Assembly: GCA_051294375.1 (NCBI GenBank)
Contig: CM119268.1
Coordinates: 11,195,710-11,259,709, forward strand
Direction: 5' to 3'
Length of the DNA stretch: 64,000 nucleotides
From: Paraspadella gotoi
Taxonomy: Eukaryota; Animalia; Chaetognatha
Shown: positions 1 through 64,000 of the stretch, piece after piece
Layout of the letters: each line of letters starts with the position of its first letter
Position numbering within the stretch: the stretch's first letter is position 1
The notes under the pieces: generated by a model
Seen by the model: only the letters and a program-made list of their open reading frames with translations
Told to the model about the DNA's origin: nothing
The model's database searches: none
Position numbers and translations under genes: made by a program

Positions 1-319
1 TCACGATCGAAGCCAATCGGACAACGCCCACTTTAACGCCGCCTACGGTTCCACGACGTCGCTCATCGAATCTGGTGACTCTTCGCGAGCGCTTGCTCTT
101 GCCAACTGCGCCCATGACGCCGCCCCGCGACCGAGGAAAGACGCGCGCGCCGTGATCGAGGCGCGACGTCGACCGAGAGACGATGGGCCCGACGTCGTGG
201 AGGAAAGGATTGCGGATTATTCCTTTCCACAAAGAGGTTAGAAAGAAAGAAAGAGAGAGAGATAGAGAGAGCTAGAGAGAGCTAGAGAGAGATAGAGAGA
301 GAAAGAGAGAGAATGAGAA

Positions 320-351
<32 letters not shown>

Positions 352-1254
352 TGTGTGTGTAACTAAGAAACACCAATTTACGTCTCGTTAAAATGTTTCT
401 CATCGAAAAATTGTCGTGTGTTAAAAAAATTCTAAGAGTGCTGCCAATTGCCAAATATTAATTATTATCTCTACTTTTCACAGTCCCACACAGCTGAGTT
501 TTCCGACGAACACCTTTTCTTTTCAAGCTTTTTTTAGTTTCCAAAATTTTTTTAAAAATTATTTACATAGTGGTAGTAACCTTTCTTTTTCGTTGTTATA
601 TGTATTTGGGCAAAATGATTTTTGTTTCACAACGAATTTTATTTTATCATATAAACGTACATGTTTCGGCTTTGGATGCAAGCCTTCGTCAGCGTCAATG
701 ATTTGTTAATTATTAAATTTCCGCAGTTGAAGAAACTCAGCTTATCCGACGGATAGAAGACGCCAACGTGTGCGACACGATCAGACAGGCGTCCTACGTC
801 GTCCAAACCCGTAATAGGGTCAAAGGTCAGTCTCCTCTTTTTTTTTAGTTTTGATCCGGAGCTTTTTTGATCATTGCGCCTCACCCTGCCTTCCCCCCAC
901 CCAAAAAAAAAAAACAACCCCAACCGTTCCAGGCGTGCGACGTCGACGAGGCGAGATTCGAGGGTTACATGCGCAACCGACACTCGAACAGCGCCGACGA
1001 TTTCGACGGCCTGCAAATGCGCACAGGAAAGGATGCCAGGTAGATTCTATGACCCAGCGCCCCGGTTCCCATCCCCTTTACATACTTTCTCAATCCCTCC
1101 ACCCCGCCCCCCCCCCGGCGTTATTCTGACAGATCTGGATCCGGCTCTGGCGGCTTGCGGCTGCTCCGCTGCGCCAGATGTCCGTCCCGCGTTCAGGATG
1201 AAGAAACCCGAACCAGAGTTCGCTGTAGTCCGTCAGCCGGATGCGGAGCGCTAG
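1..1254 (+). CDS. 3' part of an unidentified spliced gene nested antisense in a dynein intron
   Basis: GC-rich blocks bounded by AG/GT: ~1-236 (open frame HDRSQSDNAHF...DYSFPQR), 728-826 (VEETQLIRRIEDANVCDTIRQASYVVQTRNRVK), ~933-1039 and ~1132-1254. The reading frame of the last two blocks is ambiguous; no family recognised. Confidence 0.4.
568..700 (-). mobile_element. Short repeat carrying the hammerhead, probably a Penelope-like pLTR fragment
   Basis: About 100 nt near-identical to 18565-18727; minimal hammerheads are characteristic of Penelope-like elements. Confidence 0.6.
653..697 (-). ncRNA. Minimal type-I hammerhead ribozyme (Penelope-like element type)
   Basis: Minus strand reads gacg-CUGACGA-a-ggctt-gcatcca-aagcc-GAAA-catGUA-cgttt: complete core, 5-bp stem II, palindromic acatgt stem III, GUA cleavage triplet, stem I gacg/cgtt. 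Confidence 0.8.
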
Positions 1255-1510
1255 CGGTTGAGCTTCAGATTCAAACGCTCTCCCTTTCCATGTTTTTGGC
1301 GTTTGTTTTTTTTTTTTTTTTTTTTTTTTTTGTTTAATTTTTTTCATTTAGTTTAGTTATGTTTTGTTTAATATTTTATGGAAACTTTCGCTGTGGGCGC
1401 ATGTGTTGACGACAGTACGGATGGACGTTAACTGGATATACATAGGCATGATTAATGCAAAATTAAAAACCTTTCTCAAGTTGACTGACGAAACTCCGTT
1501 TTTTTCTCAC

Positions 1511-4500
1511 CTTGTCGAGAATGGCGAACTGTTCGTGGAGGGGCGTGAACTTGGCCTCCACTTCCTCCAAGGAGTTGTTCAACTTTTCGTGGAGATCGAT
1601 GCGATCCTGCAGGTCATCCAGAGTTTGAGGCGTCTGGGCCACGCTGGAAAAAAGGCCAAAAAAAGTGAGAAAAACATTTTTAAACCCTCGTTTTATTTCT
1701 GCTAAAATTATATTATATTACTTATACAATATACATAATATCTACTTGAATATCCGAATACTTCGTTACGTAGCTAAAAATTAATTAAAAGAAAATAACA
1801 TGAAATTTGAACCAATAATATGTATTAAATAACAAATATGCAAGCGTTATAAACATTAAGAATAATTATATGTATTTACAACTCAAACTAATAACTGTGA
1901 TCAACATTACACAGAAGAAAAAATATTGACCAAATGACAAAAAAAGAGAAGAATATTATTTAAGAGATTAGTCAACTTCTTCCACCGTCGGTCCATTGAA
2001 GCCGCCTCCGTTCGCTGCCGCATCGCCGGCCGCGTTTCCTGCTCCGCTGTGCGCTCTGCTGTAGATCGGCCTCACCACTTCCTCCACTTCTTTCCTCTTC
2101 TCTTCGAACTCTTCCTTCTCCGCCGAGTGATTCTTGTCGAGCCACTCGACGCAATCCTTGCAGACCCGTTCCACCATCTTCCTCTCTTCCTCGTTGATCT
2201 TGTCCTTGAGTCCCGGTTCGTCGAGGGCGGCCTTGACTCCGAACACGTAGCTCTCGAGGGCGTTCTTGGCGGCGACCCGCTCCCGGATTCTCTCGTCTTC
2301 GGCGGCGTACTTCTCCGCGTCGTTGACCATCCTCTCGATGTCCTCCTTGGAGAGTCGCCCTGTGTCGTTGGCGATGGTGATGTTGTTCTGTTTCCCCGTC
2401 GATNNNNNNNNNNNNNNNNNNNNNNNNNAAAAAAAAAGAGGAGGAGATACTTGCTTTTATGGTCTAACTAATATCGAAACATTTAACAAGTTCTGCACCA
2501 AGATGCTCCTGCTTGATGCAGGGTTCCTCCATCTCCCGAAAATATTCAGTCTCGTCCTCAAGGTTCCAAGTAGAAAGTCTTCCGTCTTGGAAGAGGTGTC
2601 GAACTCCAAACCAACTCGAAGGAAGGATCGCCAGGTGGCCTGAGTGGAAGCCGCCCATCTTTCGCACCGACACTTCCCTGTAAAAATATCAGATAAAACT
2701 AAAACTGAAGTTTGTACTTATAACCATTATAGTGGTGGCGGTATATTCACAATGCCGCCTCACTGTCCATCAATCGTTCAGTCCAAGTCCCATGGTTTCA
2801 CAGGGGGAACGCACCATCCCAGGGCGTTGCGTTCCATCCCAACTACTCTACGTTGGCTAGCGTCCTTGGGGTATCGCGGCCAGCACAGGAGGGTCACTGA
2901 GGCCCGAAAAGCCAACAGTGAGAATGCCCATCCTAATGGGGCAATACAGGCAAACCGACTGTTGTCCATAAATAGGGGATCATTATCAAGAGAAGCATTG
3001 TGCTCTTTTACCTTGGGTTGATAAGGCCTTCTTAGCTGGCTCATTTTTTTCAAGAGCTCAAGGAAGAGAACGTTTCCCAATCGACGGAAGTAGTTCAGAT
3101 GTCATTTTGAACGTCGTTCGGAGCCCATGTTTATTTGAAATTACTTTATAATTTTATATCCTGCGTAACGAATAAATTTTTATCAATGTTACGGTACAGT
3201 TTTATATTTTAAATTGATTTTGTATGAAAAAAAAGGCGAGAATAAGAGGTGAAGGACCTCCGGCCTCATGAATAAAATGTAGTAGAATCCAGTAGCCGCG
3301 AGGTCATTGGGGAAAACCCTCCGTTTAAAATTGAAAAAATTTAAAAATAAAAAGGAAAAAAAATAAAAAAAAAGGAGCCGAAAAGCCGAATGTCAATTTT
3401 TTGACCCGAGAAAACGAAGTTTTTATGGTTCATTTTATTACGAAATCAAAAGTCAGCAACGTTTCCAGGGCCGGGACCGGTTCTACCAGAAAACTCGAAA
3501 AGGTGAATGACCGATACGAAAACTGCGTCGTGGATTTACGGGTATTATTTATTTGATCCAACGCAGGACTTTCGAAACTACGATGCGACGATGCTACGTA
3601 GTATCTGAATTTCCAAAAGTCCGATTTAAAAACAGTTTTCTCTTAGGGTGGTCCTACTATGTCTAAGTCTGTCTCGTCTGACTGACTGACTGACACACCA
3701 GCATCGTACAAATATATGATAAAAAGTTGATATATATTGAATGATAATAGCGATCGTCAGCTCAGATGTTCTAATTTGTTCAACCAATATAAATTAATCA
3801 CTTATTAATAAACAAGCGATTTCAGTGCCAACACGACTGGACAAGTTACTAATTTCAGTAGTGGCGGATCTGACTGTAAGTGCGCCCACGACAGGTGCTT
3901 AGCATTGACAAGCAATGGGGCACGAACCCAAGACCGCTTGGAGGGAAGAGAGCATTCTCCGCTTCTTACGCCATCGGGGGCTTGCGCGGATAAGACCTCA
4001 GGCGGTGGCCGATAGTGAATGCCACACTATCTTGCCAATTACATTTGGACAATAGATAAAGGCTATGGTGGGCCCTCTCGAAAGCCTTTCTCGCAGTCTA
4101 GTTTCAATAACCCCCCGAGTGCTTGGCTTCCCTAACAATGAAGTAGATATAACTAGTAGAGATTTGCACGTCTACGCAAGTTTTGCGCAAAATTTTTTTT
4201 AAAATTACTGTGATCCGGTCAAATTTTTTTAATACAGCGCTTTTTTTCTTTTTTGAATAAAATATTTAGGTTGAGCGGTGAAGATTAATGTGGTTCAGGT
4301 TCGTAGGTTTCCCCTTGAGTAATTCTGCATCGCAATAAAAGAACAACGAGAATCACCAGAGCACTTTTACGGTTTTCACAATTTCACGAAGAAAAAACAC
4401 TAGCATCGTCTCGGAATTCAACCATTTGTGTAGAAAGTTGAACAATATTAATTCCTGTTGAATAATTTTCGTGATTTGGATTTCCGTTCAGGAGCGACTC

Positions 4501-7500
4501 CGTTGCTGGAAATTCCAGCTGATGTGCCGAAGCATGGAACGATCCGCCATGTTGGATATGAACTTCGACCGGTGATTTATTATATTTACTTAGGGCATTT
4601 TTGCTTTTCTCAACAAATTTTTAAATATGATTAAATCTCGATACATATCTATTACACTTTTCACATATCATTTTCCGCTCGCAGCAACCTGCTGGAAACT
4701 GTTTCCAAGAGATTCAATACTGGGAAGGCTTATGTTTCGAAGATCCCCCACTACGGCGCGAAGTTTTAACATCCAAGAAGAGAAGATCTGCGCAATCTGC
4801 GAGAGCATGTATTTGCTTTCGCTGGTGCGAGAGACTAGCAACAGGTCTCTATAGCTTTTTGAAAAAAAATCTTGAGGAAAATTTTGTTTTATAAATGAAT
4901 GGATATAATCATAATCTTTGATCATAACGATGACATAAGCTTTGATCTTCCATTATTACTCCAGCATAGTAATTGGCATTGTGACAAATTTTAGACTTAA
5001 GTTAATCAAAATCTACAGGAAAATGTTCTTTTAAATTAAGTAATTGGTATTTTTAGGACAATTTTTAGAAACAAGTTTTTTGTCCAAATAAATTCATTTC
5101 TCAAACTTGATCTTGTTTCAGAATAATTCGGTGCCCTCTCTCGCAGGAAAGAGGATGTTCAGAAAAAGAATCAGATTCTTGGATAAAAAGATCACGCCGG
5201 TAGGACTCGAATTCACAATCTTTTAAATCTATTAGTAATTTAGAATAGGAAAATAATATTTTTTTTTTATAAATGACGATTTTTTTTTGACATAGTTGTT
5301 ATCAAACATAATTTTTTTTTTTCCACCTCTAATTCAAAAGTAATTTAATTAATAGTAATTGTTAAAAAAAAGTATTTCCGTTTCCAGGCCTGACCAAGCT
5401 AACCTGGGCCCTGCCGGGGGAATCTTCAAGACTACTTTTCATACAGCGAATGTCGACAACAACGGCAGTCTTTCCCAAGGGTAGAAATGCAATTCCTTGA
5501 CGGACTATAATCAATTCCACGCTCTATGGATTGATTTCATAGTTTCGGCTCATTTTTCTTACTTTTTAATTATTATTTTGATATTGATTAAATTGATTGT
5601 TTCGACTCTCTCGTAAATCGAACTATGCTTGATTTTGCAAGGTCCAACTCATCAACGGAATAGTTACAGAGACGGCGAATCAGACGGAGATCGCCAAAGC
5701 ACTGCAAAGAGAATCTCTGAGATTCCTTGGTCAAAATCGATGGGAAGAGGGTTTACGAGACACGGAGTTCGAGGACGATCAAAGTTAAAATCATTTTGAT
5801 TGCTCAATTGATTGATTGATAGATTGAAAAACAGTCGAAAGGAACGATCAAAGTAAATCATTTGATTTGCTCCATTGATTGATTGATATAGATTGAAAAA
5901 AAAGTTTTGTTCATTGATGAATGGTATTATTCGATTGGGAGGAGTGATTGGGATTGTCCTTTTAAAAAGGTCGCAATCGAATCCTCGGATCGCTAAGAAA
6001 AGTCGAAGGCATCCAGCGAGACATCGTCAACACAAATGAACAACATTCGAGGCAAGTAATAATTGGTAAATATTGTATCTTTCCTTCTATTTTGCACATT
6101 ATAATGTAAGGCCCTTCAAATTTGGATACCCTACCTTCAACCTTTTTCGTGCCGATTTTGCAGAACCTTCAAGAACGACCCTTCCGAGGTGCAGGGCCTA
6201 CTGGTACCGGCTACACCAAAAGATGGACCGGATGGTCGAAGAGGCGCTGTGCGCCTGGCAACGTCAAATGGCACTCCAGGAGCTCGCCCAAATGCATCAA
6301 CCGGGGGACGGCAAGTCCGCCACCCAATCCTTTGTTCAATAGTACAAGTCATACTCGAGGACGAAAAGGTTGAGGAAGAGGCGAAGGGGATGGAAGGGGG
6401 GATCGGTGAGGGTGGGTGGGTGAAACTTGAAAGGGCGTGGTGGATTGTTGATAAAAATATCACTGGTTAGATTGTGGGGAAATGGGTAGAGTGAAAGATG
6501 TCAATTTCCTAACAATGAGGAATGGTGTGCCTTTAATTTTGTCATCCGCGTGATGCGTGTTTTGCAAGTAACACTTCCGTTGCCTCGCGGACAAGTTGCA
6601 AAAAAAAAGTCAACTGATATACACTTTTGCCTCCAAACGGATTTCCTCGGTGAGTTGTTCTGAGCAAGGAAAGCTTACAGTTGGGCATGAATTGAAGCAT
6701 GCAATTTCGGTCGAAAACACGTGAATTCGCAGGCTCGCACGCTGTTTTTACTCTCATTTTGCGACAAAAAGTAGATGTTTCTTGGACGCTTGGGTTTGAA
6801 AAATTTTTTTTTAACTTTTTTCCTAGCCGAATCAGCGATAACAGGGGCGCCCAAGACAGAAACGATTGCCAATAGTCAATTTAGTTGATTCGTATAAATT
6901 AGCTTTATTATGTCCTATGTACTATTGTCAAATTACTGTGTGTTATGTTGTTAACAACTCTTACCGTCATAGACGTATGAAAACAGCTTTATAAGAATTG
7001 CAAAAGTAAGAATTTTTTTTATAGTTATATATTGATTGTATTGTCTGCGTAATTTGCGCGAAGTAAATAGCAAGATTACAAAAATACATATTAAATTTAC
7101 CCCGTCCGCAGAGACACTTCATCTGCACCTTTTGTTTGTTGTTTATCGAATAACTAGTAGCTCAACCAAAAGTATAAAGTAAGCGAAAGATTAAAAAAAA
7201 AAATCCGCATCTCACTAAATGTTATATTACTTTTTTAATTAGTAGTTGAATGTGTTATAGTAGTACGTAAAAGAAAGAAAAATGGTTTCGTAAATAATGC
7301 TTAGGTTTTAAAAATATCAAAACGCTCTTTTGTCTCAGGTTGAATTCCGCTCGCCACGCTGAAGAAAATTGGCAGCCATCGTTGCACAACCTGTCATCAG
7401 CTGACTTCGTGCAGTGTCCTTTGTTTCCAGCTTCCCGATCTGCTTACGAGAAGAAAGAGTCAATAAAGAAGTCAGTTTCAGTCCATTTGCTTCCACGACC

Positions 7501-10500
7501 CACAGCCCCCTAACTCAGGCTACCGCAAACCCGGATCAAGGGACCAATGAAAATGAATTGCAATTTGTTTGTTTTTTTTTCGGCAGAGCCCCATCAGCGT
7601 GGTCATGAAAGAGACGAGAAAAGATGAGATCAAAGCGCCATCACGTCGCCATCACGCCACACATATGACGTCGCAGAAAAACGCGTAACACACGAGTCCT
7701 GATAAATTACATACACGGCCTAAGGTCAGCGCTATCTGCTCAATGTGTGAATTTTCTTGTCAGGAGGTCATACGAAGCCCGTCAAGAGTGTGCTCCTGAA
7801 CATAGTAAGAAAAAAAAAAATTTGAAACTTTGTTATATATTTTGAAGGCTCTGAAATGTTTATCGAAATTGTAACTGACCGTGCTTATTACTATACATTG
7901 TGACGTACGTGGCCACTGCAGCATAACACAATAACAAGAAAAAGAGAAGTCTGGTACCTGATAGCGAGAAAAAAAATTTACTTATATTAGGACTAATTAC
8001 GTATAATAAATTTGTCGACCCCACGTCAATGTATTGTAATGTCATATAATATCGCGTCACGTAACGAACGTCCGAGTTCTCACGGAAATTCCCCCTCCCC
8101 CGATCCTCGCGCGCGCGAGTTCTCGAAATACTTGACGACGTGGGACAAGTATCCGCGAAGATTTAGGGAGACAACAAGGATCTCTTCATCAGACGATACG
8201 CGAGGGCATGCAATACCCCCCGTGTCGTCCTTCGACGCAGACACGGCCAGATACTCGGAAGTCCGCCCACAACGTGCAAACGAAGGTTGAAAGCCGATTT
8301 GGGTAATCGATCAGGAAGAGGACAGAATAATTGTGAGTAGTCGACGAGCTTAGACCATTCATGAAATTAGCTTCGGAACGATCGGAGCCTGACTTTAAGT
8401 TTGTCGCAACAATGATAGTCGTCCTACGACATTATGTGAAGAAGTGGTTTAATGGCTTACTATACTTATTTCAAGCCTACGGGCGCCAAATGACCGCGCT
8501 GTTGATAGTAGAAGCGAAATTTAGGGTCACCATTGTAACAAAATTCTGTTTTTTTATTTACGTTGGTTGAGCGGGATCGATGAAAGAAAAACGCGGAGAA
8601 ACGTAAATTCAATAAAGTTAATATTTTCTTCTTTCAACTGACTTTTACATTCTCACTCTTCCGCTATCCAGGAAACGATTCTGGCACATTCAGTTTGTCC
8701 TTCTGGCTGTTGCCCCTCAAGTTCTCCATCTTTGAGTCCACTGTCGCGAGTGCAGACAAAATTCACCATCTCTGCTGCGAGACCTCGCCTCCACAAGCTC
8801 AAACGAACTTCACAAAATACATCCAAACCCAACGCTCACAAGTGGAGACCGTGTCAAGTAGGACGATGGTAAAACTGAACAAAATTAGTTTTTGAGCGGT
8901 TGTATTAGTTGAGGCTTTCTTTTTGTGTTATAACTTTATAAAAGTACATGTACAAAAAAGCAGTCTCGTATGTTAAACAACTCACACATGAATTAATTCT
9001 CGTGATGAGAAAAAGCGAATAAAAGGGAGAAAGATTTTGTCTCCGGGTTGGGATTCATTTTTCCCCCGTCACTAAAATTAAACATTTTTTCATAATAATA
9101 AATGCAATCATTTTAAACCATGTCAAGCTCTATTCTCATCTTTCCTCGTTCGCGAATCCTCGAAAATTAATATTTTGAAGCGCTCTCGAACTTCTCGAAA
9201 CTTCCTAAAATTTTCCTTCCGTTCATTTCTTCGAAAACTTCGAAAGAAGCCAGATCCGAAGAATGGCGATTTTCGCACGTTAGTCCTTCTGTTTCCCGAG
9301 GCTTCGAGATCTTCTCCTATTTCTCGACTCGCCGATAGGGTATAAACTCGCGAATTCGCGACTCTCCACTAAATTTTACCGCAGAAGAAAAATAATCCTA
9401 AATCGACAAAAGAGGCAACGGCTAAAAGCGAACTGAAGCTCTCACCTTCTTGCCCATTAACACATTAAGAAAATTGAATCACCATTTCGAAAAAAAAAAA
9501 CGCGAAAAATTATCGCTAATTTTTCCGACAACTTAAATCAACACCATTGTTAAAATTTTTTAAAAACAGTAACAAAAACGACGACATTAACAACCAACAA
9601 TGAAATCTCCAGCCATCGCATCGACTTGGGGACGACCTACTCCTGCGTGGGCGTCTTCCAACACGGCAAAGTCGAGATCATCGCGAAGATCAAGGGAATC
9701 GGAACGACGCCTTCCTACGTCGCCTTCACGGACTCGGAACGGCTCGTCGGCGACGCTGCCAAAGAACCAGTTCGGCCATGAACCCGACTAACACAGTCCT
9801 TCGACGCCAAGCGACTCATCGGCCGTAAAGTTTGCCGACGACACCGTCCAACGCGACGTCAAACTCTGGCCATTTCAAGTCGTCAACGAAACGGAGGAAA
9901 GCCCCAAATCTCCGTCGAATACAAAGCCGAGCATCGATCCTTTGCTCCTGCAGAGAGATCTCCTCGATGTGTAGACGAAGATGGAAGGGAGACAGCGGGA
10001 GGCCCATACCATCGGACAGCAAGGTTCTCACGGCTGTGGTGACGGTGCCCGCCCCCCTACTTCAACGACTCCGCAGGCGTTTCCAAGCGACGAAAGACGC
10101 CTGGGCGTCATCGCCGGGCCTCAAAGCGTCTCCGCGTGATCAGAACGACCGACGGCGGCGGCGATCGCCTAACGGCACTCGGGACAAGAAAGAGCCCGCC
10201 CGACGATAAGAAACGTCCTCATCTTCATCTCGCCGGCGGAACCTCGACCGTCCTCCGTCCCTCAACCATTGGCAGGGCGGGGTGTTCGGAGGTCAAGGCC
10301 CACCAGCCGGCACACGCATCTCGGCGGCGGAAGACTTCGACGCGCGACTCGTCAAACATCTTCGTCGCCGAAAATTCCAAGCCCGGGAAGAACAAAAAGG
10401 ATCCTGTCGGGCAACAAACGGCCGCGCTAGGCCGGCGCTGAAGGACCCAGCGGCCGAGCGCGCGAAAGCGCACGTCATGTCTTCGTCTGCGCAGGGCGAC

Positions 10501-13500
10501 GGTCCGAGATCGATTCTTTCTTTGAAGGAAGTCGACTTCTATTCCAGCATCCCACTCCGCGCACGGCTTCGAGGAATATGTGCGGCCCCAGGATCTCTTC
10601 CCGCAGCAGCGTTGAGCCGGGTGGAGAAGGGCGCTTCTGTACACCAAGACCTGTCCAAGCGAGACATCCCACGAGTGGTTGTCTCGTCGGCGGCTCCACT
10701 CGGTATCCCCAAGATCCACAAAAATGCTGCAAGAATTTTCAAACGGGAAAGAACTTAACAAATCCATACCAACGACGGGACCAGCGCCGTCGCCTATGGG
10801 GCGCCAGCAGTCAAGCCCGCCATGCTTGACCCCGGCGTCCAAAGACTCCACAGTCCCAAGAGCGTCCTGCTCCTCGACGTGGCGCCGGCTGACGGCTGGG
10901 CATCGAGAACGGCGGGCGGCGTTATGACGCCGCTCATAAAGCGCAACACGACGTGCCGGACCAAACAGACTCAGACCTTCACCACCTACTGCTGACAATC
11001 AACCGCGGCGTCTCCATCCAAGTCTTCCGAAGGAGAATCGCCGCCATGACCAGAGAAACAACCTCCTCGGCAAGGTTCGAACTGAGCGGCGCATCCCTCC
11101 GGCGCCGCGCGGCGTCCCGCAGATCGAAGTCTCCTTCGACGTCGACGCCAACGGAATTCTCAAACGTATCCGGCCAAAGACAAATCGACGTCAACACCAT
11201 CGAGGAGATCTCTTCTGGAGCAAAGGATCGATGCTCGGCTTTGTATTCGACGGAGAGTTTGGGCTTTCCTCCGTCGTTGACGACTTGAAATGGCCAGAGT
11301 TTGACGTCGCGTTGGACGGTGGCGTCGGCAAACTTACGGCCGATGAGTCGCTTGGCGTCGAAGACTGTGTTGGTCGGGTTCATGGCCGACTGGTTCTTGG
11401 CGGCGTCGCCGACGAGCCGTTCCGAGTCCGTGAAGGCGACGTAGGAAGGCGTCGTCCGATTCCCTTGATCGTTGGCGATGATCTCGACTTTGCCGTGTTG
11501 GAAGACGCCCACGCAGGAGTAGGTCGTCCCCAAGTCGATGCCGATGGCTGGAGATTTCATTGTGGTTGTAATGGTCGTCGTTTTTTGTTACTGTTTAAAA
11601 AATTTTAACAATGGTGTGATTTAAGTTGTCGAAAAATTAGGATAATTTTCGCGTTTTTTTTTTTCGGAAAGGGTGAATTCAATTTTCTTAATGCTGTTAA
11701 TGGGCAAGAAGGTGAGAGCTCAGTTCGCTTTTAGCGTTGCTCTTTTGTCGATTTAGATTATTTTTCTTCTCGGTAAAAATTTAAGTGGAGAGTCGCGAAT
11801 TCGCGGAGTTTTTATACCCTATCGGCGAGTCGAGAAATCAGGAGAAGATTCTCGAAGCCTCGGGAAACAGAAAGACTAACGGCGAAAAATCGCCAGTCTT
11901 CGATTGGCTTCTTTCGAAGTTTCGAAGATGAACGAGAAATTTTAAGAAGTTTCGAGAAGTTTCGAGAGCGTTCAAAAATAATTTCGAGGATTCGCGAAAC
12001 GAGAAAGAGAGAATAGGAGTTGACATGGTTTTAAATGATTGCATTATTTATTGTGACAGAGGAAAAAGAATCCCAACCCGAAGACAAAATTCTTCTCGAA
12101 GTTTTATTCGCTTTTTCTCATCACGAGAATTAATTCTGAGTGAGTTGTTCACTATCGACTGCTTTTTTTTTTACATGTACTTTTATAAGTTATAACACAA
12201 AAGAAAGCCTCAACTAATACAACGCTCAAAAACATTTTGTTCAGTTTTACCATCGTCCTACCGACCACGGGTCTCACTGTGAGCGTTGGTTTGGATGTAG
12301 TTGTGAAGTTCGTTGAGCTTGTTGGAGGCGAGTCTCGCAGCAGAGATGTGAATTTGTTCTGCACTCGCGACAGTGGCTCAAGATGGAGAACTTGAGGGGC
12401 GAACAGTCCAGAAGGACAAACTGAATGTGCGAGATCGTTTCCTGGATAGCGGAAGAGTGAGAATGTAAAAGGTCAGTGAAAGAAGAAATCATTACTTTAT
12501 TGAATACGTTTCTCCGGTTTTTCTTCATCGATTCGCTCAACGCACGTAAATAAAAAAACGAATTTTTTCGAATGCCTAAATGTTCGCCTTCTACTATCAA
12601 CAGCGCGGTCATTGGCGCCCGTAGGCTTGAAATAAGTATAGTAAGCATTAAACCACTTCTTCACATATAGTCGTAGGACGACTATCATGTTGCGACAACT
12701 TAAGCTCAGGCTCCGACTCCGAAAGCTAATTCATGAATGGTCTAAGCTCGTCGACTACTCACAATTATTCTGTCTCTTTCCTTGATCGATTACCCAAATC
12801 GGCTTTCAACCTGCGTTTGCACGTTGTTGGCGACTTCCGAGTATCTGGCCGTGTCTGCGTCGAAGGACGACACGGGGGGATTGAGCCTCGCGTATCGTCT
12901 GATGAAGAGATCCTTGTTGATCTCCCAAATCTCGCGATACTTGTCCCACGTCGTCAAGTATTTCTGAGAAATGGGGGAGGATCGGGAGGAGGGGGAATTT
13001 CCGTGAGAACTCGGACGTTCGTTACGTGACGCGATATTATATGACATTACAATACATGACGTGGGGCTCGACAAATTTATGATACGTAATTTTATATTAA
13101 GTAAATTTTTTTTTCTCGCTATCAGTAACATTTTTTTTTTGTCTTTTTTTTTTGGAGAGAACAGTAATAAATGTAATAGTAATAAGGCACGGTCAGTTAC
13201 AATTTTCGATAAACATTTCAGAGCGCTTCAAAATATATAACAAAGTTTTCAAATTTTTTTTTCTTCTATGTTAAAAAACTTTCGTATCACAATGAAAGAA
13301 AATTAAATTGTAAGAACCTTGGCCCTTTTGTTTTTCTCGGCACCTGCAAGTTTTCCGCGTTGTTCTGCATTCCGCCGTTGATGGCGCTTTGGATCTTCAT
13401 CTTTTCGTCGTCTCTTTCGATGACCACGCTGATGGGCTGCGAAAAAAAACAAACAAATTGCAATCATTTTCATTGGTCCCTTGATCCGGGTTGCGAGTTA

Positions 13501-16500
13501 GGGGGTTTTTGGAAGCAAATGGACTGAAACTGACCTCTTTATTGCTCTTTCTTCTCGTCAGCAGATCGGGAAGCCTGGAAACAAAGGACACTGCCGAAGT
13601 CAGCTGATGACAGGTGTTGCCAACGATGGCTGCCAATTTCTTCAGCGTGGGAGCGAATTCAACCTGAGGACAAAGAGCGTTTTGATATTTTTAAAACCTA
13701 AGCATTATTTACGAAACCATTTTTTTTCTTTTTACGTACTACTATAACACATTCAACTACTAATTAAAAAAGTTATAACATTAGTGAGTGCGGGATTTTT
13801 TTTTTTAATCTTCGCTTACCTTTATACTTTTGGTTGAGCTACTTAGTTATTCGATAAACAACAAACAAAAGTGCAGATTGAAGTGTCTCTAGCGGACGGG
13901 TAAATGTTAATATGTATTTTTGTAATCTTGCTATTTACTTCGCGCAAATTACGCAGACATAGTTACAATCAATAATATAACTATAAAAAAAATTCTACTT
14001 TTGCGAAATTCTATAAAGCTGTTTTCATACGTCTATGACGGTAAGAGTTGTTAACCAACAATAACACACAGTTTTGACAATAAGTACATAGGACATAATT
14101 AAGCTAATTTACTACGAATCAACAAATGACTATTGGCAAATACGTTTCTGTCTTTGGCGCCCCTGTATCGCTGATTCGGCTAGGAAAAAAAAGTAAAAAA
14201 AATTTTTCAAACAAAAGGCGTCAGAAAATCTACTTTTTATCGCAAAATGAGAGTAAAAACGCGTGCGAGCGGATTCACGTGTTTTCGACGAAATTGCATG
14301 CTTCAATTCATGCCAACTGTAAGCTTTTTGCTCAGAAAAATCACGGAGAAATCCGTTTGGAGGCAAAAGTGTTATCAGTGAACTTTTTTTTGCAACTTGT
14401 GGAGGCAACGGAAGTGTTATGCAACCACCACGGCATCACGCTGACAAAAATTTTAAAGACACATTCCTCATTGTTAGAAATTGACATCTTTCACTCTACC
14501 CCATTTCCCCACAATCTACCAGGTGATATTTTATCACAATCCACTCACGCCTTTCAAGTTTCAACCCACCCACCCTCAACCCGATCCCCCCTTCCTCCCT
14601 TTCCCCTCTTCCTCACCTTTTCGTCCTCGAGTATGACTTGTACTTTGAACAAAGGATTGGGTGCGGACTTGCCGTCCCCGTTGATGGCTTTGGCGAGCTC
14701 CTGGAGGCTCCATTTGACGTTGAGGCGCAGCGCCTCTTCGACCATCCGGTCCATCTTTTCGGTGTAGCGGTACCAGTAGGCCTGCACCTCGGAAGGGTCG
14801 TTCTTGAAGGTCTGCAAAATGGCACGAAAAGGTTGAAGGTAGGGTATCAAAAATTTGAAGGGCTACATTTAATGTGCAAATAGAAGGAAAGATACAATAT
14901 TACAATATTACTTGCCTCGAATGTTGTTTTCATTTGGTTGACGATGTCTTCGTGGATGCCTTCGACTTTTCTAGCGATCGAGGATCGATGTCGACCTTTA
15001 AAAGGACAATCAATCAATCAATCAATAATACCATTCATCAATGAACAAACTTTTTTTTCAATCTATTATCAATCAATCAATGGCAATCAAATGATTTACT
15101 TTGATCGTCCTCGAACTCCGTTCTCTCGTAAACCCTCTTCCCATCGATTTTGACCAAGAGAATCTCAGAGATTCTCTTGCAGTGCTTGGCGATTTGTCTG
15201 GTTCGCCGTCTTGTAACTATCCGTGATGAGTTGGACCTGCAAAAGCAAGCAATAGTTCGATTTACGAGAAGGTCGAACAATCAATTAATCAATACTCAAA
15301 AATATAATTAATAAAGTAAGAAAAAATGAGCGGAAACATGAAATCAATCCATAGAGTGAATTGATATAATCGCGTCAAGGAATTGCATACCTTGGAAGCG
15401 TGTTGTCGACATTCGCTGATGAAGTAGTCTGAGATTCCCCCGAGAGCCCAGGTTAGCTTTGGTCAGGCCTGGAAACGGAAAAATTTTTAACAATTACTAT
15501 TATTTATTAAGATTACTATTTGAATTAGAGGTGGAAAAAAAAAATTATTTGTTTGATAACAACTATGTCAAAAAAAATCGTCTTTATAAAAAAAATACTT
15601 TATTTTCCTATTCTAAATTACTAAATAGATTAAAAAGATTGTGATTTCGAGTCCTACCGGCGTGAATCTTTTATATCAAGAATCGGATTCTTTCTCTGAA
15701 CAGTCCTCGTTCCTCGGGAGGAGAGGGCACCGATTATTCTGAAACAAGATCAAGTTTGAGAAATGAATTTTTTGGGACAAAAATTGTTCTAAAATTGTCC
15801 TAAATACATATTACTTAATTTAAAAGAAACATTTTCCTGTAGATTTTGATTAACTTAAGTCTAAAATTTGTCACAATTGAATACTATGCTGGAGTAATAA
15901 TGAAGATCAAAGCTTATGTCATAGTTATGATCAAAGATTATGATTATATCCATTCATTTAAAACAATAATTTTCCTCAAAGATTTTTTTCAAAAGCTATA
16001 GAGACCTGTTGTAGTCTCTGACCACGAGCAATACACTCGCAGATTGCGCAGATCTTCTCTCTTGATTATAACTTCTTCCCGCGTAGTGGGGGATCTCGAA
16101 CATAAGCTCTCCCAGTAGTGAATCTCTTGGAACAGTTTCAGCAGGTTGCTGCGAGCGAAAATGATATGTGAAAGTGTAATAGACTATCGTATCGAGATTT
16201 AATCATATTTAAAAAGTTTGTTGAGAAAAGCAAAATGCTAAGTAATATAATAAATCACCGGTCGAAGTTCATATCCAACATGGCGGATCGTTCCATGCTT
16301 CGGCACATCAGTGGAATTTCCAGCAACCGAGTCGGCTCCTGAACGGAAATCCAAATCACGAAATTATTCAAACAGGAATTAATATTGTTCAACTTTTACA
16401 CAAATGTTGAATTCCGAGACGATGCTAGTGTTTTTTTTTCTTCGTGAAATTGTGAAAACCGTAAAGTGCTCTGGTGATTCTTGCGATGACAGAATTACTC

Positions 16501-19500
16501 AAGGGAAACCTACGAACCTGAACCACATTAATTTCTTCACCGTCAACCTAAATATTTTATTCAAAAAAGAAAAAAAGCGCTGATTAAAAAATTTGACCGG
16601 GTCACAGTAATTTTAAAAAAATTTTGCGCAAACTTGCGTAGACGTGCAATCTCTACAAGTTATATCACTTCATTGTTAGGGAAGCCAAGCACTCGGGGGG
16701 TTATTGAACTAGACTGCGAGAAAGGCTTTCGAGAGGGCCCACCATAGCCTATCTATTGTCCAAAGTAATTGGCAAGATAGTGTGGCATTCACTATCGCCA
16801 CCCGCCTGAGTCTATCCGCGCAGCCCCGATGGCGTAAGAGCGAGAATGCTCTCTTCCCTCCAAGCGGTCTTGGGTTCGTGCCCCATTGCTGTCAATGCTA
16901 AGCCACCTGTCGTGGCGCACTACAGTCAGATCCGCCACTACTGAAATTAGTAACTTGTCCAGTCGTGTGGCACTGAAATCGCTTGTTTATTGAATAAGTG
17001 ATTAATTTTTATATTGGTTGAACAAATTATGAACATCTGAGCTGACGATCGCTATTATCATCAATATATATCAACTTTATCATATATTTGTACTGATGTC
17101 TGTGTCAGTCAGTCAGTCAGACGACGACAGACTTAGACATAGTACGGACCACCCTAAGAGAAAACTGTTTTAAACTCGGACTTGGAAATTCAGATACTAC
17201 GTAGCATCGTCGCATCGTAGTTTCGAAAGTCCTGCGTGGATCAAATAAATAATACCCGTAAATCCACGACGCAGTTTTCGTATCGGTCATTCACCTTTCG
17301 AGTTTTCTGTAGAACCGGTCCCGGCCCTGGAAACGTTGCTGACTTTTGATTATCGTAATAAAATGAACCATAAAAACTCGTTTCTCGTCCAATGACATTC
17401 GGCTTTTCGGCTCCTTTTATTATTTCTTTTATTTAAAATCATACCGAGTCACTGACTCGCGGCTACTGGATCTACTACATTTTATTCATGAGGCCGAGGT
17501 CCTTCACCTCTTATTCTCGCCTTTTTTTCATACAAAATCAATTAAACATATAACTGTACCGTAACATTGATAAAAATTTATATTCGTTACGCAGGATCAT
17601 ATAAATTATAAAGTAATTCAAATAAACATGGCTCCGAACGACGTCAAAATACATCTGAACTACTCCGTCGATTTGGAAACGTCTCTTCCTCTGAGCTCTG
17701 AAAAAAATGAGCCAGCTAAGAAAGGCCTTATCAAACCCAAGGTAAAAGAGCACAATGCTTCTCTGAATAAATGATCCTATTATGACAACAGTCGGGTTGC
17801 CTGTGATGCCCATTAGGATGGGCATTCTCACTGTTGGCTTTCGGGGCCTCAGTGACGCCTCCTGTCGCTGGCGCGATTACCCAAGGACGCTTAGCCAACG
17901 TAGAGTAGTTGGGATGGAACGCAACGCCTGGGATGGTGCGTTCCCCCTGTGAACCAATGGGATTGGCTGAACGATGATGGACGTGAGGCGGTGTGAATAT
18001 ACCGCCACACTATAATGGTATAAGTCAAACTTCAGTTTTGTTTTATCTGATATTTTACAGGAAGTGTCGGTCAAAGATGGGCGCTCCACTCAGGCCACCC
18101 TGGACGATCATTCCTTCGAGTTGGTGGAGTTCGACACCTCCTTCAAGACGGAAGACTTCTACTCGGAACCTTCGAGGATCGAGACGGAATATTTTCGGGA
18201 GATGGAGGAATGCATCAAGAGGAGCACTGGTGCAGAACTTGTTAAATGTTTCGACTATTTAGTTAGAAATAAAAGCAAGTTCGAACCGGAGGCTAAAGAT
18301 GGACGAATTGAAGGTAATGAAACGGAAAAATTGGTTTTTGATTGCTATTAGTCAATGCTTGTTATGATGCAAGAAGCCTTTTCCGTTAGTTTATCTATGT
18401 TTTATATTTTTAAAAATATATTAAAATGGAATAATTTTTTAATGTGAAGTTCTTGCAATTTTTTTTTTTTTTTTGATGAAGATGGCAATTAAGGATGTGA
18501 AATAGTTTTAAAATAATCAAAGCAATAAAACCTGACTTAATATTATTTTTCAGAGAACAATATCTGGGCAAAATGATTTTTGTTTCACAACGAATTTTAT
18601 TTTATCATAGAAAACGTACATGTTTCGGCTTTGTACGTTTTCTATGATAAAATAAAATTCGTTGTGAAACAAAAATCATTTTGCCCAAATACATGTAACA
18701 ACGAAAAAGAAAGGTTATTACCACTAGAGAACAATATCATAACCATTTCCTTTTAAATTTTAATAACAGATTACGCTCGAGGAATTCACACGGACCTCCA
18801 CGAAGAAAGCGCTCACGCCCTCTTCTCTTTCTTGACCGGAGATTTGGACGAGAGGTTCCAACGAGGAAGATTCGTCTGCATCAACGCTTGGAGGAACATT
18901 CGCGACGAGCCGCTCGAGAAAAATCATCTCGCCGTCCTTGACGCGAAGTCATTGTCTGGAGGTATCGGCTCAGAGGTAAGGACGTGGAAGTAAGTAAATC
19001 AATGCTTCAATGTAGCGAAGAAGGTTTTGTAAATTTGGGACTTAACCTCCATGACGCTTTGTTTGATCTTTGCAAGAGAAGTCTCTCTCTCTCTCTCTCT
19101 TACACTCTCTTGGCTTGACTTTCGCCGGTACCTAGTTGCCTCTGTTTCATTCCCAATCTCATGTATTACAATTAACATATATCTGTAGTCGGGCATTGCC
19201 TAGGTTCACCCCGCCTATAAGCATGACACCTTCAGTCCTGACCCGGTGGCTCATTGAGTAAAGCTATCAGCTCATGACCACTAGGTGCCGGGTTCAATCC
19301 CAACCCGGTACCTACCCTGCGGGAAGCGTGAGGACGGCCGTAAGCCGCCTTGGGGGCGTGGCAACCCCTCAAGCCTGGTTCCAAGCCCAGGACCCGTTCC
19401 ATGGCTACTAAAGGGGGTTATAGAAGTTACGGATAGTCATCTTAAGCCCACTTAGCGCCTTATCCACATATCTTTCTCTCTGATTGCCCATAAAGTATTA

Positions 19501-22500
19501 TTTTCTGCTTCCACCATCTTCAAAAACTAATCGGATTTTTGAAAGCAAGGTCAAACATTTCCAAACTATTCTCCACACCAGGATTACTTGGAGAATTGCT
19601 TCGGCCACAAATCAATGGAAAAATTCTTCGTGCTGAACGAGAAAAACAGCGCCTCCCACGAATGGCACTATTTCCCGCGCATGCGCAAAGAGGAAGTGCT
19701 TCTCTTCAAACAGTGGGACTCCGACCCGGAGAGGCGCGCCATGACGTGCTTCCACGCCGCCTTCGACGACCCTCGAGTAGCTGGCGACGAAGCGGCCAAG
19801 CCCCCTCGCGAGTCGATCGAAGTGCGCGCCATCGCGTTTTTTCCCGATCACGCGCCCAACACGTGTCCGAAGGTGGAACCGGTTGACGTCGAAGACGCTT
19901 TCGGTTTTAAACGCGGAAGTCCGATTTTTCGGATCGGATGGAGGCATGAGCAAAATAAGTTCTTCGGTCTGTGAAACGTCGAATGCGTCCCGTATAGACG
20001 TTCCGCTTACAAAACGGCGAATTTAAGCAAAAAAACCACTTTTTCCAATATTGTTCAGTTGTTTACGTTACAATATTAATTTAATTTGTACCACGAATAC
20101 AAAATTGGGCTGAACTAAGGATTGGTTAAAATCATCTCCACCTGTTTCTAATGATAACAAAGTACAATTTTTTTCTATATTTAGGGAAAAAAAATCATGT
20201 CCATTTTTTGTCCATTTTCACTTTCGTCTTCTGATTAGAGTGCCAAGGAAAGTTGAGAAAAAATTTTTACTTTGGAAATCCGTTCTTCCTTATCTTCTTT
20301 ACCTCTGGGTTAATTTATTTTCCTTAAATCATTTATAGTTTGCCTATGAATTAATTTTTAAAGTTGACAAGTCAAAAAGTTTCATTTCTGTTTTTTTTAT
20401 CATAATTTGTTAAACGAAATTGTTCAAATGTGGTTTAAATTAACAGAAATATAGGCAATTGAATAAGCTTTTAACACCTATAAAATTATCAAAAAAAAAC
20501 TTTTTTGTTTAGCCACAAATAATTTTTAAAGACGTTTTTTAATTTGTGACTTTTTTGTGACTTGCATTTATTTTTGATAAAGAGAATATTTTTAAAAATA
20601 GTTTTTAAAGGATGAAGTACATACTGACGTTGATTAATCCAAAAAAACCGCATCCTTTTAACCAATGGAAAGCGTCAGGACTATTTTTCTGAGAATCGAC
20701 AGATTTTTGCGGAAAATATTTTCCGCAAAATCTGTCGATTTACTAAATCTGCTAGGCAACCAAAATTGAAATAAAATCTGCGCTACCCCAAAATTTTTTT
20801 TTACTACAGTTCTTTCAAAACTTTTTTATTTGGTCACGTCAGAAAATAAGACAACAAGAGAAAAAGAGAAGTGGAGCGAGAAAGAGTGTGTGAAATAAGA
20901 GGAGCAGGTAGAGGGAGAGGAATTGGATTTGAAAGTAGAGAAAAGGAGAGAGAGACGAAGAGAGAAGAAGAGAAGCAGAGATAAGAAGGAAGAAAAAAAT
21001 AATAAAGTTAAAAAAGCAAAAGAGAGGAAGAGAGAGGAAAGGAGGAGAGAAGGATTGAAGGAGGGAAAGAAAGAGTGTTAGAGAGAGTGACAGAGAGGGA
21101 GAAAGAGAAAAGGGATGAGAGAAGGATTGAAGGAAGGAAAGAGAGAGTGACAGAGAGGAGAAAAAGAAGGAAAAAAAGAAAAAGGGAGAGGAAAAATTAA
21201 AAGATTAAGTGTCATCTTTATCCTGAAGAGTTCTGTGAATCTGATTGACGCCTAAATTCCTATGAGCAATTTTATCTTTAAAAGTTGTGCTTACCATGAA
21301 AAAATCGCATGTACTTCTTTTCTTAAATTAAGCAGATAACGAGATTTGATTGAAGAAATCATGTCTTACCGTATTTGAAGGCATAGAAATTCAACTAAGT
21401 GTGTCTCGATGTTATATAGGAGAAAAGATAACTATAGCCAACCGTTTTTTATAACTGAAGAACGTCCTATATTTATCAGATGGGGTGAAAATAAATGATA
21501 TTGTATATTCGAATTTCAAAACATTAGTCTAAAATACCCGTAAGCGAGGTATACAGCTCTATAACTATCAGCCGAATGTAGTTAATCCGACAAGTATATG
21601 TAATCGAAAGATTGAACATATTGATTTTTTAGCATTGAAAATGCTATTGAAGTAGCATGTTTCCTAATACTTACGAGACTTCGATTCCGAATTTCTGGTG
21701 TATTGAATTCTTGTTTTAAACTTCTTTGTGACCCGAAACTTATGTACTCTCAGCCATTTATGGTGTATTGTTAAAAATTTATTTGTTTGCAAGTAAATTT
21801 TGTGTCGATGATTGTTGTATTACATTTTTTTAAAGTACAAGCAGTCAGGGCCGTCATTTTGAGGTTTATATTCGGTCGAAGTGAAAATAGCCCTGAGGTA
21901 AGCAAGTCCCTGCTCGGTCATATTCCAGCAACTAAGGTTAGAACAAACGTCTAAACGTATTTTACATTGAATTTAAGCATAATTATGGAATTTTTTAAAA
22001 ATATGTCCGGTTTGAGTTTTGTATGGATTTAATTCAATTGGTTTAAAGTTGATTTGTTTTTATATATTTGGAGTTGATTTATTTTTTTTCGATTTGATTT
22101 AAGAAATTAGAACAATAGAAGTTATTTTATAACAGATAAATTTCCTAGAAAGCAAAAATGGGCCCCTTGTTCTTTTGTTCCCCGCCAAAAATAAGCAAAG
22201 CTGAAACCAAGTTCCCGCCAATTTTCTGGTTTTAATTGGATCGTTAAATCGCAAGCGAAGAAAGAATCATATCCCGGATGTAATTGTAAACAAGGGCTCG
22301 TTTGTTATTTTTTTCTTCGTAAGAAAAAGAATAATATCAATCGCAGTACTGAGTTCATACGCAGGTTTTTTTTCTAAAATCCTCCAATTTATCCCTACCC
22401 AGACGATTCTCCCGAACTTACCCTATCCGTCTGCCCGGTCCACTCGTTGAAGGTCTTGCGGATGAACTCTTCCAAGGCCGTTGAGAGTTGGTGATATTGC

Positions 22501-25500
22501 TGTCGTGCCTCGTCGCCGAGTCCGCTGTGGGGCAAGAAGTGCGCCTTGTCCAGGATGTGCATGGACCGGTCGATGCGCCTAAAATAAGACCCAACGTTTA
22601 TCAATATATTTATTCCAATATCAATGTTTTTTAATTCAGAATTCATTTTGATATTAGATATTAAATATTGTATTTGCAACAGGCTAAAGGGAAAGAAGGC
22701 GTGAAGGCACGTTTCGAAAAGAAAAACCTCCGGGGGCGGTTTAAGGTCGCAGGATGAGGTCGGGCTCAACAATATTTGTCGGACTCACGAGATTCGATGA
22801 AGCTTTTCACCACTCCCCCCCCTCCTTCCTCCCCCGCACCTCCTCAAAGCCCTCGCCCACAGCGCCGCCCCGGCGTGCTTCGGATGCGTGGGCGGAAGCG
22901 GCACAGATTTGGCCGTCAACTCTTTCTTGACGGCGTTGAGTTCCTCGTTGAAGAGACTCCACACGTCGACCGTCTTCTTATCGAGGGTTCGACGAATCGC
23001 TTCTCTGGGGATCGAGAAAGGAGAAGTAGTTCTTGATGTTGTTTTCGTCGTCGTTGTTGTCGTCGTTGTGATCGGAGTTAAATTCTGAAATGAACTCCTC
23101 AGTTGTTTTTTTACTGCTGCTGCTGGTTTTGTTGTCGTTGGGTTGTTGCGTTGCTGTTCTTTTTGGTCGTTTTTGTTGTTGTTTCTTAGTTGTTATTATT
23201 GTCGTCAGAATCGGTACGAATTAGGGTTAGATTTGCAAAGCGTTTCGATGTAAGTTTGATGATGCTGTTGCAGAAAAGACCCCGTGACCCCCACCTGGCG
23301 GAGAGATGGTGAAAGACGTCGAGGAGCTCGACTCCCTGTTCGACGGTCGTCACCGTCTCGAAGGCGGAGTTGATCACATTCTGCATCATCACTTCGAGAT
23401 CCTGAAAATGATTGATTGATTGATTTGATTGAATTCATCGATTAATTTAAATATGAATGACGAAATAATTGATTAAATCATCGCGTAAAACAAGTAATTA
23501 AATTTATCAATGCGCCGATTATATTGAATGAAAATAAAAATAATTAATAAAAGAATGGATAGACTATAAAGCTTTTTGATTATTCTCCTCATTATTCGCT
23601 AAAAATTTTGGCAACTTGAAACCCGTCAGATCCTCTTGTTCATTTGTCTTTATCTTTTTTTTCTTTCAAATTCAAGTCTTCAAATTTTTCTAGATTTCTT
23701 TTTCCCTCGACCGAGCAATTCTCATCGGTTGCTCCCTTTAGTTTTCTTTTACCAACTATTTTTTTATTTTATTTTTAACTTTTGTTTATTTTTTTTTTCT
23801 CTCTCTTCCTCGCACCTACAACGTGGGGGATCAATTTCGGGCAAAAGGGTTTCGGGTTACGAAGGTCGCCGGATCGAACCTCGGATGAGCCTCGTATTTC
23901 GGAGAAAGTTTTGAATGTTTGTCGGATATAATTAACGAAGACAACGGATATAAAAAGGGGTCGAACTATTTTTAAAACATTTTGGATGGAACCAGCGGAT
24001 ATTTTCAGCGAAATATAAATTGATCGGCAAGAGGTCTAAATACTGACTTAAGGGCCCCCCTCCATTTTATCTCGCAAGTTTTTTCCTCCACTCTTTACAA
24101 CTTGACTCTGCCAAGAATCTCTTTCTCTTTTTTGATCAATCACACAAAAAACCCTCGTTATCTCATTCTCGAAGCAATACTGTTTTTTTTTTGTTTTTTT
24201 TGCCATCTTAATCGCTAACAAGTGTTCTTTTTTTTTTTTTGCCATCTTAATCGCTAACAAGTGTTATTTTTTTTTGTCTGTAAGAAGGGATCATCACTTT
24301 TTTTTCATCAGTAATCAGCCGTTTCCAGGGATTTACTCCCTAGACTAACTGACCACCAGATTTATCGTTTCAATCGAAACAATTTCTAAAAAATTCACTT
24401 TTCATTTTCCCGCGTCTTGGCAAAAAGAGCCGGTGGGCAGAGAAATAAATCTCTCATCCATCATCGTTTTATTTTTAGCCAATTTGAGGGAAACGCAAAA
24501 CATCCGCCTTTGAATTCGAAGGATTTTGAACTTTTGTTTATTCGACGCGGGCGCCTCCTTCGAAAAATCGCTTATCGCGTCAGGAATTCAAACACCATCG
24601 CCTCATCAGTCAAGCGTAGTAAAAATATTAAAATCAAGTAGAATCAAAATCCAAAATGAACATTTTTTTAAAATTATTTTTTTATTTAAAATTTTCGCAT
24701 TAGTCCTCTTATTTTTGAAAGTAGATTCGAATTCCTCACGAAAAGTTGATAAAAGGAAATATTTATATTTATATTATAGTTATAACTCTTTTTAGAAAAT
24801 TATTTCATTAAGTGTGTCAAAAAACTAAAAAAACTGTTATTGTTACTATTACGGTTACTGTTACTGTTACTGAGAGTAATAATCATCAGACTCCTGTCTC
24901 CTTTACCACAACTCTAGCCTTGATTCGCTCCTCCCCTTAATCACCAAAGATCGCTTATCCGTTTCCCGAGTATCTCGAGTTTCGTTTCCGTTTTCATTCT
25001 CACCCTCTCGATTCACGGATTCACGGATTCACGGATTCGAAGATTCACGCGAGCGCGCGAAACTCCCCGCTCTCGTTCGAAAGACGTTTCACGCGAAGAA
25101 ATGGTATTCGGGTTTGGGGGAGGCGACGACGATGACGACGATATTGACGACGGAGACGACGATATTGACGACGGAGACGACGATATTGACGACGGAGACG
25201 ACGATATTGACGACGGAGACGACGATATTGACGACGGAGACGACCATCACAAAAACGACGACGAAATCTCCAAAAATCGACTTAAAACCGAAAAACTTGG
25301 TCGTTCACCGAAAACCAAAATCGTATAGCGAAAAAAAAAAATCCGACAGAAAAAAAAAGAAAAACATTTTTGCGAAACAATTAATTGAATAAAAATTAAA
25401 TATTCTTTGACGAAATTAACGTCCAAATCAATTAAAACCATGTACTACGGCCTCTCGCTCCTCGCCTTCACCCAATCCGTCAACAGGGAAAACTTTTTTC

Positions 25501-28500
25501 AAGACGTCGTCTTCAAATTTTCCGAAGATGCGGAGGCCTCCCGACCGCTCCTCGACACTCCCAATCACCCTGACACGCCCGCTTCGCCTCCGCTGCTGGC
25601 CCACGCCAACGTGCTCGCCTACTACAGCCCCGTATTTTCCGAGATCCTTAGGGAGGCGGAAAAGTTGGAAAGGGACGAGCAACACCGGATCGTGGTGGAC
25701 GTGAAGGATGTCTCCAGGAGAGACTACGAAGCCTTTTTAAGGGGAATGTACTCGCGGTTCACGGATCTGGGTGAGGAATGTTAGATATTTTAAATAGTTT
25801 AGACTTTGTGGGACATTGTAGGATCTCACGTTTTAAAATATTTCCAAAACAAGTCGAATTAAGCACTAAACTGCACGTCCCGTTGTTTCATTGAACGATA
25901 AACCTAAATGATTCTGTCACTTTTCTTGCTGCATTGATCTCGAGCATTCCCAAGCATTCCAAAGCAATCCTTCATCAAAGCCTCAAATCCTCTGTCCGCA
26001 GAATCCCGACGATCGGCGTCGACGACGATGTTCCGTTTGGCGCGAAAATTCCAACTTCCAGTCGACCTCGTGGAGAATCTCTTCTCGGCGACAAACGTTT
26101 GGAGATGTTTGGAGTTCGCCGTCGAGGATCCCGTCAAGGAATCGTTCTTGCTGCAGGTTGGTCTTTTGAAGGAGAAGAGGGTTGTCACTGCTGTTTATTC
26201 GGATGTCAAGTAGATCACAAGGTTGGTGGTGGAATGTGGATGACAGAGCCGTGGTAATTGAAGCCGTTGTGATTGTTGTTGTGGATGCAAGTTGCAGTTG
26301 AATTGCAACGACCTTTTTATTTTCATCTTTTATAAAGAAATGCGAGAAGATGCTTCGCCACAACCGGCGCTGTTTCTTCGACGCCGCCGCTCTCTCCGGC
26401 GTCGGCGGCGCCGCCATCGGACACGCCCTACGACGCCCGTCGCTTCCGCTGAGACGGAACGAGGTAAGGAAAAAAGCCCCAAAACTATAATGAGCGTGGA
26501 GCGGAATTAGTTCTACAATCTCATTTGCGTATTGTAGCAGTTTAGATTATTTCTTGTATCGCTTTAATTGACTTTCTAGAAGCAGTACATTTTTTATCAG
26601 GATTTCTTTTAAAAAATCAATTAATAATTCTGTTTCGCTTTGCAACTGTCGCATGTAATTAATAGATTTAAATTTGTTTTCTTCAGATTAAAGAATTCGT
26701 TTGCCTCTGGAAAACCGCGGGAGAGAACGGGGCAGGAAGAGGAGGAGCGAGAAACGAGGAGGTCGTGATGGAGGCGGTGATGGATCTCGTGACGAGCGAC
26801 GCCCAGTTGGGACTTCCGGTTTTGACCGTCACAGAGGCGGGGTCGTCCGGGGCGTCATTGGCTCCGTTTACCATCGCCTTTGACGAGGGAAAGTCGCTTC
26901 AAGCGACGCTAGATGACGTCCAGTTCGTGAGTCAAGTTCCCAAGGAGCTCATTTGTTTGAGGATGAAGAGAACGGGTAAAGGCCTAGCCGTAGGATTTTT
27001 TTTTTGTTTTCTTTTGAATTGAATTGAAACATTCTTTAAAACATTATACCACTTCATTGATAGGGAAGCCAGGTACTCTAAACCATTGGGCATTACTTTA
27101 TATTGTATATATATATTGTATATATATATTGTATATATATATTGTATACTTTATATAGAATACGATGCGAGAAGAGTCAAAATCAAAGTCGTGATGTAGT
27201 AATTCATTTATCATTCATCGAGCATTCATCGATCATTCATCAATCATCCAGGCGAAGACGTCGACGTCAACTCTAATCAAACTCTCACGTCTTTGGGTTT
27301 CCTCGAAGACGATCATCTCGAGCTTCGCGTCAGAAAGATGGTGCCAATTAAATATACTTTACTTGATAAATGATAACGTAATTATTATTTTTTATCAGGT
27401 TCGCTTATTCGCGGGCGGATGCGAGAACCGCGTCGACGTGAAGGACATGAAAATCGTGGACGAACTCCGAGAGATGGCGCGCGCCATTTTGGCCGCTGGA
27501 GGAGAGAGAAACGTGGGGAAGGGAGAGGTGGGTAGGTAGAGGGAGAAAATATCATAATGAAAAATGGGGGGAGGGAGAAATACGGGAAAATAAGGAGAGT
27601 GAAGTGGGAAAGAGGAATTAGATATGAAAAAGAGAGAGATGTAAGTTTAGGAATAAAGGAGTTGTGATGAAAGAGACGAAGAGAGAGAAGAAAAAATGAA
27701 AAATAGAAGAGAGTTAATGGGAGACGGATAAGAAACAGTGAGAAGAGAAATAAAAAAAGAAAAAAAGTTAAGTGAGTTTAGAAGAGAGGGAGAAAAGGAG
27801 AAAAGAAGAGAAGTGAGTGGTAGGTGAAAAAAAAGAGGGCAAATGGCATTGAGTAGGAGAAAGAAGACAGGGAAAAAGATAAACGAGCATTTTATGACTT
27901 TTTTTTTTCAAACTCTTCCTCTTCCAGGTCGTCCTCCTCAAAGACGGCGTCCCTCTCATCGACGGCGCCGACCTCTGCGTCTCCGGCGTCGTCGCCAACG
28001 CTAAAATCACAGCCAATCTCCTCCCCTCGTCTTCTTCTCCCTCCTTCCTTCCTTCCTCTTCATCCTCCACCACCTCCCCCACCCCTCATTCCAACCTGGC
28101 CGCCCATCCCTCCACCCTCCTCTCCTCTTCCTCCTCCTACGACTCCCGGCGCTCCCCGGCCCACGCTCTGCCCGGCGCCGTCGACGACGTCTGCTGGTGC
28201 GGCGCGGCCGAGGCGCCGGCCTGGTGGCGGGCCGAGTTTGCGGCGCCGCGGACGTTGAGGAGGGTGAGGTGGACGACTCACCCGGAGGAAGCGTGCGAGG
28301 GGGATAATCCCAAGGCGTTTAGGTCTGGAATGTTGGTGTTTTTGTTGCTTTTGTTGTTGTTACTGTTGTTGTTACTGTTTTCCCAAGGTTTTATTCATAG
28401 CCGAATAGATAGCATTGCTTTTGTAGCGAACATGACGACATGACATAACCGTTCATCGCGATCGGTGAAAGTGATCATGATTGTCGGTGACTTGAGACGC

Positions 28501-30601
28501 CAAAATATTAATCTTTTACTTATTATTTCCGTTAATATTTTTTTTCGTTTTTGTTGTCGTACCACTTTTAGAATCGAAGGTGGAAACCCGAGATCGACGC
28601 GCGACGCCCGCGGAAAATCCGGCGCCAAATCGAACGTCAAATCTTCCTCGAATCGACGCCACGGCGCCAACGACGACGACGACGGCATCAAGTGGACGAC
28701 GTTGTTGCGATGCGACGAAGACGAGAACGTCGAGGACGCGCCCCCCGGAGAAGAGCGCCTATTTGACCTCCACGACTTCGTCGGCGTCGCCTTCAAGTTT
28801 TGTCGCATCTACGTGGAGCGGACGAAGAAGGACGGAAACTTTCCCGTGCTGCACAGAGTCGTCATCGAGGCGGCCGATTAGAGGAAGATGCTGCGCCAAT
28901 AACGCGCTGGCGTCTATGCTGCTATTGCAGCTTGCTGTCGCCGCAGATAAGCTTACTCCCGAGTTGAGAATTACTTGTTTTATACCTTGTACATCGTTTT
29001 TTGATCTAATTTGGCAATGTGGTTCATAAAAATTGAGGAGAATAATATAAAGTCAGGGGCAAGATAGCTTATTTATTAAAGGAATGGATAATTTTTATAT
29101 TGGTTGTACCAATTTCATAAAAAATAACCCGATATTTTTACTTTCATCATTTTTTCGCTTCACCGTAAACTTACTTTGATCCCAGCTCGAAATCTGTTGT
29201 AATCATCGTGCCAAGACGTCGCTTTCACGTCCAAAATAGTTTTCTTCACGTCTCGCAAAATCTATAAAAGGAAAGATGAGTAATCCTAACCAGTAAACAG
29301 TAACAATGTATAGATTACATAATAATTAATTATGTATTGATATTGCCTAAAATTCTCTTATCTCTCCAATATCCAAACACTATTCCAAACACGAACCTGA
29401 AGGTTTTTATCGAAAGACTTTTCGATCTCCAAGATGCTTCTGGTGATTTCGGGGCCGCGTTGACCCGGAAATATCGGCATTGGGGTTTGGTTGCCGTCTT
29501 CTCGGCGCATAAAGTGAATCTGACACTCACAGACCTGAATGCAAACATTTTTGTAAACTTCTTTCATCTCATAATACCATAATTGAAAACCAAAAATTAA
29601 TTCGGCCACTTCACTCCCCTTGGCTGCTCGCTTGCGTCAGTGCATAAAAACGACTAAATACATATATCTGGAAAATTTGAACCACAGTGTGTAGTAACTG
29701 CAAGACATCTCACGATTGCTAACCTCCATCAAGTCCTTGCAGCGTTGAACGAAGGCGTCAATCTGGGCAAAGATACTGCTTTTGTCCAACAGCCATCCTT
29801 TTTCAGAAAACTTCCGGTGCATACGGGACTGAAAAAAATTTGGAATTTAATTTCAATTCAATATCCGTTTTAATCATAATAGCGAATAGGTCCTGGAAAC
29901 AAGGAGCCAATCAGATATCGCACTCGGTGACGATCGACCAATGGGAGACCTGGTTATCGTATGCCTCCTTCCAAGTGACGCAGCAGTCGACGCACTCCTG
30001 CAAAGTCACTGTCGACGATTTAACGTAGCCGTCGAAGATTCTCTCCAGGGAAGTCGCTTTGCAGCATCGTTGGATCACCTCGTTGCTCATCTTGCGGAAC
30101 AGGCCTTGGGGATTGGGGATGCGGGGAGGTTGGTTAATTTCACTAGTGGCGCTTCACGATAGCGAGGCCCTGTGATATTTTCCGTACTAAGCTCTTACAG
30201 TATTACGCTGGCTGAAAAACCCCTACCGGTGAGTCTCTCTCTGGAATTGTAGTGCTCGGAATTGATCCAGATGCATCGGATGAGCGAAATGATTTTAAGG
30301 AGCAGTTTGGGGATGTCCTTCGGTTGCGCTTGGGTCAGTTCCTCGCAGGGTCCCTCCAGCACCATGAGGAACTTGAGGTTGCTCTGTGCTTGCGCGGAAC
30401 CGTCTTGGATCTGATGGAATAGGGGGCAAAGATTTTAACGAAGTCATTTTGAAAAATATCGCATACGATGGACCCACTTTTTTAGATAGACGTGAAAAGG
30501 GAGCGACGTAGGATGATTTTGCCGTTTCAAGAATTTGTTGAATTTTTTTCACTCCTGTCGATCAAAAAATTGACAAGATAAGTGGCTTTTACTGGACTGA
30601 C

Positions 30602-30686
<85 letters not shown>

Positions 30687-33600
30687 GGCTATATGCTCTC
30701 GACAATTTTTCTCTTATGATTAAAGCTTATTTGCATATTGTAGTATTTAAAGTCTTAAACATAATTTTTTTTTTGTAAATGGATCGATAAATTTTTTTAA
30801 AAAATCAGGACAAGATAATTGTCGTAGACTGAAAGCATGTAAGTTAACAAAATAAGATTTTAATCTGATAGATTATTTTTAACTATGATCCTTTCTAATG
30901 TGATAACTATAACAATTTCATTTGAACGGATAAAAGGATACCCGTCTTTGATAGAATTAGAGATTAATCCGATGCTCTTTTGTCTCTTAAATTATTTGGG
31001 AAGCTCCTAGTACAAGGACGGGAGCTAATTGTTTTAATAGTTTTAATATTCCCCTATGCCTATTTACATATTGCAGTATTTCAAGTCAATCAGAATGCCC
31101 TTTAAGACTATTTCACATAACTTCCAGAAATTTAGTATGGCTAAATTTTATAACAATCATTTTAGTATACTGAAAAAATGTTAGTTTGGAAGTGAATCTT
31201 AATCTGATAAGCCTAATCTACATCCTTTTTAGATAAATGGAAAAAGACTTTCAGATGGAGGAATAAATAGACACCGGCCGAGACGGTGAGATAATAACGT
31301 TGCTATTTTGTCTTTTTATTTGGGAAGCTCCTTAGAACGGGAGCTGATGATTAAGTGCAACGTAACACGTAATATAGCCGTCCCGTAATATTCGTGTTAA
31401 TATCTTTCTCTTGCCTGATTTGTCGAGCTGTTGGCTGAGTCCCGAGAGATCGACGCATCGCGATCTCCAAAACTCGATCTCGTCGAGCGGACCAGAATTC
31501 TCCACAGTCTCGAAGGCGTCTTGGGAGCTGAGCACCTCTTTGATCTGCCGCGTCCAGTGTATCATAGCCGTCTCGAGCCTAAATTTTATGTTTTTTAATG
31601 ATTATTTTTTAAAAACACGCGACAGTTGACTAAATTCGAGTATGACGAAAGACTGATCAAAAGACTGGAACTTATACATAATTATAATGACTATAGTCTA
31701 TCGACTATAGATTATATAGAATATATAGAATAGATTAAGTAATCGACGTAAGCCGACATTACGATTAACAGCGACAGTTCACAAATAATTAAAAAACAAC
31801 AAATCGTAGCATTTTTTCCATGTACTACTCTTTCCCGCCGCTACCCCGCCCAACTCATTCCCACCTCTGCACAAGCTCCTTGTTCCGGGCGGCCACCTCA
31901 GGGTCCTTGTTGACTCCCTCCTGCGGAATATATAGCACGGTGTGCCCGTCGAGCTTGTGTTTGGTGTCAGTGAGACTGCCCATAAATTTGTGGAGCTGAG
32001 CCGAAAACTCATTCTTGATGGAATCGGGCCACGTGCGGTTCTCGAAGAACATTGGCGCGTACACGTTGTACATGAGACGCATGAGGCAATCTGGGGGTTG
32101 GAGCGTAAAACACATTATGAATGCTATGAAAAACAACTACTAGTCTAAAATTTAGAGAATAGTTGACAGAAAGACGTCAGAAAATGAAAAGAAATGGTGG
32201 CAAAATGAAAATTGTAAAAGAGAGCATGATAAAGAGTATTACTATTAAGGACCTTTTTGGGGCAACTACTAAACGGAGAAATAATACGCTAAAATCGATA
32301 TCATTTTAAATAAATAATCGAAGTAAACAATTTTGAATATATTATTCCCTTCACACACCGATCTGTCTCTGACCGACGCCTCTGATAAGCCCCATCTGTA
32401 CGTTGAAGGCGAAGTTGGAGGACGTCACCCTCGGCACCACCTGGAATTAGAAGATGACAAAATTCAGTTCTGTGGAGATGTATTCATCAATTAGGTATGA
32501 AGTTAAAACAATAAATTTTACTTGAGTGACGCTGTTTGGTATTTTGAGGAGATAGAATATTTCCTCGGCGGGATTGCAGGGAATCTGATGCTCCACCGAT
32601 AGGCCCACCACGCTGTCCATGTAGAAGGCGAGGAGTCTGAGGACAGTGTTAAATGGATCGATGAATCAAGTAGTAAGAAAAGGAAAGAAAAAAAACACAA
32701 GAAGAAAAAACAAACAAACCCCCAAAAAAATCAATTTTCGCGAATCACCCTGTTAAAATTAATTCATAAGAATAAAAATTAAGAAAAATTTTTAAAAATA
32801 TCTTCTCATTCTACTTGCCCCCCCCCCACCTAATCACCTGTGACCATCGTCGTTAAACCAAGCGTCGATGGCGGCGTGATGTTCCTCGGTCCACATTTCC
32901 GGCGCGCACTTTGACAGCGTCACTCTCTCCTTGACGACGACGCGTCTTTTGTTTCGCTCCTCCAACTCTTCCTCCGTCAGCGCCACCTCATCCGCCACGC
33001 CGCCGCCGCCGCCGCCCACGGCGCTCAGCGTCTCGTCGCGGGCGGCGTCAGCGGCGCTGTCGTCCCCGGTTTCTTGAAGAAAAAAAAAGTTTGGTTGTTT
33101 TTATCGTTTCGTTTTATGAAATTACTTGTTTTTTTTTATTTTTTAGATTTAAAATAACTATTATTTATGATTTTATTTATTTGTTAAAATATTTTTGTGT
33201 TAAATATTTAAATTTAATATTTATCTGTTTGGGATGGTGACGTTAGTATTGTCTTCTGGAAATAAAGGGTGCATCTACACAACACAAGGTTATATTACTT
33301 TCTCTTCCAGTTTTCTAATAGATAGCATATGGCCCATAATTATTGAGACAAAAGATTGAATGTGTTACAGTTTATAACATTTTATTGTAAATATAAATAC
33401 AAAATATATTTTTTTAATACTAATAACGTTAACTAAATACAGACGAACAAGTTGAACCAAAAAAAGTCACAATTTTCTAGTGAAATGTGGTGTAGGGACC
33501 TTTAAATCGAGACGCCAGCTTTCTCGTAGAAAACCCAACTTTATTTTCCATTCCTTTCACGATGGTGCGCAACTGTCTTGCCGTGAGTTTTCTTGGCCGC

Positions 33601-34330
33601 CCTGCGCCTTTTTTGTGTTTGAGAGTATCTCCAGACTTTACTCTTTGTATTACGCGATATATAGATGGACGGCTAACATTTAACTTCAAAAAATACTGTA
33701 AAGTAAATGCTGTTCCTTCTTGTTCATGATTTTGGTAGAATTGGGCAATGACTTGACGGCGCGCTTCAGAGGAAATTGACTGCATCTTGAGCTTCCAAAG
33801 GGCCGATAAAAAAAAAATTCACAGTTTGGTAGACAAACATCCTAGGCTTTATTTAAAAAAAAAGAGCTTTCTACGGCGTCCTGGACGCCGTCTACAGGCC
33901 CCGGAAGCCGTCTCAATAATTATGGGCCAGATGTTATCATACGTATCGTATGTATGATTACATTCGCTCCTTCGTTTTTTTGTTTAAATTGTTTATTTTG
34001 TTAATATTTATTTTGTGCAGGTCCTCGTGATCTACAAACGAGGACGTTACCATGAGTGAAAATCGTCGAATCATCATCATCATCATCATAGCAGATCAAC
34101 ACAGCGGTCGCGTTCATTAAATCACTATTAAAAAGATATAATCACAACGATAACGACGACAACAATGTCGATATAGTTCAAACGGCCTCACCTGACGAGA
34201 GTCCGTGGGTGGGCGAGGCCGACGAGGGCTGCTCCTGCGACCCACCTGCCGACCCCGTTTTGTAGCCCGACTCCCCTCCCTCTCGCTCCAGCGGCGAACC
34301 GCTCTTGGGGCGGGAGCTCGAGTCCGCCAT
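1511..34330 (-). CDS. DNAH2: Axonemal dynein heavy chain 2-like, N-terminal tail region (multi-exon, continues left of the window)
   Basis: Exon peptides match DNAH2 in order: [14 protein letters not shown]...[13 protein letters not shown] (~31415-31578), [69 protein letters not shown] (~14620-14812), [13 protein letters not shown]...[32 protein letters not shown]...HEQFAILDK (1511-1643). Putative start MADSSSRPK at 34330. Exons within 12.2-16.4 kb carry indel noise. Confidence 0.93.
1968..2403 (-). CDS. HSP70: Cytosolic Hsp70, C-terminal part (cut by the N gap)
   Basis: [32 protein letters not shown]...GPTVEEVD*; EEVD terminus. Confidence 0.95.
2404..2449. other. 25-N assembly gap followed by a possible SMRTbell adapter-like remnant
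   Basis: Exactly 25 N, then aaaaaaaaaagaggaggagat, which resembles the adapter end AAAAGAGAGAGAT and has no counterpart beyond the right arm end (18280). Confidence 0.5.
9600..11190 (+). CDS. HSP70: Hsp70 N-terminal ~80% (indel-riddled consensus)
   Basis: MKSPAI(G)[11 protein letters not shown]... through ...DANGILNVSAKDKST. It ends in atcgacg, the same bases that begin the minus-strand C-terminal piece at 2403. Confidence 0.85.
11191..11560 (-). CDS. HSP70: Hsp70 N-terminal fragment (redundant copy in the right arm)
   Basis: [45 protein letters not shown]...EEISSMVLT, then an abrupt junction. Confidence 0.9.
11809..11974 (-). promoter_or_regulatory. Hsp70 promoter: TATA box plus heat-shock elements
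   Basis: TATAAAA at ~11810-11816 on the minus strand. Alternating nGAAn/nTTCn arrays at 11843-11867 (agaag attct cgaag cctcg ggaaa) and 11945-11974 (agaag tttcg agaag tttcg agagc gttca). Mirror copy at ~9170-9346. Confidence 0.85.
16820..16990 (+). mobile_element. tRNA-derived SINE-like element (mirror copy ~3815-3985)
   Basis: A-box-like TGGCGTAAGAG and B-box-like GGTTCGTGCC at tRNA-like spacing, followed by a hairpin-rich body and an AT-rich tail. Confidence 0.5.
17090..17530. mobile_element. Possible DINE/Helentron-like non-autonomous element (mirror copy ~3230-3710)
   Basis: (CAGT)n/(GTCT)-type microsatellite near one end and GC-rich small hairpins; ends not resolved. Confidence 0.3.
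17628..19974 (+). CDS. CmcJ/NvfI (AsaB-like) putative Fe/2-oxoglutarate oxygenase, 4 exons (17628-17741, 18061-18313, 18770-18975, 19582-19974)
   Basis: Family-type motifs: [45 protein letters not shown] (HxD), [11 protein letters not shown]...[54 protein letters not shown] introns with consistent phases. Confidence 0.85.
18565..18727. mobile_element. Fold-back copy of the hammerhead-bearing repeat (~56-bp perfect inverted arms)
   Basis: tgggcaaaatg...aaacgtaca / tgtacgttt...cattttgccca around the loop tgtttcggctt; matches 568-672. Confidence 0.75.
19240..19430 (+). mobile_element. tRNA-derived SINE-like element carrying a twister ribozyme
   Basis: A box TGGCTCATTGAG (~19247) and B box GGTTCAATCC (19291), followed within ~10 nt of the tRNA-like end by the twister fold. 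Confidence 0.7.
19319..19397 (+). ncRNA. Type-P5 twister ribozyme (predicted cleavage U19341/A19342)
   Basis: P5 gcggg/cccgt; aa; P2' gcgt; GA-GGA; P1 cggccg; UAA; P2 gcc; GCC; P3 ttggggg/ccctcaa; g; P4 cctgg/ccagg; L4 U-UCC-AAGC. The T1 pseudoknot is UCC/GGA and T2 is GC/GC. Confidence 0.8.
20694..20740. repeat. Near-perfect 47-bp palindrome
   Basis: aatcgacagatttt(t)gcggaaaat|attttccgcaaaatctgtcgatt. Confidence 0.85.
25125..25245 (+). repeat. 21-bp tandem repeat (gacgacgatattgacgacgga) x ~5, preceded by (gattcacg) x ~4 at ~25010-25050
   Basis: Read directly from the sequence. Confidence 0.9.
25440..28881 (+). CDS. BTB/BACK-like - two ubiquitin-like - F5/8 type C (discoidin/galactose-binding-like) protein, multi-exon, nested antisense in a dynein intron
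   Basis: QDVVFKF...[19 protein letters not shown]...[16 protein letters not shown] (BTB); [20 protein letters not shown] and [29 protein letters not shown] (UBL-like); [15 protein letters not shown]...CWC...AWWRAEF...NPKAFRIEG...WTTLL...FKFCRIYV (F5/8C-like). Confidence 0.65.
30970..31350 (+). repeat. Two copies of a short repeat ending in an agctcc...ggagct hairpin (~30975-31030, ~31300-31350)
   Basis: Shared tgct.ttttgtct...atttgggaagctcc...acgggagct; possible rolling-circle element 3' ends. Confidence 0.45.
33325..33934 (-). mobile_element. Internally deleted Tc1/mariner-superfamily element
   Basis: TIR core tggcccataattattgagac / gtctcaataattatgggcca, flanked by TA on both sides. ORF 33477-33785 encodes only the HTH region with GAGRPRK and lacks the DDE/D domain. 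Confidence 0.88.
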
Positions 34331-36090
34331 CTCTCTCTCTCGCGGGGTCCGTGGGGGTGATTTGAAGGGAATGGGGCAAAATGAATAATGGGCGACTGAA
34401 TAGGGAATTGAGAGGGAATCTCTTTTTGGTTTTGTCTTTTGTTTTGTCAGGTGAGATCCGTGACTGGTGAGTTAAGTTGCTGACTGCGATTCGACGTCCG
34501 AACGGCGTGGAGAATGTGACGGAAGAATGTTGTTGTTGTTGTTAGTCGGTTGAATTCATATTTAATACATGGGAAAATGGACATCCACGATTGAGCATGA
34601 GACCTGAACAATGTTCAGTGAACATTAGGATTTACATATCTCATATTATGTGTAAAGATTATTCGAATGATTTTAAACACCATGTCGCGGTTACTTTCCA
34701 GCTATTTTTCGGCATTTTAATGTAAGAATCGAAAGAAAAAAGAATTGTCTCAATTATGTACGACAAAAAACCCAAGAGTTCTATACAAAAGAAAATTATG
34801 TTTCCTTCTTTTTTATCTTTTTCATTTCTACACTTTTTATTTATATTAATTTCCTGTTCTTTTTTGTTACTTTTTGAGTTAAACCGTTACTATTACAAAT
34901 CCCTGCCTTTTATTAGTCTCATGTTAAATGGTTATTGCATCATCTCCATTATGATAGATTCAGGGATGAATCTTAATTCATATGGCAAAAAAGAGCGGTA
35001 TTAAAAATACATGTAAATGCGGTAGATGCTGTAGATGCTCCAGAATATTATTTTTATATTGTAAAGTATCAATAAAAGTTATAAGGCCCGGTAACCTTTC
35101 TGTAAGCAAAATTATCATTTTTATTTACCTGTCGATGTTTATCAGAACCAAATATCAAACGAGTCAAAAAAGATTTTGTTGAAGTAAAAGACAATGCATC
35201 ATCACATTATGCAGTAACAACTGGTTTACTTTATAGCCTATATCTTAAGGGTGTATTCTTTTTTCAATATTACTTGCATTTAAAATATTGCATAATACAA
35301 TATATTGCATATAATATTATCCAATTTTTTAAATATTGAAATCGGGGAACACATTTCCTGCTCCGCCAGCATTTATAATCAAGGTACTATAATTTATGAA
35401 AAATTGCAAGATTACTTCTTTTACTCTATTAGACTTTAAAATTTTATATTAAAATTTAATTAATAAATATAAAAATTTAAAAACAAGAGGATTAATATTG
35501 TATGAAAATTTGCAAATTACTTGTTTCACTATTTTCTATTTATATTTTATGAAGGATTTAGTATATAATATTATGAAATATTTTAAATTTGATATTTGAG
35601 AATGAAATTAACCGACTTTTCCAAATCGCGACAAATTTTTTTATCATGGTATTCGCGACTTACCTGTTTTAGACTTTCGTTACATATTGGGTTTAAAAAT
35701 CCTGTATTCATTAAGAGTACGTTAAATTATAAAATTGACAGGTCGTATTAAGGTTGCATTATTCTCTTGAGTGTATATGATACCGGGACGACCTTGATAG
35801 ACGGTTTGAAAAATAAACCGTTCAATCTTATTCGTGCCGCTTATTTATTATTTCGGTCTTTCGTGTTGCACCATATTCCAGTAAAAAAAAAATCGAAATT
35901 TCTATCCCGGGGCAACTTGGAACGATAACGGCTTGTTAGGACAAAATTTGTTACGCGTCGGAGTACTAACTGATAAACTTCGAAAAAGTTTTTGTGTTTG
36001 GCGTCTGATCGTAGCCAAGGTAACCTGATTTCTGATTCGAGGAAGACAATCTGGCCTAAGATTTGAAGATCAAGAACGAAAATGGGAAAC

Positions 36091-36238
36091 ATTACTATAT
36101 GTAATTGGGTGAAGTGTGCGAGAATGAAACGTATTATTATTATTATTATATTACATCGCAGCTCGGGAAAGAAAGATATAGAATAGCTACATTTAATTTA
36201 AGAACTGGAAGGGGGAGAGAGGAGAGAGAGATGAGAGA

Positions 36239-36308
<70 letters not shown>

Positions 36309-36484
36309 AAAACTGGAAAATGTGAATATTACTATATGTAATGGGTGAAGTGTGCGAGTTAAAACATTATTTTTCCTTTTAAGATAGTAGTATCGCAGTT
36401 CAAGGGAAAGGAAGATAAAGAATAGCTATATTGTAATTTATTTAAGAAAAGGAGGAAGGAGAGAGAAGAGGAGAGAGAAGAGAG

Positions 36485-36519
<35 letters not shown>

Positions 36520-36570
36520 AGAGAGAGGTTAAAAGAGGAAGAAAGGGGGAAAAATAGAGAGAAATAGAGT
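36091..36570 (+). repeat. Imperfect tandem duplication (~240-bp unit) containing (GA)n microsatellites
   Basis: attactatatgtaat(t)gggtgaagtgtgcgag...atcgcag...agaatagcta occurs at ~36091 and ~36328. Confidence 0.7.
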
Positions 36571-36698
36571 GGACAAAAACGCAAACGCTCAAGTTTGATG
36601 ATTGAATGTTAATAAACTTATGACAGTAGCTCTTAGAATTCAAAGCTGTTTAATAATGTTTTCTTTGATAAAACTGTCCATCCGGAGTCATTAAACAT

Positions 36699-37324
36699 TA
36701 GGGTGGAGTGATGAAAAGATGAGTGATTGAACATTATTTTTTTGCTGCCTATGGACATATAATTAATGAATTTTAAATCCTTTTTAAAAAAAAATTAGCA
36801 TAACAGTATAGCAAATTCAAATATTTTATGTAGTAATATCCTTATAAAATCGTCAAATTTTAAAATAATTTTTTTTTATTTTTAAGAACTGATTTGGATT
36901 CACTGTAAAAAACTAAGAAACTTTTATAAAAATTATTATATGATATTTTAATGTTTAGATCACAAAAAATGACTAAAACGTTTTAACATATATAAGTTTC
37001 TACTACAGAGAATAAAAAAGTCAGGAATTTTTACCTTTTTTCTTATTTTAAATATTGAAGATGACAGAATTTTTCATAACATGTTTTATATTTTGATTCA
37101 ACTTTTTATGAAGAATCTGAATCTTTAATAAAAGTTTTATAAAAATTATTTTTACAATTATTATTTTATAAGGATATTACTACAAATATATTATATTTTA
37201 CTATTCTGTTCCCGAGATAATATGAACAAAATATTTTTTGTACTAGTTAATCATACTATCTTACATCTAAATATCATTGTTCGATCATTCAAATAAATTT
37301 TTTGTTCTTGAGTGCTCCACTCTA
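36699..37324. mobile_element. AT-rich MITE-like element with long imperfect terminal inverted repeats
   Basis: Ends tagggtggag / ctccactcta; internal mirror tagtaatatccttataaaat (~36831) / attttataaggatattacta (~37163). Confidence 0.6.
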
Positions 37325-37692
37325 TTAAACATACTTATATTCAACCTTTTACGCTGATGAAACTGATCTCTTAAACGGATGGGACGAACTGTCAAACAAG
37401 CGGGAAGTGACTCTGCGTCTGTTACAAAAAAAAAAGCAGTTGTTGGCTTTTCGCTCAAAAATCATCGACTTGTAGCCCAAAAGCGGCGACCTTCAAGGTT
37501 CAAGAAGTTCTCTCTCTCGCTCTCTCTGTTTATTTCTTTTTCTTTATTCATTTAGAAACAATAATAAGCAATTTAAATCTGCAGCTACACTATCTTATGA
37601 TCATATTTTTGTAAATAACTTTGTTTTTTATAACTTTATGAGCTTCATAAATTAAATAATATGGTGGACTAAAATTCACCAACCGTTCATCA

Positions 37693-37850
37693 GCGGCCAT
37701 CGGTGCCGGAGGCAAGTCATTCGCCTCCCAACCCAAAGGTCCGGGGTTCTAGCCTGGTGGCCGCCTAGCAGTTAAGAGGGATGGGGCGCTTAACCCGCCT
37801 GTAACATGGTGTTACAGCCTGATCCAAAGCTCAGGGACTGCTTATTTTGA
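37693..37850 (+). mobile_element. Second tRNA-derived SINE-like element carrying a twister ribozyme
   Basis: 72-nt head closed by gcggccatc/ggtggccgc, B-box-like GGTTCTAGCC (~37745), then the twister fold. Confidence 0.65.
37767..37842 (+). ncRNA. Type-P5 twister ribozyme (predicted cleavage U37791/A37792)
   Basis: P5 agcagtt/gactgct; aa; P2' gagg; GA-UGG; P1 ggcgct; UAA; P2 ccc; GCC; P3 tgtaaca/tgttaca; g; P4 cctga/tcagg; L4 U-CCA-AAGC. The T1 pseudoknot is CCA/UGG. Confidence 0.8.
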
Positions 37851-38475
37851 ACGGTTCTGTCATTAACACTTATCAATAATTACTGTCTCTTCAATAAAAT
37901 TATTAACTCTCACGTTAAGAAAATATTAATCATATGCGGAACAGTCGCGACCTTAAACCTAAATTGCACAACTCGGTGAAATTCACGGCTTTCTCCCCCT
38001 CTTCTTCATCTCGCGTTTCACTTTTCGTAAAAGTAGATGAAATGAATCATGACTCAGCATTTTTTCTGTGAAGAATATTCTTTTTTGGCAACAGTTATTT
38101 TTGCTTTCTGAATTTTTAGCTTTGAATTGTTTTGTATTTTTCAAACAAAGACTTAAAATTAAAAAGTTTGACCAATCTCAAGCCCAATTTCTGCAGGTCT
38201 CGACCTCGGCAAAACGTCAAAGCACTTCTTTGAGAGACTATCTCTCAGCCTTCAGCGCGAGAATGGGGACCTGCTTGCTTCCCGAAGTCCCGTGATTGAG
38301 TTGCCTCCTCATTTGACTTTGCCCGATCATCTCTTCTTTTTTCTAAATTTCTTCATTTTTGGTTCACTTTTATTGTTAACATATAAAAAGTTTTTTGAAA
38401 CCATTCCCGCAATTATTTGTTTGCTCTATTTTTTTAAAAAAATGGTCTACTTGAATTTCTTGACAGATCTTGAAA

Positions 38476-39414
38476 ATGTCGTCTTCATCCTCATCCTCCA
38501 TCGACCTTTGCCAATTTTGCTCGATTCAATTCGACGAAGAGGAAAACGAAGAAGACAAAATACAGCATAGGATTTTAGAATGCGGACAGACCATAAAAAA
38601 GTCGAAAAAATGTAATTCGGATTTCCGCTTATCGGTCGTCCAATTCAACGTCGGAGGCCTTCGGAAACGACGAGAGGCGTTAGAGCGATTTTTGAATGGA
38701 CGCGACGACGTCATCGTCTCGTTAAACGGGACACGGTATACCGGGGAAGATGACACCGACGAAGATAGCGATGACGATGGCGACGATAGCGACGATAGCG
38801 ACGAAAGCGAATCGCCCGGTTTCGAGTCGATTCCTGGGTACGAACTGTACAAAGACGACTTCGACGAAGAGATCACCGGCCTCGCAGGCGGCGTCGCTTT
38901 TTTAGTGCCGGAGAATTTCAAAGTGAAGAAAACAACGAAGGACCGCGGGCTGGATAATCTAAGAATCGTTGTATCCTTGCCTTGCGGACATCGTTTAAAC
39001 CTGATGTCCTATTATAATCACCCACGAAGCGGGGAAGCCGGTCTGCCCTCTATTAGGGAAATCAACGAAAACGCCATCCGAAAGTTCTTCTATAAAAAGC
39101 CCACTCCAGGACGGCATAGATCCAAAGGGGCCACCGTTAATCTGCTTGTGGGAGACCTCAACGCCAACCACGAGATGTTCGGCTCCTCAAAAACGGACAC
39201 CACCGGCAGAGATTTGGTCGAAATCCTAGACGACCAAAACCTCTGCTGCCTTAACGACGGAACGCCCACTCGCGGAAAAAACGTACTCGACTTCGCCATC
39301 ACCGACCGAAATTCGGTACGCCACGTGGCGTCTTGCCGCGTCCTTCGTCATATGAAGGACAAAAAAAACCAAAAATCGGATCATCGTCCCTTAGAAATCC
39401 AATTGGTATTCTAG
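38476..39414 (+). CDS. Stand-alone endonuclease/exonuclease/phosphatase (non-LTR APE-like) domain protein
   Basis: SVVQFNVGGL, GGVAFLV, SYYNHP, LLVGDLNANH..FGS....GRDL, LNDGTPTR...VLDFAI, SDHRPL then stop. Uninterrupted ORF with no RT downstream. Confidence 0.85.
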   Translation: MSSSSSSSIDLCQFCSIQFDEEENEEDKIQHRILECGQTIKKSKKCNSDFRLSVVQFNVGGLRKRREALERFLNGRDDVIVSLNGTRYTGEDDTDEDSDDDGDDSDDSDESESPGFESIPGYELYKDDFDEEITGLAGGVAFLVPENFKVKKTTKDRGLDNLRIVVSLPCGHRLNLMSYYNHPRSGEAGLPSIREINENAIRKFFYKKPTPGRHRSKGATVNLLVGDLNANHEMFGSSKTDTTGRDLVEILDDQNLCCLNDGTPTRGKNVLDFAITDRNSVRHVASCRVLRHMKDKKNQKSDHRPLEIQLVF

Positions 39415-40916
39415 GAGTAAGCATTGAGAAGTGATGACTTCAAAATGCTCATTACCCTTTACCGACTTTCGCTAATGTGGTGTCTTTTTTGATAAATGTT
39501 ACAATTGGATCAGGTTTCCTACCCCCCCCGCTATCTTTGATCGTATGGTTTATAAGAATTATTCGTATGAAGATTTATCATTTGGTACATTAACCTGCGA
39601 AGTGATGAGACAACTGAGAATCGACTTAAGGAATACTACCCAATAATCACACTCGTTTGTACATATTCAATAACTAAAATTGTAAATCATTCTAACTTTT
39701 TCTATACTATATATCGCAAATATAATAATAAACAAAGCCTTACTGTTGTTTTATTTATTCAATTTCAATATATAGCTGATGTGAATGCAGTTTCGACAAC
39801 GTAAAATCAAGCGGTGCGTCGTACGCGAATAAATCACTTGGCGACGATAGATTTAAATCGCCTAACAATTAAGTATCGAGTCAGGGATGTTACCCCATAG
39901 TCCAGTGAATCAGACTCGGATCTATGGAAACGGGACGGCGAAAAGTGTTGCCATGAATAATCGCGTTCAACGTAAACATTGCGAAAAACAGGAGAACGTA
40001 GTAAGTCGAACATTTTTTTTTATAATTCAAGATTTTATTCGTTATAATGAAGCAGTACGAAGTACGAAACTAAGACATTTGACGAATACAAATCAAAATA
40101 CAAAAAAGACAAATTCTAGGTTTTCTTTGAGATATTAAGCTGATTGCAAGAAAAACGATAAAATGATAACAAGTCGATTAAAAAAATAATAATCGAAAAA
40201 AAATTATGTAAAATGTATAATCTACTCGTTATTGGCGTGTCTAATGCTGCTAAATAAAATTAACAACAAAGAAACAATGAGAGTTAAACTAATAAGTTTA
40301 AATAAAATTAAGTGTGAACTAAATTGTATCACGACCGACGCAATAAAAGAAGAAAACTGAAAATAAAAACGAAAGCGATACGAAACTTGGTACATATAAA
40401 ACTACGCAGACTGGATGGCTTTCTGATGTGTTTTCTATCACTTAAGTAGTGCGTTGAATAAGTCGTGAACATTGTAGTCCCCATGCGGTTTTGAAGGAGC
40501 GCTTTGGGCGGAACCCAGGGGAATATTTAATCTACTAAGAAACGCTAAGATTGTAAAAAGCCTTACATCCATAAACGTTTCTTAAATGACTGACCGTTTG
40601 CCGAGAACTCCAAAACTAGTCCAACCCGCAACGCTCCATATTAAGTACTTTAATTTTAGTACTCTACCATAGCGCAAAGTCGATTATCTCAAACGGTTTC
40701 GGTAACGACGGGTTCTATAAAAGGTTCAACGCGCTTTTTCTGGTGCGCTTGTGTGGAATAGAGTGTGATTAGAGAAACTAGAGAAAAGAAAAGATTGGAA
40801 GGGCAGAAGGGAAAGAGAAAATGAGAGGGGGAAAAAAGCAAAAAGAGAAAAGTCACGTTGTTCTGTTACGACTTCCGGCGCCCCCCCTCTCCCCCACAAA
40901 AACCCGTCTTAATTAT

Positions 40917-42723
40917 TCACGAGATGTCGACGACGACGCCCAACCGCCGGCTGATCTCGGACACCTCGGCGATCTTAATGGCCAGTTCCTTCTGCAGATC
41001 CAAGATTTCCCGCTTTCCGGCGGCGGAGATCCCGTCCTTGGGAGAACCGCCCCCTCCCCCGGGCGACGAGGAGGAAAGGGAGACGAGCTCGTCCACTCGT
41101 GCCTTCAAGACGCGGATCGTCTCATCTTTTTGCTTCGTTTCCGAGCGGAGAATCTGGGAGATGTAAACGATGGAGAAAGTGATAAACGAGAGGGAAGTAT
41201 TACAGAAATAAAGAGATACTGTACGGATTAAGATGGAATTGTAAAAAAAGATAAGGAAAACAAAGTTCAAAACGTAAAGAAACATGACGAGATCGTAACC
41301 ATAAACGTTCTTTCGACTTGAGCCAAATTCTGATACCTCGACTTTGGACTGTAGTTCCAGCAAATCCGTCGTCGGGAGGTTGGAGGCCTGACTCGCAGAG
41401 CCTCCACCCGTCGTCGCCTGATCCGCGGAGCTCGAGTCATGGAGGCACTTCTTCAGGCGCATGTTTTCCTCCTGTACGAGGAAAGAATGATAAGCACGGA
41501 GACGGTGAATTTTATCAAAATATCACTTCCTCTGGCCATTATGTAATTTATCTCACTTTATATGCGGATAATTGCTTGCGCCATTCCTCGACGTTGGTCG
41601 ACGATTCTTGCAACGCGGCAGTCAACCGCTGATTGTTCGTCTTTAACGTGATCAATTCTTGTTCCCATTTTTTTGCGTTCGCCGAACTGAGAGAGAGAGA
41701 GAGAGAGAGAGAAAGGAATGAAAAGTTTTGGCGACAACATTCAACAATCATTTCTTTTGCCAAAGTGATACCTTTGTGAGAGGGCGAGTTTAAGCCGCTC
41801 GTTTTCATACTGCAGGGCGGCGATTCCGTCTTTCGCGTCGCCTCCACCGTTCTCCAGTTTAATTTTGGAAAACTCATTGTCGATCGAGGAAAATTTGGCG
41901 TCGTCTACTTGGATCAATCATTAGTTTCAAAAGCTGAAGTCTAAAAGCAACTTTAAATTTCATTTTCGCATAAAATTGACTAAAAATAAAAATTGAATAC
42001 TTACCTCCGTTGACATGCGGTGGGGAGGTGGTGGGTGGGGGAGGAAGGCCGCTCGGAACGGAGTTGGCGTCGTTTTGCTGAAGGCAGGCGTTGGTGGCGG
42101 AGGGCGAGGCCCCTGCGGTGTAGGGAGAGACGTGAGGATGGACGGAACCTAGGGTCGGGTCGAACAAAAAGGTAAGTTTCGATTCTAACCACGTCCGCCG
42201 CTAATTTCGCGCACCTGAGGTAAAGCTAGTGGACATGTTGTGCGGCTGCGCGGCGGCCGTGGTTCCGTCGGTCGCCGACGCGGCGGGCGGCGGGGCTCCC
42301 TCGCGCGTCAACTCCTTGATCTCCTTGAACTTGTCGACGAAGGCGGTGAGATCGCGTTCCGAGGAGAAGCCGAGCCCGTAGATGGTGTTGGCGCGGGGGT
42401 CAGACCACTGGCCGAATTTTTGCGACGTCTTGGTGAAGGTCATCGTCGGAGTCACCGTGCTGTTGATGATCGCCTTCGATCCTGTTGGCAATTATTAAAC
42501 GTTAACGTAAATGGAATTTTCATCACTAAAGACTAAAGACTAAAAGTTGGTTGGCTAAAACCATCCCACCTTCCACGCTGATGATCCTGTAGGCGTTCCT
42601 CGTGGAATCGTAAAAATAAGAGACGTTGACGGCGGAGGCGCTGGAAGGCAGCCATCGCTTCTTCGTCTCCGGATCAATGTGAAACACGTGGGCGCGGGTA
42701 GTGAAGATCGGCTGTTCGCCCAT
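40917..42723 (-). CDS. HOMER: Homer scaffold protein (EVH1 + coiled coil)
   Basis: [24 protein letters not shown]...[36 protein letters not shown]; [22 protein letters not shown]. Confidence 0.95.
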
Positions 42724-43205
42724 CACGGGGCTGGGGTTCAAAAGGGGACTTCAGAGGGCAATCAGGGGGAAGGGGAGGAATTCACGGTCTCGATTTGACG
42801 TGCGGCGATCGTGTCTGCAAAATTGGATGGCGTCGGGTACAGGACAGGCGTCTAAGGGCGAATTCGTGGGACGGAATACCACACGTTTGTTCTTTTCAAT
42901 ATTTTTTTCTTGAAAATATTGAAATTTTTAACGACGGCGAATCAAAGTCTGCGGCGAAGTTGAATTAATTGTTTGTATAATTCACTACCAAAATCGTTTT
43001 TGTCTCGTTCGTTTCACACGTGATTACAATTTTCAATTACAAGATGTTTGGACCCAAAAGAAGAGGCCCCCACGCGGCTAGAAGAAGGAGAAAAAAAATG
43101 TGAATCACAATTCGGACCTAAAAACATCATCGCCATTCGAAAACCCGTTTCATTCTGAAAACAAAACAAAAATCGAGAGCGCGAGATTGTAAAAGGGTGA
43201 AAGCT

Positions 43206-45469
43206 TCATAATCTGAGAGTGATCGAAGTTTGTCTCATGGCGTTGTAGATAAGGGTGTTGTCCACGGGGACAAACTGTTTAGTGATGAGTTTGATAACTT
43301 CCTGCGCTGCGACGCCTCCCATAAAGGCGGCGACGGAGTGGAGCTCGGAGCCGCCGAATCGGCACACTTCGTGGATCAGGTCCTCTTTCACCATGGTTTC
43401 GGAGAGAGAGAGATCTTTAGGGGGATATGGTAAGAATATAAACAGATTACAAAGCATAGCAATAAAATCCGACCCCTGAATCCACACGCTCTGTACTTAC
43501 CCGACATGACGCCGACGAGGTGTGTCTTGAGGACGGGGATGTCGTCTTCGATGTCAATTTCCCCGGGAAATCGGTTTAGCTCAGAATGGAAACGGTCGAC
43601 GGCGCGGATCAATGGATAAAAGGCCGCGTCAGACTCGGGGTCCATCTCCAGCGCCTCCGTCAAAGCATCAGACGGACTAGAGGAGTACTCTTGTTCAAGA
43701 GAACGGTACCTGACGAAGAATATGTATTAACTGCAATTGTTGGACTCAAATTTTTGAAGAATCCCTTAAACAGTCAACATTTCTCATTAATTAACGTTTT
43801 ATTAATATTATTAATTAATAAAACATTAATGAAATGGCTTCTTAGTTCCTATAATTATTTCTGGTCATACCTGATGAGGCGGAGAAAAGCGGCGTTGCGA
43901 CAGAACGAGTGAACCTCCTGCTCACGAACATGAATCTCGACGTCGTCCTATAACGAGTTTAACATTTTTTAAGAAAATGAGAAAAAAATGCTTGGTTTTG
44001 TTTACTCCAACCTTACCTGTTGTAATATAGAGTGCATGTGATTGGTGACGCAAGCAATGTGGTTTGCCGCCTGCTGCTTGAAGATTCGTTGAAGAGCGAT
44101 GTATCGTTCCGAATCGGCTGTCATGTCTACAAATAAAAGAACTGGAATTATTAAATTGCTCAAAACCCCTAGGAAGTCAAACTCAAACTAATCTTTAATT
44201 TACCCGGCAAGGTTCCTCTTAGAGGAAGAAGCCCTTCCCCTTCTTTTTCCACGAATTCTCGAACGGCACGAGCGAGGATCCAAAAGGACGACTGTTTCCC
44301 CGAAGGGTTCGTCGTCTTCGGATCGTAGAGAATCTCCTTAACTTCGCTGGGAACCGAGGGAGCCGCCAATGACGTGATGACGTGCTTGACGGCCTCGGCG
44401 ACGTTTTCCTCGTCCTCGGGCACGCCGTCCTCGTTGTGCCGCGCCATCCCGCGGACCAATTCCTTAAATTGCGACTTTTCCTTGTAATTTTTGGGAGGGT
44501 TGCCTTCGTGGGTTCTACGCCAGTCCTTGAGCGCGTGGTGGAGCAGTACGAGCCACGGAGTGTGCATGTGGTCCTTCTTCGACATCGTCGTCGGATCCTG
44601 AGCCTCGAAATAGTCGAGTAGTTCGGGAAAAGGGCAGAGGAGACGAAGGTCGGGTAGCTCGTCGTCAGGGTGTGACTCGACCACTGCGTGTTCCTTGGAA
44701 TTTCAACAGGGCTTGTTAAAGTAATAATTCATCTCATCTTCGATCCGCTCTAACCGGTACGGCGATGCGTAGGTAACCGAGAAACCCGTTTGTCCAGCAC
44801 ACGACCAAAGGGACGCCGGCGCCCCAGAGAAAGCCAGCGAGCCGAAGCAAAGTCTTGGATGAGAGTTTAGAGGCGACAACAACGTCGAAGGAAGCGAAAA
44901 AATCGGGACGGTTACGCAGGATCTCCTCGCAGGACTCGGCGATGAAGTCGCCTGACGAAATGACATCGGGTTTAACCATAAGACACTTCCGAGTTGATTT
45001 TGATGTTCTGACGCACTCGTACTCACCGGCGACGTCTGGGTTGAGCTCCAGCAACGAGTCGACGGCCACTTCGGCCCGGGACCGACCGACGCTCTCCCGG
45101 CCGAGGAAGAAGTTGTTGCCCGCGTCTTCGCCTCTTAAGAGTTGAGCGTCGACGATGGTGAAGGAGGAGACGCCGGGGAGAATGCAATTTTTGAGTATCT
45201 CCGTTCCTGTTGCCGTCGCGTTTATCAGACAGACTCTGGAAGAGGCACGATTAATGGGGAAAATACGTAGAATGATAAAATATCATGAACTAATCCCAAC
45301 TCATTTGAAATCACCTCGCCCTTTCCAATTCAGTCTGACCGTGATCTCCCCACAGGCGCAACTGCCGGTCGTATTTCTTCTGTTTGTCAAGTGTTATTGG
45401 GGATTTTGGAGAGGGAGTGGCCATCCCGGAAAAGGCGCGAATGTTGGCGGCGCTGCCAGAGTCCGACAT
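43206..45469 (-). CDS. NAE1: NEDD8-activating enzyme E1 regulatory subunit (APP-BP1)
   Basis: [81 protein letters not shown]. Start at 45469 or the in-frame ATG at 45424. Confidence 0.95.
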
Positions 45470-45592
45470 GGTCAGCCAATTAGGAGAGCCAACTGTCGCC
45501 ATAAAAAAGAAGCCGGCGAATTTAAATAAAAAACATAACAAAAAAAAACTTAAAAAAAAAAGAAACGAAACGAAATTCGCAGCGGTCAAGTT

Positions 45593-46698
45593 TCACGAGT
45601 TAAAATAATCCGTCTCATCATCCGGGACTCCGCTGTCGCCGTCGTCGACGTCCCTCTCCGGCGCCTCCTGCACGTCGAGATCCTCGCCGAACTGAATGGC
45701 GTTGTTGACGGCGTAGAAGACGGTCTCGATGGAGTCTTCGTCGGTAACGTCGAGAGGCACGAATCGGACGAGGGAAAAGTCTTCGACGACGCGCGCCAAC
45801 GACGCCGTCAATTTAGCGAAGCGGCGCTTGAGTGGGTGTTGGGGCATTGAGGGTGTGGAAAGGCTGTCGGTCTCGTCCTCTTCCTCGAGGGCGAAGGAAT
45901 CGGGATCCAAAAAGTCCTCCATCCGCTTTCGCGCCGCCTTGTCCAAAAGGTCGACCTTTATGGAGAGAGGAAGGAACACGACGAGAAGAGACTGAGGAAG
46001 AATAATCAGAAAAAAACCCACCTTTGACATGACGTTCACGTGAGGAATTTCCAGGGTGACCATCGCCGAGAGCGCGGTCAGAGATCCGCTGAAGTACTTC
46101 GCGACGTCGACGAGAAAGTGAGAATCTAAGAGGAATACGCCGCAGACGCGAAAGTCTTTGTTGTGGAGAAAGCGGACGAAGTCCCGCATGACGGGCAAGT
46201 GAGTGTAGAGTTCGATTTGACCAGGACAGTCGAACAAGAAGTAGTCGTCGTCGTAGTCGCCCAACTCAGACTCGACCCAGTCGAAGTTCTGAAATCGAAC
46301 GGATTGTGAATCAAAACGACGCAGCTATTATTAATAATTTTTTTTTTAATTTCCGCCTCACCTGCGCGAAATATTCCATGCAGAAAACGAGTCCGCCGTT
46401 GGGTCCGAACCGAAGGTCGTCGTCTTCCATTGCGTCTTCAAGAGAGATAAGATCGCGAACGTCGGCGGCGACGTCGTAGTCGAAGAATTCTGCCGCCGGA
46501 TCGAGGTTTATCACACGGACTGAGGTCGGTTGTGATAAAACAGGGCACGTCTCGTTAACTATCAATATTTCGTTTCAATTACTATACCTAATACCTACCC
46601 GTCTTTTTGCATATTTGTCCGTGTCGCTGAATAACCGAGCAGTAAGTTGATTTACCGCTGCCTGCCGGCCCCATGACCAATTGCGCGAACCGGGTCAT
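45593..46698 (-). CDS. GPN3: GPN-loop GTPase 3
   Basis: [63 protein letters not shown]. Confidence 0.95.
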
Positions 46699-47611
46699 GG
46701 CCGCAAAAAGGGCAGTTTTTTCCTCCGCTTGGATTTTATTTAAGCGCTTCCTTTTCTCCTATTACAACTTTGCGTTCGTCGACAGAAAAATAAGCTAATT
46801 CAAGTTATATAAATAAGACATTGCATTTCGTTGGTTAATCGCCGAAGTAAAATGGGGGGAAAAAAAAGAAGATATAAAAGACTTCGCTTCGTAGCAAGCG
46901 TAATAACTGGCAACTGGAAATGAGACCCGGAACGATGAGCTCGAAAAATGGGCAAACGGACGACGGAACAAAAACTGGGACAAATGAACGACGGTACAAC
47001 GGCGATTTAGAAAAAAAAAAGGAGGATTGAATCAATACGAAAAGCGCTACTTAATTCTGGACTCGCGAAAAGAGAAAAATAAATTTCGGCACAGACAGCA
47101 ATGATTCTTGCTTTTTTTATGTAATATCAGTAAAACTGAAACATTACATGGAAAAAACCGAGCTAAATCTTTGGCCCCAATTAAAGGCGGATCTCGTTTC
47201 AAGGGTAAAACTAAAAAAACTATCTATAGTTGAATTTTGAAATTAATAAACGCCAAAACAAAACGACACGTATTTTGAACTAGATATTTTTTTTTCATAA
47301 ATCTACACGGGAAGATTGTCAATAACGAATACTTTTGCTCCCGGTACTCAGTTGAGAGAAAATGACTCGAGAGACGTAATTGGTTTTTGGTAGTTATAAT
47401 TACTAAATATATATAATAAGAAAGAGTAGCGAATTTGGAATTTCCGACCACGACCAATTTAAGCGGTTTGCGAAGGAACAGCGGGAAAAGAAGGAAGACG
47501 AGACAAAAAGAATAAAAGAGAAAGGAAACAATAGAAAATTGTGAATGGGACAGAGGGATAACGGGGGGAGGGAGGGGGAAGGAGAAAAAGAAAGAGAGAT
47601 CCAGCTCCTCG

Positions 47612-48871
47612 TCAGAAGAGAAAGGCTTTGGGTATCCAGTCCTTCTGGCAAGTCTCGTGCTCCCCGTGCACGCCACAGATGTGACAGAAGTCTGCTTCGA
47701 GCGTGGCCGTGGGTCGGTGGTGGGGCAGCTCCATCATGGCGATGGGCATGGTCTGCACGGCGAGAGATCGCTTGGTGACGACGGGCTCCGGATCGCGGCT
47801 CGGCGCCGCCGCCGGCGGTGGCGTCGGCGACGAAAGCGCCTCCGCCTCGGCTTCACCGTCCCCGTCTTCGCTACCCGGCGGCGGGGCCGACAGCGCCAAT
47901 TGCGGCCGGTGGCGGCGCGTGGCCGTGTCGTGGCCGGCGGCGGCCAGGATGGCCAACGGCTCTTTCTTATGCACGGTGATGACGTGCTTTTTGAGGTTGC
48001 CCTTGACCGAAAACTCTTTCTTACAAATCTCGCAGGCGAACTTGAGCGTCTCGTGAATCGCTTGACAGTGTTTCTTAAGGTTGCCCTTGGAGGAGAAGTG
48101 TTTGTGACAGCTGGGGCAGGGCACGGTGAGCTTCTCGTGCACGGCCTGTTGGTGTTTCTTGAGGTTGCCTTTGGTGGCAAAGTCCTTACCGCAGTTGGGG
48201 TAGTCACAGAGAAAGCCGGTCCCCCGCTCATGAACGTAGATGTTGTGCTTCTTAAGATTTCCTTTGGATACAAAGTCCTTCTCGCAGAGAGGGCAGGTGT
48301 GCGGTTGAGTCTCGTGCACCATCTCCAGGTGTTTTTTCAAATTTCCCTTAGAGATAAAGGACTTTTTGCAGATGTTGCAGGCAACCTCCGTCTTGAGGAC
48401 GAGAGAGCACTCCGAGGCCACGGCCGTTTTAACCAGAGCCGTGCTAGCGTCCGGCGATGAGTAAGCCAAGTCTTTTTCCGAGTAAGTCATGTCTTTGTCA
48501 AAATCTTTATCACCGAAGTCCTTGTGAGGGTAGTGTTCTTTGGGGCCATAGTCCTTATGACCGAAATCTTTGTCGCCGAAATCTTTGACGAAATCCTTGT
48601 GGGGAAAGTCTTTGTGGCTGAAGTCTTTTTCGATAAAGTCTTTATGAGTAAACTCCTTGTGGGAAAAATCCTTGTGGGCGAATTCTTTGTGGGCGTATTC
48701 TTTGTGGGAGAAATCTTTGTCGACAAAAGTTTTGGGATCGTGGTGGGCGTAATGCAAATCCTTATCGGTGTAGTGATGCAAATTTTTCTCACCAAAAGTC
48801 TTGACGCCCGCATAATGCAAATTTTTGTGGGCGTAATGCATCTCCAAGTCTCCCTCCATTGTTTTAAACAT
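47612..48871 (-). CDS. C2H2 zinc-finger protein (5 fingers) with N-terminal HKDF-type repeats
   Basis: 419-aa single-exon ORF; five C-x2/4-C...KGNLKKH-x4-H fingers. Confidence 0.88.
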   Translation of the reverse strand: MFKTMEGDLEMHYAHKNLHYAGVKTFGEKNLHHYTDKDLHYAHHDPKTFVDKDFSHKEYAHKEFAHKDFSHKEFTHKDFIEKDFSHKDFPHKDFVKDFGDKDFGHKDYGPKEHYPHKDFGDKDFDKDMTYSEKDLAYSSPDASTALVKTAVASECSLVLKTEVACNICKKSFISKGNLKKHLEMVHETQPHTCPLCEKDFVSKGNLKKHNIYVHERGTGFLCDYPNCGKDFATKGNLKKHQQAVHEKLTVPCPSCHKHFSSKGNLKKHCQAIHETLKFACEICKKEFSVKGNLKKHVITVHKKEPLAILAAAGHDTATRRHRPQLALSAPPPGSEDGDGEAEAEALSSPTPPPAAAPSRDPEPVVTKRSLAVQTMPIAMMELPHHRPTATLEADFCHICGVHGEHETCQKDWIPKAFLF

Positions 48872-49301
48872 TTGGGCGGTGGAAAGGGGAGGGAGCCACC
48901 GGGTTTTTTAACTGTTTCCTTATCGTTTACGATCTGCGTTCGAGAGCAAAAATAAACAACGTGAGTTAAAACGCGCGGAGTTTAAAATGAATTCCGCTAC
49001 AACGACCAAGTTTCAGCAATTCTGCGTATAGCACAAAACCGAAAACCACTGTCGAAACAATAGGCAAAAATCCACTCAAAATGTAATCCAACTTCAATTC
49101 CGGCGAACAGCCCAAAAGAAATTTTGAGAGGTTAAAAGGACGCGGGAAGAACAAAGATGAATTTTTTAATATTTTTTATAATTGTTTTGAGAATAGAAAC
49201 GATAATAAGGGTCGGAATGACATCAAAATTTAATCAACTTGAAGAAAAATAAAGGGAGCAGTCGAACGTTGTTCGTCTATCTCAGTCTCTCTTTCTGTCT
49301 C

Positions 49302-51197
49302 TCAGAGTCCGAAAAACTTGAGACTCCTATCCATGGAAGTGGACGCCAAAAAGGAGGCGTGTTTTCCAAACCTCGCCGCAGTAGCCATCGCAGTGTGGTC
49401 GTTGAAGGAGCAGAGACACTCCCACTGTTTGACGAGGTAAACCCTGACGTCGGTACCCGCCACCGCTAGGTACGTTCCCGATTGGTCGAAGGAGAGGCAC
49501 TTCACCTCAAACCCATCGTCCAGGTTAATGGTCTTGAAGTTCCTCAGCTTGCGCAGATCCCATAGCTTCACCGAGGCGTCGTCGGCCGAGGTGGCCAGGT
49601 AATAACCATTCTCAGAGAAAGCCATCGACGAGATCGGGCCCGAGTGACCCGGGAAGTTGGCCACGTTGGTGCGGTCCTTCAGATCCCAGATACGAATCTC
49701 GGAATCCTGAGTGCCCGTGCCGAAGATGAGACCGTCTGGGTGGAACTGGGCGCAGGTAAGCCCGGCGCCCGACGTGTCGCCCACCTTCACAACAACGCTG
49801 CCCGTCTTGATGTCGGAGAAAGCCCAATGAGTGTCCGAAGAGCAGGAAAGCAAGTAGTCGCCGGTGGCGTGGAGCGAGAGACCAGTTACGGCGCCCTCGT
49901 GCGCGCGGACGATCTGCAGCGACTGGGCGGTGGTCACGTGCCAGGTGCGGACGGTCGTGTCCGGCGACGCGGTGAAGACAAACTCCTCTGTTGGGTGAAA
50001 GATGACGTCGGTGACGCGCTTGGAGTGACCCTTGAGGAGAGCCACCACCTGGGGAAAAGGTAAAAAGTAACGTGAAGACAGTATTAATTTTGTTTTATAT
50101 TTCAATCCTACTAACCTGCTCCGTTTCCTTGTTAAAAACGACGGCATTCTTGTCATTGCCTCCCGTAAGAATCTTGTTGGTGTCCGCAGCCTGGACGTCC
50201 ATGCACAGAATGCCCGGTACGCTTGCACTGTGGAGTCCGACGTGGGACGACTGCGTACGGTAGTTGCGCACGAGGTCGGAGCCGACGAGCTCGTCGGGCA
50301 CCTTCTTGCCTCGTTGTTTCCTCAGCGACGTCAGAGTTGCAGCCTTTTCTTGCAGCTTCTGCAAAATCTCTTCCGTCATTCCGATCTCCTTTTGCGGTCC
50401 GTCCGTCGGCGCCATTGCCGCCGCCTCGGGCGCCGCTGGCGCCGGGTGCGAGGGCGTGGCAGACGGAGTTGCTGGAATATTGGCGGCAGCTTGGGGCTTG
50501 AGAGTGGCGAGAGCCTCGCGAGCCGCCGTTACCTCCTTTGTGAGTCGGGCGATGACGCGGCACGCTGCGTCGTGCTGGTAAAGGGCGTGAGATAATTCCT
50601 GCCGAGCCGTCTGTAGCTGCTGGCGTAGGGTGAAGGAGTGAAGCATCACTGCGTCCCATTCGTCCTGAAAATATGGGAAGTTAGAAAATAAAAACCTGAA
50701 CGACGATAACGTACGTAAAAAACTTACAAACAACCAAATCGCAACGAACCTGCAGAGATTTTAGAATGGCCGGGATTGATGTCGCCGAGGGCGGTCTGGG
50801 TTTAGCCAAAGGCGTTGTTTTTACTTCGATGAGGTCGTCGACGGCGAGCTTCTCTCCGTTGATAGGGTCAGTGCCGTTCTCGCCGATGTATTTTTCAATC
50901 AAGCGTCGGTCGTAGATGCATCCCGACACGGGCGAGATCACTGGCGTCTCCGGAACCTAGCGGGAGATAGTCAATGAAAAATTTGTATTGGTTACAAACA
51001 ATTTTTATAAAAATATATGCCACGTTAGAAAATAGTTTGAAAAAAAATCGTAGACTGTCTTTAAAATCAATATAGCGAGATTTATTGATTAATCCAATTT
51101 ATTTTATTAAGTACATGCCTAGTTAAATATGCAGAATTGTGAATCAATCCTCAAATCATCAACTTACCTCGTTGCTGATGGCGCAGCACAAAGCCAT
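49302..51197 (-). CDS. PRPF19: Pre-mRNA-processing factor 19 (U-box, coiled coil, WD40)
   Basis: [10 protein letters not shown]|[83 protein letters not shown]. Confidence 0.97.
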
Positions 51198-51703
51198 TTC
51201 GTTATATCAGTTTAAACAAAAAACGACACTAGAGTCAAACGAGTTTTGTTTTTCGGCGGTTAAACTTTTTGCGATTCTGAAAAAGGAATGATTCGATGCG
51301 AAAAAAACAAAAGGAGGCGGAGATCGAATTTCTGAGTCCTGAAATCCGAGATCGCGAGGGGAGGAGAGGATAGGTGGGGATGGATAAAGGATATGAGGAG
51401 AGAGGGGGAGAACGGGACAGAGAAAAGGCTCGAGAGAAATGCGAAAAGGAACGAGGAAAAATGATCAAGAGCCGACGACGCGTCTCATTTACTGGAGAGT
51501 TAAGAAAACAACGACTCCTCTCACCGCGTCTCTCCTCCTTGACTAGCGGGTCATCCGAACCTTGGATGACCCCTCACTCTTCTTTAAGTCTACGAACATT
51601 CTGGTTTAATCTATGAACTGGTAATTAAGCTACAAAATATAACAACGAAAGATTACGAACGAAAAAAAAAAAAAAAAATAGAAAAGTTTATGGGGCCGCG
51701 TCG

Positions 51704-52317
51704 TCAAGTCCTGGACCTTTGAGACCTGGCCTTCTTTTTCTTCTCCTTGGGTTTCTCGCGCTTCTTGAGGCCTTCCATGTTGCCTTTGAGGACGCTGCTG
51801 TAAGCCGGGACGAACTTGTTGATTTCCCTCGAGGAGATGACAGTGGAGATCTTTTTCGTAGCCAGAGAAGCGCGAAGAAGGCATTTGTATTCACCGGTAA
51901 ACGATTCTGCTGAGGATGAGGCTGCGGCGGGGGCCGGGGCCCCACCGACCGCTCCTTGAGCTGCTTGTGCGGCCGCTGGGCCTTTCTTTTTTCTGTAAAC
52001 AGGTGGTGGTGAAATGGAGTCAGGGGAAATTTGGGAATGTGAAGTAAATTGGTTATTGAGCTCGAAGAAAGAATTCAATCGAGGAAGATTCAAAAAACAA
52101 AATTTACTAATTACTACTGGAATTTAACATTAAGTTTAGTGCTATTTTTTTTTACGGAAACCAAGAAGGGGGCTCACTTCATTTTCCTGGGTCTGGGTTT
52201 GGTTCGTCCGTCGTACTTCTTCATGGTCATGTAGACTGAGCCCGTACCCTTGTCTTTGGAACGGTTAAACATCTTGGTCAACTCGCTCAGAAACTGTTCG
52301 GAGTCCAACAGCACCAT
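51704..52317 (-). CDS. SRP14: Signal recognition particle 14 kDa protein
   Basis: MVLLDSEQFLSELTKMF...GSVYMTMKKYDGRTKP; KCLLRA...KKISTVI...NMEGLKKR. Confidence 0.95.
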
Positions 52318-53660
52318 CGCGAGACCTTTTTAGATTATTAACTGTTTGTCGAAATAAATATTCTCTGGTCATTAGCTAGCGATCTGGAAATAGAGAGAAA
52401 AAACATGGGGTCCAAAAAAAATTTGGGGTGAGCTATATTCTGTATATTTGTAACAGTAAGAGTTTTTCTCAAAGAAACTATAAGGATATTTATAATGGAG
52501 ATAGCCGACAATAAAAACAACAAAAGCTGTGCCCCTTGTTTGTCGAAAAATATATTTTCTATTTGTGAATAAAAACCAAGAAAATGGCAAAAGGCAAATA
52601 AGAAAATCAAGCTGAGTGAAGAAAACTCGACGTGATGACGAGAAATATTGCGATGAATGGCTGATAAATGAAATGGTAAAAAGAATTGAAGGAAGGGGGG
52701 GGGAAGAAAAGACGGGGAAGGGGACAACAAAGGTTGAAGATGAACAAAATCTCTGATAGGCGAAAATGCCAGCAATGAACTATGAACAGAAACGTAATTG
52801 ACACGGTCACCAAAACAAGAATGCCACTGTCGCCAAGGGGGATACCAACGATCGCTTCTGACTCACTCTCGCGTCTTTTTCGAAAGAAAAAAATATTACT
52901 AAAAAACCACGAGGGCTGTGGCTTAAATGAGCAATCACACCAAGCCCAAATATGTAGCCAATCTTTAAGATGTATCATAAATAAGTCTGAAAAACGCTTT
53001 GGCGTCTACTACTTTTACTAATAACTAAACTTATAACGCAAATAATAAAGACTACTATGGATGGCTCTGAGCCTAATACTTTTGTTTGAATTTTGACGGT
53101 TTAATAAGTTAATAGGATCATTAAGAATTTGTCACGGTATCATGGAGACAGTGACAAGGCTTCATTGAGTACTAATATTAAATCTAAAGTATTTCTAAAA
53201 TCGAAAAAACCAAGAGAATTCTAGAAGCAGGTTAAAAACGAACAAAAATCACAGCTAAAATGTAATAAAAATCGAATTAAGGATATAATCCGCCGATATA
53301 AAATAAATGTCTAATATCACGCAACTACGAAGGGAATGAATTTTTCTACGTAAACACATAATCATGCTTTTTTTATATCATCGTTCCAAATTCAAACGAC
53401 ATTTTTCATAAAACAACTTATAAAAACATTCGAATTACCAAAGTCATGATAAAAAGTCACAGCAAGAAATGTAGAAAGTATCATGAAAGGGATTAAAACG
53501 CCCCATATTTTTTTTCTTTACAAGCGCCCGAATTTGTGTTCGAACATGAACTACGTCGTGATCGTCTTTCCGAACGTAGTTTCGGAGACGAGCTCGCGAG
53601 GATCACACAGTGACAGCCCAGTGAACATTTTTTGTCCTTCATTCCGCTGTCTTTTGTTTT

Positions 53661-58407
<4,747 letters not shown>

Positions 58408-59214
58408 TTTCGTCTTCTTTTTCACCCGTAGGGAGAGAATGGATATGCGGTGGCCGAGAAAACCTGTATTGTAATTTCAAAGCGAAAGCTCATATAGATT
58501 ACTTATTAGTTATGAAATTACCAGTCGGCCTTTTTTGATGGTAATCTCGATGGATTGCGACGACATTGAGAATTGCGGCAAGATGAGGTGCGGAAGTATC
58601 AATTTTTATACATTTTATTTCCCGGTTTTGGCTTTACGTCACAAAAAGGGTGTTGAATGCTGATTGCGAAAAGTTAAATTGAAAGCTAATGAAAGAGAAG
58701 CGTACGACGGGACGAGGTAAGTACAACGCGGTGGTGGGATGTTTTAACGGATGAAGGTCATCCGCATCTTTTAACCTGGCGAATCGCTTTCACTGTTTTT
58801 TTCTCGTTAGACACTTTAACCCCCTCCCTTTTTTTCTAAACGGCATCCGGCCGCGGGAAGGGGCTAACTAACCTCTTATTGGTTTTTTTTTTAAATCTGG
58901 AATGAGAACGAATCGGCATTTCAAAATCTACTGCGCGTAAACGAGTAGCGAGACAAAAAAAAGTAATTGAGCTAGTGTTAACACGGATATGACATCAGTT
59001 CTGTAAAAACCACTTGATAAAATCCCACTGTCTTAAGGTTTATGAAAAGTCTTCAAAAACAATGAAATAATTCCGAGAAAGGCCCCATTCTGTCCTGCGA
59101 CGTAACGAAATTATGGCGTTGATCGAGATCTAAAATTAAAGAGAATAATCTCATATTGGACAAAAAATTTCAGGCGATTAAAATCCTTCGTCAAATTCTT
59201 AACTTACCGGCCGA

Positions 59215-62114
<2,900 letters not shown>

Positions 62115-62556
62115 TCTTTAACGTCGGCAAAGATGGAAGCCTTGGAAGTCAATTTTTCTATTTAGCAATTTTGTTTTTTAATGTAAATCAAATCTGGAAG
62201 TTAGACGTGAGAGTTATAAGTCGATCTTGGCAAAAATAAAAAAAAATATTCCCCGAGAGAAACAAAATATGTTTAGGTTCAACATTCAACAACGTGCAAT
62301 GTTAAAAATAATTGATATTAGAGCCAAATTCTGGAATGTTTTGATATTAGTACATGAGAGTATCACAGCAATGCGTGGAGACATGTATGAACAAGTAAGC
62401 GTTCATTCACGAGAAAGGGGCACAGAGTGAGATTAGCCGATAACAGAATTAGTTTAATTACTGAAGAAAAACACAAAGAGAGATTTAGGAAGAGAAACAC
62501 TGCATTATTCACGGTACGCGCAGGAATTTTGAAGACTCGTCCGGCGTCATTTGCCT

Positions 62557-62785
62557 TTAGAGAGGGTCCATTTCCAAGGTTTGGTCCCTCTCGTGTTGCG
62601 CAACGCGAGAGAGATACTGAGTCTCCCAGCGAAGGGCCAGTCGAGAAGGTCCGCTGCCCATGACGCAACAGAACTGCAGCAGGTTATAGCAGAGACCCGC
62701 GTCAAAAGGTTCCAGGTCATCTTCCAGCTCGGCCAAATAAGTGATGCGGTGGCGAGAAGTCATCTCCCACGTAGTAGCATTCACG
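62557..62785 (-). CDS. ZDHHC12: Last exon of a DHHC palmitoyltransferase (ZDHHC12-like)
   Basis: NATTWEMTSRHRITYL...EPFDAGLCYNLLQFCC matches the TTxE and (N)PFDxG..NL C-terminal motifs; AG acceptor at 62786-62787. Confidence 0.75.
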
Positions 62786-64000
62786 CTGAGAAGAAAAAAA
62801 AGGGAAAAATTCTATTTTCGAGAAGAGTCACTCGTTTCTCCGAAAAAATTTGAAATTAAACAAGTTGGAGTAAACAATACCGGATCTGCTTACGATCATT
62901 TAGCGGTAATTAAATCTTGAATGATTGTTGACTGTTTAATCGATTGACTAAATCATTAATGGGGATGGATTGATAGATTTATTGATTATCGTTGAGGTCG
63001 TTATAGATGTTATAATTGTTGTAATATTTATTTTTGCTGCATGTATATACAATTTATACATTTCTTACGTAAAAAAGGAAAAAAAATCTTAAAGTATAGT
63101 GATCTCGCCAGACGTTACTTTCAAAGAAAATTAATGAAAAAATAAAAAAAAAATGAATGATTGATGCGATAATTATTGATATAATAATAAAAAACAAACA
63201 AATGAATGGAGGAATATGAAACATAACAATTTAAAAGACCTCAATGATGGGAAGCCATATCTAAACTTGTAGTTTCCTATAGTTACACACTTAAGCTATT
63301 TTCAATCTTAAAACAGCGTGACGATAGGGTGTTTCACCCAAATTTGAAAAGTTTTCAGATCTTCATTTACATCTAGGAAAATATGTTGGGAGGTAAAAAA
63401 ATAAGATTGTACTACTTTTTGTCAAAATTGATTCAACACCCTTAGTGCTACCCTCGCCTAAAGGATAAAAAAGCACACCTTGGGCACATTTTCGTCAATT
63501 GACTGAATCCTAGTGAGCCAATCCACGTCCAAAGGATCTTATTAATTGCCCCACCTTCTAAGGATGATGCAGTAAAAATTTCAGCTTTCTATCATTACGA
63601 AGGCTCACACTACAGCAGTTACTGTGTGATGGAGTATAGAGAACAGAAGGCTTTAAACATTTAAACTCAAAATAAAATCATTTCTCTTCAGATCTAATAT
63701 TTTTTTTATATAATATCATACTAGTAGGAGCCAAGTGTCCTATTTTTTAAAAGGTGTGCCCACATCCTGGTGGATACTTCCTGTACAAAATAATAAAAAC
63801 ATATATCACATTATATATCACTTACTTTTTCAACAGTTTTTAAATCTACAGTGTTAATTGTGACATAGTAATTAGTAGTCGTCTTGCAACAGTTCAATGG
63901 ACCCTTAAAATTATCATGTCTAGATTAATATTGAAAACATGGACAAGTAGTGAGATCAGTTAGGGTAGAATAGCATCATTAATTTTTCATAAAATTAAAG

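Follow-up and report, generated by a model that had tools for sequence, protein, structure and literature searches.

Two classes of short mobile elements are closest to the repeat considered here. In Helenus elements (TRIMp3), a short LTR encloses a tRNA-like part whose boxes A and B read TRGCY and GGTTC, respectively (Kojima, 2024; PMC10886601). As far as the available part of that paper tells, LTRs of animal Helenus elements are bounded by TG...CA, come with 4-bp duplications and show a link to Gypsy (PMC10886601); solo LTRs are common, with up to thousands of copies, and full TRIMs with internal PBS/PPT regions are given for Helenus-2 of two Synergus gall wasps. The same part mentions no ribozyme for Helenus, the word "ribozyme" occurring in a reference title only. 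The second class comprises plant LTR retrozymes, for which a circle model was put forward and circles were observed, according to the accessible text of Cervera et al. (2016; PMC4918200). Retrozymes with LTRs are described from plants only, with hammerheads. Those of animals are presented as devoid of LTRs in the available portions of reviews (including PMC7761336), one of which alludes to insect elements, as yet unpublished, that carry hammerheads of type III (PMC7761336). From the same kind of partial sources, hammerheads are recorded in plant LTRs and in animal non-LTR repeats, and twisters at the 5′ ends of RTE elements (PMC8501958, PMC7761336, bioRxiv 10.64898/2026.07.22.740005). In the literature searched, to which most subscription papers and Repbase do not belong, neither twisters within LTRs, TRIMs or SINEs nor natural twisters acting as dimers were found described. 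Here, we compare with these systems a high-copy repeat from the chaetognath Paraspadella gotoi, found in a stretch of 64,000 nucleotides (assembly GCA_051294375.1, contig CM119268.1, positions 11,195,710 to 11,259,709) referred to below as the window. PRP19 of this genome is 67-74% identical to that of named bilaterians, as judged from the best 120 of 753 matches, in keeping with an animal. A preliminary description had read the locus as a tRNA-headed SINE fused to a type-P5 twister ribozyme in the sense strand of an intron.

Borders and anatomy of the intronic repeat

The repeat, designated element A, is 285 bp long (19184..19468, plus strand), has TG...CA termini and is read here as a solo LTR. 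It lies in sense orientation within the GT-AG intron 3 (18976..19581, +) of a CmcJ/NvfI-family gene composed of four exons and 321 codons (17628-17741, 18061-18313, 18770-18975, and 19582-19974, all +). Exons 2-4 match the CmcJ/NvfI family NF041278 in order, which agrees with the initial placement of the repeat inside a CmcJ-like gene; Pfam gave no match for the exons. The family of this oxidoreductase gene (17628-19974) is defined in microbes, and its intron-bearing representative in an animal may have been acquired horizontally; paralogues are seen in both DNA and RNA contigs. Intron 1 of the gene contains a GC-rich insert with several short inverted repeats (17770-18030), probably another mobile element.

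The borders of element A were defined by loose ends of public contigs aligned to the locus, taken from five runs of the same organism (X1, X2, X5, X6, and X9). Contigs enter unrelated sequence before 19184 in 126, 20, 22, 14, and 24 cases, and behind 19468 in 69, 14, 11, 8, and 13 cases, respectively, both borders being fixed in 5/5 runs examined. In X1 contigs, summed depth amounts to 1.0-2.1 million across the element versus about 210 in single-copy flanks, a ratio of about 5,000-10,000-fold, which is read only as "thousands" of copies because summed contig depth is no true copy number. Contigs from runs of two other organisms (X10, X11) do not cover element A. With such depth and fixed borders, the proposed attribution to mobile repeats with many copies holds. 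Identical 4-bp target-site duplications adjoin the element at 19180..19183 and 19469..19472. Four TG...CA-plus-4-mer candidates can be found in intron 3, one of which alone coincides with the read-defined borders 19184/19468; the duplication evidence comes from this single insertion, the only one where it is readable.

The part resembling tRNA occupies 19240..19312 (+), has boxes A and B at 19247-19258 and 19291-19301, respectively, and is predicted to act as an internal Pol III promoter. Its fold is more stable than 200 of 200 shuffled sequences (z -5.0), and ARAGORN assigns no tRNA gene to this segment. Thus, element A possesses the internal boxes A and B characteristic of SINEs and Helenus, and the Pol III-type head of the preliminary description is retained as a predicted promoter. 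Its designation as a SINE is not. The borders are fixed, with the left one preceding the tRNA-like part by 56 bp; the element ends in TG...CA and is flanked by a 4-bp duplication; and neither the sequence at the locus nor the run contigs contain a tail, A-rich or of simple repeats, behind the fixed end at 19468; because of this combination we consider element A not to be SINE-like. Thus, among the signs of mobility proposed for inspection, high copy number (by contig depth) and target duplication (in one insertion) were found and the tail was not. Element A is probably an element of LTR type, and likely a solo LTR of a non-autonomous Helenus-type retrotransposon.

According to this reading, the LTR begins with a U3-like part (19184..19239, +), located upstream of the predicted Pol III start, covered at repeat-level depth and having a presumed role, and ends with a U5-like part (19398..19468, +). 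The termini share a perfect inverted repeat of 3 bp and none longer. Pairing between U3- and U5-like parts is not significant (254/2000 shuffles as stable), the fold of the whole LTR has z -0.98, and a run of four T is absent from the element. Contigs break in high-copy repeats, and within this range neither PBS nor PPT was seen in consensus letters of the loose ends, and neither a two-LTR copy nor a tandem joint was seen around the element. Of 119 joints in one set of contigs and 41 in another, 15 each were listed, and none of those listed connects 19468 to 19184. Secondary loose ends appear in run contigs of the family at 19204, 19307, 19406, and 19416; they mark subfamilies in which the twister is the same but the T-arm varies and the U5-like part is another one.

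Other repeats of the window deserve mention on their own. A TG...CA-like stretch of about 350 bp at 16674-17025 (+) contains a tRNA-like part mid-way (boxes 16830-16882) and has a duplicate near 3780-4137 (-); no 4-6 bp duplication and no ribozyme match by our own descriptors were detected for 16674-17025, which is possibly a third Helenus-like family. The large inverted duplication of 2449-9977 versus 11189-18280 (87-89% identity, many small indels in one copy) adjoins a run of N at 2404-2428 and may be an assembly artefact of noisy long reads; HSP70-like pieces were noted with it near 10200-11600.

A variant twister fold in two diverged families

The tRNA-like part is followed by a fold at 19319..19397 (+) corresponding to a twister of type P5 with P3. 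Strands of P5 are located at 19319-23 and 19393-97, the conserved GA at 19330-31, UAA at 19341-43 and the L4 landmark U-NNN-AAGC at 19379-86, while pseudoknots T1 (19332-34/19380-82) and T2 (19347-48/19385-86) are formed by Watson-Crick pairs. P3 and P4 have 8 and 5 bp, P2 has 3 bp with one bulged base, and the core is completed by GC in L2. Stems P2/P4 with termini in P5, which define type P5, are present both here and in the second unit described below. Thus, the P5-open order and all landmarks named in the preliminary description were recovered, including the predicted cut between U19341 and A19342, for which UAA is in place, and G19330, the first base of the conserved GA, suggested there for a control mutant G19330A. 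The canonical loop-closed P1 stem is absent, and its place is taken by a palindromic segment (19334..19341, +) with a 6-nt core at 19335-19340 and 8 nt with flanks, which would provide just 1-2 bp in a monomer and is a candidate dimer interface. No hammerhead core was found within element A.

Rfam recognizes the fold only weakly. The Twister-P5 model does match element A (16.8 bits, E 0.81), but its gathering score of 37.6 is not reached, and no Rfam family attains gathering score in the whole window. Our own twister descriptor, built of known landmarks and consistent with the Rfam consensus, matches two places in the real window and gave 4 matches in 2839 block-shuffled windows; because of this ratio, the twister fold is well beyond chance. 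Scanning for relatives with exact patterns yielded 0 and 2 matches in metagenomes, 5 and 4 in viral contigs, and 1 in prokaryote genomes; all 12 loci were rejected as relatives, since the stems are missing there and the score with model R1 does not exceed 12.4 bits.

The second place marked by the descriptor, unit B (37693-37841), has the same order of parts: a diverged tRNA-like cloverleaf with more degenerate boxes (37693..37764, +) precedes a type-P5 twister (37768..37841, +) with a bulged P2 like that of element A and a self-complementary 6-nt P1 at 37785-37790. Directly after the twister there is a run of four T (37845, +), and both parts are enclosed in a perfect 9-bp inverted repeat (37681-37689/37848-37856) as stable as which were only 8 of 2000 shuffles of 37681..37856. 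The borders are less evident, with none of seven TG...CA-plus-duplication candidates being convincing, and unit B may be SINE-like. About 600 bp downstream, a stand-alone ORF of AP-endonuclease type (PF14529) is located at 38464-39414 (+). Neither blastn (against element A) nor Rfam twister models (at E up to 10) gave a match for unit B. A covariance model derived from element A alone found it with 38.1 bits (E about 8e-7 by rough calibration), the next match having 10.8 bits.

All 29 modelled pairs, drawn from these same two sequences and including three pairs of the P1 palindrome, are kept in both units: 14 are identical, 2 differ by one-sided and 13 by two-sided changes, and 8 of the latter 13 fall outside P3 (two each in P5, T1 and P1, one each in P2 and P4). 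All five pairs of T1 and T2 are Watson-Crick in both units, with two of three T1 pairs changed on both sides. Even the oddities are common, namely the 3-bp bulged P2 and the 6-nt self-complementary P1, in which the central dinucleotide is swapped. At the level of sequence comparison, the twister fold is under structural constraint, as indicated by compensatory changes between the two families. Variation inside family A adds to the picture: 7/7 of the twister variants listed (all but four rows of the table) and 6/6 variants from three further DNA runs and X9 keep the model, being confined to the loop of P3, the bulge and sites where wobble pairing is preserved, at 71 model-keeping changes among 237 possible single ones. 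The resulting p ranges from 2e-4 up to about 0.06 for the most cautious count (transitions only, bulge site dropped). The bulge register of P2 was chosen after the variant table had been viewed and was later shown independently by unit B. A degenerate copy of family A with both P1 CpGs changed was rejected as an example of covariation, CpG decay being a sufficient explanation.

The available parts of two studies on assayed twisters are pertinent here. P1 is dispensable and flaws in P1/P2 are tolerated in the assayed ribozymes, all of type P1 (PMC5408937, PMC11662667), and loss of activity is caused mainly by defects in pseudoknots or catalytic bases (PMC11662667). Since P1 is reportedly dispensable, element A is considered as a twister variant, and we regard it as highly probable that its fold is a genuine twister, predicted to be active. 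Judging by contig depth and model scores, a sub-threshold variant, apparently existing in thousands of copies, would have been missed by the Rfam threshold. The opposite view, that catalysis was lost in a twister-derived fold kept as a structural or packaging signal, could refer to the Rfam score below gathering, the missing canonical P1, the 3-bp P2 and the competing hairpins predicted below; we consider it very unlikely, as each of the two families retains its catalytic G and A, its two pseudoknots and its L4, and it is mainly defects in pseudoknots or catalytic bases that inactivate assayed twisters (PMC11662667, available part).

Predicted folding and possible ways of mobilization

With pseudoknots and Mg2+ not counted, predictions for the monomer of element A favour by about 14 kcal/mol an inactive hairpin (-34.3 kcal/mol), in which the P1 segment pairs with the P2/L2 strand, over the twister (-20.4 kcal/mol), and a similar misfold is predicted for the monomer of unit B (-26.8 versus -14.0 kcal/mol, pseudoknots not counted). 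Two copies of element A folded together without constraints reach -80.7 kcal/mol as compared with 2 x -34.3, and their best fold is a strand-swapped dimer containing P5, palindromic P1, P3 and P4 with P2 shifted; the best two-copy fold of unit B is not twister-like. On these predictions, twisters of element A possibly cut as a pair; a precedent is given by hammerheads that owe dimeric cutting to a short palindromic helix (PMC6765202, PMC7229834, accessible text). As 216 of 4096 possible hexamers are self-complementary and only the central pair of P1 is informative once the hairpin is given, the sequence evidence for a twister dimer is modest.

The assumption made earlier that the repeat could also cut the pre-mRNA of its host gene appears doubtful, because the solo copy is predicted to misfold and because X9, presumably an RNA run, has coverage over exons 3 and 4 and none over two bins of intron 3 outside the repeat, as expected for spliced mRNA. 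X9 contigs contain element A at high summed depth; since they show neither level, strand nor ends, they are no evidence on its expression or cleavage. A lone intronic copy would cut poorly, and this would explain its tolerance in a sense intron.

In analogy with the model for plant retrozymes, the following cycle may be proposed, all steps of which, from Pol III start to integration, are inferred and fit that model. Pol III would begin transcription of a full copy at the tRNA-like part located in the 5′ LTR and, meeting no T-run, would continue across the internal region with PBS and PPT until the 3′ LTR is reached. Cleavage at U/AA by the twisters of the two LTRs, which possibly act as a strand-swapped pair held together by the palindromic P1, would then set free one unit-length RNA with 5′-OH and cyclic-phosphate ends, which a host ligase such as RtcB could close into a circle. 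A Gypsy-type reverse transcriptase, passing the circle more than once, would rebuild both LTRs, and a Gypsy-type integrase would insert the product with a 4-bp duplication. Solo copies like element A might originate from LTR-LTR recombination or from short cDNAs. If the twister works as a dimer only, it would fire when both LTRs share one transcript and solo intronic copies would stay silent, and such dimer cutting, if true, would explain how self-cutting RNA survives in sense introns. That element A is a Helenus-type solo LTR working as a retrozyme, with the predicted twister in place of the plant hammerhead, seems to us about evenly poised between right and wrong. The wider proposal of Pol III-driven animal LTR retrozymes with a swappable ribozyme slot following the tRNA-type promoter, occupied by a twister in element A and by a hammerhead in gall wasps, together with the first natural twister cutting as a strand-swapped P1-palindrome dimer and solo copies remaining silent, is offered tentatively, as a possibility less probable than its negation. 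Unit B, where a run of four T comes after the twister and a clear pair of TG...CA and duplication is wanting, would testify against the retrozyme model, and so would the low Rfam score, the predicted misfold of the monomers, the single readable duplication and, more weakly since contigs break in repeats, the failure to see any two-LTR copy, PBS or PPT in the contigs. If the retrozyme model is true, eukaryotic twisters would acquire a concrete role.

The same LTR features would be expected for an ordinary Helenus cycle, in which a TRIM with a tRNA promoter moves through linear RNA with terminal redundancy and the twister either trims the 3′ end instead of a T-run or is a passenger. Most Helenus LTRs examined carry no ribozyme, no T-run is present in element A at the very place where cleavage could generate the 3′ end, and misfolding as predicted might protect the 5′ copy from being cut. 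Nevertheless, the redundant head would be lost if the 5′ LTR were cut, and, as LTRs are identical, one-sided cutting needs an extra switch, while a mere passenger would hardly keep its core across two diverged families; we estimate this cycle as unlikely. A further scheme, which includes SINE origin, assumes that a Pol III unit was copied by an enzyme of a LINE or a Penelope-like element, that the twister was derived from an element of this sort, and that TG...CA and the 4-bp duplication are coincidental. It might find support in the twisters at 5′ ends of RTE elements (PMC8501958, PMC7761336, as far as accessible), in the non-LTR, Penelope-linked nature of described animal retrozymes, and in the resemblance of unit B to a head with a twister and a T-run. 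It is distinctly unlikely for element A, both ends of which are fixed in 5/5 runs, with no tail or tandem array seen and the 5′ end lying 56 bp upstream of the promoter part. Ginger elements are DNA transposons with TG...CA ends and 4-bp duplications. A non-autonomous DNA transposon bearing the tRNA-twister cassette as cargo, with which the fixed ends, the high copy number, the absence of an internal region in contigs and the 9-bp inverted repeat around unit B would agree, is nonetheless most improbable, given that the perfect terminal inverted repeat of element A has 3 bp only and that constraint on an RNA-level fold is hardly explained by transposition at the level of DNA.

Comparison with described systems

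With respect to the ribozyme, the closest reference is Rfam RF02684 (twister type P5), which shares with element A P2, P4, the optional P3, the open P5, T1, T2, GA, UAA and L4. In contrast to this family, P1 of both element A and unit B is reduced to a 6-nt palindrome and P2 to 3 bp with a bulge, and the first remains below the gathering score and the second is missed. Schistosome Sm-alpha-type repeats, named as an analogy in the preliminary description, resemble element A in the order of a Pol III promoter and a ribozyme, and dimeric hammerheads of newt, axolotl and Penelope set a precedent for cutting as dimers via a short palindromic helix (PMC6765202, PMC7229834, both by their accessible parts). 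These repeats differ from element A in having a hammerhead, a tandem non-LTR arrangement and no TG...CA ends.

Plant LTR retrozymes have in common with element A the location of the ribozyme in an LTR of roughly 300 bp, the 4-bp duplication and the existence of solo LTRs, and their modelled Gypsy-type mobilization through a circle parallels the cycle proposed above. Retrozymes have a self-cleaving ribozyme in each LTR, and for element A the predicted twister fold is present in the single LTR seen; the hammerhead of type III, typical of retrozymes, is replaced here by a twister fold, and the available part of the plant study mentions no promoter of tRNA type (PMC4918200).

Helenus/TRIMp3 is similar in that a short LTR with TG...CA ends contains boxes A and B, and also in the 4-bp duplication and high copy number, and differs in that element A has a twister after the tRNA-like part, no T-run and an internal region not found in contigs. 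In the accessible portion of the Helenus supplement, the commonest L4-type 7-mers occur in 35 places, none of them in twister context (line breaks may hide matches). In the same supplement, Helenus-2_SyUm-LTR and Helenus-2_SyJa-LTR contain, by eye, what looks like a complete hammerhead of type III, immediately behind the tRNA-like part (PMC10886601). The order of a U3-like part, a tRNA-like part, a ribozyme-like fold and a U5-like part is the same as in element A, the difference being the hammerhead in place of the twister and the known internal regions. Moreover, a 15-mer behind the Synergus hammerhead matches 19451-19465 in the U5-like part of element A with 2 mismatches and is the sole window match at up to 3 mismatches, with a chance of about 0.003 allowing for the choice of the 15-mer. 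With their apparent hammerheads, the two Synergus LTRs would represent animal LTR retrozymes that have been published under a different designation, and a twister in the tRNA-bearing LTR of element A, if true, would join TRIMp3 and retrozymes, which are so far described separately.

What the first reader, a model, noticed from the sequence alone, without database searches (positions are those of the whole stretch)
37693..37842. Second, sequence-divergent SINE-twister with compensatory changes in every helix
Seen: the same architecture with different sequence. T1 pseudoknot CCA/UGG (vs UCC/GGA), P4 cctga/tcagg (vs cctgg/ccagg), P3 tgtaaca/tgttaca, P5 agcagtt/gactgct. P2 is ccc/g(a)gg vs gcc/g(c)gt, with the bulge at the same position. 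The loop residues UAA, GA, GCC and AAGC are invariant. Inference: covariation between two different tRNA-like heads indicates selection on the ribozyme fold and at least two families of twister-SINEs in this genome.
Basis: partly seen in the sequence, partly recalled or inferred. Interest (0 to 1): 0.9.

Follow-up and report, generated by a model that had tools for sequence, protein, structure and literature searches.

The report
Twister ribozyme inside tRNA-promoter LTR
This stretch is the middle of a 234-base repeat scattered in many copies through an invertebrate genome; its ends look like those of a retrotransposon's long terminal repeat rather than a SINE, and it joins a tRNA-like promoter to a predicted self-cutting twister RNA, so it is likely an animal counterpart of the plant "retrozymes", which spread through circular RNA.

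Summary
The twister fold is real. A full type-P5 descriptor hits only this site and the one at 19319-19397, against 1 hit in 150 shuffles. All 28 and 26 pairs are canonical, with two-sided changes in P2, T1, P3 and P4; T2 is invariant.

The SINE label fails. Contigs laid on each site show two high-copy families with sharp ends: 37660-37893 (TA...CA, flanked by ATAA twice) and 19184-19468 (TG...CA, flanked by TATC twice). Neither has a tail, and copies do not pile up at the head or cut site. These are solo-LTR marks, matching animal Helenus TRIMs (tRNA-derived A/B boxes in the LTR, 4-bp TSD).

No animal Helenus LTR I read in the paper's supplement has a twister, but two gall-wasp LTRs carry an unreported hammerhead in the same place.

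Likely mechanism: Pol III reads a two-LTR element, both twisters cut, and the monomer circularises, as in plant retrozymes. P1 is reduced to a self-complementary hexamer in both families, which hints at cleavage as a dimer.

Not shown: a two-LTR copy with PBS/PPT, transcription or cleavage.

The parts
37660..37893 (+). Family B element, 234 bp, TA...CA ends; read as a solo LTR
   Evidence: depth 180-330 outside vs about 3-4.6 million inside (X1); unrelated flanks begin at 37660 (147 contigs in X1) and at 37893-96
37656..37659 (+). Left target-site duplication ATAA
   Evidence: only k=4 matches among k=2-8
37894..37897 (+). Right target-site duplication ATAA
37662..37681 (+). Hairpin near the 5' end of the LTR
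   Evidence: predicted fold
37681..37689 (+). 9-nt arm complementary to 37848-37856; would close head plus twister into one domain
   Evidence: no equivalent found in family A
37693..37765 (+). tRNA-like head: acceptor-like stem, degenerate A box 37701-37712, B box 37745-37754; A-to-B spacing 44 nt as in tRNA
   Evidence: Sequence; fold z -2.9; not called by ARAGORN; boxes fail a strict 1-mismatch test in this copy
37767..37842 (+). Type-P5 twister ribozyme fold; predicted cut U37791/A37792; general base G37780
   Evidence: element order matches Rfam RF02684 consensus
37785..37790 (+). Reduced P1: self-complementary hexamer GGCGCU
   Evidence: no stable monomer hairpin; homoduplex -8.3 kcal/mol
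37848..37856 (+). Partner arm of the 9-nt inverted repeat
19184..19468 (+). Family A element, 285 bp, TGT...ACA ends; solo LTR in sense orientation between exons of a CmcJ/NvfI-family gene
19180..19183 (+). Left TSD TATC of copy A
19469..19472 (+). Right TSD TATC of copy A
19240..19314 (+). tRNA-like head of A: A box 19247-19258, B box 19291-19300 (spacing 44 nt)
19319..19397 (+). Type-P5 twister of A; predicted cut U19341/A19342; P1 hexamer CGGCCG at 19335-19340
   Evidence: homoduplex -10.7 kcal/mol

Best explanation
The site is the core of a 234-bp high-copy repeat that is likely the solo LTR of a non-autonomous, Helenus-type LTR retrotransposon, whose tRNA-derived boxes would drive Pol III transcription and whose twister fold is predicted to cut the RNA at the same point in both LTRs, so that the monomer would be circularised and reverse-transcribed by a helper gypsy element, as in plant retrozymes. 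SHOWN: the twister pairings and conserved residues, two families, many independent insertions with fixed ends, T(G/A)...CA termini, 4-bp TSDs, and no family-wide T4 terminator in the LTR. INFERRED: Pol III starts at the head of the 5' LTR and reads through (no terminator). The 5' twister removes the roughly 100-nt leader and the 3' twister makes the 3' end. With both cuts at one site there is no R repeat, so a host ligase must close the 5'-OH / 2',3'-cyclic-phosphate ends. tRNA-primed reverse transcription round the circle rebuilds two LTRs (or one), and a gypsy integrase inserts the DNA. SPECULATIVE: the palindromic P1 hexamers of the two LTRs pair with each other, favouring cleavage in full-length RNA over cleavage in host introns that carry a solo copy.
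For: Ends and TSDs. The majority letters of the unrelated flanks on the two sides of family B are similar and AT-alternating, as a 4-bp target preference would give (table 7; agreement only about 0.4). Animal Helenus is defined by tRNA-derived A/B boxes in the LTR, 4-bp TSDs, gypsy-like PBS and solo LTRs (PMC10886601, main text parts 1-4). TA...CA LTR ends occur in its published set, e.g. Helenus-3_TheEle, -2_EuAn, -1_MeDo and -3_MeDo. A/B spacing is 44 nt in both families. The only T4 run in B is private to this copy (99% of depth has another base) and A has none, whereas many published ribozyme-free Helenus LTRs have a T run just after the B box (read by eye). Two published two-LTR Helenus families (Helenus-2_SyJa, -2_SyUm) carry a full hammerhead core right after the B box and no T4 run (read by eye), so promoter plus ribozyme within an LTR recurs. 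Retrozyme model: PMC4918200 passages. Twisters tolerate loss of P1 and imperfect P2/P4: PMC11662667 and PMC5408937 passages. Family A variants fall on the P2 bulge, the P3 loop, and G.U pairs that become A-U or G-C.
Against: No copy with two LTRs, a PBS and a PPT was seen; no genome assembly was held and both window copies are solo. Cleavage is untested. The nested minimum-energy fold of each ribozyme region is a different hairpin, 7 and 13 kcal/mol more stable than the pseudoknot-free part of the active fold, so misfolding is possible. Family B has A-U where twisters have an essentially invariant G-C closing L4, and P2 has 3 bp plus a bulge instead of 4 bp. The promoter boxes are degenerate, most of all in B. 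Lack of variants at catalytic residues is weak evidence, since most positions show none at the 3% cut-off. P1 is dispensable in monomeric twisters, so a dimer is not required; the palindrome rests on 2 families.
Confidence: 0.6

Rival explanations
1. Same LTR element, but linear: only the 3' twister cuts efficiently and acts in place of a Pol III terminator, leaving an R repeat from the head to the cut site, so ordinary LTR strand transfer works without a circle.
For: The twister sits where many Helenus LTRs have their T run. Competing folds could slow the cut. Cassandra makes linear Pol III RNA with short terminal repeats (PMC10886601).
Against: Both LTRs carry the same sequence, so the 5' copy would have to escape cleavage. 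Plant retrozymes with the same layout give circles.
Confidence: 0.17
2. Twister-bearing SINE or other target-primed retroposon, comparable to Schistosoma SM-alpha or the twister-headed Perere-3.
For: tRNA-derived head, very high copy number, no internal domain seen. tRNA-promoter SINE-like repeats with a hammerhead are known (PMC6765202 passages). Helenus may itself arise from a SINE inserted in an LTR.
Against: Fixed ends well outside the head, CA 3' ends, exact 4-bp TSDs in 2 of 2 copies, no tail, depth not higher at the 3' end, and no listed pile-up of ends at the cut site (those tables show only the best-supported rows).
Confidence: 0.08
3. The LTR belongs to an autonomous gypsy element or to a Penelope-type pseudo-LTR, or family B is a rolling-circle (Helentron-like) element read on the minus strand.
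For: Internal regions are unseen. B has a subterminal inverted repeat next to a terminal hairpin.
Against: A Pol III promoter suits a non-coding RNA. Penelope and Helitron insertions do not give precise TG...CA ends with 4-bp TSDs (recalled). Family A lacks the repeat-plus-hairpin layout.
Confidence: 0.08
4. The twister is a relic carried passively in the LTR and no longer cuts.
For: Competing folds, the A-U pair at the L4-closing position, no Rfam score; copy A sits in sense in an intron.
Against: Every pair and catalytic residue is kept across two families that share little other sequence: each whole LTR fails to find the other by nhmmer, yet the cores align in register.
Confidence: 0.07

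Closest known systems
Helenus (TRIMp3), animal families; Kojima 2024, PMC10886601 (main text parts 1-4 of 6; supplement DataS1 parts 1 and 5-9 read, whole file motif-searched)
   Same: tRNA-derived A/B boxes inside a short LTR, TG/TA...CA ends, 4-bp TSD, solo LTRs, several families per genome.
   Different: A twister follows the B box and there is no T-run terminator. The paper's main text never mentions twister and mentions ribozymes only in a reference title. Internal domain, PBS and PPT were not seen here.
Plant LTR retrozymes; Cervera 2016, PMC4918200 (passages); reviews PMC7761336 and PMC9695139 (passages)
   Same: Self-cleaving ribozyme inside an LTR of about 300 bp, 4-bp TSD, solo LTRs, proposed gypsy helper.
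   Different: Animal host, twister instead of type III hammerhead, and a tRNA-type internal promoter; circular RNA not shown here.
Type-P5 twister ribozyme, Rfam RF02684
   Same: Order P2'-GA-T1'-P1-UAA-P2-GC-P4-U-T1-AAGC-P4'; both pseudoknots; catalytic A and G.
   Different: P1 is a 6-nt self-complementary segment instead of an 8-bp hairpin; P2 is 3 bp with a bulge; long P3; A-U closing pair in family B; not scored by Rfam.
Schistosoma T-variant twisters of Perere-3 (PMC8501958, passages) and SM-alpha hammerhead SINE-like repeats (PMC6765202, passages)
   Same: Ribozyme with a weak P1 in an animal retroelement; tRNA promoter plus ribozyme (SM-alpha).
   Different: Those are non-LTR elements and Perere-3 begins at the cut site; here the cut lies mid-element, 132 of 234 and 158 of 285 nt from the start.
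Dimer-cleaving hammerheads of amphibian retrozymes and Penelope elements (PMC7229834, PMC6765202, passages)
   Same: One base pair capped by a palindromic tetraloop in place of a full helix.
   Different: Different ribozyme class; dimer cleavage is untested here and twister P1 is dispensable.

Membership tests
Twister ribozyme, type P5 | P2, P4 and pseudoknots T1, T2 pair, in P5-permuted order | tested here: met
   28 of 28 and 26 of 26 pairs canonical
Twister ribozyme, type P5 | Conserved loop residues (U^AA, GA, GC, U-NNN-AAGC) | tested here: met
   one departure: A-U for the usual G-C closing L4 in family B
Twister ribozyme, type P5 | P1 hairpin | tested here: not met
   6-nt segment, no stable monomer hairpin; P1 reported dispensable
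Twister ribozyme, type P5 | Reaches the Rfam RF02684 gathering score | tested here: not met
   No twister match at E up to 1 (window) or 10 (local):
Twister ribozyme, type P5 | Self-cleavage at U/A | not testable with these tools
   Needs an in vitro assay
Helenus (animal TRIMp3) | LTR termini TG (or TA)...CA with fixed ends | tested here: met
Helenus (animal TRIMp3) | 4-bp TSD | tested here: met
   2 of 2 copies
Helenus (animal TRIMp3) | tRNA-derived A and B boxes in the LTR (TRGCY, YGG, GGTTC) | tested here: inconclusive
   GGTTC in both; TRGCY in A only; YGG in neither; 44-nt spacing in both
Helenus (animal TRIMp3) | Two LTRs around a short non-coding domain with PBS and PPT | not testable with these tools
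   No genome held; both window copies are solo
LTR retrozyme | Self-cleaving ribozyme inside an LTR with 4-bp TSD | tested here: met
   Fold and ends shown; activity predicted
LTR retrozyme | Ribozyme is a type III hammerhead | tested here: not met
   It is a twister
LTR retrozyme | Circular RNA monomer accumulates | not testable with these tools
   Only assembled contigs were available
tRNA-derived SINE | Element starts at the tRNA head and ends in an A-rich or tandem tail | tested here: not met
   Starts 33 and 56 nt before the head; ends in CA with no tail
tRNA-derived SINE | Longer, variable TSDs and 5' truncation | tested here: not met
   Only 4-bp TSDs in 2 of 2; depth not 3'-biased

The most novel reading that the evidence does not exclude
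Animals have their own LTR retrozymes: Pol III-driven TRIMs that replaced the terminator with a self-cleaving ribozyme at least twice (twister here, hammerhead in gall-wasp Helenus-2) and spread through circular RNA. Here the twister works as a P1-swapped dimer of the 5' and 3' LTR copies, which spares host pre-mRNAs that contain one of thousands of solo LTRs.
Probability: 0.3. Interest if true: 0.85.

Novelty: new variant of a known kind. Interest (0 to 1): 0.7.

Why it matters
Reviews state that LTR retrozymes are mainly plant elements with hammerheads and that animal retrozymes lack LTRs. The only retroelement role they give twister is at the 5' end of RTE-type non-LTR elements. A twister inside a tRNA-promoter LTR in an animal would join two separately described kinds (Helenus and retrozymes), give twister a second defined biological job, and predict a new source of abundant circular RNA. 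It is cheap to test: rescan Helenus/TRIM libraries for ribozymes, find two-LTR copies, and assay two natural 80-nt RNAs. It also shows that Rfam misses short-P1 P5 twisters.

Tried and rejected
No assembly of this genome is held, so copies could not be extracted one by one and no covariation statistic was computed.

Rfam at relaxed E-values gave no twister or tRNA hit; ARAGORN found no tRNA.

My first idea that TTTT at 37845-48 is a Pol III terminator was rejected: it is private to this copy.

No RNA holder was listed among 9 runs in 3 studies; X9 is only guessed to be RNA. This is not used as evidence on expression. The best DNA runs may include the source sample. Summed contig depth is not a copy number; the roughly 10^4 ratio is only a sign of very many copies.

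Pattern scans found no member of either family: viral 0 and 1 loci, metagenome 4, prokaryote genomes 2. Of the 7, L001 is a known phage P5 twister, L002 a new P5-like twister, and 5 fail the pairing test. A 6-nt-P1 pattern on 27 of 64 parts of the viral collection gave no short-P1 twister.

A covariance model from the two copies, nhmmer and self-BLAST found no third copy in the window.

The APE-endonuclease ORF 570 nt downstream is not part of the element; depth falls to single-copy level by 37912.

A Prp19 tree did not place the host: it sits on an isolated branch with 4 unnamed proteins, best named hits 73-74%.

A long-range arm like B's 9-nt inverted repeat was not found in A.

Full report
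Observation. The sequence at 37693-37842 is as described, and its partner lies at 19240-19397. Read in the order of the Rfam type-P5 consensus, both give P5, P2', GA, T1', a short P1 segment, U^AA, P2, GC, P3, P4, U-T1-AAGC, P4', P5'. All 28 pairs in this copy (B) and all 26 in the partner (A) are canonical. Two-sided changes between them: P2 1 of 3, T1 2 of 3, P4 1 of 5, P3 5 of 7; T2 is invariant and P5 cannot be put in one register. A full descriptor hits only these 2 sites in the window, against 1 hit in 150 shuffles. It recovers 5 of 6 Rfam-scored twisters in phage locus L001. Motif matches alone rarely pair: 2 of 122 had both T1 and P4, and both were that known twister. Rfam does not score either window site, probably because P1 is 6 nt and P3 is long (inference).

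One correction. Contigs from four public runs laid on B show that its T1 A-U pair is a minority form: G-C holds 83-91% of depth in X1 and 97-99% in X5. Both changes are CpG-type, and other CpG sites in the head vary at 3.5-11%. That double change therefore need not reflect selection, although the family-to-family difference remains two-sided. In family A the listed variants fall on the P2 bulge, the P3 loop, a CpG in P5, a minor change in P1 and two G.U pairs that become Watson-Crick, with a minor insertion in P4; 10 rows were not shown. No variant is listed at catalytic residues in either family, but most positions have none at the 3% cut-off, so this is weak.

What the element is. Depth rises about ten-thousand-fold over each site and drops sharply at both ends; the tool warns this is not a copy number. 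Unrelated flanks begin at 37660 (147 contigs in X1) and 37893-96 for B, and at 19184 (126) and 19468 (69) for A. B reads TA...CA with ATAA on both sides; A reads TGT...ACA with TATC on both sides; only k=4 matches among k=2-8. By hand estimate a chance 4-mer match in such AT-rich flanks is about 1% each. There is no tail, no 3' excess of depth, and no listed pile of ends at the head or cut site. These are solo-LTR marks, not SINE marks. Loose ends at 19307, 19406 and 19416 show further subfamilies that share the twister but differ in head or 3' part. Copy A lies in sense between exons of a CmcJ/NvfI-family gene. The host is an animal that one Prp19 tree could not place.

The heads. Neither is a tRNA by ARAGORN or by fold. 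Both keep a GGTTC B box 44 nt after an A-box-like start, the tRNA spacing (recalled numbering). The A box is good at its 5' half in A and degenerate in B; about 12% of B depth has the canonical A at the position where this copy lacks it. Neither family has a T4 terminator in the LTR: the run in B is private to this copy.

Comparison with what is known. Kojima 2024 (PMC10886601; main text parts 1-4 of 6 read) defines Helenus as TRIMs with tRNA-derived boxes in the LTR; animal families make 4-bp TSDs, depend on gypsy and leave solo LTRs. The text has no mention of twister. I read supplement DataS1 parts 1 and 5-9, which hold the animal families, by eye, and motif-searched the whole file (line breaks can hide hits; fungal parts 2-4 not read). 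I saw no twister. Many LTRs end shortly after the B box with a T run, and several begin with TA. Two gall-wasp families, Helenus-2_SyJa and -2_SyUm, carry a complete type III-like hammerhead right after the B box, with no T4 run and with PBS/PPT-bearing internal domains. Plant retrozymes have a hammerhead in the LTR, 4-bp TSDs, solo LTRs and circular RNA (PMC4918200 passages). Reviews say animal retrozymes lack LTRs (PMC7761336, PMC7229834, PMC9695139 and bioRxiv 10.64898/2026.07.22.740005, passages); PMC7761336 mentions unpublished type III hammerhead elements in insects. Twisters in retroelements are reported at the 5' end of RTE-type LINEs (PMC8501958 passages). Seven searches of the open library (listings and abstract starts only, apart from the papers named) showed no twister in an LTR element. 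Subscription papers, Repbase and bioRxiv supplements were not visible and may bear on novelty.

Mechanism. Most likely (0.6), Pol III starts at the head of the 5' LTR of a two-LTR element and reads through. The twister cuts at the same U/A in both LTRs, 132 of 234 nt (B) and 158 of 285 nt (A) from the start. This leaves no R repeat, so the RNA is ligated into a circle and copied by a gypsy reverse transcriptase and integrase. The fold, ends and TSDs are shown; transcription, cleavage, circles and the two-LTR form are inferred. P1 is GGCGCU in B and CGGCCG in A: no monomer hairpin, but homoduplexes of -8.3 and -10.7 kcal/mol. This resembles the one-pair, palindromic-tetraloop helix III of amphibian hammerheads that cleave as dimers. 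It is speculative, because twisters cleave without P1.

Against activity: the nested minimum-energy fold differs from the active fold in both copies, B has A-U at a normally G-C pair, and P2 is short, though P1, P2 and P4 flaws are reported as well tolerated in type-P1 twisters. Rivals: linear RNA with the twister as terminator (0.17), SINE (0.08), autonomous gypsy, Penelope or rolling-circle element (0.08), dead relic (0.07).

Verdict. A real, unannotated twister variant inside Helenus-like LTRs; a new variant of a known kind that works like a retrozyme, with family membership unproven until a two-LTR copy is found. Interest 0.7.

Noticed in passing
PMC10886601 supplement DataS1, Helenus-2_SyJa-LTR and Helenus-2_SyUm-LTR: Complete type III-like hammerhead core (GUC site, CUGAUGA, GAAAC, complementary loops I and II) right after the B box, not mentioned in the paper; read by eye.
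   Followed up: partly
L002:1630-1706 (minus strand): Third P5 twister with the same bulged 3-bp P2, CCTGG P4 and a short near-palindromic 9-nt P1 region, in an AT-rich metagenome contig; 35.9 bits with my model, no Rfam hit, no tRNA boxes seen.
   Followed up: partly
L001:116-2625 (minus strand): Viral contig with six Rfam Twister-P5 copies spaced about 410-560 nt apart.
   Followed up: no
window 19307, 19406, 19416 (loose ends): Dozens of contigs per run join the family A twister to a different B-box head or a different 3' part: further subfamilies or families.
   Followed up: no
window 2449-9977 and 11189-18280: Giant inverted duplication, 87-89% identical, with HSP70 fragments at the centre; real duplication or assembly artefact not decided.
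   Followed up: no
window 18016-19974 (+): Intron-containing CmcJ/NvfI-family oxidoreductase gene (an NCBIfam prokaryotic model) in an animal; possible horizontal origin.
   Followed up: no
window 18561-18691 and 568-674: Fold-back (MITE-like) element with 60-nt arms and a second copy near the window start.
   Followed up: no
window 61413-61495 (-): C/D snoRNA resembling SNORD53/92, 38.9 bits, below the gathering score.
   Followed up: no
window 38464-39414 (+): 316-codon ORF with an APE-type endonuclease domain and an acidic tract, no reverse transcriptase ORF seen beside it.
   Followed up: partly
window 33477-33818 (-): IS630/Tc1-like transposase fragment.
   Followed up: no
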